DNA of 32,000 nt, taken from the NCBI RefSeq assembly GCF_005696695.1, contig NZ_CP040006.1, positions 270,001 to 302,000 on the forward strand. Reading direction: 5' to 3'. Below, one piece after another: positions 1 through 32,000 of the stretch. Positions within the stretch are counted from its first letter, which is position 1. Each line of letters starts with the position of its first letter. The notes below the pieces were generated by a model. It was not told where the DNA came from. It worked only from the letters and a program-made list of their open reading frames with translations, and made no database searches. A program made the translations under genes and the position numbers. Origin of the DNA: Schaalia odontolytica. Its GTDB lineage: Bacteria > Actinomycetota > Actinomycetes > Actinomycetales > Actinomycetaceae.

Positions 1-2112
1 TCGGCGGGCCAGGCCTTCGGCGCGCGCGTCTCCTCCGTGGATGGCCACTCGATCGCGACCGGCTCCGACTTTTCCGAGAAGGGCGAGCTGAGCGCGAAGG
101 CGGCCAAGGCCGGCGTCCTCCACCTGGACGAGGCCACGGCCCGCGCCTACGCGCAGGCTCTGTCGGATGCCCCGGCCTCGGTCATCGACTCGGTGACCCG
201 CAAGCCCTACCGTCGCCGCCCGGCAGCCCCCTTCACGACGTCGACCCTCCAGCAGGAGGCGTCGCGCAAGCTGCACTGGAACGCGTCCTCGACGATGCGC
301 ACCGCCCAGTCCCTCTACGAGTCCGGTTACATCACCTACATGCGTACCGACTCCACGGCGCTGTCCAGCCAGGCGATCCACGCCGCCCGCGAGCAGGCCA
401 CCCAGCTCTACGGGGCCGAGGCTGTGGCCGAGTCCCCGCGCCTGTACGGCACCACGTCCAAGGGCGCCCAGGAGGCGCACGAGGCGATCCGTCCTGCGGG
501 TGATCACTTCCGCACGCCGGGCGAGGTGGCCGGTTCTCTGTCGAAGCAGCAGCTGGCGCTGTACGACCTGATCTGGAAGCGCACGGTTGCCTCGCAGATG
601 GCCGACGCTCTCGGCTACACGGCGACGATCCGCGTGCTCACCGGCATCGAGGTTGACGGTAAGCGCCACGACGTGCTGTCCTCGGCCTCGGGCACGGTCA
701 TCACCTCCCCGGGCTTCCGCCTGGCCTACCAGGAGGGCCGCGACCAGGGGCGTTACGACGCGGAAAAGAACGACGCGGAGAAGACCCTCCCGGACGTCGC
801 TGAGGGTGATCCCGCGACGCTGACCGAGGCCACCCCCGACGGCCACGAGACCCAGCCCCCGGGCCGCTACACGGAGGCCACGCTGGTCAAGACCATGGAG
901 GAGCTCGGTATCGGCCGTCCCTCCACCTACGCGGCCACCATCCAGACGATCGGTGACCGCGGGTACGTGACGCACCGCGGCCAGTACCTGGTGCCCACGT
1001 GGCTGGCGTTCTCCGTGACGCGCCTGCTCGAGGAGAACCTGGCGAACCTGGTCGACTACGACTTCACGGCCTCGATGGAGGGCGACCTGGACCGTATCGC
1101 CGCGGGCGAGGAGAACGGCACGGAGTTCCTGACCGGCTTCTTCTTCGGCCCCGACGGCACGGGTGAGAACGGCGGTCTGCGCCACGACGTCGCCTCCCTG
1201 GGCGATGACATCGACGCGCGCGCCGTCAACTCGATCGACCTGGGCCGCGGCGTGACGCTGCGCGTGGGTCGCTACGGCCCCTACATGGAAAAGGCCGACG
1301 GGACGCGCGCGAACGTGCCACCGGAGGTCGCTCCCGACGAGCTGACGGATGAGCTGATCGACCAGCTCTTCTCCCGCGCCGCCGACGATGGCCGTGAGCT
1401 GGGCGTCGACCCCGCGACCGGTCACACGATCATCGTCAAGGATGGCCGCTACGGCCCCTACGTCACCGAGGTCCTGCCCGAGGAGACTGAGGGCGCCGAG
1501 GAAGGCGCGAAGAAGACGAAGAAGGCTGCCGCCAAGCCTCGCACCGCCTCGCTGTTCAAGACCATGGACATCGCGACCGTCACCCTCGAGGACGCCCTGG
1601 CGCTGCTGTCCCTGCCGCGCGAGGTAGGCACGGACCCGGCCTCGGGCGAGGTCATCACGGCGCAGAACGGCCGCTACGGCCCCTACCTGAAGAAGGGCAC
1701 GGACTCGCGCACGCTGGCCTCCGAGGACCAGCTGCTGACCATCACCCTGGACGAGGCCCTGGCCATCTACGCCCAGCCCAAGACGCGCGGCCGCGGCACG
1801 GCCCGCCCGCCGCTGCGCGAGTTCGGCGAGGACCCGATCTCGGGCAAGAAGGTCACCGTCAAGGACGGCCGCTTCGGCCCCTACGTGACGGATGGCGAGA
1901 CCAACGTGACGGTGCCGCGCGCCGAGACGGTGGAGGACCTGACGGCCGAGCGCGCCTACGAGCTGTTGGCAGATAAGCGCGCCAAGGGCCCCGCCCCCAA
2001 GCGCACGCGCAAGACGGCCGCGAAGAAGACGACGACCAAGAAGACGAGCGCGAAGAAGACCACCGCGAAGAAGACGGCCACCAAGAAGGCCGCGACGAAG
2101 AAGGACAGCTGA
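1..2112 (+). CDS. topA: DNA topoisomerase I (type IA), 5'-truncated by the window edge
   Basis: Frame 1 is open from nt 1, so the listed start at 37 is only the first in-frame GTG. Peptide has the type IA active-site region SGYITYMRTDS, TSTLQQEASRKL, repeated C-terminal GRYGPY modules and a Lys-rich tail (KKTTTKKTSAKKTTAKK) typical of actinobacterial TopA. Stop TGA at 2110-2112. Confidence 0.93.
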   Translation, partial: SAGQAFGARVSSVDGHSIATGSDFSEKGELSAKAAKAGVLHLDEATARAYAQALSDAPASVIDSVTRKPYRRRPAAPFTTSTLQQEASRKLHWNASSTMRTAQSLYESGYITYMRTDSTALSSQAIHAAREQATQLYGAEAVAESPRLYGTTSKGAQEAHEAIRPAGDHFRTPGEVAGSLSKQQLALYDLIWKRTVASQMADALGYTATIRVLTGIEVDGKRHDVLSSASGTVITSPGFRLAYQEGRDQGRYDAEKNDAEKTLPDVAEGDPATLTEATPDGHETQPPGRYTEATLVKTMEELGIGRPSTYAATIQTIGDRGYVTHRGQYLVPTWLAFSVTRLLEENLANLVDYDFTASMEGDLDRIAAGEENGTEFLTGFFFGPDGTGENGGLRHDVASLGDDIDARAVNSIDLGRGVTLRVGRYGPYMEKADGTRANVPPEVAPDELTDELIDQLFSRAADDGRELGVDPATGHTIIVKDGRYGPYVTEVLPEETEGAEEGAKKTKKAAAKPRTASLFKTMDIATVTLEDALALLSLPREVGTDPASGEVITAQNGRYGPYLKKGTDSRTLASEDQLLTITLDEALAIYAQPKTRGRGTARPPLREFGEDPISGKKVTVKDGRFGPYVTDGETNVTVPRAETVEDLTAERAYELLADKRAKGPAPKRTRKTAAKKTTTKKTSAKKTTAKKTATKKAATKKDS

Positions 2113-2921
2113 TGGCAGCGCGAGGAGTGTTCATCACCTTCGAAGGCGGCGACGGCTCGGGGAAGTCCACGCAGATCCAGTCGGTGCGCGACTGGTTCGA
2201 GAGCCGTGGCCGCGAGGTCATCGTCACCCGCGAGCCGGGCGGCACCGAGCTGGGCACGGAGATCCGTCGCCTCGTGCAAAACGGCCCCGAGGACGTCGAC
2301 GCGCGCACGGAGGCACTCCTGTACGCGGCCGACCGCGCCTACCACGTCGCCACGGTCATCGCCCCCGCCCTCGAGCGCGGCGCGGTCGTGCTGGGGGACC
2401 GCTACATCGATTCCTCTCTGGCGTACCAGGGTGCGGCCCGCTCCCTCGGTGTGGACGAGATCGCCTCGCTGTCCGCGTGGGCGACCCGCGGCCTCTACCC
2501 TTCGCTGACGTTCCTCCTGGACCTGCCCCCGGAGGTCGGTGCGCGCCGCCGCACCGACGCCCCGGACCGCATGGAGCGCGAGTCCATGGACTTCCACGAG
2601 CGCGTGCGCCACGAGTACCTGCGCCTCGCGGACGCCGAGCCCGACCGCATCGTCGTCATCGACGCGGTGGGCACGGTCGACGAGGTCTTCTCCGAGATCC
2701 GCGGCGTCCTCGTCGAGCGCTTCGAGGGCGGCTCCGTCACGATCGACGAGGCCTCCGACTCCGTTTCCGCGCCGGCTAAGGAGACCCCGGCCTCGTCCTC
2801 TGAGGTTCCCGAGGCCCCCGAGAAGCCGCGCGACAAGAGCGCGGACAAGGGCAGCGCCCGCAAGCCCGCCACCATGGTGGGAGCCCTGGGCGAATCCCAG
2901 GGCGCGCTCTGGGATGAATGA
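2112..2921 (+). CDS. tmk: thymidylate kinase with an acidic/Ser-Pro-rich C-terminal extension of about 60 aa
   Basis: P-loop FEGGDGSGKST, the DRY-containing LGDRYIDSSLAYQG, and the lid region RRRTDAPDRME. The ATG at 2112 shares its A with the topA TGA (TGATG). Confidence 0.92.
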   Translation: MAARGVFITFEGGDGSGKSTQIQSVRDWFESRGREVIVTREPGGTELGTEIRRLVQNGPEDVDARTEALLYAADRAYHVATVIAPALERGAVVLGDRYIDSSLAYQGAARSLGVDEIASLSAWATRGLYPSLTFLLDLPPEVGARRRTDAPDRMERESMDFHERVRHEYLRLADAEPDRIVVIDAVGTVDEVFSEIRGVLVERFEGGSVTIDEASDSVSAPAKETPASSSEVPEAPEKPRDKSADKGSARKPATMVGALGESQGALWDE

Positions 2922-4111
2922 TGAGCGTCTGGTCCTCGCTCGTCGGACAGGACGCGGCGGTCGCTAAGCTCAGCGAGGCCGCGGCGTCCGCCCGCGCGAT
3001 CGTCGCCTCCCGAGGCGGCGCACGGGCCTCCGACGACGCGCGTTCCATGAGCCACGCCTGGCTCATCACCGGCCCTCCCGGGTCTGGTCGTTCCGTCGCA
3101 GCGCGCGCCTTCGCGGCCGCCCTGCAGTGTACGGGTGAGACCGTGGGGTGTGGCCAGTGCGCGGGATGCCGCACGACGATGGGCCGCACGAACGCCGACG
3201 TCGTTTTTGCGGCCACCGAGACCTCGATCATTAACGTGGAGACCGCGCGTTCCCTCGTGCTGCAGGCGCAGTCCTCGCCCTCCCAGGGGCTGTGGCGCGT
3301 CATCGTCGTCGAGGACGCGGACCGCCTCGGCGAGTCCGGCGCGAACGCCCTGCTCAAGGCCATCGAGGAGCCGCCCGAGCACACCGTGTGGCTGCTGTGC
3401 GCCCCCAGCCCCGAGGACATGATCGCCACGATCCGCTCGCGCTGCCGCCACCTCGGCCTGCGTATCCCCACAGCCAGTGCGGTCGCCGACCTGCTCGTGC
3501 GCGAGGGCGTGGCCACCCCCGATGTTGCCCTGGAGGCCGCGCGCGCCGCCCAGTCGCACATCGGCCTGGCCCGAGCGCTCGCCCGCGACCCCCAGATGCG
3601 CGAACGCCGCCGAGCCATCATCACCGCGCCCGCCTCCGTGCGCAGCGTCGGTGAGGCCGTCATGGCCGCCGACCGCCTCCTTGAGACCGCGAAAGCCCAA
3701 GCCGACGCGCAGGTCAGCGAACGAAACGCCCGCGAAAAGGCCGAACTGATGCGCCAGCTCGGCATGGACGAGGGTGAGAGCGCCACCAAGGCCTCGCGCA
3801 CGATGATCCGCCAGCTCGAGGAGGACCAAAAGCGCCGCTCCAAGCGTGCCCTCACCGACGCGATCGACCGCGCCCTCATCGACCTGCTCGCGATCTACCG
3901 AGACGTTCTCATGGTCCAGGTGGGCGGGAACGGCGAACTCATCAACACGGACCTGTCCGACCTCGTGCACCAGATTGCCCAGGACTCCACGCCTCGTCAG
4001 ACCCTCGCGCGCGTCGATCACATCGAGACCGCGCGCAAACGCCTCGTGTCAAACGGCAACCCCCTGCTGGTCCTGGAAGACATGGCGATTTCGCTGCGCC
4101 CCCAAGCCTGA
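2918..4111 (+). CDS. holB: DNA polymerase III subunit delta'
   Basis: AAA+ clamp-loader motifs: HAWLITGPPGSGRS (Walker A), Zn module CGQCAGC, VVEDADRL (Walker B-like) and SRCRHL (sensor). ATGA overlap with the tmk stop. Confidence 0.88.
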   Translation: MMSVWSSLVGQDAAVAKLSEAAASARAIVASRGGARASDDARSMSHAWLITGPPGSGRSVAARAFAAALQCTGETVGCGQCAGCRTTMGRTNADVVFAATETSIINVETARSLVLQAQSSPSQGLWRVIVVEDADRLGESGANALLKAIEEPPEHTVWLLCAPSPEDMIATIRSRCRHLGLRIPTASAVADLLVREGVATPDVALEAARAAQSHIGLARALARDPQMRERRRAIITAPASVRSVGEAVMAADRLLETAKAQADAQVSERNAREKAELMRQLGMDEGESATKASRTMIRQLEEDQKRRSKRALTDAIDRALIDLLAIYRDVLMVQVGGNGELINTDLSDLVHQIAQDSTPRQTLARVDHIETARKRLVSNGNPLLVLEDMAISLRPQA

Positions 4112-4134
4112 AAACTGACCCGGCGTTTCTCCGT

Positions 4135-4140
4135 TACAAT
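4135..4140 (+). promoter_or_regulatory. -10-like hexamer TACAAT, 7 nt before the ATG at 4148 (candidate leaderless promoter)
   Basis: Sequence is gtTACAATcggggccATG. There is no Shine-Dalgarno between the hexamer and the start. Confidence 0.4.
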
Positions 4141-4147
4141 CGGGGCC

Positions 4148-5764
4148 ATGAAGACACGCTCCATTGCGGCCTGCGCCGTCGCAATCCTCGCCGTCGTCGC
4201 GATCGTCCTGACCGTCGTCGGCTACTACGGAACCCAACGCAGGGGACCAGCCCCCTCGACGACGGCCTCGGCCACGTCCGCGCCGATCCCCGTGTCCGCG
4301 GGCTCCGTGCAGGCCTACTATGATCAGGCGATCGAGTGGGGCGTGTGCGCCGACGGTACCTTCGACACGTTCCAGGGCGTGAACTCCTCGGATGCCAGCG
4401 AGTACCAGTGCGCCTTCCTGAAGGCCCCGCTGGACTGGGAGAACCCCGACGGAGACCAGATCACGCTCGCGCTCGCGATCCACCGCTCCGGCGCGAAGGA
4501 AGCTCCCGCACTGTTCATCAACCCGGGTGGCCCCGGCGGCGCCGTCGTCTCCTCCCTGCCGTACTACGCGACGCAGGGAATCGGCGAGGCCGTAGTCAAC
4601 GCCTACGACATCGTGGCCCTCGATCCGCGTGGCGTCGGCGACTCGACCCCCGTGTTCTGCACGACCGACGCCGAGCGCGACGAGCGCAACGCCGGAGAGG
4701 ACGAGGACGTCGATACCGGCGACGAGTCCCCGCAGTCCGCGGTCGCCTCTGCCCATGAGGACGCCCAAGAGGTCGCCGCGGGGTGCCGCGAACACTCTGG
4801 CAGCCTGTACGAGCACATCGACACCGTGAGCGCTGCCCGCGACTTCGACATGGTGCGCGCCGTCCTCGGCCAGGAAAAGCTCAACCTCCTCGGATACTCC
4901 TACGGCACCTTCCTCGGCGCCACCTACGCGGGCCTCTTCCCTGAGCGCGTCGGTCGCTTCGTGCTTGATGGTGCCCTCGACCCGACCCTCAGCGTCAACG
5001 AGGTCTCCGCCCTCCAGATGCGAGGCCTCGACGCCTCGCTCCAGCACTGGATCTCCGACTGCACCACCCAGGCCACCTGCCCGATGGGACGCAACCTCCA
5101 GGAAGGCATCGAGACCGTGCGCTCGTTCCTCGACTCCCTCGAGGATAACCCGATGCGCACGAACGACCCGAACCGTCCGCTCACCGAAAACCTGGCCGTC
5201 ACCGCGCTCACCGGCGCCATGTACAACACCCAGTGGTGGCCCCAGCTCACCCAGGCCTTCGGCATGGCCTGGCAGAAGAGCGACGGCAGCGGCCTGCTCG
5301 CCATCGCTGACACGCTGAACTCGCGCAACCCCGACGGCACCTACCAGGACAATTCCTTCGACGCGATCAACGCGATCAACAACCTCGACTACTCGCCCGA
5401 AGGCACCATCGAGGAGTGGGCCGCCCAGGTGGAGACACTCAAGAACGAACTGCCGATCCTCGGCAAGTACGTGGGCTACCCGTCGGCCGGCCTCGAGGCG
5501 TGGCCCACGAAGCACGCGCCCCGCTCGCGCATCACCGCGCAGGGAGCCGCTCCCATTGTCGTCATCGGCACGACCCACGACCCGGCGACCCCCTACTCGA
5601 TGGCTCAGGGCCTGTCGGGCCAGCTCGCCAGTGGTGTCCTCGTCACCGTCGAAGGCTGGAACCACACCGCCTACCGCCGCGGCGCCAACCAGTGCGTCAC
5701 GCGCGCCGTCGAAGACTACTTCGTGAAGGGAACCGTGCCCGCCGACGGCCTCATGTGCCAGTAG
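4148..5764 (+). CDS. secreted/membrane-anchored alpha/beta hydrolase (tripeptidyl-aminopeptidase / TAP-like family)
   Basis: N-terminal hydrophobic segment IAACAVAILAVVAIVLTVVG and nucleophile elbow GYSYGT. The length and the C-terminal region (TTHDPATPY ... GWNHT) are typical of actinobacterial TAP-like proline/tripeptidyl peptidases. Confidence 0.85.
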   Translation: MKTRSIAACAVAILAVVAIVLTVVGYYGTQRRGPAPSTTASATSAPIPVSAGSVQAYYDQAIEWGVCADGTFDTFQGVNSSDASEYQCAFLKAPLDWENPDGDQITLALAIHRSGAKEAPALFINPGGPGGAVVSSLPYYATQGIGEAVVNAYDIVALDPRGVGDSTPVFCTTDAERDERNAGEDEDVDTGDESPQSAVASAHEDAQEVAAGCREHSGSLYEHIDTVSAARDFDMVRAVLGQEKLNLLGYSYGTFLGATYAGLFPERVGRFVLDGALDPTLSVNEVSALQMRGLDASLQHWISDCTTQATCPMGRNLQEGIETVRSFLDSLEDNPMRTNDPNRPLTENLAVTALTGAMYNTQWWPQLTQAFGMAWQKSDGSGLLAIADTLNSRNPDGTYQDNSFDAINAINNLDYSPEGTIEEWAAQVETLKNELPILGKYVGYPSAGLEAWPTKHAPRSRITAQGAAPIVVIGTTHDPATPYSMAQGLSGQLASGVLVTVEGWNHTAYRRGANQCVTRAVEDYFVKGTVPADGLMCQ

Positions 5765-5827
5765 GGACGTGACTCACGACATCCTGCTGTGGGGTGTCCT
5801 GGTTTGCGCTCGGCGCGATTCGTCCAG

Positions 5828-5833
5828 TAGAGT
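5828..5833 (+). promoter_or_regulatory. possible -10 (TAGAGT) for tRNA-Thr
   Basis: A TANNNT hexamer lies about 46 nt upstream of the mature tRNA 5' end. No clear -35. Confidence 0.25.
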
Positions 5834-5879
5834 TGTGCCGTTGCCTGCACGCCCCGGAAACGGTGGAACGGCGGGCGCG

Positions 5880-5952
5880 GCCGCCTTAGCTCAGTCGGCA
5901 GAGCGATTCACTCGTAATGAATAGGTCGTGGGTTCGATTCCCACAGGCGGCT
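5880..5952 (+). tRNA. tRNA-Thr (anticodon CGT, reads ACG)
   Basis: Hand-folded cloverleaf. Acceptor GCCGCCT/AGGCGGC, D arm GCTC-AGTCGGCA-GAGC, anticodon arm ATTCA-CTCGTAA-TGAAT, variable loop AGGTC, T arm GTGGG-TTCGATT-CCCAC, discriminator T. CCA is not encoded. Confidence 0.95.
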
Positions 5953-5957
5953 CAGAT

Positions 5958-5988
5958 ACGCCCACCCGGTTTCGGGTGGGCGTTTTTG
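5958..5988 (+). terminator. intrinsic terminator after tRNA-Thr
   Basis: Perfect hairpin ACGCCCACCCG-GTTT-CGGGTGGGCGT followed by TTTTT. Confidence 0.7.
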
Positions 5989-6039
5989 TATGGCCTCGTG
6001 GTGCGTGGTGCTTGGTGCCCCACGGGTGTTCCGGGCGCC

Positions 6040-6850
6040 GGAGGGCCCGGCCGCCCGCGAGGCTAGGCGGCCTCACTTCGTTCGGCGCCGCGCCTCGAAG
6101 CCCGCCCGTGCCCTCCGGTCCCTCCGGCGCCCTCCACACCTGTGGTGCCTGGTTGCTGACGTGTAGTTTGGCGCGTCGTCTCGAAGCCCGGCCAGGCCCC
6201 GCCGCCGCCCACGGACGCCGCAGCCAGGTCCACCAATCCCTCCGGCGCCCTCCACACCAGTGGCGCTTGGTTGCTGATGTGTGGCTTGGCGCGTCGTCTC
6301 GAAGCCCGGCCAGGCCCCGCCGCCCACGGGCACCGCTGCCAGGCCCTGTCGGCCAGGCGGCCTGGCTGTCTGAAACCGCCGTCACCTTTGCGGGTGCTGG
6401 TCGAGCCTCAGCTGAAACCGGTGTCGCCTTTGCGGGTGAGCAACGGGCGTTTTTGGTGCGTTTTTCGGTTGCAGTGGTGTCATCGGTTTCAACGGTTGCT
6501 ATTCAGGGGCGCGCAGTGGTGATGGTGGTTTCATCGTCGCCACGTCACAGCTGCCCGTGCGTGAAAAAGTTCGCCCTGCTTGGTCTGATGCTGGGCGTGA
6601 GCGCGACAAAGTTCGCCCAGCGCGCTCAAAATGGCCCAAATTCGGCGTTTTGTGGCGTGCTGGGCGAGTTTTTCGCGGAAATGCCAGTGGAGGGGCGGTG
6701 TTGGGCGAACTTTGTTACTGCGTGGGCCTGGCAGCTGGGCCCCACTACTGGCAGCGTTAACCCTTCAATGCGCAGCTAAACCTCATAGGTGGCGTGGTGG
6801 GCGGCCTGCCCACGCAGCCACCTATCGGGTTAACGTGCGCGTGAGAGGGG
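6040..6850 (+). repeat. composite non-coding intergenic repeat element, copy A
   Basis: Colinear with 29660-30615. Shared blocks: TCGAAGCCCGGCCAGGCCCCGCCGCC...CTCCGGCGCCCTCCACACC; 27-bp CTGAAACCG..TCGCCTTTGCGGGTG (6370-6396, 6412-6438); TTTTTCGGTTGCAnTGGTGT..GGTTTCAA..TTCAGGGGCG..TGGTGATGGTGGTTTCA; the 16-bp GTGAAAAAGTTCGCCC family; terminal GGGTTAACGTGCGCG (6827-6841). Boundaries are approximate. Confidence 0.8.
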
Positions 6851-7060
6851 TTTGGTGAAGCTTCAGTTGCATATCGGCGCGTTGCGCCGTCGTGCTCCTG
6901 TAGGTCTCCGGCCCAAATGCCGGCCCCCAACCGCATGAGGCAACCGTGGCCTCGGGCAAGATTGGTTAGGCGAACCTGGCCTGAAAAATGAAAGCGTCAA
7001 TGATCTTAAAACGCTGAAATCCGAGGATTATTCCCTCGTCGCTAACGGATAGTGAAACAT

Positions 7061-7088
7061 TTGACTAAACGGTGGATAGCACTAGAAA
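7061..7088 (+). promoter_or_regulatory. candidate sigma-A type promoter for dps (TTGACT, 16 nt, TAGAAA)
   Basis: -35 TTGACT at 7061-7066, 16-nt spacer, -10 TAGAAA(T) at 7083-7088, in a locally AT-richer 300-nt leader. The implied 5' UTR is about 90 nt. Confidence 0.4.
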
Positions 7089-7182
7089 TCCTGGGACCAA
7101 AGGGCCAAGATGGATGTGTCTGAAGGGCATGGCCCCACAAGGGTGAGCCCCGTACCGAATACACATGCATAGGAGAAACAAC

Positions 7183-7653
7183 ATGACCGTTGAGTCCACC
7201 GGCTTCAAGGCTTCCGACGTTCTCGCAGGCAACCTGCAGAAGGTCCTCACCGACGTGACCGCTCTGTCCCTCGTGGGCAAGCAGCTGCACTGGAACATCA
7301 CCGGCGAGGGCTTCCGCTCGCTGCACCTCTACCTCGACGCGGTCGTGGACATCGCCCGCGAGGCCTCCGACGAGATCGCCGAGCGCATGCGCGCCCTCCA
7401 GGTCGTCCCCAACGGCCTGCCCGAGGTCGTCGCCCAGCGCAATACCCTGCCGACCGTCCCCGAGACGATCATCAAGACCACTGACGCCGAGGAGCTCGCC
7501 GTCGCCGCCATCAACGCGACCGTCGGCACCATGCGCGACGTGCACGAGAAGGTCGACGCCGAGGATTCCGCCTCCGCCGACATCCTCAACGACTACATCC
7601 GTCGCTTCGAGCAGCAGGCGTGGTTCATCCGTTCTCAGAACGGCCAGGCCTGA
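7183..7653 (+). CDS. dps: Dps family DNA starvation/stationary-phase protection protein (mini-ferritin)
   Basis: Ferroxidase-region motif LHWNITGEGFRSLHLYLD. The ATG at 7183 is preferred over 7165 because AGGAGA (7171-7176) lies 6 nt upstream. Confidence 0.92.
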   Translation: MTVESTGFKASDVLAGNLQKVLTDVTALSLVGKQLHWNITGEGFRSLHLYLDAVVDIAREASDEIAERMRALQVVPNGLPEVVAQRNTLPTVPETIIKTTDAEELAVAAINATVGTMRDVHEKVDAEDSASADILNDYIRRFEQQAWFIRSQNGQA

Positions 7654-7707
7654 GCCTGACTCCTCCGTGAGGAGGGAGCGAGCCGCGTAGGCTCGCATCA
7701 ACAACGT

Positions 7708-7747
7708 GGGGTGCCTCGCCTGTCACAGGCGGGGCACCCTTGTATGT
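7708..7747 (+). terminator. probable terminator after dps
   Basis: GGGTGCCTCGCCTG-TCA-CAGGCGGGGCACCC (14-bp stem with one G-U pair) followed by TTGTATGT. The T-tract is weak. Confidence 0.5.
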
Positions 7748-7811
7748 ACGAGCAGTGCGAACGCGCCCCGGGAGGTGACACCGCGTCAGCGACACCGGGG
7801 AGAGCGAACAT

Positions 7812-7817
7812 TAGGCT
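7812..7817 (+). promoter_or_regulatory. -10-like hexamer TAGGCT, 6 nt before the GTG at 7824 (candidate leaderless promoter)
   Basis: Sequence is atTAGGCTggtggcGTG. No Shine-Dalgarno at a usable distance. Confidence 0.4.
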
Positions 7818-7823
7818 GGTGGC

Positions 7824-8867
7824 GTGACGAACTCCCAGGACGCAGCAGCCACCACGTCGACGTCGATCCACGCGCAGCAGGGCGAGGCGCAGCCCGCCCT
7901 CGTCCTCGTCAACCTGGGGACGCCGACCGCCCCCGAGCCCGGCCCGGTGCGCGCCTTCCTGCGCGAGTTCCTCTCTGACCGCCGCGTCATCGAGATGAGC
8001 CCGCTCCTGTGGAAGCCCATCCTGGAGGGCATCATCCTGCGAGTCCGGCCGCGCGAGGTCGCGGGCAAGTACCGCAGCATCTGGATGGACGAGGGTTCGC
8101 CGCTCATGCACTACACCCGCGAGCAGGCCCGCCTCCTCGGCGAGCGCCTGCCGGGCGCGCGTGTCGAGGTCGCCATGCGCTACGGCCAGCCCTCGATCGG
8201 CTCGGTCCTAGACCGCCTGCACGCTGAGGGCGTGCGCCGCGTGGCGATCCTGCCCGCCTACCCGCAGTACGCGGCCTCGACGGTGACGACGATCAACGAT
8301 GCGGTCGCCCAATGGATCGGCCGCAACCGCGATGGCTTCGAGCTGCGCCTGCACCGCTCCTTCCCCGCGGCCCCCGCGTACATCGAGGCGCTCGCGACCG
8401 CCCTCGAACGCCATTGGGAGCGCGTGGGACGCCCGAACTTCCTGACGGGGGACCGCGTCGTCGTGTCCTTCCACTCGATCCCGGTCGCCATGGACGAGGC
8501 CGGGGACCCCTACCGCGCCGAGTGCCGTCATACGGTCGCCGCCCTCGAGTCGCGCCTGGGCTTGGCGATGGGGTCCCTGACGGCGACCTTCCAGTCCGTG
8601 TTCGGGCGCGCCGAGTGGCTGGGTCCGCAGACGATCGAGGAGATGGCCGAGCTGGGCGCCGCGAAGTGCCCGCGCGTGGACGTCATCTGCCCGGGCTTCA
8701 TGGCGGATTGCCTGGAGACGCTCGAGGAGATTGACCAGCTCAACCGTGAGACCTTCGTCGAGGCCGGGGGCGGGGACTTCCACTACGTGCCGTGGGGCAA
8801 TGACTCGGAGGGTGCGGTCGCGTCCCTGGAGGAGCAGGCGTGCATCGCTCTTGCCGGCTGGGTGTAG
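7824..8867 (+). CDS. hemH: ferrochelatase
   Basis: N-terminal LVLVNLGTPTAP..VRAFLREFLSDRRV, metal-site region VVSFHSIPV, and C-terminal CPGFMADCLETLEEI. Confidence 0.88.
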   Translation: MTNSQDAAATTSTSIHAQQGEAQPALVLVNLGTPTAPEPGPVRAFLREFLSDRRVIEMSPLLWKPILEGIILRVRPREVAGKYRSIWMDEGSPLMHYTREQARLLGERLPGARVEVAMRYGQPSIGSVLDRLHAEGVRRVAILPAYPQYAASTVTTINDAVAQWIGRNRDGFELRLHRSFPAAPAYIEALATALERHWERVGRPNFLTGDRVVVSFHSIPVAMDEAGDPYRAECRHTVAALESRLGLAMGSLTATFQSVFGRAEWLGPQTIEEMAELGAAKCPRVDVICPGFMADCLETLEEIDQLNRETFVEAGGGDFHYVPWGNDSEGAVASLEEQACIALAGWV

Positions 8868-8928
8868 GCGCGCGCTGTCACAATCGACCGGCGGACGAAA
8901 CCCTTCGGCGGATGCGGCCCCGGCCTCG

Positions 8929-8934
8929 TAGCGT
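8929..8934 (+). promoter_or_regulatory. -10-like hexamer TAGCGT, 6 nt before the ATG at 8941 (candidate leaderless promoter)
   Basis: Sequence is cgTAGCGTggaggcATG. The GGAGG is only 1 nt from the ATG, too close to serve as an SD. Confidence 0.4.
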
Positions 8935-8940
8935 GGAGGC

Positions 8941-10143
8941 ATGAGCACGCCTGACTGTACGACCTTCTCCACGCTGGCCATCCACGCAGGGTTCGACCCC
9001 GACCCCATCACGGGCGACGTGGTGCCTCCGATTCACGTCGCTTCGACGTTTGTACAGGATCGGCCCGGCGAGCTGCGAGAAGGCTACGAGTACGGGCGCT
9101 GCGGCAACCCGACGACCAACGCGTTCGCGGGCGCGCTCGCGGCCCTGGAGGGGGCGACGCACGGCTTCGCGTTCCCCTCGGGCATGAGCGCCGAGGACAC
9201 CGTGATCCGCCTGCTGGCGCGCCCCGGCGACCACGTCGTGCATTCGACCGACGTGTACGGCGGCACCCACAAGCTCCTCAGCGTCATCAAGCCCGCCGAG
9301 GGCATCACTTCCGAGGCCGTGGACCTCACCGATCTGGCCGAGGCCGAGCGCGTGATCCGCGGGTCGCGCCCGCAGATCGTGTGGGTGGAGACGCCCTCGA
9401 ACCCGTTCCTGTTGGTCACTGATATCGCTGCGATCGCGGCCCTCACGCACGAGGTGGGCGGCCTGCTGATCGTGGACAACACCTTCGCGACGCCGGTCCT
9501 GCAGCGCCCCCTCGAGCTGGGCGCGGACGTCGTCGTGCACTCGACGACCAAGTACGTGGGCGGCCACTCCGATGTGGTCGGCGGCGCGTTCATCCTGCGC
9601 GACGGCCTGGAGCTGCCCGCGCACGTCGAGCCCTTCTTTGGGGAGCGTGACGCCGCCGCCGAGGCCGTCAAGCTGCAGATGGCCCTCGGGCACGTGCCCT
9701 CCCCGCGCGACACGTACCTGGCCCACCGCGGCCTGAAGACCCTGGCCCTGCGCGTGGAGCGCCACTGCGAGAACGCGCAGAAGGTCGCCGAGTTCCTGGC
9801 CACCCACCCGAAGGTCACCGCGGTCCACTATCCGGGGCTGGCCTCGGACCCGGTCTACGAGCTGGCTCAGCGTCAGAACCCGGCCGGCGTGGGAGGCGTG
9901 CTCTCCTTCCAGGTCGCCACCGAGGAGGCGGCGATCGAACTGACGACGCGCACGCGCGTCTTTGCGCTCGCGGCGTCCCTGGGTGCGCCGGAGTCCCTCA
10001 TCGAGCATCCGGCGATCATGACGCACTCGACGCGCGTCGGTGGCGTGGGCGGTGTGCCCGGCACGCTCCTGCGCCTGGCGGTCGGCTTGGAAGACGCGCA
10101 GGAGCTGATTGCGGACTTGGATCAGGCGCTCGCGCAGATCTGA
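8941..10143 (+). CDS. Cys/Met-metabolism PLP-dependent enzyme (cystathionine gamma-synthase / gamma-lyase family)
   Basis: YGRCGNPT and the PLP-lysine motif HSTTKYVGGHSDVVGG. C-terminal SLGAPESLIEHPAIMTH is typical of the MetB/MetC/MetZ family. The exact reaction cannot be assigned from sequence alone. Confidence 0.88.
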   Translation: MSTPDCTTFSTLAIHAGFDPDPITGDVVPPIHVASTFVQDRPGELREGYEYGRCGNPTTNAFAGALAALEGATHGFAFPSGMSAEDTVIRLLARPGDHVVHSTDVYGGTHKLLSVIKPAEGITSEAVDLTDLAEAERVIRGSRPQIVWVETPSNPFLLVTDIAAIAALTHEVGGLLIVDNTFATPVLQRPLELGADVVVHSTTKYVGGHSDVVGGAFILRDGLELPAHVEPFFGERDAAAEAVKLQMALGHVPSPRDTYLAHRGLKTLALRVERHCENAQKVAEFLATHPKVTAVHYPGLASDPVYELAQRQNPAGVGGVLSFQVATEEAAIELTTRTRVFALAASLGAPESLIEHPAIMTHSTRVGGVGGVPGTLLRLAVGLEDAQELIADLDQALAQI

Positions 10144-10249
10144 GGTTCCTCTCCTCGGGAACGAGGCCGGGGTCCCCCGGGCGGTGATGCGCGGTTAGTG
10201 GTGGGCCCGGCGGCTTAGCGGGCGCTGCCACCTACTGACGTGCGGTGGT

Positions 10250-11485
10250 TCAGCGAGCCTCGGCCCGGCGGCTCAGCCAGGTCGCGGCCGCCGTGGCGCC
10301 GCCGACTGCGAGGACCGCGGGCACGAGGATCGTGGCGCCCTGGCCGGTGAACTCGATGACCAGGATGAGCCCCGTGAAGGGCGCCTTCATGGAGGTGCCG
10401 AGGAATGCGGCCGCCCCGATGAACGCAAACGCTGCTACTTCCGAGCCCGGCCACGCGGCCGCCCACGGCAAGCCGATGACGGCCCCCAGTCCCGCGCCGA
10501 GCGCGACTGCGGGGGTCAGGACGCCGCCCCAGCCTCCCGCGCCGATCGTCAGGAACGTGGTGGCCGTCTTGGCGAGGAGGACCAACAGAGCGAACGCGAG
10601 TCCCGCGCCGGCCGCCCACGTCGCATCGAACTGCGTCTGTGCGCTGGCCTGCCCGTTGCCGAGCACCGATGGAATGCGAGTGGAGACCAGGCCGACGACG
10701 GCGAACGCGAGTGGCAGGGTGATAAGGATGCGCCAGTCGCGCGGCCGGATCGCGCCGGTGCGTGCGACGGCCTCTTTAAAGACCCATCCCGCGGCGCCGA
10801 GCACCGGCCCCATGAGTGCGCCGAAGACCGTCAAGGAGAGCGATGGCGTGAGGGTGGGGACCGTGTAGAAGAAGGCAGGCCTCGTGAATCCTGTGGAGAC
10901 GAGGACCGCGATCCCCGAGGTGATGAGCGCGGGGGCGACGGCGCGCGCTGACAGGGAGACGAGGAGGATCTCGAGGGTGTAGATCGCGCCCGACAGGGGG
11001 ATCGAGTAGACGGCGGCCAGGCCCGCGCCCGCGCCGCACGCGACGATGATGCGCCGGTCCTCGGGGGTGAGGCCCAGGCGGTCGGCGGCGGCCGCGCTGA
11101 ACGCGGCGGCCATCTCGCGCGGGGCGACCTCGCGCCCCACGGAGGCGCCGAGGCCGACGATGAGAACCTGGGTGAGGGCGTGCCAGGTGGCGCGCAGGGG
11201 AGGCATGGGGGTCCCGCCTACCGCGCCGGACACCGAAGTGACGGCCTTGTTACGGCGGAACAGCAGGAACCAGGACAGGGCGCCGACGACACCGGCGAGC
11301 GTCAAGACGCCGACGCGACGGGCAGGAGAAACCGCACTCACGGCCTCCACGAGAGTGCCGCCGTGCATGTCCCAGGCGATCGCCTGGATCCAGTGGAGCA
11401 GATGGATGCACGCCAGGCCGACGAGGCCGGCGATGATCCCGGTGAGAAGCGTTGCGACCGCGAGGCGGCGCGTGCTCACGGACAT
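10250..11485 (-). CDS. ClC family chloride channel / H+-anion antiporter-like membrane protein (no CBS domains)
   Basis: Polytopic membrane protein with ClC signature-like segments GASVGREVAPREM (GREGP-type gating-Glu motif), GGWGGVLTPAVALGAG (GxFxP-type) and GLILVIEFTG. Its start overlaps the marR stop by 10 nt. Confidence 0.85.
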   Translation of the reverse strand: MSVSTRRLAVATLLTGIIAGLVGLACIHLLHWIQAIAWDMHGGTLVEAVSAVSPARRVGVLTLAGVVGALSWFLLFRRNKAVTSVSGAVGGTPMPPLRATWHALTQVLIVGLGASVGREVAPREMAAAFSAAAADRLGLTPEDRRIIVACGAGAGLAAVYSIPLSGAIYTLEILLVSLSARAVAPALITSGIAVLVSTGFTRPAFFYTVPTLTPSLSLTVFGALMGPVLGAAGWVFKEAVARTGAIRPRDWRILITLPLAFAVVGLVSTRIPSVLGNGQASAQTQFDATWAAGAGLAFALLVLLAKTATTFLTIGAGGWGGVLTPAVALGAGLGAVIGLPWAAAWPGSEVAAFAFIGAAAFLGTSMKAPFTGLILVIEFTGQGATILVPAVLAVGGATAAATWLSRRAEAR

Positions 11486-11937
11486 GGCGTGTCGGAGTCG
11501 AGGCGTTCGCTCACCCGCGTGAACAGGCCGGTGAGCATGTCGATCTCCTCGGGCGTGATGTCGTCGAGGAAGAGGCGGCGGATGACGTCGCGCTGGACGA
11601 GGGCGGCCTCGTCGAAGAGGGTCTTGCCGGCCTGCGTCAGGGAGACGAGGCCTCCACGGCCGTCGCCCTCACACGGGCGGCGCTCGATGAGGCCTCGGGA
11701 TTCAAGGCGCTTCATTGTGTGGGTGAGGCGCGAGCGCGAGAAGACGACCTGGTGGGCTAGGCGGGAGGGGCGCACGCCATCCTCGCCGGCGCGGTCGGTC
11801 ATGAGCAGCACGGAGTATTCGGGCATCGACAGACCGGCCTGGCACTTGAGGGCGGCTTCGATGCGCTCGGTGAGGCGAGCCGTCGTGGTGAAGTAGAGCT
11901 CCCAGGCCGCCGCTCGGGGGTGGTGTGCTCGGCTCAC
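11476..11937 (-). CDS. MarR family transcriptional regulator
   Basis: Winged-HTH region PSRLAHQVVFSRSRLTHTMKRLESRGLIERRP..DGRGGLVSLTQAGK. The GTG at 11937 is preferred to the ORF start at 12039 because GAGGAG lies 5 nt upstream and it gives the usual length of about 150 aa. Confidence 0.85.
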   Translation of the reverse strand: MSRAHHPRAAAWELYFTTTARLTERIEAALKCQAGLSMPEYSVLLMTDRAGEDGVRPSRLAHQVVFSRSRLTHTMKRLESRGLIERRPCEGDGRGGLVSLTQAGKTLFDEAALVQRDVIRRLFLDDITPEEIDMLTGLFTRVSERLDSDTPCP

Positions 11938-12164
11938 TGGATCTCCTCGTTCGATGCTTCCGGGTGAGGCCGAATCGGCCTCGGACTGCCTACGAGTATA
12001 ACTTTCAATTAGACCCAGGTATAAATCGGTGCAGCGCACGTCACGTTCTCAGAATGAATGATCGAATGATATGAATTGTTTGAATTGCGTTACTCTAATT
12101 GCAGTGCAATAAGCATCTGAACTCGTCAGAGAATGAATCCAAATACTTCGAGAGGAATGAATAC

Positions 12165-12494
12165 ATGAAAAAGACGAAGAAGATTGTCGAAATTGTCGAC
12201 GACTTCGATGGCACCCCCGCCGATCAGACCGTTCGCTTCGCCTTTAATGGCGCGTCGTACGAAATTGATCTGAGCCGCGAGCATTTCGAGGAATTCGCCG
12301 AGGCCATTCAGCCCTACATTAAGGCTGGTCGCAAGGTGGGTTCGACCCGCCGCCGTGGCAATGCCGGCAACCCCACGCAGCGCCTGGAGAACGCGAAGAT
12401 TCGTGCCTGGGCAAAGGAAGAGGGGCTCGAGCTGTCCGACCGCGGTCGTATTCCCGCTCCGATTGTCGAGGCCTACCGCAAGGCCAACGCCTGA
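12165..12494 (+). CDS. lsr2: Lsr2 family nucleoid-associated protein (H-NS-like)
   Basis: N-terminal dimerisation motif KKIVEIVDDFDG and C-terminal DNA-binding domain with IRAWAKEEGLELSDRGRIP (RGR AT-hook-like). ATG at 12165 with AGAGGA 8 nt upstream. Confidence 0.9.
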   Translation: MKKTKKIVEIVDDFDGTPADQTVRFAFNGASYEIDLSREHFEEFAEAIQPYIKAGRKVGSTRRRGNAGNPTQRLENAKIRAWAKEEGLELSDRGRIPAPIVEAYRKANA

Positions 12495-12504
12495 TTTGTG
12501 ACGC

Positions 12505-12545
12505 AATTGCGGGCGCACCGAAAGGCGCGCCCGCAATTCTTTTTA
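12505..12545 (+). terminator. intrinsic terminator after lsr2
   Basis: AATTGCGGGCGC-loop-GCGCCCGCAATT followed by CTTTTT. Confidence 0.7.
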
Positions 12546-12600
12546 CATGCCTGAGGGGTGGCACGCGTTATGCGCGCCACCCCTCATTGTGCGTTGGATG

Positions 12601-13092
12601 TCAGTCTTTGGAGACGACGTTATGCGCGCCCAAGTCGCTGCCAACCTGAGGAGCGTTTCCGTCCTCGTACTGGACAGCGTTATTGGAGCCCGTGAAGGAT
12701 ACCGTCTGGACGGACTTCACGTCGACGGCATTCTGGGAGCCGTTGACCGTGATCTCGGAGACGGCCTCGCCCTCAATGTGGTTGTTCGAGCCGTTGACAA
12801 CGACGGACTTCGTGCCCGCGGGGATCTCGACGTGGGCGTTGGACTCGTTGACCGTGAAGGCACCGGCTGCGTCGGACTTGCCCGAATCCTTCGACGTGTC
12901 GGACTTACCGGAGTCGGTGGACGCGTCGGTCTTGGTGTCCGTGCGCGGGTTGCTCGAGGCCTCGGGGGCGGACGAAGCCGCGGGGGCGGAGGAGTCGCCG
13001 CCGGAGACGTTCGCGGTCTGGGAGCAGCCGGTCAGGGCCACGGTCGCGACGGCCAGGGCGGCCGCGGCGGGAAGGAAGGACTTCAGGGACAT
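12601..13092 (-). CDS. putative lipoprotein with (V/I)NGSxNxV-type repeats (tentatively DUF3060-like)
   Basis: Signal peptide plus lipobox MSLKSFLPAAAALAVATVALTGC. A low-complexity S/D/K linker is followed by repeats VVNGSNNHIEGE / VNGSQNAVDV / FTGSNNAVQY. The ATG at 13092 has AAGGGAGA upstream. The family assignment is from memory and unverified. Confidence 0.7.
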   Translation of the reverse strand: MSLKSFLPAAAALAVATVALTGCSQTANVSGGDSSAPAASSAPEASSNPRTDTKTDASTDSGKSDTSKDSGKSDAAGAFTVNESNAHVEIPAGTKSVVVNGSNNHIEGEAVSEITVNGSQNAVDVKSVQTVSFTGSNNAVQYEDGNAPQVGSDLGAHNVVSKD

Positions 13093-13142
13093 GGTGTCTC
13101 CCTTTCGTATGTTGATCAGTTGGTCAAACGTCAATCAGAGTA

Positions 13143-14354
13143 CTAGAAGGCGGGGATGAAGATCTCGACGCGGCGGTTGAGCGCGCGGCCGGCCGGGTTG
13201 TCCGAGCCATCGGCGTTCTCGTTGGGCGCGACGGGCTTCGACTCGCCGTAGCCGGTGGCATCGAGGATGGCGCTCACGCCGTCCTTCTTCAGTTCCGCGG
13301 ACACGGCATCCGCGCGTTCCTGCGAGAGCTGGAGGTTGAAGGCCTCGTCCGAGATGGAATCGGTGTGGCCGTAGATGTGGGCGGTGGGAACCTTCGCGTT
13401 GTTGAGCACGCCCGCCAGGCTCTTCAGGGTCTGGGCAGCTTCGGGGCGGATGTCGGACTTGCCGAAGTCAAAGAGGACGCCGTCCTCCAGGGTGATGACC
13501 GTGCCGCAGGACTCGACGGGCTTGAGGGACCCGACGGCCGGGAACTTGCCGAGCTTGCCGACCTTCTCGACCTTCGGAGCGTCGTTGACGGTCACGCCGT
13601 TCACGGTGGCCGTGCCGTTGCCGTTGTTCTGAATCGTCAGCTTCTCGTCCGAGTAGCTGCCGGTGCCGTCGCCGTTGTTGATGATCGTGACGGTGCCCTT
13701 GGAGAACTGGCCGGAGCCGTCACCTTTGTTGATGATCGTCTCCATGGAGGTCGTATTGGAGTAGTTGCCGCCGCCATTTCCGTCCAGGATGATGCTGGTC
13801 GTCGTCGTGGAGTAGGTGCCCGAGCCGTCGGCCTCGACGGTGATGGTCACCATGGTGTCGGCGTTGGTGTAGGTGCCCGAGCCGTCGCCGCCGTAGATGA
13901 TGGAGATGGGGCCCTCGGTGATGACGCCGGAGCCGGTGCCGTCGTTGACGACTGTGCCCTTATCGCTGGAGGAAACGGCGGAGCCGTCGCCGCCCAGGAC
14001 CGTCGAGCCGGACACCAGGGAGGTGCCGTCGCACTTGGCGGGGGAGACCGTCACGCCAGGAACGGAAGCGAGGGACGAGGAGGCTGCCTGGACGACGGCC
14101 TTATCCGCGTTCGAGGCGAACACGTCGATCGCGGGAACCGAGAAGAGCGGGATCGGGGGGATCTCGCCGGGGCGGTAACCCGGGACCGTCGGAACCGAGG
14201 CGGGAGTTGTGGACTGGGTGGGGGCAGCCGTGGTGGCCTCGGCGGTGGGCGCAGCCGCGGGAGTCTGGGGCTTCGAGGAGCCGCAGGCGCCCAGGGCGAG
14301 CGTGGTCGCAGCGACGAGAGCGGAGGCTGTCAGGGTGCGTCGTGTGATGATCAT
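13143..14354 (-). CDS. OmpA/MotB-domain lipoprotein with internal GDGSGxYS repeats
   Basis: Lipobox ATTLALGAC. There are about six tandem 17-19-aa repeats (GGDGSGTYTN, ADGSGTYST, GNGGGNYSN, GDGSGQFSK, GDGTGSYSD, GNGTATVNG). The C-terminal OmpA-like peptidoglycan-binding domain reads FDFGKSDIRPEA...GHTDS...NLQLSQERADAV...NRRVEI. Confidence 0.85.
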   Translation of the reverse strand: MIITRRTLTASALVAATTLALGACGSSKPQTPAAAPTAEATTAAPTQSTTPASVPTVPGYRPGEIPPIPLFSVPAIDVFASNADKAVVQAASSSLASVPGVTVSPAKCDGTSLVSGSTVLGGDGSAVSSSDKGTVVNDGTGSGVITEGPISIIYGGDGSGTYTNADTMVTITVEADGSGTYSTTTTSIILDGNGGGNYSNTTSMETIINKGDGSGQFSKGTVTIINNGDGTGSYSDEKLTIQNNGNGTATVNGVTVNDAPKVEKVGKLGKFPAVGSLKPVESCGTVITLEDGVLFDFGKSDIRPEAAQTLKSLAGVLNNAKVPTAHIYGHTDSISDEAFNLQLSQERADAVSAELKKDGVSAILDATGYGESKPVAPNENADGSDNPAGRALNRRVEIFIPAF

Positions 14355-14361
14355 GAACCTA

Positions 14362-14367
14362 ACCGTA
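14362..14367 (-). promoter_or_regulatory. -10-like hexamer TACGGT, 7 nt before the ATG at 14354 (candidate leaderless promoter)
   Basis: The minus strand reads cgTACGGTtaggttcATG. Confidence 0.35.
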
Positions 14368-14612
14368 CGGGAAAATACGGGGGGCGCACACTGTTCCGGT
14401 AATCATGTAAAACCGCGGAATCTCAAGGAACTCAGGGGTAATCCGAGGGGTGCTCAGGGGGTAATCAGGGTATGGCCGGGGTCTTTGTCCGCACAAGGGC
14501 AGGGGCCTCGTTCCGCGGTGTTGGGGGCGAGGCCTCGTCCCCCTCGCGCTCCGGTGTCCAAGCTGTGGCGTGATCAACGCCACGGGGTGTAGGAGGTGGC
14601 CCGCACCTGTGG

Positions 14613-14618
14613 GAGAAT
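14613..14618 (+). promoter_or_regulatory. -10-like hexamer GAGAAT, 6 nt before the ATG at 14625
   Basis: Sequence is gtggGAGAATggagacATG. The GGAGA is 1 nt from the ATG, too close for an SD. The first hexamer base deviates from TANNNT. Confidence 0.3.
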
Positions 14619-14624
14619 GGAGAC

Positions 14625-15362
14625 ATGAGCTACAAACTGGTGCTGCTCCGCCACGGCGAGAGCGAATGGAATGCAAAGAACCTCTTCACCGGTTGGGTGG
14701 ATGTTCCGCTGTCGGACAAGGGCCGCGCGGAGGCTACCCACGGTGGCGAGCTCCTCAAGGAAGCGGGCGTGAAGCCTGACCTCCTGTTCACGTCGATGCT
14801 GCGTCGCGCCATCATGACCGCGAACCTCGCCCTCGACGCTGCCGATCGCCACTGGATCCCCGTTGAGCGCAACTGGCGCCTCAACGAGCGTCACTACGGT
14901 GCGCTCCAGGGCAAGAACAAGAAGGAAATTCGCGACGAGTACGGCGAGGACCAGTTCATGCTGTGGCGCCGTTCCTTCGACGTGGCTCCGCCTGCCATCG
15001 AGGCCGGCTCCGAGTTCTCGCAGGACACCGACCCGCGTTACGCTGGCGAGCCCGTCCCCATGAGCGAGTGCCTCAAGGACGTCATCGCGCGTCTGCTGCC
15101 CTACTGGGATGAGACCATCGTTCCCGCGATCAAGAGCGGTAAGACCGTCATGATCGCTGCGCACGGCAACTCCCTGCGCGCCATCGTCAAGCACCTGGAT
15201 GAGATCTCCGACGAGGACATCGCCGGCGTCAACATCCCCACCGGCATTCCGCTGGTGTACGAGCTCGACGAGGAAACCCTCAAGCCCATCAAGAAGGGCG
15301 GCACCTACCTGGATCCCGAGGCCGAGGCGAAGATCGCCGCGGTCGCCAACCAGGGCAAGTGA
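14625..15362 (+). CDS. gpmA: 2,3-bisphosphoglycerate-dependent phosphoglycerate mutase
   Basis: [12 protein letters not shown] (catalytic His motif), ERHYGALQG and [11 protein letters not shown]. Confidence 0.95.
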
Positions 15363-15590
15363 GCTGAGCGGAGCCCCGGCATCGTCTGCATGGACGAGGC
15401 CGGGGCTTCGTCATGCCCGGAAAACCGGGCTTTTTGCGGTGTGATGCCCGTCCTTATGGCGCACGTTTAATCGTGAGCAGGGTCGCATGCTGGGACGAAT
15501 TGCGGTCGTGCTTGAAGTTGGTTTGTGTCGATCCTTGTATGCGTGTAACGTTGAGCTTTCACACTGTATGGGTCGGTTTTGCTCGCCAGC

Positions 15591-15599
15591 TGGTAGAAT
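15591..15599 (+). promoter_or_regulatory. extended -10 promoter TGGTAGAAT upstream of carD
   Basis: A TGn+TAGAAT match lies about 38 nt upstream of the ATG at 15637, which itself has an AGGAG SD. Confidence 0.45.
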
Positions 15600-15636
15600 A
15601 GTTGTGCTATCCACGCAAGCACTCAGGAGTCCATCC

Positions 15637-16155
15637 ATGTCGTTTGAAATCGGTCAGACGGTCGTCTACCCGCACCACGGCGCAGCCACGATCGAAGAGG
15701 TCATGACGCGCACCATTCGTGGTGAGGAGCGGACGTACCTGAAGCTGCGTGTGAATCAGGGCGATCTTGAGATTCAGGTCCCCGCCGAGAACGTCGATAT
15801 GGTCGGCGTCCGCGACATCGTCGACGAGGACGGCCTCGAAGAGGTCCTCTCCGTCCTGCGCGCCCCCTACATCGAGGAACCCACCAACTGGTCGCGCCGC
15901 TTCAAGGCGAACCAGGAGAAGATTGCCACCGGCGACATCGTGAAGGTCGCCGAGGTCGTGCGTGACCTGACCCGCCGCGACGACCTGAAGAAGCTGTCCA
16001 CGGGCGAGAAGCGCATGCTGACGAAGGCCCGCGGAATCCTCACCTCCGAGCTGGCCCTGGCGCGCAATATTGAAAAGTCTGCCGCCGCCGAGCGCCTCGA
16101 CGCCGTCCTGGCTGAGGGTCGCATCGAAGTCGAAGAAGATGCCGTCGAAGAGTGA
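15637..16155 (+). CDS. carD: CarD family RNA-polymerase-binding transcriptional regulator
   Basis: N-terminal [20 protein letters not shown] (CarD/CdnL/TRCF RID domain). ATG at 15637 with AGGAG at 15625-15629. The upstream part of the listed ORF (15487-) has no support. Confidence 0.93.
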
Positions 16156-16855
16156 TGCCCGCGCGGTCCTGACGGCCGCAGGCTCCGGCTCTCGCCTCGG
16201 CTGCGAGGGTCCGAAAGCACTCGTTGAACTCTCGGGTCGCCCCCTTGTGTGGTGGGCGGCCCGCGGCCTACGCGCCGGGGGAGTGGGCGCGATCGTCGTG
16301 ACGGCCCCGGCCTCGTCGATCGAGGAATTTCGTAGCGCCCTGTCCGATATTGACGATCTGACAGTCGTCGCCGGCTCTGATCGTTCGCGTCAGGAGTCCG
16401 TGGCCCTCGGCCTGGCCGCGCTTGGCCGGTGCGAGGCGGACACGGTCGTCCTCGTGCACGACGCGGCCCGTCCCCTGACGCCTCCGCAGGTCACCGAGCG
16501 CGTCATCGATGCGGTTGCCGGCGGCGCGGGCGCGGTCATTCCCGTCCTGCCCGTCACCGACACCCTCAAGACCGTGGATGCCTCCGGCGTGGTCGTCGGC
16601 ACGCCGCGCCGCTCCGACATGGTGGCCGTGCAGACACCGCAGGGTTTCCGCTGGGACGTTCTCATTCGTGCGCACGAGGAGGGCGCCTCCCTGGGCGCCG
16701 ACGAGACCCGGGCGGCCACGGACGACGCTGGCCTCGTCGAGGCGATCGGCGGGACCGTGCACACGGTCGCGGGCGACGAGCGCTCCATGAAGGTGACGCG
16801 CCCCCTCGACCTGGCCCTTGCGCAGATCCTCGTCGCCGAGGAGGCGACCGTCTAA
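16139..16855 (+). CDS. ispD: 2-C-methyl-D-erythritol 4-phosphate cytidylyltransferase
   Basis: [19 protein letters not shown] and TLKTV motifs. The first plausible in-frame ATG (16139) overlaps the carD 3' end by 17 nt. The start is uncertain by a few codons. Confidence 0.9.
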
Positions 16856-16893
16856 ACGCACTGCCCGGCTCACGTCGGCAGCGTGGACATACG

Positions 16894-17682
16894 TCAGGGG
16901 GCCGTCAGGAGCGAACGCACGAGCTGCGCGCCCTCCGGCCGACCGAGCTTCGCGCGTTCCTCCGGCTTGTCGACGAAGTAGTCGATGAGGCGCCGCAGCA
17001 GAACGAAGCGCATGGGGGCGCCCGTCATATCAAAGACCAGGCTCTCCTCGAGGCCGTCAATGCAGACGTGCATATTCATGCTCGGGAAGAAGGCAGAATC
17101 GTCCGCGGTGAAACCTTCAATGCGGGGGTGTAGATCCCACGGGATAGGCGTTGGGGAGCTGTCTGTGAGCGGGTGAATCTCCATATGATCGGGCGAGAAC
17201 ACGATGAATGGGCCGCGGTGAATACAAGAGGGGCGCCACGGATTGCTGACGCACAGCATGAAAGATATTGCCGATAGGAGGAATCCGCAGAGAATATGAA
17301 TGATCGCGTGCACGATCGGGACCTGAAGTGCTGGCTCGACGATGAGGGAGATCGGTCCGGCTGCGATTCCGAAAGTGTAGGAGTAGCGACGCACACGAAC
17401 CTGAATAAGGGATGGATAGAGTGCCATTCCTCGTGGCTCCGCGTGCACGACCGGACCCCTGCGACGGCGAATGGACTCCGCAATGCCGATCACGAGGGAT
17501 GCTGGGCACAGCAACAGACAATAGAAAAACAACAAGACGAGCAAGCTGGGCGGCAGAATCCCGCCTAAGAAATACAAGACGATCACCGCGACGGGACAAG
17601 CGGCTGCGATGAAATACCAGTTGAGGGGCTCCATTTGGCGCCCGCCGGCAACGGGAACGCTCAACATTGGGCTTTGCTCCAT
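16894..17682 (-). CDS. orphan integral membrane protein (about 4 TM segments plus a soluble C-terminal domain of about 120 aa), low-GC, function unknown
   Basis: TM-like segments include YFIAAACPVAVIVLYFLGGIL, LLVLLFFYCLLLCPASLVIGI and IVHAIIHILCGFLLSAISFMLCV. The ATG at 17682 (MEQSPM...) has GGAAGGAG 6 nt upstream. My hand count of six 60-nt lines gives mid-50s % G+C, against upper 60s in flanking genes. No family recognised. Confidence 0.65.
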   Translation of the reverse strand: MEQSPMLSVPVAGGRQMEPLNWYFIAAACPVAVIVLYFLGGILPPSLLVLLFFYCLLLCPASLVIGIAESIRRRRGPVVHAEPRGMALYPSLIQVRVRRYSYTFGIAAGPISLIVEPALQVPIVHAIIHILCGFLLSAISFMLCVSNPWRPSCIHRGPFIVFSPDHMEIHPLTDSSPTPIPWDLHPRIEGFTADDSAFFPSMNMHVCIDGLEESLVFDMTGAPMRFVLLRRLIDYFVDKPEERAKLGRPEGAQLVRSLLTAP

Positions 17683-17794
17683 CGTCTTCTCCTTCCAGGG
17701 TGACATCCCAGCATATGACATGCGGTCAGGTCGCGCTGGCGGTTCCCCGGCCTCGTTCCTGGGGCGGCCCGAAGAGAACGTGAGCTACGAAACG

Positions 17795-17803
17795 TGGTAG
17801 TTT
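17795..17803 (+). promoter_or_regulatory. extended -10 promoter TGGTAGTTT upstream of the MFS gene
   Basis: TGn+TAGTTT (TANNNT) lies about 55 nt upstream of the ATG at 17858, which has a GAAGGAG SD. Confidence 0.4.
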
Positions 17804-17857
17804 CACCCTGGACGCACACGCGCCTCCGAGCACTCCCCATCGAAGGAGCCCGATCCC

Positions 17858-19207
17858 ATGAGCACAACGCCCACCACCCCACACCGCGTGATTACGCGCC
17901 AAGTCGTCGACTGGGCGGCCTGGGACTGGGGCAGCGCCGCCTTCAACGCGGTCGCCACGACCTTCGTGTTTACGACCTACCTGACCAGCGACGGCGTCTT
18001 CACCGACTCGGGCACCGCCTCGACGTGGCTGAGTAACGGCATGACGATCGCGGGCCTGTTCATCGCCCTGCTGGCCCCCATCACCGGTCAGCGCGCCGAT
18101 CGACGAGGCCGGGGCGGAGTCTGGCTCGGATGGTTCACGGGCGCGGTCGTCGTCTGTATGCTCGCCATGTACTTCGTGCACCCCGAGTCGGTCCTCGGGC
18201 CCCAGGGCGCCCTCATGCTGGGTATTGCGCTGCTCGGCCTGGGTAACGTGTTCTTCGAGTTCGCCTCGGTGAACTACAACGCGATGCTCAACCACCTGGG
18301 CGAGAAGGAAGACCGCGGCAAGATCTCCGGCTTCGGCTGGGCAGCCGGCTACATCGGCGGCATCGTCCTGCTGCTCATCCTCTACGTCGGCCTCATCGGC
18401 GTCAACCTGCTGAACGTGCCCACCGACGCGCACCTGAACATCCGCATCTCCATGGTGATCGCCGCCCTGTGGCTCGGCGGCTTCGCGATCCCCGTCATCC
18501 TCCACCCGCCGATGCCCAAGAAGGTCCAGACCGGCGGCGACAACGAGTCGATCATCGACTCCTACAAGCTCCTGTGGCGCACCGTGCGCACCCTCAAAAA
18601 CGAGGCCCCGCACACCCTCTTCTTCCTCATCGCCTCCGCCGTCTTCCGCGACGGCCTCGCCGGCGTCTTCACCTTCGGTGCCGTCCTGGCCAAGACCGCC
18701 TTCGGCTTCACCGCCAGCCAGGTCATGATCTTCGCGATCGCCGCGAACATCGTCGCCGGCCTCGCGACCGTCGCCTTCGGATGGGTCGACGACAAGATCG
18801 GCCCGAAGAAGGTCATCATCCTGTCCCTGAGCGCGATGGTCGTCGCCGGCTTCGGCGTCTTCTTCCTGCACGCCCGCGGCCCCGCCGTCTTCTGGAGCCT
18901 CGGCCTGGTCCTGTGCGTCTTCGTCGGCCCCACGCAGTCCGCGTCGCGTTCCTTCCTGTCGCGCATCATCCCCGCGGGCCGCGAGGGCGAGGTCTTCGGC
19001 CTCTACGCGACGACCGGCCGCGCCGTGTCCTTCATGGCTCCCGCCATGTACAGCCTCTTCCTCATGCTCGGCAAGCGTATGACGCCCGCCGGCGAGGACT
19101 ACACCTACTGGGGCATCCTCGGCATCATGCTGATCCTCGGCATCGGCCTGGCCCTCACGATCCCCGTGAAGGCGGACCGCGCGACCCTGGCACACATGGA
19201 GGACTGA
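17858..19207 (+). CDS. MFS transporter, UMF1/Atg22-like family
   Basis: About 12 predicted TM segments. N-terminal VVDWAAWDWGSAAFNAVATTFVFTTYL is characteristic of UMF1-type MFS proteins. Substrate unknown. Confidence 0.85.
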   Translation: MSTTPTTPHRVITRQVVDWAAWDWGSAAFNAVATTFVFTTYLTSDGVFTDSGTASTWLSNGMTIAGLFIALLAPITGQRADRRGRGGVWLGWFTGAVVVCMLAMYFVHPESVLGPQGALMLGIALLGLGNVFFEFASVNYNAMLNHLGEKEDRGKISGFGWAAGYIGGIVLLLILYVGLIGVNLLNVPTDAHLNIRISMVIAALWLGGFAIPVILHPPMPKKVQTGGDNESIIDSYKLLWRTVRTLKNEAPHTLFFLIASAVFRDGLAGVFTFGAVLAKTAFGFTASQVMIFAIAANIVAGLATVAFGWVDDKIGPKKVIILSLSAMVVAGFGVFFLHARGPAVFWSLGLVLCVFVGPTQSASRSFLSRIIPAGREGEVFGLYATTGRAVSFMAPAMYSLFLMLGKRMTPAGEDYTYWGILGIMLILGIGLALTIPVKADRATLAHMED

Positions 19208-19241
19208 GCTCCTCGACGAGGCGCCCGCGCCCGACAACGAT

Positions 19242-19290
19242 ACGTCCCCGACGCAACCGAGTGATCCTCGGGCGTCGGGGACGTTCTTTT
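19242..19290 (+). terminator. intrinsic terminator between the convergent MFS gene and paralog A
   Basis: 13-bp perfect stem ACGTCCCCGACGC / GCGTCGGGGACGT (19242-19254 / 19272-19284) followed by TCTTTT. Confidence 0.7.
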
Positions 19291-19300
19291 GTCGATCCGC

Positions 19301-20728
19301 TTAGTTGGTGTCGGGCGTGAAGGCGACGATCGCGCCGCTGCGAGCCCCGATGAGCAAGTCGTCGTAGACCCACACGAAGGTTGTCAGGTCTTCGAGGCTC
19401 GGCGACACGAACGTCATCGGGTCCTCCGTGTTGAAGAAGAACGTCTGTGTGGGAGCAGACGCCAGGCCCTGGATATAGAGCGCCCTGCCGTCAGCGCTGG
19501 CGCGCATCTGGGCGGCCGACCACGTGTCGGTCGAGAACATCTCGGGGAAGGACTCGCCGGGATTGACGGTGTGAGTGTCGCCCCCGCTGCTGACCATCAG
19601 GGTGTAGCCGTTGGTGTTCTTGGAAAAGACGCGCTCCACCGTTGCCGTCGTCCACGGCGCAATGCCCTGCGTCAAGAAGGCACCGAGGTCTGCAACGCTC
19701 GGGAGCTCGCGGTCTGAGGTTGGGAGCTTGTCGAGCTCCCAGGCGGACCCGAAGGTGCCCACGACATTCCCCGCGGTGTCGTAGCCGACGGTCTCCTCCT
19801 CGCCGGCTACGAGGATGCCGTCGTTCGCCAGCGTGATCCTCGACGAGGTGCGGGCGCTCGCGGAAGGCGCGTCCCCGAGCGTCGTGAGTGCTCCCGTGGC
19901 CGGGTTGATGATCTGCGGAGCGTGGTGGGCCTCGTCGACGGGGACGACCACGGCGGCTTCCGTGCCGGTGCCGATGACGGCCGTCGTGGGCTTCGTGATC
20001 CCCGAGTGGGCGAGGCCCATGCGGCGCTGAGGCGAGGTCTGAGTGGTCCAGAGCCTCGTCCATTCTCCCGAGTCGTGGGACCATCCGGAGCACGAGCTGA
20101 AGGTGTCGCAGGTGACGAGGACGCCGCCCGCCACCCCCATCGGGAGGTCGAAGCCCCAGGGCGCCTGAGTCTGCTCGCCGGTTGACCGATCCACGATGAT
20201 GTCGCTGAGCAGGATCTCTCCCTCGGTTGTGACGGAGGAGGGGAATGCCTCGGCGCGTATACGGGACGGATTCGGCCCGGTCGTGCTCCACTGAACGACC
20301 GGCTCGACGCCCGAGACGTCGTAGGCGGACACAGTGGTCACTGCGTCGGTGCCGCTTCCGTAGGTCAGCGTGTACAGGGTCGAGCCTTCGGTGATCAGCT
20401 GCGCTGGTAGGAGAGAACCGTCCTCGGCAAGGAGCGTCCACGCCCTTGCAACGCCCGAGGCCCACTTGCTCGAGAGCTCGCCCGTGCTGGTCGCCTCTCC
20501 GTGGTAGCCGATCGCATTCAGTCGCCCCTCCCGTTGCGGGCCATGAATGTGCGGTTCGGGTACCCCACGACGGCTGTCAGAGAGGTAAAGGAGGCCGGCG
20601 CCGAGTAAGAATGCGAGAACGATGCCGAAGATCGCGATGATAGCGACACTGATCAGGAAGAGGGGCGTCTTCCGTGAACGTCTGGGCTGGGGGGAGTCAG
20701 TCCCGGACTGGGGGTCGTTGGTGCTCAC
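19301..20728 (-). CDS. paralog family member A: N-in single-pass membrane anchor plus a beta-rich extracytoplasmic domain of about 400 aa, function unknown
   Basis: Colinear motif conservation with 20767-22233, 22283-24184 and 24738-26453. TM segment LFLISVAIIAIFGIVLAFLLGAGLL is preceded by PRRSRK. The GTG at 20728 (VSTNDP, AAGG 8 nt upstream) is preferred by analogy with the M(S/T)ND starts of the other members. The longest ORF starts at the GTG at 20770, overlapping the paralog B stop as GTGA. Confidence 0.85.
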   Translation of the reverse strand: MSTNDPQSGTDSPQPRRSRKTPLFLISVAIIAIFGIVLAFLLGAGLLYLSDSRRGVPEPHIHGPQREGRLNAIGYHGEATSTGELSSKWASGVARAWTLLAEDGSLLPAQLITEGSTLYTLTYGSGTDAVTTVSAYDVSGVEPVVQWSTTGPNPSRIRAEAFPSSVTTEGEILLSDIIVDRSTGEQTQAPWGFDLPMGVAGGVLVTCDTFSSCSGWSHDSGEWTRLWTTQTSPQRRMGLAHSGITKPTTAVIGTGTEAAVVVPVDEAHHAPQIINPATGALTTLGDAPSASARTSSRITLANDGILVAGEEETVGYDTAGNVVGTFGSAWELDKLPTSDRELPSVADLGAFLTQGIAPWTTATVERVFSKNTNGYTLMVSSGGDTHTVNPGESFPEMFSTDTWSAAQMRASADGRALYIQGLASAPTQTFFFNTEDPMTFVSPSLEDLTTFVWVYDDLLIGARSGAIVAFTPDTN

Positions 20729-20766
20729 AAGCTGTGCCTTTTCTGTCGTTGCCCGATACGAGGGAG

Positions 20767-22233
20767 TCACGAGGCCTTCGGGGTGAACGCCACGATGCCG
20801 TCGACCGTCACGCCGATGGCTAGGTCATCGAAGGGCCACGAGAGGTGCTCTGCGTCGCGGAACTCGTCCGATCCGTGTCCCTGCCCGCTCGCGGTGTCGA
20901 AGAAGAACCTGTTGCCCCTGTTGGTGTGATCGACGGACTCGACGTACACGACCGACGTGTCGGCGCTGGCGCGAACCTCGGAGGGCCAAAAAGTGCTGAC
21001 GTAGTGATGCTGGTCGTTATTCCCGGCATCAAGAGTGAAGGGGGGACGCCCGTCGCTCGGCGTCACCGTGAGGCTGAAGGGGGTGCCGGCCGCCGCGTTG
21101 CTTGGGGCTGTGACCGACGCGTTCGACCACGCTGGGCGGGCACCGGCCAGGAAATCTCCTAGTTCGGCCGTGGTCGGCATGCGTCCATCGCGTGTTGGCA
21201 TCCTCTTCATCTGCTTGTAGGTCTGGGTCCCCGTGATGAAGCCATCGGCGTCGTAGGTGACGAAGAAGTCATCGTTGAAAGCCAGGAGCCCATCGCTGGT
21301 GATCACAAAAGACACAACGTTGTTCTGTCTGTCCCTGAAAGGACTCACAGAACCGACGTTCGTGATCTGCCCGGTGTGCGGATCGAGGAGCTGCGCCAGG
21401 TGTGTCTGTGCATCGACGGGCAGGACGACCGCCTGGTGCTCCCCGTTACCGATCACAGGTGTATCGGGGTAGGTGAGCTTATCTAACGCGGACAGGGTGC
21501 CTTTTTGGCTGGCAGTGGCCGTCTCCCACTGGCGCTCCCACGATGAGGCCTCCTGCGTCCAGCCCGAGCAGGCCCGTTTGTGATCGCAGGCCACGACGAT
21601 GCCATCAACGGCCGCGAGTGCTTCCGACCCCTCCCAGGGAGCCGAGGACTGCGCTCCCGACGTCTTGTCGATGACGATGCTGTCGATGAGGAATTGATCC
21701 CTGTAGGACACGAAGGTGGGTCGCCCGAGCGATTTGGGGAGGGGCCCCGTCGTGCGCCACAGCTCGCGCGGCTGCTCGGAAGAGATGTCGAAGGCCGCTG
21801 CAGTGACCTGGTGGGCGGCGGGATTGGGGTCTTCGAAGAGGGCGTACAGGGTGGTGCCCTCCACGGTCGTGAGTGCCCGGGAGCCGTACTTCGTGGAGGG
21901 GAAGGGGATCCTCCATGCCGTTTCGACGCCCGAGGCCCAGGCGGGGGAGATAGATCCCGTGCTCGTGGCGTCCCCTGAGTATCCGACGGTGGGCATCGAG
22001 GTAAATGAACGCTGATCGCCCGGTGTCGAGGGTGAGGGGCTGAGTCGGTGGATACCGATGATAGTGGCGATCGCGACAGCGGCCAGGAAAACCACGAGAA
22101 GGGCAGCCTTCGCGTGGCTCTTCGGACGAGGTTGGGGCGGGCCGGGCTGGGGGTTTGGGGGCGCTCCGCCGGGTGGCACCCACTCCGCGGCATGCGTGGG
22201 AGTATTCATGCCCGTGTGATCGTCATTGGTCAT
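20767..22233 (-). CDS. paralog family member B (488 aa), same architecture, function unknown
   Basis: Pro-rich cytoplasmic tail (PPGGAPPNPQPGPPQPRPK), TM ALLVVFLAAVAIATIIGI, and an ectodomain sharing the family motifs (GYSGDATSTGSISPAWASGV..AW, IDKTSGAQSSAPW, CDHKRACSGW, VRASAD, FFFD, FDDLAIG....GIVAFTP). Confidence 0.85.
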   Translation of the reverse strand: MTNDDHTGMNTPTHAAEWVPPGGAPPNPQPGPPQPRPKSHAKAALLVVFLAAVAIATIIGIHRLSPSPSTPGDQRSFTSMPTVGYSGDATSTGSISPAWASGVETAWRIPFPSTKYGSRALTTVEGTTLYALFEDPNPAAHQVTAAAFDISSEQPRELWRTTGPLPKSLGRPTFVSYRDQFLIDSIVIDKTSGAQSSAPWEGSEALAAVDGIVVACDHKRACSGWTQEASSWERQWETATASQKGTLSALDKLTYPDTPVIGNGEHQAVVLPVDAQTHLAQLLDPHTGQITNVGSVSPFRDRQNNVVSFVITSDGLLAFNDDFFVTYDADGFITGTQTYKQMKRMPTRDGRMPTTAELGDFLAGARPAWSNASVTAPSNAAAGTPFSLTVTPSDGRPPFTLDAGNNDQHHYVSTFWPSEVRASADTSVVYVESVDHTNRGNRFFFDTASGQGHGSDEFRDAEHLSWPFDDLAIGVTVDGIVAFTPKAS

Positions 22234-22239
22234 GAGTAG

Positions 22240-22248
22240 TTTCTATCA
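22240..22248 (-). promoter_or_regulatory. TGATAGAAA motif, 6 nt before the paralog B ATG (candidate leaderless promoter)
   Basis: The minus strand reads GTGATAGAAActactcATGACCAATGAC. The same module occurs at paralogs C and D. Confidence 0.4.
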
Positions 22249-22282
22249 CATGGCAGTGTCGGTGTGATAGACGATCGTGACC

Positions 22283-24184
22283 TCAGGAGGATGCCGGTAC
22301 GAACGCCTTGAGGCCGCTCTCGGTCATGCCGATGATCATGTCGTCGAAGACCCACATGATCTGTTTCGGCGAGTTGAGTTCGGGTGAGGTGTAGATGAAG
22401 CCGTTGACGGTATCGATGAAGAATCTACTCTTGTCCTGGTAGGTGAAGGTATCGGCGTAGAGAACCGAAGCATCCGCGCTGACGCGGACCTCCTTCGGTT
22501 CGAACAAGCACGTGCTGGTCATGTACGGGCTCAACGCTCCGGGGACCGGGGTTGTGTGCGTCGACCCGTCGGAGGTGAGGGTGATCTCGATGGAACAGTC
22601 GTTCTCGCCCACGAGGTCTACCGTGCCCGTCGACCAATTCGCGCGCTGATAGGTCAAGAAGGTCGTCAGGTCCGCGGTGCTCGGGTAGGTACCGTCACGG
22701 CTCACCGCGGGAAAATATACCTGTCCGTTGGTAGTGAACGTGGATTGGAGGGTTCCCTCACTGTCGAAGGCCATTCCCTGTTTCTTGCCGATGTCGACGA
22801 CAATGAAGCCGTCGCTTCCCACCTCTACGTAGTGACCGGTCCCTGGCGTGCCGGGTTCGGGCAGGGTCGTTGCCTCGCCGGTATGGATGTTGATGATCTG
22901 CGGGGATTCCTGATAGCTGGAGGGGACCAGGACGGAGGCGAGTTCACCCGTGCCGGAGCGCGTGGTGCCTGCGGGCGCATAGCCCAAACCCTGGTTACTC
23001 AACCCGTAGGACGTCTGTGGATTCGTTGTCGTCGTCCACAGAGTCGTCCAATCGCCGGAGGCGTGCGTCCATCCGCTGCACGAGGATGTCGTCGAGCAGG
23101 TCACCACGATGCCGTCGGCCTGTGCGAGGGGAAACTCCTTGCCCCACGGGGCCTGTGTCTGCTCGCCGGTCGCCTTGTCGATGACCACGTCGAGGAAAAA
23201 GAGCTGGGTCTCGCTCGACACGAACGCGGGTGTGTACGTCATGATCGCGGAGTTTGCCGTGGGGCCGACCGTGTCCCAGAGGAGAGCTGGGTCCTCCCCG
23301 GACAGGTCGTAGGCCAGAGTCCTGACGGCGGAACCACGCTGGCCCTCGATAGTGTCGTAGCCGGCGATGTAGAGGATCTGGCCGTCGACGAACATATGCG
23401 GTCCGAACTGAGTCATTTCTGCAGGCAGCTCAAGCGTCCACGCGGTGGCCACGCCCGAGGCCCACTGCGGCGATATGGAATGCGTGTTCGTGGCGCTCCC
23501 TCGGTATCCGGGCCAGCGGGGCGGCAGCCCCTCCGCATACTCGCGCACCTCGGAGTCCGCCTGCGTGCTGGCGCTCGACGAGGTCTGCGTGCCCCAAGGT
23601 GTCGATGATGAACCGTCGCGAGTGGACGAGAGAAACGACGCGCCGAAGGCGATCGCGATGAGAGCGACGAACGCGATGAGGAGGTTCGGCTTTTTCTGCC
23701 TCGGGGGCACCGAGGCTCGCGGGGTCCTCGCGGGCGTGGGCTCGAAGGTAATGGTGGGCCTGGGCGCCTGCGCGCCTGTGGGCGCCTTCCGCGGCGAGGC
23801 CGTGGTGGCGGTTGGCCTCGGTGCTTGCTTGCCTGTGGTCCCTTTCTTCGATGAGGCAGTGGCGGCGTTGTGGGAGGCGCTGCTCGTCTGGGCTGCTGTA
23901 GCTTCCGCCGCGGGGGCTGCGTCCGGCTGAGAAATATCGGCCGGCGCGGGCGGCGTGACGGTGAGGAACTGGTCGAGGTCCGGCATCGCCACCTCTGGCA
24001 TCGCCAATTCCTCTAACGCTTCCAACTCTGGCAGCTGCGGAAGTTCGGGCAGATCCGCGACCCCTGGAAGAACCCCAAAGTCCGGGAGCTCAGGAATATC
24101 GACCTGTGACACGTCGTCCCACGCGTCGGAGGAATGAACGCGCGCGGGGTCGTCGGATGTGTGATGCAGGTCGTCGTTGCTCAT
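22283..24184 (-). CDS. paralog family member C (633 aa) with a long acidic/Pro-rich cytoplasmic tail, function unknown
   Basis: N-terminal tail of about 165 aa (DIPELPDFGVLPGVADLPELPQLPELEALEELAMPEVAMPDLDQF, then a GxQAPRPT duplication). TM LLIAFVALIAIAFGASFL. Ectodomain carries the family motifs (GYRGSATNTHSISPQWASGV..AW, IDKATGEQTQAPW, CSTTSSCSGW, VRVSAD, FFID, FDDMIIG....GLKAFVP). Confidence 0.85.
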   Translation of the reverse strand: MSNDDLHHTSDDPARVHSSDAWDDVSQVDIPELPDFGVLPGVADLPELPQLPELEALEELAMPEVAMPDLDQFLTVTPPAPADISQPDAAPAAEATAAQTSSASHNAATASSKKGTTGKQAPRPTATTASPRKAPTGAQAPRPTITFEPTPARTPRASVPPRQKKPNLLIAFVALIAIAFGASFLSSTRDGSSSTPWGTQTSSSASTQADSEVREYAEGLPPRWPGYRGSATNTHSISPQWASGVATAWTLELPAEMTQFGPHMFVDGQILYIAGYDTIEGQRGSAVRTLAYDLSGEDPALLWDTVGPTANSAIMTYTPAFVSSETQLFFLDVVIDKATGEQTQAPWGKEFPLAQADGIVVTCSTTSSCSGWTHASGDWTTLWTTTTNPQTSYGLSNQGLGYAPAGTTRSGTGELASVLVPSSYQESPQIINIHTGEATTLPEPGTPGTGHYVEVGSDGFIVVDIGKKQGMAFDSEGTLQSTFTTNGQVYFPAVSRDGTYPSTADLTTFLTYQRANWSTGTVDLVGENDCSIEITLTSDGSTHTTPVPGALSPYMTSTCLFEPKEVRVSADASVLYADTFTYQDKSRFFIDTVNGFIYTSPELNSPKQIMWVFDDMIIGMTESGLKAFVPASS

Positions 24185-24190
24185 GACACG

Positions 24191-24199
24191 TTTCTACCA
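24191..24199 (-). promoter_or_regulatory. TGGTAGAAA motif, 6 nt before the paralog C ATG (candidate leaderless promoter)
   Basis: The minus strand reads GTGGTAGAAAcgtgtcATGAGCAACGAC. Confidence 0.4.
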
Positions 24200-24227
24200 C
24201 GTTGCGTGCCCGGCGGGCGCTCGCGGG

Positions 24228-24722
24228 TTACTCCTCGGCGCGCACCATGAGGGCGCTCGCCAGCGCGGCCACGCCCTCGCCTCGGCCCGTGAAACCCAGG
24301 TGATCCGAGGTCGTCGCTGACACGGTGACCGTGCCCCCGGCGATCTCGCTCATGACCGCGCAGGCCTCGGGCAGTCGCGCGGCCATACGAGGTCGGTTCC
24401 CCACGACCTGCACGGTCGCGTTACCGAGCACCCAGCCGGCCTCGGCGGTCATGCGGCGAACCTCCTCAAGGAGCGCGCGCCCCGAAGCGCCCGCCCACTC
24501 GGGGCGATCCACGCCGAACACCGTGCCGAGCTCGCCCAGCCCAGTGGCCAGCAGCATCGCGTCGCACAGGGCGTGCGCGGCCACGTCCGCGTCCGAATGC
24601 CCCTCGAGGGGGCGCTCGCCCGGCCACTCCAGGCACGCGACCATCAGAGGACGGGGCGAGTCGGGTGCGGCGAACGCGTGGACGTCGACCGCTTGGCCGA
24701 TGCGGAAAGGCAGATCAGTCAT
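24228..24722 (-). CDS. ispF: 2-C-methyl-D-erythritol 2,4-cyclodiphosphate synthase
   Basis: GQAVDVHAF (Zn ligands Asp/His), [12 protein letters not shown] and [16 protein letters not shown]. Confidence 0.93.
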
Positions 24723-24728
24723 GGAACC

Positions 24729-24734
24729 AGGGTA
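24729..24734 (-). promoter_or_regulatory. -10-like hexamer TACCCT, 6 nt before the ispF ATG (candidate leaderless promoter)
   Basis: The minus strand reads TGAcgcTACCCTggttccATG, inside the 15-nt gap after the paralog D stop. No SD present. Confidence 0.3.
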
Positions 24735-24737
24735 GCG

Positions 24738-26453
24738 TCACGAGGAAGTCGGCGTGAAGGCGATGAGGCCCTCATCCGTCAGCCCGACCAGCAAATCGTC
24801 GTAGACCCACGTGTGGTTCCGTGCCGCCCTCAACTCGGCCGAGGTGTGCGCCTTGTTGTTCGCCATGTCGAAGAAATAGACGGTCTGTTCCTTGTATCCG
24901 ATGTTCAGAATGAACGCAGCGGTTCCGTCGGCGCTCGCACGCGCATGCGTGGGGGAGAAGGAACAGGGCGGACGGGTGCTGGAAGAAACCCCCACCAACC
25001 CCTCTGCGGAGTATTTCGCAACGCCTCCCGAGGTGTGCACCGTGAGGGTTTGGCACCCATCGCCGGTCGCCTCCAGCATGCCCGTCGTCCATGGTGTCCT
25101 GCCCGAGTCGAAGAAAGCATCCCACTCACTCAGAGTCGGCATGCGGCCATCTTCTGCGGGGATAATGTGCTTAAGGCTCGGCCCAAAAGTGCCCAGGGAA
25201 TTGCCGGACATGTCGAATTTTTCGAGCAACGTGGCGTTCTTACGCACGATGAGGCCATCGGAGGCCGGATACAGAGCGTCGTAGGAATAGGAACGGGCAT
25301 GAGCTAAACGCCCCTCTTGTCCAAAGGTTGTCACAACACCCGTGTGTACGTTGACGATCTGTGGGTTCCTGTAGTCATCGACGGGAACCAAGGCGGAAGC
25401 CTCCTCTCCGGTCCCAATCGTGCGCGGCCCATCCCATCGTGAGAGGGAGGAGTTACGGGATTGTTTTCCCGTAATGCTTTGCCACTGCTGTGTCCAGGAA
25501 CCGGATTCCTGCTTCCACCCGGCGCAGGTTTCCATGCCGGAACAGGTCACCAGGATGTCGTCGACCATGGCGATCGGATGGCCATCCTCCCACGGCGCCT
25601 GTGTCTGAATGCCCGTTGATTTCGAGATCAGGATATTTTCGACGGCGAGCCACTCGCCGACGGAGACGATGGAGAAATCTGCCCCCGAGTATGGGATCTC
25701 CATGGACCCGTCGTTGGATGTCCACAGCACGGTGGGCTCGGAGGAGGAGACGTCGATGGCTGCAAGAGAGATGGAATAGGAATGATGGTCCCGGGACACC
25801 ATGTAGAGCGTTGTGCCGTCGGCAAACAGGGTGGTTTCGAATGGCTTGTCAATGCCGCTGCGAGGTTCAGGAACGGTCCAGGCGACGCTCACGCCCGCAG
25901 CCCACTCCGACGAGAGAACGTTCGTGTTCGTGGCCGAACCCTTATAGCCCTGGGAGGCTACCGGCTGTGCGGCGGGCTTCGGAATCGCTGCGATGACACG
26001 CGGCAGCGCGAAAAGGAGAGCGATGACCGCGAGGCTCGCGGCGACGATGAGTGCTGCTTTCTTCCTCTGCAGTCGTACGTATGCCTGATGGCCCGCGATA
26101 CGCTCGGGGTTGGTGCGCGTGCGCGGAGGGCGAGCGCCTTTCCGGGGTGGGCTCGCGGGGGACGAGGCCTCGTCACGAGACGCCGACGATTGGGGTGTCG
26201 CCGTGGTTCGCGTCGCACCCGTGACGAGCGACCCCAGGACTGGCTTCAACGACGAGGTGACGCCCGACTGACCCGTCGCAGTGCCCTCTGACTGTCCGAT
26301 TGTGGGCGCGAAGCGATCGGGGACCGGCGAGGCACCGGTCGAAGACGCGCGGTCTGCGGGCTGCTCGGCGGTGCTCTGCGTCTTCGGCTCGCTTCCGGGC
26401 GCGGGGGTGGAATCCGCGTCCGGGGGAGCCCAGCGAGAAAAGTCGTTGCTCAC
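24738..26453 (-). CDS. paralog family member D (571 aa) with a Ser/Thr/Pro-rich cytoplasmic tail, function unknown
   Basis: Disordered tail of about 125 aa, then RLQRKK followed by TM ALIVAASLAVIALLFAL. Ectodomain carries the family motifs (GYKGSATNTNVLSSEWAAGV..AW, ISKSTGIQTQAPW, CSGMETCAGW, ARASADG, YFFD, VYDDLLVG....GLIAFTP). GTG start. Confidence 0.85.
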   Translation of the reverse strand: MSNDFSRWAPPDADSTPAPGSEPKTQSTAEQPADRASSTGASPVPDRFAPTIGQSEGTATGQSGVTSSLKPVLGSLVTGATRTTATPQSSASRDEASSPASPPRKGARPPRTRTNPERIAGHQAYVRLQRKKAALIVAASLAVIALLFALPRVIAAIPKPAAQPVASQGYKGSATNTNVLSSEWAAGVSVAWTVPEPRSGIDKPFETTLFADGTTLYMVSRDHHSYSISLAAIDVSSSEPTVLWTSNDGSMEIPYSGADFSIVSVGEWLAVENILISKSTGIQTQAPWEDGHPIAMVDDILVTCSGMETCAGWKQESGSWTQQWQSITGKQSRNSSLSRWDGPRTIGTGEEASALVPVDDYRNPQIVNVHTGVVTTFGQEGRLAHARSYSYDALYPASDGLIVRKNATLLEKFDMSGNSLGTFGPSLKHIIPAEDGRMPTLSEWDAFFDSGRTPWTTGMLEATGDGCQTLTVHTSGGVAKYSAEGLVGVSSSTRPPCSFSPTHARASADGTAAFILNIGYKEQTVYFFDMANNKAHTSAELRAARNHTWVYDDLLVGLTDEGLIAFTPTSS

Positions 26454-26459
26454 CCCTCG

Positions 26460-26468
26460 TTTCTACCA
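26460..26468 (-). promoter_or_regulatory. TGGTAGAAA motif, 6 nt before the paralog D GTG (candidate leaderless promoter)
   Basis: The minus strand reads GTGGTAGAAAcgagggGTGAGCAACGAC. Confidence 0.4.
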
Positions 26469-26564
26469 CACGCGCGCCTGCACTCTACGCTCATCTCTGG
26501 CCCCGGCCTCGTCCATCCGTGTGACGAGGTGCGGGCGCCCTCGCAGGCCACGCCCCCTCTCCGA

Positions 26565-26570
26565 TAGGAT
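26565..26570 (+). promoter_or_regulatory. -10-like hexamer TAGGAT, 6 nt before the thrC GTG (candidate leaderless promoter)
   Basis: Sequence is cgaTAGGATcgactcGTG. No SD. Confidence 0.4.
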
Positions 26571-26576
26571 CGACTC

Positions 26577-28034
26577 GTGCGCTACATTTCGACCCGACGC
26601 GGCCCCAACACGCCCACCCGTTCCTTCAGTGACATCCTCCTGGAAGGCCTCGCCCCCGACGGCGGCCTCTACCTGCCCGAGGAATACCCGACGCTGTCTC
26701 GCTCCGACCTGGACGAGCTGCGCATCGTCCTGCGCGAGGACGGCTACGCGGCCATGGCCGCCGGCATTATCTCCCTCTTCGTCGACGACATCCCGGCGAA
26801 CGACCTGAGCGCGATCACGGCCCGTGCCTACCGCACCCCCGCCTTCTCCGACCCCCAGATCGTCCCCGTCGACGCCCTGGAGGGCACCGACCTGCACCTC
26901 GCCCACCTGTCGAACGGCCCCACGGCCGCCTTCAAGGACATGGCGATGCAGCTCCTCGGTGAGCTCTTCGAATACGAGCTCACTCGCCGCGGCGACTGGC
27001 TCACCATCGTCGGCGCCACCTCCGGCGACACCGGCTCCTCCGCCGAGTACGCGCTGCGCGGCCGACGCGGCCTCTCCGTCGTCATGCTCACCCCCGCCGG
27101 CCGCATGACCGCCTTCCAGCGCGCCCAAATGTTCTCCCTCCTCGACGAGAACATCGTCAACGTCGCCGTCGACGGTGTCTTCGACGACTGTCAGGACCTC
27201 GTCAAGGCCGTCAACATGGACGCTGACTTCAAGGCCACCTGGCACGTGGGCGCCGTCAACTCCATCAACTGGGCGCGCCTGCTCGCCCAGGTCTGCTACT
27301 ACGTCGCCACCTGGCTGCGCGTCACCGAGGAAGGGGCCGACGCCTCGTCGAAGGTCAGTGTCGTCGTGCCCTCGGGCAACTTCGGCAACGTGTGCGCCGC
27401 CCACATCGCCCGCCAGATGGGCGTGCCGCTGGGAACCCTCGTCGTCGCCACGAACGAGAACGACGTCCTCGACGAGTTCTTCCGCACCGGCGTCTACCGC
27501 CCCCGCTCCTCCGCGGACACGCTGGCCACCTCCAGCCCGTCCATGGACATCTCCAAGGCCTCGAACTTCGAGCGCTTCATCTTCGACCTCATGGGCCGCG
27601 ACGGGGACGCCACCCGCGCCCTCTTCGACGTGGCGCTCGCCCGCGACGGCTACTTCGACCTGTCCGGCACTCCCGAGTTCGCGGCCCTGCGCGACACCTA
27701 CGGCTTCATCTCCGGCACCTCCTCGCACGCGGATCGCCTCGCCGAGATCGCGCGCACGGAGAAGGAAAGCGGCTACCTCCTCGACCCGCACACGGCCGAC
27801 GGCGTGCACGTCGCCCGCGCCGTGCGCCCGCAGATCGAGGGCCCGCTCGTCGTCATGGAGACCGCGCTGCCCGTCAAGTTCGCCGACACGATCCTCGAGG
27901 CCACCGGCCACCTCCCGCCTGTGCCCAAGCGCTTCGAAGGCATCGAAGGCCGCGAAGAGCGCGTCACGCCCCTCGCCAACTCCGTTGAGGACCTCAAGGC
28001 GCTCATTCGCGAGCGCGTGCGCCCCGGCGCCTGA
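26577..28034 (+). CDS. thrC: threonine synthase (long form)
   Basis: N-terminal YISTRRG...[21 protein letters not shown]-lysine motif [12 protein letters not shown] and SGDTGSSA. Confidence 0.93.
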
Positions 28035-28161
28035 GTTTTCTTTCGCTCGACGAGGCCCGAGCCCCCACCAGCGAAGCCGCACCGTTTCGCCTGACGGGGC
28101 CCGGGCCTCGTTACATACTCCCGGGGAGTGCCCGTTTCCCTCACCCCCTCGCCCCGCCAGG

Positions 28162-28167
28162 TAGGAT
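28162..28167 (+). promoter_or_regulatory. -10-like hexamer TAGGAT, 7 nt before the cysS ATG (candidate leaderless promoter)
   Basis: Sequence is ggTAGGATtggtgccATG. No SD. Confidence 0.4.
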
Positions 28168-28174
28168 TGGTGCC

Positions 28175-29632
<1,458 letters not shown>

Positions 29633-29659
29633 GCTGCGGCTGATCCGCGGCTGAGGCCG

Positions 29660-30615
29660 GGCTGCTTGATGCGCCCATGGGCGGCGGCCCGCCCGCTCGC
29701 CGTCCGCGCCGCGAGCTTCGCTCGGCGCGTCGGCTCGAAGCCCGGCCAGGCCCCGCCGCCGCCCACAGGCGCCGCAGCCAGGCCCTCCGGTCCCTCCGGT
29801 CCCTCCGGCGCCCTCCACACCAGTGGGGCCTGGTCGCTGTTGTCTGGTTCGGCGCGTTGTTTTGGCGCCTGTCCGGGCCCCGCCGCTGCCCCTGGGTATC
29901 GCATCTGGGTCCTGTAGACCAGACGGCCCGCTTGTCTGAAACCGCTGTCGCCTGTGCTCGTGAGTGCCTGCGTGGGCTTGAAACCGCCATCGCTTTTGCG
30001 GGCACAGGCTGAGCTTCGACTGAAACCGGCATCGCCTTTGCGGGTGAGAATTGGGTGCTTTTGGCGCGTTTTTCGGTTGCATTGGTGTTGCCGGTTTCAA
30101 TGGGTGTTGTTCAGGGGCGAGCATTGGTGATGGTGGTTTCACGCTGGCCTGTATCAGTGGTTGCAGAGGTGTCATTGGTTTCAAAGTCGCCACGGGCCGG
30201 GTCCTGCGCGTGAAAAAGTTCGCCCAGCACGGCCTGATTGTGGGTGTGAGCGTGAAAAAGTTCGCCCTGCGCGCTCGAAACACCCCAAATTTGACGTTTT
30301 TAAGGTTGCTGGGCGAACTTTGTCACGGGTTGAGTGGGGGAGAGGGCGTGCTGGGCGAATTATGTCACGCCTGCCGGCCCGCCACTGCCACCAGCCCCGG
30401 CCCGCCACTGCCTGCCGGCCCCACGGCCAGGCCTTGCGGTGCCTACGGCACCCTCCACATCGGTGACGGTGGGGGGTGTGCGCGACACGAAGCCTTCTAG
30501 CAGTGTGTCGTCGGTGTGTCGGACCCCCGTGTCGTGCAATTCCCCTGTTTGGCGGGTGTGAGTTTATGGCTTGGAGGACCCACGTGCGGATTGGCGGGTT
30601 AACGTGCGCGATCAG
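29660..30615 (+). repeat. composite non-coding intergenic repeat element, copy B
   Basis: Colinear with 6040-6850 in the same orientation. 27-bp CTGAAACCG..TCGCCTTTGCGGGTG-type motif at 29936-29962, 29977-30003 and 30020-30046. 16-bp motif at 30210-30225 and 30252-30267 (direct), and 30311-30326 and 30353-30368 (inverted). Terminal GGGTTAACGTGCGCG at 30596-30610. Boundaries are approximate. Confidence 0.8.
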
Positions 30616-30689
30616 CCCGATGCGAGTCGAGGCCGTACCCTGATAACCAGTCGACGCCGCGAGGCGTCGCCACAAATGGGGAGGAACGC

Positions 30690-31238
30690 ATGGAGTACGT
30701 GGCGCTGCTGCGCGGCATCAACGTCGGTGGCAAGAACAAGGTCGTCATGAGCGAGCTGCGCGAACAGATCGCCGCCGAAGGCTTCATAAACGTGCGCACC
30801 TACATCAACAGCGGCAACCTCCTCTTTGAGGCCGGGGCCGACGCCCCGCGCGATAACGTGGCCCAGGTGGTCGAGGACCTCCTGGCTCGCCGATACGACT
30901 TCCCGATCCGACTGGCCCTCCTGACGGTGCAGGACTACCTCGCGGAGCTGCACAGTCTCCCCGACTGGTGGCACGGTGAGGTCGCCCGCCGCGACGCGCT
31001 CTTCTACACACGAGGCCTGGACCGCTCCCACGTGCGTGAGCGCATCGAGGCGATGGAGCTCGGAGACGAGGCCGTACACTTCGGCGAGCACGCCGTGTTC
31101 TGGGGCAAGTTCGACGAGAAGAACTTCCTGAGGACCGCCTACCACAAGCGCCTCCTGCGCGAGGACTTCTATCGTCAGGTGACGATACGCTCCGGTTCGA
31201 CGGTCGAGAAGATCGCAGCCATGCTGTCGCAGGGCTGA
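30690..31238 (+). CDS. DUF1697 domain-containing protein
   Basis: N-terminal YVALLRGINVGGKNKVVMSELR is the hallmark of the DUF1697 family. GGGGAGGA SD upstream. Confidence 0.85.
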   Translation: MEYVALLRGINVGGKNKVVMSELREQIAAEGFINVRTYINSGNLLFEAGADAPRDNVAQVVEDLLARRYDFPIRLALLTVQDYLAELHSLPDWWHGEVARRDALFYTRGLDRSHVRERIEAMELGDEAVHFGEHAVFWGKFDEKNFLRTAYHKRLLREDFYRQVTIRSGSTVEKIAAMLSQG

Positions 31239-31347
31239 GGCTCGCCCCGCCCAATCGTGATTTTGGCCCCCGCGCGCGCCCCTGCGGCCCCGATGCAGCC
31301 CAAAACCCGTACGCTTGTGTCAGTTCACGAGAAAACGAGGAGACACC

Positions 31348-32000
31348 ATGGCCTCACACAGCGGGCGCCCCGGCGCCATCCGTAAGAAGGGCACCAAGAA
31401 GGGCGCGCAGGTCGGCACCGGCGGCCACTCGCGCCGCCGCCTCGAAGGCAAGGGCCCGACCCCCAAGGCCGAGGATCGCACCTACCATCCCGCCCACAAG
31501 CGCAAGGTCAAGCGCGAGGCCCGCGAGGCCCAGGAGGCCGCGATCGCGCGCGCCCGCGCCAAGTCGTCGATCCGCGTCAAGCCCGGCCACGAGCTGATCG
31601 CCGGCCGTAACCCGGTCGCCGAGGCCGCCCGCGCCTCGGTCCCGATCGAGCGCGTATTCGTCCTCGACAACGTGAAGGACGACCGCGTGGAGGAGGTTGT
31701 GCGCCTCGCCTCGGCCATGGGCGCCCCCGTTTACGAGGTCACCCGCCGCGACCTGGATGTCGCGACCGACGGTGCCGTCCACCAGGGCGTCGCCATCGAG
31801 GTGCGCGGCTACGAGTACGCCGATGCCTCGGATCTGATCGCGGGCTCTCTGCAGCAGCTGGGCCACCCGCTCCTCGTCGCCCTCGATCAGGTGACGGACC
31901 CCCACAACCTGGGCGCTGTCCTGCGTAGTGCGGGCGCGTTCGGTGCGGACGGCGTCATCATCCCCGAGCGTCGTAGCGCGGGCGTCAACACGACCGCATG
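31348..32000 (+). CDS. rlmB: 23S rRNA (guanosine-2'-O)-methyltransferase RlmB / TrmH-family SpoU methyltransferase, 3'-truncated by the window edge
   Basis: Absent from the ORF track because there is no stop before nt 32000. ATG at 31348 with GAGGAG 5 nt upstream. My translation gives a basic N-terminal tail (GRPGAIRKKGTKKG...), then an L30e-like substrate-binding domain (ELIAGRNPVAEA...) and the start of the SpoU domain (LVALDQVTDPHNLGAVLRSAGAFGADGVIIPERR). Confidence 0.85.
   Translation, partial: MASHSGRPGAIRKKGTKKGAQVGTGGHSRRRLEGKGPTPKAEDRTYHPAHKRKVKREAREAQEAAIARARAKSSIRVKPGHELIAGRNPVAEAARASVPIERVFVLDNVKDDRVEEVVRLASAMGAPVYEVTRRDLDVATDGAVHQGVAIEVRGYEYADASDLIAGSLQQLGHPLLVALDQVTDPHNLGAVLRSAGAFGADGVIIPERRSAGVNTTA

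Follow-up and report, generated by a model that had tools for sequence, protein, structure and literature searches.

A multi-copy, G·U-tolerant intergenic mosaic repeat in Schaalia odontolytica and related Actinomycetaceae

Results

Two copies of a mosaic repeat behind tRNA-Thr and cysS

The window, i.e. the whole stretch of 32,000 nucleotides that was analysed (contig NZ_CP040006.1, positions 270,001 to 302,000), is 100 % identical to LLVT01000001.1 of Schaalia (Actinomyces) odontolytica strain XH001. It contains two copies, A and B, of a mosaic repeat of 0.85-1 kb, for which Schaalia intergenic mosaic element is used as a working name. Copy A is situated between the genes for tRNA-Thr(CGT) and Dps, copy B between cysS, whose stop codon is ~13 nt 5' of it, and a DUF1697 gene (Table 1).

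Table 1 Features of the two copies and of their flanks, in window coordinates
Feature	Position	Strand	Basis and details
tRNA-Thr(CGT), directly upstream of copy A	5880..5953	+	ARAGORN; Rfam tRNA 72.8 bits
Intrinsic-terminator-like hairpin with T-run, 3' of tRNA-Thr; copy A starts just past it	5958..5983	+	
Copy A, whole mosaic repeat	6000..6850	+	Similarity depth profile; colinear with copy B
A-H0, GC-rich, ~118-nt tandem units	6017..6365	+	Repeat families, inverted pairs
M3 (CCCTCCGGCGCCCTCCACACCAGTGG) in A-H0	6120, 6238; inverted 6020-6045		
M4 (GGCGCGTCGTCTCGAAGCCCGGCCAGGCCCCGCCGCC) in A-H0	6170, 6288		
A-H1, TGAAACC array	6371..6533	+	Direct 6371, 6413; 63-nt turn; inverted 6476, 6518; 42 nt apart
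A-H2, array with core GYGAMAAAGTTCGCCC	6555..6722	+	Direct 6563, 6605; inverted ~6659, 6700
A-M5, 3' module	6761..6849	+	Hairpin, then GGGTTAACGTGCGCG (6827-6841)
dps (ferritin-like), downstream of copy A	7165..7653	+	Pfam PF00210
cysS, directly upstream of copy B	28175..29632	+	ORF; Pfam tRNA-synt_1e / CysS_C on the identical gene in L005
Copy B, whole mosaic repeat	29645..30615	+	Similarity depth profile; alignment to copy A
B-H0	29650..29930	+	M4 29724, 29851 (degenerate); M3 29801
9-nt CCCTCCGGT run in B-H0, x2.9	29783-29808		
B-H1, TGAAACC type	29937..30183	+	Direct 29937, 29979, 30021; inverted 30084, 30126, 30168; 42 nt apart
B-H2, GTGAAAAAGTTCGCCC type	30205..30372	+	Direct 30212, 30254; 54-nt turn; inverted 30308, 30350
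B 3' modules	30440..30553	+	Degenerate M3 30441-30466; M6 hairpin 30472-30545 ending TGCAATTCCCCTGTTTGG
B-M5 motif GGGTTAACGTGCGCG, final module ahead of the downstream gene	30596..30610	+	
DUF1697 gene, downstream of copy B	30690..31238	+	PF08002

An initial annotation of this DNA had proposed two colinear stretches of one family, and the alignment agrees: copies A and B are colinear with a mean column identity of 74 %, individual blocks reaching 82 % over 163 nt and 79 % over 119 nt. The extent of the copies was taken from the depth of shared similarity, which increases at 6000 and 29650 and drops off at ~6850 and 30560-30615; across 6000-6850 the number of other loci sharing similarity with copy A goes from 1 up to 18-77. 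The start given earlier for copy A (6040) has to be moved to near 6000, just past the tRNA-Thr terminator. In other genomes, the region upstream of dps is homologous from ~6769 onwards, inside A-M5.

The reiterated sub-motifs described earlier were all found, and were confined to the two copies. The 17-mer GAAAAAGTTCGCCCWGC has 7 matches with up to 3 mismatches (0.09 expected), and TGAAACCGNNRTCRCC has 10 (1.04 expected). The unit spacing of 41-42 nt throughout A and B had been missed. A single additional segment of ~45 nt had been assigned to copy B, which is correct for the sub-range then compared; overall, copy B has two additional units of 41-42 nt, one in each arm of the TGAAACC array (3+3 compared to 2+2 in copy A).

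Each copy reads H0, H1, H2 and then the 3' hairpin modules. H0 is a GC-rich 5' block of ~118-nt units. H1 consists of n direct TGAAACC units spaced by 42 nt, a 63-nt turn and m inverted units with the same spacing, and H2 of n direct units spaced by 41-42 nt, a 54-nt turn and m inverted units at 41-42 nt. The H2 units, 42 nt long and first direct, then inverted, share the near-invariant core GCGCGAAAAAGTTCGCCC (the M2 core), which holds the palindrome GCGAA-N4-TTCGC. M6 and M5 are small hairpin modules at the 3' side; M6 recurs at other loci, and the similarity depth over the 3' modules of copy B is 15-24 loci.

Coding potential and transcription signals

In agreement with the initial annotation, the element has no coding potential. 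An ORF of 283 aa spans 5928-6779, and its GC content is flat over the codon positions (0.67/0.65/0.67) compared to ~0.65/0.50/0.90 in the true genes of the window. Together with the 1-nt indels between A and B, which break the frame, and the mixed 41/42-nt spacing, this rules out a coding reading. No transposase ORF was found within the element, in keeping with the initial view that it would be non-autonomous if it moves at all. Gene callers place 'hypothetical proteins' of 200-390 aa on the antisense strand of elements.

The element hairpins are not intrinsic terminators of the type GC-rich hairpin plus U-tract: no U-tract terminator was found at them, including 3' of H1, H2 or M5, and the terminator-like sites in A and B show no excess over shuffles. 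Neither was a sigma-70-like promoter found on the + strand within or ahead of copy A or B. Transcripts of copy A, which follows a good intrinsic terminator of the tRNA-Thr gene, would have to arise by read-through or from a promoter of its own.

A family with conserved sites and variable unit numbers

Genomes were scanned for exact matches to two M2 cores 42 nt apart, and the counts of loci refer to the matches listed. The fixed module order was found at about 60 loci among these matches, in at least 10 genomes of Schaalia, Pauljensenia and 'Actinomyces', with at least 15 loci in one genome and at least 11 in another. The repeat is thus dispersed, as the initial annotation had supposed, and not confined to the two loci of the window. 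Matches outside the Actinomycetaceae lacked the other modules and are attributed to chance or to unrelated tandem repeats. Over the family, the element measures 0.85-1.7 kb. The 5' ends differ between copies, and at some loci H2 occurs without the other modules (L017b, L078, L101, L129).

The M2 core of ~18-20 bp is near-invariant over paralogues and species, and the spacers between cores vary; part of this invariance stems from the exact-match pattern by which loci were ascertained, and loci fetched by protein have the same core. The unit patterns range from ++-- and ++--- up to ++---------, so the numbers in the two arms are often unequal (e.g. 2 and 9), and one locus (L095) carries 8.5 perfect 42-nt copies in a run. 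At the cysS-DUF1697 site the unit number depends on the strain, and the intergenic length ranges from 1057 to ~1670 nt. The arrays gain and lose entire 42-nt units.

The same site was used for assessing occupancy. The search for DUF1697 homologues gave relatives that were all at least 89 % identical; the element was present in 20 of 20 strain contigs, i.e. no empty orthologous site was found among the cysS-DUF1697 contigs of these relatives. Nor was presence/absence polymorphism seen across strains and species. The element is thus non-coding, multi-copy and kept at orthologous sites across strains and species, and with the same sites occupied throughout, recent mobility is not evident. Transposases of the IS256 and IS3 families, in or beside elements, were the only recurrent neighbours, and no Y1/HUH gene (RAYT-like) was seen adjoining any copy in the sequences analysed.

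Orientation relative to genes

At distinct sites between genes of the same direction, the element was co-oriented with them in 13 of 14 cases and opposite in one. Convergent gene pairs flank about 9 sites, and divergent pairs 1-3. The genes that precede the element are housekeeping genes unrelated to one another: cysS, tRNA-Thr, asd, dnaB, rpsA, the DUF3566 gene beside gyrA and others. At nearly every locus the G·U-rich strand (see below) is the strand given by the module order, and at almost all tandem-gene sites the flanking genes are read in the coding sense on this G·U-tolerant strand.

Folding and strand-specific G·U pairing

Extensive folding had been proposed as possible for the element, and RNA folds of the + strand bear this out, with z = -9.4 (A) and -6.9 (B) relative to shuffles. 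On the + strand, A-H1 forms a single long G·U-rich hairpin (-92.1 kcal/mol, 13 G·U pairs, vs -58.3 and 1 on the - strand), and A-H2 also forms a long hairpin (-104.5 and 16 vs -71.1 and 0). The corresponding values were -129.5 and 23 vs -79.1 and 2 for B-H1, and -93.9 and 9 vs -83.0 and 2 for B-H2. Summed over the hairpins of the window, 61 G·U pairs occur on the + strand vs 5 on the - strand. H0 was not supported as a structured module, as A-H0 folds near its shuffles (z = -2.5 on +, -2.2 on -).

Complementarity between the arms of H1 and of H2 depends on accepting G·U (or G·T) pairs, and it holds only for the strand that reads H0, H1, H2, M5. In the arm-to-arm comparison, G·T outnumbers A·C by 252 to 13 cells in H1 and by 65 to 9 in H2. 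In nearly all H1 inner hairpins the G+T content of the sense strand is 0.62-0.70, and the GC skew of the element sense strand is +0.2. Of the H1 cells, 90.9 % pair, compared to 41-49 % when the partners are slid, and several G·U positions are conserved.

Covariation in H1 is only modest: 19 cells carry double changes vs 11.4 in shuffles, and one of 500 shuffles was as high. In H2 covariation is uninformative because the cores hardly vary. The central two positions of the H2 unit are invariably GT in direct units and AC, GT or AG in inverted ones. Only in the sense strand can each of the two common inverted alleles, AC and GT, pair with the GU that all direct units carry. A 'compensatory' change of CG to UA is present in every one of the four units of copy B, and such changes could derive from gene conversion between inverted units. 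The near-invariance of the M2 core and the scant covariation fit sequence-specific recognition, by a protein or through homogenisation, better than a purely structural role.

Discussion

Comparison with known repeats and RNAs

The initial annotation had recognised no known class in this element, and the wider search led to the same result. In Rfam, at gathering and E-value thresholds, tRNA-Thr alone passed, which rules out a known RNA family; the best other models were miRNA precursors, far from passing with 22 bits vs a threshold of 268. Phage and plasmid sequences gave no blastn match to the element, and the 31 viral contigs with the two-core pattern contained unrelated short-period repeats and not the architecture, so that a phage, plasmid or viral origin was rejected. 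The searchable literature held nothing relevant on a described Actinomyces or Schaalia repeat or on a non-coding RNA of XH001. The family is thus apparently undescribed. A CRISPR array is ruled out as the complete 42-nt unit repeats, including the part between cores (100 % identity in L095), and the 'spacers' are common to several copies. Resemblances of the cores to the SOS box, the parS half-site and the GlnR box were dropped due to misfits in spacing or symmetry.

In architecture the element recalls several bacterial mosaics. As with the BIME/REP sequences of Escherichia coli, it is an extragenic multi-copy mosaic that combines several kinds of conserved motif (five to six module types, at about 60 loci among the matches listed), with hairpin-forming units in both orientations after genes and single-stranded structure (RNA or ssDNA) as a central property. 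REP units, however, are palindromes of ~35-40 nt that alternate in orientation, whereas in Schaalia a direct run is followed by an inverted run and the hairpin forms between the runs. The element also has no GTAG-type head, is 0.85-1.7 kb long and shares no sequence similarity with REP. With BOX of Streptococcus pneumoniae (boxA-boxBn-boxC) it shares a fixed module order, an internal module of ~45 nt in variable number, predicted stem-loops if transcribed and over-representation after genes, a likeness of architecture only. Unlike BOX, whose ends resemble the terminal inverted repeats of insertion sequences and whose host belongs to another phylum, the Schaalia element has two unit arrays, each with its own long hairpin, and a far more conserved core.

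Other comparisons are more distant. NIMEs of Neisseria are large intergenic mosaics after genes, in which the repeat units are flanked by dRS3 inverted repeats; the Schaalia element is likewise a large intergenic mosaic after genes, but no short repeat bounds each unit. Correia elements differ from it in being MITEs of ~100-150 bp that have terminal inverted repeats together with a TA duplication. MITEs in general are smaller than about 0.6-0.8 kb and lack a transposase; no transposase ORF was found in the Schaalia element, and its size is 0.85-1.7 kb. Mycobacterial MIRU/VNTR loci are similar in being intergenic tandem units of 40-100 bp, variable in number between strains of a high-GC actinobacterium. 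MIRUs are, however, direct tandem units with short in-frame ORFs overlapping the neighbours, and the Schaalia units are both direct and inverted; the mixed 41/42-nt spacing and the flat codon-position GC show no such ORFs in copies A and B.

Possible functions and alternative explanations

In our view copies A and B are members of a lineage-specific intergenic mosaic repeat family of the Schaalia/Pauljensenia branch of the Actinomycetaceae, the hairpins of which would lie in a 3' extension of transcripts; we assign this reading a probability of about 0.5. Transcription would reach the element by read-through or by prolonging the upstream transcript at its 3' end, and H1 and H2 would then fold into long imperfect RNA hairpins with a duplex of ~20 bp for each plus/minus pair of units. 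These hairpins may cap the 3' ends structurally or be sites of processing, e.g. by blocking 3'-to-5' exonucleases, by separating or insulating transcription units from each other or as a substrate of RNase III. There are precedents among other repeats: pneumococcal BOX elements are co-transcribed with their neighbours, give rise to spurious ORF calls and have been suggested to act as stabilisers at the 3' side (PMC3049150), and Correia elements are RNase III substrates once transcribed (as cited in PMC3049150). The unit number would drift through replication slippage or unequal recombination, and the copies would provide homology for rearrangement as well as tolerated landing sites for insertion sequences. 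It is conceivable, although we give it little credence, that the family forms a multi-copy riboregulatory appendage, in which 0.5-1 kb of sense RNA on housekeeping 3' ends, with ~20 bp M1/M2 duplexes every 42 nt, provides a platform for a dedicated protein or nuclease and the unit number sets the fate of the mRNA.

An alternative that we find unlikely, yet take first, is a REP/REPIN-like element acting as single-stranded DNA, where hairpins form on the lagging-strand template, an HUH/Y1-type enzyme or replication and repair factors spread and homogenise the copies, and the orientation follows the replication fork. The confinement of G·T-tolerant hairpins to one strand would be expected, the near-invariant core would suit recognition by an enzyme, and with DNA parameters the + strand folds better (-90.3, z = -5.2, vs -74.9, z = -3.9). 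On the two gyrA-DUF3566 contigs (L028 and L051, oriC being placed beside gyrA), all five other elements point away from the origin side, on either side of it, with the sense strand on the lagging-strand template, so that single-stranded DNA explains them equally well; these data are too few to tell the effects of transcription and replication apart, which are confounded here. The elements on supercontig 1.1 of HPA0247 are likewise in one orientation (4 of 4). However, no Y1/HUH gene was seen beside any copy, only IS256 and IS3 transposases recurring, and the sites are conserved between species and strains, where no presence/absence polymorphism came to light. The agreement with gene direction (13 of 14) is somewhat above the 60-70 % that we estimate for an effect of replichore only, and in its size of 0.85-1.7 kb and its unit arrays the element departs from REPs.

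Double-stranded DNA could also be the functional form, the arrays binding a dimeric nucleoid-associated, regulatory or partition-like protein on one helix face and the hairpin potential being a by-product, which to us seems rather improbable. The palindromic M2 core and its recurrence at 41-42 bp (about four helical turns) would let the arrays load such a dimer. An almost invariant core of ~18-20 bp between variable spacers, the strict spacing with fixed turns of 54 and 63 bp and the tolerance of unequal numbers of direct and inverted units are all in line with this. A duplex site, however, gives no reason for the preference of G·T over A·C, for the different constraint on direct and inverted units at the central two positions or for the bias in gene orientation, and the motif is absent elsewhere in the window, e.g. 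from promoters.

Improbable to a further degree is a functionless, decaying and non-autonomous MITE-like remnant with several sub-terminal transposase sites per end, kept because DNA after genes tolerates it. The direct-then-inverted arrangement of the sites recalls the paired ends of transposons, no transposase is encoded in the element, solitary H2 modules occur, and, as with parasitic repeats (PMC3049150), copies are enriched past gene ends and between convergent genes. No terminal inverted repeats join the ends of copy A or B, where the inverted repeats are internal to modules, or bound the composite or solitary H2 forms, and recognisable target-site duplications were not found. Neutral decay would not predict the G·U asymmetry or the orientation rule, and core sequence and pairing are retained across species at orthologous sites. 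Least probable of all is a free-standing, multi-copy gene for a large non-coding RNA, independent of the upstream mRNA: its own promoter would account for transcription of copy A past the terminator and the strong sense-strand structure fits, but it is opposed by the lack of a sigma-70-like + strand promoter in or ahead of A or B, by the heterogeneous 5' ends and by the absence of an Rfam relative.

Significance

Strain XH001 of S. odontolytica serves as the model host for the Saccharibacteria epibiont TM7x; to our knowledge its non-coding genome is essentially unstudied. The elements have practical consequences for work with these genomes. Short-read and metagenome assemblies break at them, many contigs ending inside, and chimeric joins arise from them (L169). 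Insertion sequences are drawn to them, and the antisense 'hypothetical proteins' which gene callers report there are spurious. On the other hand, the elements offer strain markers of the VNTR kind. With its near-invariant core and one-strand G·U signature, the family provides a clean test case for distinguishing between RNA, single-stranded DNA and protein-binding DNA as the functional form. The elements, which add about 1 kb after many housekeeping genes (e.g. cysS, dnaB, rpsA, asd and the region beside gyrA), may shape transcript ends and the insulation of genes, and rearrangement of the genome in a common oral genus may likewise be influenced by them.

Structure of the two copies

Copies A and B of the mosaic repeat are chains of modules in identical order (Table). 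Their alignment has a mean identity of 74 %, rising to 82 % in a block of 163 nt and to 79 % in one of 119 nt, which bears out the colinearity proposed in the initial annotation. The sub-motifs quoted there are genuine and, within the window, restricted to the two copies: a 17-mer of motif M2 (in H2) has 7 matches against 0.09 expected, and a 16-mer of M1 (in H1) has 10 against 1.04. The extra 45-nt segment ascribed to copy B is real as additional DNA, but is actually one of two additional 42-nt units, one in each H1 arm. Copy B and its flanks are 100 % identical on NCBI contig LLVT01000001.1 (GCA_001462375.1), which also bears the DUF1697 protein gene. This contig belongs to draft genome LLVT00000000, from strain XH001 of Actinomyces odontolytica subsp. 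actinosynbacter (genus now Schaalia), host of the epibiont TM7x.

Features of the two copies, their surroundings and compared loci (window coordinates unless a locus of another assembly, L, is named)
Feature	Position	Description
tRNA-Thr(CGT)	5880-5953	upstream neighbour of copy A
Terminator-like hairpin	5958-5983	3' of tRNA-Thr(CGT)
Copy A	~6000-6850	sharp limits, from per-position count of other fetched loci with similarity
dps	7165-7653	downstream neighbour of copy A
cysS	28175-29632	upstream neighbour of copy B
Copy B	~29650 to 30560-30615	sharp limits, same count
DUF1697 gene	30690-31238	downstream neighbour of copy B
Module H0	A 6017-6365; B 29650-29930	GC-rich, C-rich; tandem units of ~118-127 nt with motifs M4, M3
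Module H1		27-mer units CTGAAACCGGTGTCGCCTTTGCGGGTG; A 2 direct + 2 inverted, B 3 direct + 3 inverted
Module H2		unit core G(C/T)GAAAAAGTTCGCCC; A and B each 2 direct + 2 inverted
Module M6		3' module of copy B; hairpin with TGCAATTCCCCTGTTTGG as its end
Module M5		3' module of A and B; hairpin, then GGGTTAACGTGCGCG
CCCTCCACA in M3	6129-6137, 6247-6255, 29810-29818, 30450-30458
19-nt pair	6328-6346 with 6724-6742	89 % complementary
11-nt tandem repeat	29627-29664	GGCTGAGCYGC x3.5
Long ORF	5928-6779
Paralogous genes	19301-26453 (- strand)	four in tandem; 489, 488, 633, 571 aa
ispF	24228-24722	among the paralogues
15-nt coding repeat	2011-2103	AAGACGACCACGAAG x6
691-aa ORF	37-2112
IS256-family transposase	L001 7990-9215; L056 ~5000-7250; L087 upstream of 3008
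Start of dps-upstream homology	~6769; L002 755-900; L056 7253; L086 3104
L169 (ENA ERZ27319641 k141_51410)	1-3000	alpha/beta-hydrolase gene, element, DUF1697 gene
L098 (Actinomyces sp. HPA0247)	717-1876	three successive H2-type arrays inside 1.2 kb
L176 inserts	2280-2760; ~1585-1720	between H2 and DUF1697 gene; within H0

Every H1 unit lies 42 nt from the next, with a turn of 63 nt, and the H2 units are 41-42 nt apart with a turn of 54 nt. H0 often begins with an inverted M3, which pairs with the first direct M3. The stretch CCCTCCACA in M3 is compatible with the degenerate actinobacterial DnaA-box consensus, (T/C)(T/C)(G/A/C)TCCACA, so that each element would hold 2-3 such boxes, if this is not a coincidence. 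The 19-nt pair encloses H1 and H2 of copy A, whose hairpins it could bring together in a multi-branch junction; copy B has no clear counterpart of it. The 11-nt tandem repeat runs across the stop codon of cysS into the beginning of copy B.

The copies lack coding potential, as had been stated on first inspection. The long ORF starts within the tRNA gene and its codon-position GC is flat (0.67/0.65/0.67) compared to ~0.65/0.50/0.90 in genuine genes of the window, and 1-nt indels separate copy A from copy B; a coding reading was rejected on these grounds. In public data, ORFs of 195-392 aa without Pfam matches have been annotated antisense to the element by gene callers.

The window contains other repeats. 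The paralogues around ispF have DNA repeat families D3, D6, D8, D14, D17 and D18 in common; none matches Pfam at E <= 0.01, and the public gene table likewise gives them no Pfam entry. At its C-terminus the 691-aa ORF has a lysine-rich tail, encoded by the 15-nt repeat.

Distribution and stability of the family

One genome per species was scanned for pairs of M2 cores ~42 nt apart, and at least 120 stretches matched. About 60 loci among these listed matches have the composite architecture in unchanged order, and the family is thus dispersed, as was proposed. Their hosts are Schaalia, Pauljensenia and 'Actinomyces' genomes and two mislabelled clinical isolates, with at least 15 loci in strain 352_XCEL, at least 11 in Pauljensenia sp. 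27098_8_107 and at least 4-5 in several others. Listed matches in other phyla lack the remaining modules and were rejected as members. No relative was found in Rfam or in phage, plasmid and viral-contig searches, and full-text literature searches returned no description of this repeat, in agreement with the initial annotation, which recognised no known class.

Unit numbers are highly variable among loci (+-- up to ++---------), and in one locus (L095) the 42-nt unit occurs 8.5 times in perfect copies, indicating recent slippage or unequal exchange. Orthologous sites are nevertheless occupied across species (e.g. post-dnaB, after the gyrA-adjacent DUF3566 gene and in the cysS-DUF1697 interval). 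The last site carries an element in 20 of 20 strain contigs examined, with differing unit counts and intergenic lengths of 1057 to ~1670 nt. Such sharing of sites indicates an old, vertically kept family, and recent transposition is not evident.

Numerous metagenome contigs terminate within the element. L169 joins the upstream side of copy A (the alpha/beta-hydrolase gene) to the downstream side of copy B and represents either two sequences wrongly assembled across the repeat (a chimera) or a recombinant, in which case ~23.6 kb, cysS included, would have been deleted. One IS256-family (Pfam Transposase_mut) transposase lies in or beside elements of three assemblies, and in strain 352_XCEL an IS3-family integrase/transposase adjoins elements at two contig ends; insertions into the elements may be favoured or simply tolerated. 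The dps-upstream homology in three other genomes starts at one point, the 5' edge of M5, and L002 has two M5 modules without H0-H2, an AT-rich small membrane-protein gene lying upstream in their place; module borders thus behave as rearrangement breakpoints. One strain lineage (the ten contigs L176-L185; positions for L176) has an extra AT-richer insert of ~500 nt with dense direct and inverted GGATAGG/CCTATCC repeats of iteron-like look, and a second AT-rich insert.

Strand-specific pairing

The extensive folding that had been anticipated was obtained when H1 and H2 of copy A were folded as RNA, at -205.7 kcal/mol (z = -9.4) on the + strand and -139.8 (z = -4.8) on the - strand. Copy B gave -230.5 (+) and -175 (-) with z = -6.85 for both, so composition explains part of the energy difference, and pair types are a cleaner strand measure. 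G·U pairs in the four window hairpins number 61 on the + strand and 5 on the - strand, and almost all members of the family are G·U-rich on the strand that reads the modules in order (sense). Folding of the L098 arrays gave 120 G·U pairs for one strand and 9 for the other.

When 33 inner hairpins of H1 and 21 arrays of H2 were aligned, G·T exceeded A·C among paired cells (252 vs 13 in H1, 65 vs 9 in H2). Of the H1 cells 90.9 % pair, compared to 41-49 % with partners slid 1-3 columns, several positions being G·U in 24-29 of the 33 copies. Double-change cells (e.g. CCA:UGG vs GUG:CAC) numbered 19 against 11.4 in shuffles, a value reached in 1 of 500 shuffles. At the H2 centre direct units retain GU, opposite which inverted units have AC or GU, each allele pairing with GU solely on the sense strand. 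This one-strand signature indicates a single-stranded sense-strand nucleic acid, either RNA or the matching DNA strand. H0 had no significant structure on either strand in the fold test.

Placement and interpretation

Placement was assessed with a crude GC3-based gene finder, flanking proteins being clustered so that each site counted once. Between tandem genes the element has the orientation of the genes at 13 sites and the opposite at 1; ~9 sites are convergent and just 1-3 divergent. The upstream neighbours are mutually unrelated housekeeping genes. The pattern fits an element borne at the 3' end of the preceding gene's transcript, and resembles the reported distribution of pneumococcal BOX, RUP and SPRITE repeats, which share transcripts with their neighbours (PMC3049150). 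Our preferred reading, given about an even chance (roughly 0.5), is an intergenic mosaic repeat specific to this lineage, in which the arrays of H1 and H2 act as long RNA hairpins within a 3' extension of the preceding gene. Directly demonstrated are the module anatomy, the number of copies, the pairing on one strand, the conservation of sites and the orientation relative to genes.

A REP-like element acting as single-stranded DNA is possible, though clearly less probable. The + strand is also the better folder under DNA parameters, and on two contigs with gyrA-DUF3566 as origin-side marker the other five elements, whichever side of the origin they lie on, are directed away from it, so that their sense strand is the lagging-strand template. 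The sites are too few to separate transcription from replication as the cause of orientation.

The M2 core (GCGCGAAAAAGTTCGCCC.GC, with the palindrome GCGAA-N4-TTCGC) is nearly invariant across every unit and copy, also in loci retrieved via proteins instead of the motif, while the spacers between cores vary. This points to sequence-specific recognition or homogenisation, beyond a mere stem. In the XH001 lineage C-G became U-A in all four copy B units together, which may be due to gene conversion among the units or to selection that favours pairing. An array bound by protein as double-stranded DNA would suit the palindromic core and a unit spacing of four helical turns, but is contradicted by the G·T asymmetry and seems unlikely. 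We regard a decaying MITE-like remnant as still less likely; terminal inverted repeats were looked for and none were found. A free-standing non-coding RNA gene is the least probable reading.

The nearest analogues, BIMEs, BOX, NIMEs and MIRU-type VNTRs, are likewise extragenic, mosaic and hairpin-forming, with variable internal units and placement 3' of genes. In contrast to them, the element has units running direct-then-inverted instead of alternating palindromes, two distinct arrays each forming one long hairpin, a size of 0.85-1.7 kb without terminal inverted repeats, an unusually invariant core and sites stable across species. By sequence and by their defining features it is outside these families. 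Returning to hairpins in a 3' extension, we infer that the element is transcribed and has its effect at the RNA level. The arrays would drift in length via 42-nt slippage, and the H1 and H2 hairpins would likely serve as a 3' cap against exonucleases, a transcription-unit barrier or an RNase III substrate.

What the first reader, a model, noticed from the sequence alone, without database searches (positions are those of the whole stretch)
19301..26453. Array of four diverged paralogs encoding single-pass membrane proteins with a novel beta-rich ectodomain
Four same-strand ORFs (475/489, 488, 633 and 571 aa) share one architecture. Each has a variable disordered cytoplasmic tail, a basic cluster, one TM helix and an extracytoplasmic domain of about 400 aa. 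The colinear conserved motifs are:
- GY.G.AT.T...S..WA.GV..AW
- TLY
- A.D(V/I)S...P...W.T.GP
- (I/V).(D/S)(K/R).(T/S)G.Q(T/S).APW
- D(G/D)(I/V)(L/V)V(T/A)C.....C(S/A)GW......W...W
- (P/A)Q(I/L)(I/L/V)(N/D)..TG..T
- D..G...GT(F/Q)
- (L/M/Y)P(T/S)..(E/D)(L/W)..F(L/F)
- (V/M/A)R(A/V)SAD
- F(F/I)(F/D)
- a C-terminal (W)(V/P)(Y/F)DD(L/M).(I/V)G....G(I/L).AF(T/V)P ending 3 residues before the stop
Pairwise identity looks like about one third by eye, so these are old duplicates kept intact, which argues for selection on each copy. The recurring x-D-x-x-(T/S)-G-x-x-x-W strings resemble blade signatures of PQQ-like/BamB-type beta-propellers, but I cannot confirm that. I recognise no characterised function. 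This is my best candidate for an undescribed cell-envelope system in the window.
Basis: partly seen in the sequence, partly recalled or inferred. Interest (0 to 1): 0.78.

Follow-up and report, generated by a model that had tools for sequence, protein, structure and literature searches.

The report
Hypervariable membrane-anchored beta-propeller gene array
An oral Schaalia (formerly Actinomyces) genome carries four diverged copies of an uncharacterised membrane-anchored beta-propeller protein, in a gene array whose copy number and sequence types differ sharply between closely related strains, which suggests a role in conflict with parasites, phages or competitors rather than routine cell-envelope upkeep.

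Summary
Four minus-strand ORFs (A 19301-20728/20770, B 20767-22233, C 22283-24184, D 24738-26453) are true paralogs (31-35% identity, BLASTP E 1e-54 to 1e-71). Each has a Pro/Ser/Thr-rich tail, a basic cluster, one TM helix and a ~405-aa ectodomain.

The ectodomain is predicted as a beta-propeller (AF2 pTM 0.81), nearest to BamB, WD40 and Rv3035, probably eight-bladed. No Pfam, NCBIfam, PADLOC or PDB-sequence family claims it. Only 153 representatives among 1.84 billion proteins match, and every named one is Schaalia or Actinomyces.

The main new result is that the locus is hypervariable. Flanking genes are 93-100% identical across strains. The array holds about 1-10 copies of at least 20 sequence types. 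Types are swapped at junctions in conserved gene ends. Within-type pN/pS is about 0.4, against 0.03-0.1 for the flanks.

B, C and D each carry a conserved box, TGTGRTAGAAAC-N5-start, placed like a leaderless -10 element.

I read these as polymorphic, non-enzymatic binding modules on the outer membrane face, probably defensive. A 2026 preprint reports epibiont-induced "hypervariable, surface-anchored proteins" in S. odontolytica. I could not confirm they are these genes.

The parts
19301..20728 (-). Paralog A. The 475-aa form starts at GTG 20728; an alternative 489-aa form starts at GTG 20770 and overlaps the stop of B by 4 bp (GTGA).
   Evidence: ORF list. Orthologues are 474-475 aa. AGAAAAGG Shine-Dalgarno sequence and MSTND N-terminus.
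20767..22233 (-). Paralog B, 488 aa.
22283..24184 (-). Paralog C, 633 aa, with a 167-aa acidic, Pro-rich cytoplasmic tail.
24228..24722 (-). ispF (2-C-methyl-D-erythritol 2,4-cyclodiphosphate synthase). A conserved housekeeping gene embedded in the array, not a family member.
   Evidence: Pfam YgbB 1.9e-45, TIGR00151 above cutoff. 93-100% identical across loci. TACCCT lies 6 nt before its ATG.
24738..26453 (-). Paralog D, 571 aa, with a 132-aa Ser/Thr/Pro-rich tail.
19304..20527 (-). Ectodomain of A (408 aa), predicted beta-propeller.
   Evidence: AF2 model pLDDT 77.6, pTM 0.81. Foldseek gave 514 PDB hits at E<=1e-3, and all 50 listed are propellers.
20770..22002 (-). Ectodomain of B.
   Evidence: Alignment A2.
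22286..23527 (-). Ectodomain of C.
   Evidence: Alignment A2.
24741..25967 (-). Ectodomain of D.
   Evidence: Alignment A2.
20582..20662 (-). TM helix of A (residues 23-49 of the 475-aa form), preceded by RRSRK.
   Evidence: Hydropathy maximum 3.09.
22039..22107 (-). TM helix of B (residues 43-65), preceded by RPKSHAK.
23615..23683 (-). TM helix of C (residues 168-190), preceded by RQKK.
25989..26057 (-). TM helix of D (residues 133-155), preceded by RLQRKK.
22239..22250 (-). Conserved 5' box TGTGATAGAAAC, 5 nt before the ATG of B. Candidate extended -10 element of a leaderless transcript, and a recombination junction.
   Evidence: Three hits in the window against 0.1 expected. Conserved in related loci. 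Identity break at about 22214 against L016.
24190..24201 (-). Conserved 5' box CGTGGTAGAAAC, 5 nt before the ATG of C.
26459..26470 (-). Conserved 5' box TGTGGTAGAAAC, 5 nt before the GTG of D, in the thrC-D divergent intergenic region.
   Evidence: Identity break at about 26449.

Best explanation
The array encodes a lineage-specific family (Schaalia and other Actinomycetaceae) of type-II membrane proteins. Each has the N-terminus in the cytoplasm, one TM helix, and a disulfide-containing beta-propeller, probably eight-bladed and PQQ/BamB-like, held close to the outer face of the cytoplasmic membrane.

The propeller has no conserved polar active-site constellation. I read it as a binding module, not an enzyme.

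The genes form a cassette array at a fixed chromosomal site (thrC | D-class | ispF | C-class | B-class | A-class | MFS transporter). Old, deeply diverged sequence types are gained, lost and exchanged there by homologous recombination through conserved gene ends, namely the 5' box and the 3' coding end.

B-, C- and D-class genes each carry the same TGTGRTAGAAAC-N5-start box. Its geometry matches leaderless -10 promoters in the same window, so each cassette brings its own similarly regulated promoter. A-class genes are translationally coupled to B.

I infer that the proteins bind variable external ligands from antagonists: Saccharibacteria epibionts, phages, or secreted toxins or enzymes. A strain's cassette repertoire would then shape which antagonists it resists or attracts.

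Shown here: paralogy, topology features, propeller fold prediction, narrow taxonomic range, hypervariability, cassette junctions, the box.

Inferred: promoter function, ligand binding, defensive role.
For: Paralogy and architecture.

Fold: AF2 pTM 0.81. Foldseek top hits are BamB (E 1.5e-9), WD40 proteins, the eight-bladed designer Tako8 and Rv3035.

No curated family.

Narrow range: 153 of 1.84e9 representatives at E<=1e-3. Named members are all Schaalia or Actinomyces.

Hypervariable locus:
- Flanks are 93-100% aa identical, against 33-93% for the propellers.
- 1-10 copies per locus.
- At least 20 types at <55% identity, arranged in four positional classes.
- Flanks have dN/dS about 0.03-0.1, against 0.3-0.45 in the array. 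Within-type pN/pS is 0.41.
- Identity breaks fall at the gene ends and the 5' box.
- Array GC is about 0.60-0.65, against about 0.70 in the flanks.

Same site in S. georgiae, with at least 6 copies at 24-32% identity.

Box: 3 hits in the window (0.1 expected), and 56 of 63 hits in all loci sit at propeller starts. The geometry equals thrC, cysS and ispF, which have TANNNT 6-7 nt before the start.

Non-enzymatic reading: across distant members only G, W, C and P residues and a single D-G turn stay invariant.

Variation by structure: it is highest in loops provisionally assigned to one face, 2.3-2.6 bits against 1.7-1.8 bits elsewhere.

Against: - No ligand, partner or phenotype is known.
- Identity with the preprint's OBNOAD_00248-00251 could not be checked, because neither sequences nor supplements are held.
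- A crude site-wise count found 1 of 393 sites with dN>dS at p<0.05 and 180 under purifying selection. So there is no evidence here for point-mutational arms-race selection, and no sliding window exceeded pN/pS 0.68. The variability could partly reflect relaxed constraint on dispensable genes.
- The 10-50 residue linker leaves the propeller near the membrane, beneath the wall, so it is not obviously exposed to large external partners.
- The -10-like hexamer TAGAAA lacks the usually conserved final T.
- No toxin, phage or defence gene is adjacent in the window, and PADLOC found nothing.
- The face assignment of loops rests on a DSSP string only, not on coordinates.
Confidence: 0.5

Rival explanations
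1. Housekeeping envelope-assembly scaffolds. The propellers would act like mycobacterial Rv3035 (FecB partner supporting arabinofuranosyltransferase activity), BamB or LpqB. They would dock membrane enzymes that build wall polymers, with paralogs serving different strain-specific wall polysaccharide pathways.
For: Fold matches to BamB and Rv3035, and Rv3035 is a periplasmic eight-bladed scaffold (PMC13041763). The most conserved part of the family is the N-terminal segment before the first blade (1.0 bit), which could be a cavity plug as in Rv3035. Distant single-copy homologues sit in housekeeping neighbourhoods in other Actinomycetaceae. The array is interleaved with essential ispF.
Against: Copy number runs from 1 to 10. 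Whole classes are absent in some strains (L007, L023, L024) and only fragments remain in L020 and L021. Types are swapped between near-identical backgrounds. pN/pS is about ten-fold above the flanks. There is no sequence relation to Rv3035 or BamB. No polysaccharide genes are adjacent.
Confidence: 0.15
2. Immunity-type neutralisers. Each propeller would bind and block one family of incoming extracytoplasmic toxins or lytic enzymes (Esx/LXG-type effectors, bacteriocins, epibiont hydrolases). Known analogues are membrane-anchored T7SS immunity proteins and the propeller inhibitor BLIP-II. The array would then be an orphan immunity island. This is a specific sub-case of the best explanation.
For: Variable-copy arrays of diverged paralogs in a conserved context. 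Extracytoplasmic, membrane-proximal placement. Non-enzymatic conservation pattern. WXG100 (Esx-substrate) clusters lie a few kb beyond cysS and the SpoU methylase in S. georgiae and Actinomyces sp. HMSC062G12. BLIP-II and TipC as precedents are from my own knowledge and were not tested here.
Against: No cognate toxin gene lies next to any cassette in the window or in 40 loci. A 400-aa propeller is large for an immunity protein. No PADLOC or Pfam immunity family matches.
Confidence: 0.15
3. Transmembrane sensors. The propeller would detect an external cue and the disordered Ser/Thr/Pro-rich cytoplasmic tail, with its conserved M-S-N-D-D N-terminus, would relay it, for example by phosphorylation and FHA-protein binding or by sequestering a regulator.
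For: Tails are rich in S/T/P. The N-terminal pentapeptide is conserved at amino-acid level with synonymous codon variation across classes. A distant member replaces the tail with an LRV_2 domain. Propeller sensors (EsrA) and Thr-phosphorylation/FHA signalling exist in Schaalia.
Against: Tails have no recognisable domain. They vary from 22 to about 220 aa and are almost unconserved between classes. No kinase, FHA or sigma/anti-sigma gene is adjacent. Many redundant, swappable copies are unusual for sensors.
Confidence: 0.1
4. Adhesion or kin-recognition receptors. The polymorphic propellers would mediate homotypic or heterotypic cell-cell recognition (coaggregation in plaque, self/non-self discrimination), comparable in logic to polymorphic TraA in myxobacteria.
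For: Many deeply diverged allelic types are kept at one locus with conserved flanks. The organism lives in dense oral biofilm.
Against: Short linkers place the domain under the peptidoglycan layer, so it is poorly positioned for cell-cell contact. Gram-positive adhesins are normally sortase-anchored or fibrillar. No site-level diversifying selection was detected.
Confidence: 0.07

Closest known systems
BamB and PQQ-like eight-bladed beta-propellers (Pfam PQQ_2/PQQ_3, Beta_propeller clan)
   Same: Best Foldseek matches (4hdj, 3p1l, 8orr; E about 1e-9, TM 0.47-0.53). One blade (ASDG...YD..G) matches PQQ-like designer 'Cake' propellers and PQQ_3 proteins weakly (E 1e-3 to 0.4). Strings such as AYDVSG.....W and VDRSTG......W resemble the tryptophan-docking motif of this class; that comparison is by inspection and from my own knowledge.
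   Different: No Pfam HMM reaches even E = 1 in 34 diverse members. The anchor is an N-terminal TM helix with a long cytoplasmic tail, not a lipoprotein signal. The host is monoderm and has no BAM machinery. The family is multi-copy and hypervariable.
Mycobacterial Rv3035 (FecB-Rv3035 periplasmic complex; PMC13041763, PDB 9p3g)
   Same: An actinobacterial, extracytoplasmic eight-bladed propeller with disulfides, found by Foldseek (E 1.2e-7, TM 0.46). It has a conserved N-terminal segment preceding the blades and a scaffold-type function without proven catalysis.
   Different: No detectable sequence similarity. Rv3035 is single-copy, essential and conserved, and works with arabinan synthesis, a pathway that to my knowledge Actinomycetaceae do not have (not tested here). 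The Schaalia family is dispensable in part, variable in copy number, and has cytoplasmic tails.
[quoted passage not shown]
   Same: Same genus. A cluster of four genes, described as hypervariable and surface-anchored, and induced by Saccharibacteria through the EsrA1 pathway. The present family is the obvious hypervariable, membrane-anchored cluster in this lineage.
   Different: The preprint gives no sequence, domain or neighbourhood information, and its tables are not held. Identity is therefore unproven. Here ispF interrupts the array, so four consecutive locus tags would need either a strain with four copies on one side of ispF (as in L014, L016, L019) or a range that includes ispF.
Variable-copy immunity and surface-protein cassette arrays (T7SS immunity paralog arrays, silent/expressed surface-antigen cassettes)
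   Same: Tandem diverged paralogs, strain-to-strain copy-number change, and exchange through conserved cassette ends.
   Different: No adjacent toxin. No invertase, recombinase or silent-copy arrangement. Each B/C/D-class cassette appears to have its own promoter box. The protein fold is unrelated to known immunity families.

Membership tests
Beta-propeller fold (generic) | Radially arranged four-stranded antiparallel blades forming a closed ring | tested here: met
   AF2 model pTM 0.81 with about 30 strands. Foldseek gave 514 PDB hits at E<=1e-3, and all 50 listed are propellers. The viral library likewise returned propellers. This is a prediction, not an experimental structure.
PQQ-like / BamB-type eight-bladed propellers (Pfam PQQ, PQQ_2, PQQ_3) | Eight blades | tested here: inconclusive
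   The strand count (about 30-32) and the best matches (BamB, the eight-bladed Tako8, Rv3035) fit eight blades. Seven-bladed WD40 proteins score similarly, and I could not inspect coordinates.
PQQ-like / BamB-type eight-bladed propellers (Pfam PQQ, PQQ_2, PQQ_3) | Significant match to the family HMMs | tested here: not met
   No PQQ-family hit at E<=1 in the four paralogs or in 34 diverse members. Only blade-level PDB hits at E 1e-3 to 0.4.
BamB (BAM complex lipoprotein) | Lipoprotein signal peptide with lipobox; a partner BamA in an outer membrane | tested here: not met
   22-167 aa tails precede a non-cleavable-looking TM helix, and there is no N-terminal Cys. That Actinomycetaceae are monoderm is established knowledge.
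PQQ-dependent dehydrogenases | Conserved PQQ/metal-binding and catalytic residues in the propeller centre | tested here: not met
   Across distant family members only G, W, C and P residues and one D-G turn are invariant, with no conserved polar constellation. No sequence hit to the enzymes.
Rv3035 family | Sequence homology to Rv3035 | tested here: not met
   Profile searches of PDB sequences, which include 9p3g, return no Rv3035 hit at E<=10.
Rv3035 family | Complex with a FecB-type lipoprotein and support of arabinofuranosyltransferase | not testable with these tools
   Needs interaction data. No FecB-like gene is in the window.
Esr1-induced 'hypervariable surface-anchored proteins' of S. 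odontolytica F0309 | Hypervariable between strains and anchored at the surface or membrane | tested here: met
   variability; TM anchor.
Esr1-induced 'hypervariable surface-anchored proteins' of S. odontolytica F0309 | Being the genes OBNOAD_00248-00251, and being induced by TM7-008 in an esrA1-dependent way | not testable with these tools
   Sequences and supplementary tables are not available. No F0309-labelled member was found.
Polymorphic toxin-immunity arrays | Cognate toxin gene adjacent to at least some immunity paralogs | tested here: not met
   Neighbours are thrC, cysS, ispF, an MFS transporter, ispD and carD in the window and in 30+ loci. WXG100 genes occur only several kb away in two species.

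The most novel reading that the evidence does not exclude
The array is the 'hypervariable surface-anchored' gene cluster of the Esr1 epibiont-response regulon. Its swappable propeller cassettes would be strain-specific determinants of which Saccharibacteria (or phages) can exploit a given Schaalia strain. They would act as membrane-proximal binders that intercept epibiont attachment or feeding structures or effectors. They would be switched on together through the shared TGTGRTAGAAAC leaderless promoter box.
Probability: 0.3. Interest if true: 0.85.

Novelty: new variant of a known kind. Interest (0 to 1): 0.62.

Why it matters
Schaalia odontolytica and its relatives are the model hosts of cultivated Saccharibacteria (TM7). 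What sets the narrow, strain-level host range of these epibionts, and how hosts resist them, are open questions.

This work defines a hypervariable, membrane-anchored protein family at a fixed, easily typed locus. It gives coordinates, sequence classes, cassette junctions and a shared promoter-like box.

That supplies a concrete, testable candidate. Cassette content can be correlated with host-range tables, and the array can be deleted or swapped with existing Schaalia genetics.

Independently, it adds an uncatalogued propeller family (no Pfam model) and an example of cassette-style diversification inside an otherwise rigid housekeeping block (carD-ispD...ispF-cysS).

Tried and rejected
- Curated libraries gave nothing for the four proteins or for 34 diverse relatives: Pfam, NCBIfam, PADLOC, PHROGs.
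- PDB sequence searches with 4- and 34-sequence profiles gave only marginal blade-level hits.
- Foldseek against viral structures returned generic propellers only.
- tblastn against phage and plasmid collections found no match, so a mobile-element origin is rejected.
- An ECF-type promoter reading of the box (GAAAC-N16-CGAC) is rejected. The downstream 'CGAC' varies synonymously (GAC/GAT) while the peptide N-D-D is kept, and codon-like substitution starts right after the ATG.
- A sialidase/BNR Asp-box reading of the SADG and TSDG strings is rejected, because the spacing differs from S-x-D-x-G-x-T-W (inspection).
- Positive selection: sliding pN/pS and a parsimony site count found none. I therefore do not claim it.
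- Linking the array to OBNOAD_00248-00251 failed. No supplements are held, cluster-member names never mention F0309, and the position in the F0310 scaffold is uninformative.
- The structure of the neighbouring 262-aa variable membrane protein came out at pLDDT 49 and was not used.
- Literature searches on TM7x/XH001 receptors and on hypervariable genes with Saccharibacteria host range found nothing on this family.

Full report
**1. What is in the window**

The interval holds five minus-strand genes, not four:
- D, 24738-26453, 571 aa
- ispF, 24228-24722, 164 aa
- C, 22283-24184, 633 aa
- B, 20767-22233, 488 aa
- A, 19301-20770 as a 489-aa ORF. The 475-aa form starting at GTG 20728 is more likely the real one.

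ispF is unambiguous (Pfam YgbB 1.9e-45, TIGR00151 above its cutoff). Spacing is tight. D is followed by ispF after 15 bp, ispF by C after 43 bp, and C by B after 49 bp. B and the long form of A overlap by 4 bp.

Neighbours are housekeeping genes:
- carD (15487-16155) and ispD (16070-16855)
- a 262-aa multi-TM ORF (16894-17682, minus strand)
- an Atg22/MFS transporter (17858-19207)
- on the other side thrC (26577-28034), cysS (28175-29632), a DUF1697 gene and a SpoU methylase that runs off the window end

The usual actinobacterial carD-ispD-ispF-cysS block is therefore split, with ispF carried on the strand of the array. That this block is usual is my own knowledge and was not tested here.

**2.

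The four proteins align over their whole ectodomains at 33-38% identity to A, with about 70 invariant columns. Pairwise BLASTP gives 31-35% identity with E 1e-54 to 1e-71.

Each protein has:
- a low-complexity tail of 22, 42, 167 or 132 aa, rich in P/S/T/A
- 3-4 Lys/Arg in the last 12 residues before a single strongly hydrophobic segment
- a linker of roughly 10-50 residues
- an ectodomain of about 405 aa

All cysteines are in the ectodomain. A C-x5-C pair is invariant in 100 family members, and C and D have a second pair. The positive-inside distribution and the cysteine pattern both fit an N-in/C-out type II topology. This is inference and has not been tested.

**3. Fold and family**

I modelled the A ectodomain with AlphaFold2 using a 27-sequence alignment. 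Mean pLDDT is 77.6 and pTM 0.81, and the model is almost all beta, with about 30 strands.

Foldseek against the PDB returned 514 hits at E<=1e-3. All 50 listed are propellers:
- BamB is on top (4hdj E 1.5e-9; TM 0.47-0.53).
- Next come WD40 proteins, the eight-bladed designer Tako8, and M. thermoresistibile Rv3035 (E 1.2e-7).

TM scores near 0.5 mean no close structural relative. Eight blades is likely but not proven.

At sequence level the family is unclaimed:
- Pfam, NCBIfam, PADLOC and PHROGs find nothing, even across 34 members down to 16% identity.
- A broad profile hits PDB sequences only at single-blade level: PQQ-like 'Cake' designs at E about 1e-3, and PQQ_3 or PQQ-kinase propellers at 0.1-0.4.

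Across distant members the invariant residues are Gly, Trp, Cys and Pro plus one Asp-Gly turn. That pattern suits a scaffold and does not suggest an active site.

**4. Distribution**

An exhaustive profile search of 1.84 billion representatives found only 153 proteins at E<=1e-3, and 35 at E<=1e-30. Every named relative is from Schaalia/Pauljensenia or Actinomyces and is annotated 'hypothetical'. A few records are obviously mislabelled.
- S. georgiae carries at least 6 copies (24-32% identical to the window's) at the same place, directly after cysS-thrC.
- Actinomyces sp. HMSC062G12 has two copies flanking ispF.
- The most distant homologues are single genes in unrelated housekeeping contexts.

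So the family is Actinomycetaceae-specific, and the array at this site is old within Schaalia. There is no match in phage or plasmid collections.

**5. The locus is hypervariable (the main new finding)**

I compared 30 genome loci from the same species group.
- Flanks: cysS, thrC, ispF, the MFS gene, ispD and carD are 93-100% identical in protein to the window. The propellers are only 33-93% identical.
- Copy number: it runs from a remnant (L020), or 2 (L024), to at least 10 (L008). Four to five is typical. Fragments also occur, some in isolate genomes such as L021.
- Sequence types: 100 full ectodomains fall into 14 clusters at 50% identity. The 55% cut used for naming gives 20 types.
- Positional classes: types sit in four slots, in the order thrC | D-like | ispF | C-like | B-like | A-like | MFS. 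Different types replace each other at the same slot.
- Substitution rates against the window: flanks show dN 0.00-0.03 and dS 0.08-0.25. Same-type propellers show dN 0.03-0.27 and dS 0.08-0.6, giving dN/dS of about 0.3-0.45. Pooled within-type pN/pS is 0.41.
- Recombination junctions: nucleotide identity between the window and related loci collapses and recovers exactly at gene ends. The breaks fall inside the conserved 3' end of A (about 19510-19520), at the 5' box of B (about 22214) and at the 5' box of D (about 26449). This indicates cassette replacement by homologous recombination.
- Base composition: array GC is 0.60-0.65 against about 0.70 for the flanks.

I found no sign of site-wise positive selection. 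No 15-codon window exceeds pN/pS 0.68. A crude parsimony count gave 1 of 393 sites with dN>dS at p<0.05, against 180 under purifying selection.

The variability is therefore best described as old, functional types that are kept, lost and swapped, under constraint weaker than for housekeeping genes. It is not a demonstrated point-mutation arms race.

Variation is highest in loops that I provisionally assign to one face of the propeller (2.3-2.6 bits, against 1.7-1.8 for the other loops and the strands). The N-terminal segment GY.G.AT.T...W..G...AW is the most conserved part at 1.0 bit. The face assignment rests on the DSSP string only.

**6. A conserved 5' element**

Nearly every B-, C- and D-class gene in every locus is preceded by TGTGRTAGAAAC, then 5 nt, then ATG or GTG, then AGC AAC GAC.
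- In the window the box occurs exactly three times, before B, C and D. Chance expectation is 0.1.
- Across all loci, 56 of 63 occurrences sit at propeller starts. The rest sit at partial copies or remnants.
- TAGAAA lies 6 nt from the start codon.
- In the same window, thrC (TAGGAT-6 nt-GTG), cysS (TAGGAT-7 nt-ATG) and ispF (TACCCT-6 nt-ATG) show the classical actinobacterial leaderless arrangement. The MFS gene, the 262-aa ORF and A have Shine-Dalgarno sequences.

I therefore read the box as an extended -10 (TGn) promoter for leaderless transcripts, carried by each cassette. The missing final T could make it activator-dependent. That last point is speculation.

The N-terminal peptide M-S/T-N-D-D is conserved at protein level with synonymous codon changes, so it is probably functional too.

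The box is absent from S. georgiae.

**7. Function**

Nothing here tests function directly. The following combination is typical of genes engaged with changing external partners:
- dispensability of single classes
- copy-number change
- swapping of old types
- weaker constraint
- a membrane-proximal extracytoplasmic binding fold with no catalytic signature

One literature lead fits. [quoted passage not shown] The same response includes the Esx system and wall-polysaccharide genes, and it depends on the EsrA1 threat-sensing pathway.

The preprint gives no sequences and its tables are not held. Identity with this family is plausible but unproven. I put it at roughly even odds.

My best account, at confidence 0.5, is a repertoire of polymorphic binding modules with a defensive or antagonist-facing role. 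Rivals are:
- Rv3035/BamB-like assembly scaffolds (0.15)
- immunity-type neutralisers, a sub-case of the best account (0.15)
- sensors signalling through the tail (0.10)
- adhesion or kin recognition (0.07)

**8. Comparison with known systems and novelty**

It works like a membrane-tethered propeller scaffold. It is not a member of the BamB, PQQ-enzyme or Rv3035 families:
- the HMM and sequence tests failed
- the anchor differs
- the catalytic residues are absent

The kind (an extracytoplasmic propeller) is known. Three things are new: the family itself, its restriction to Actinomycetaceae, and its cassette-array mode of evolution inside a housekeeping block. I rate it 'new variant of a known kind', with interest 0.62. 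Interest would rise to about 0.85 if the link to epibiont defence or host range is shown.

Noticed in passing
window 16894-17682 (-), between the MFS gene and ispD: A second clade-restricted variable family. It is a 262-aa protein with four predicted TM helices and a C-terminal beta/alpha domain, preceded by a strong Shine-Dalgarno sequence (GGAAGGAG). Related loci hold 0-3 copies at 25-99% identity. Only 112 homologues exist in 5.8 billion proteins, all 'hypothetical', and there is no Pfam, PADLOC or PHROGs hit. Local GC is low (0.60). The AF2 model was unusable (pLDDT 49).
   Followed up: partly
window 26560-26579, 28157-28177, 24722-24740 (-): thrC (TAGGAT-6 nt-GTG), cysS (TAGGAT-7 nt-ATG) and ispF (TACCCT-6 nt-ATG) have a TANNNT hexamer at the distance expected for leaderless transcripts. 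The organism seems to use leaderless genes widely.
   Followed up: partly
window 15487-29632: From my own knowledge, carD-ispD-ispF-cysS is the usual actinobacterial block; I did not test that. Here it is interrupted by about 11 kb (the 262-aa family, the MFS gene, the propeller array and thrC), and ispF lies on the strand opposite to ispD. The listed ispD ORF (TTG 16070) overlaps carD by 86 nt. Relatives call IspD at 238 aa, so its real start is probably further downstream.
   Followed up: no
window 31348-32000 (+); L036 1-1781, 2963-3526, 4466-5005; L038 833-1123: The window ends inside a SpoU-type rRNA methylase. In S. georgiae and Actinomyces sp. HMSC062G12 a WXG100 (Esx substrate) gene cluster lies just beyond this gene. 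S. georgiae also has three diverged copies of a 180-aa protein scattered nearby, which might be toxin/immunity-like material. So the wider region may be a hotspot for conflict genes.
   Followed up: partly
L016, L017, L029 and proteins P0019, P0164, P0211, P0484: Several public records carry this Schaalia locus with 98-100% identical housekeeping genes but are labelled Xylanimonas cellulosilytica 352_XCEL, Sanguibacter keddieii 250_SKED, Cellulomonas flavigena, Kytococcus sedentarius or Thermobifida sp. These are almost certainly mislabelled assemblies.
   Followed up: no
L006 about 13219; L017 about 12173; L023 about 7623: Solo copies of the TGTGATAGAAAC box without a following propeller gene. 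Two lie after the last cassette and carry no start codon. One lies between thrC and ispF in a strain lacking a D-class gene, followed by GTG AGT AGC. These look like scars of deleted cassettes.
   Followed up: no
protein P0296 (metagenomic, 581 aa): A distant family member (E 1.3e-14) carries a Leucine-Rich-Repeat-Variant domain (PF25591, E 1.8e-21) at residues 38-96, where the window's proteins have a disordered tail. This hints that the cytoplasmic end can be a protein-interaction module.
   Followed up: no
window 22283-24184, residues 26-92 of C: The tail of C contains an acidic, repetitive stretch (IPELPDFGVLPGVADLPELPQLPELEALEELAMPEVAMPDLDQF). It gave a weak PHROGs hit (phrog_10969, E 7.6e-4, unknown function), probably due to composition.
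   Followed up: no
L040 18454-21491: In an Actinomycetaceae MAG, the single-copy distant homologue lies about 7 kb from a large RHS/YD-repeat protein with small downstream ORFs. This may be coincidence.
   Followed up: no
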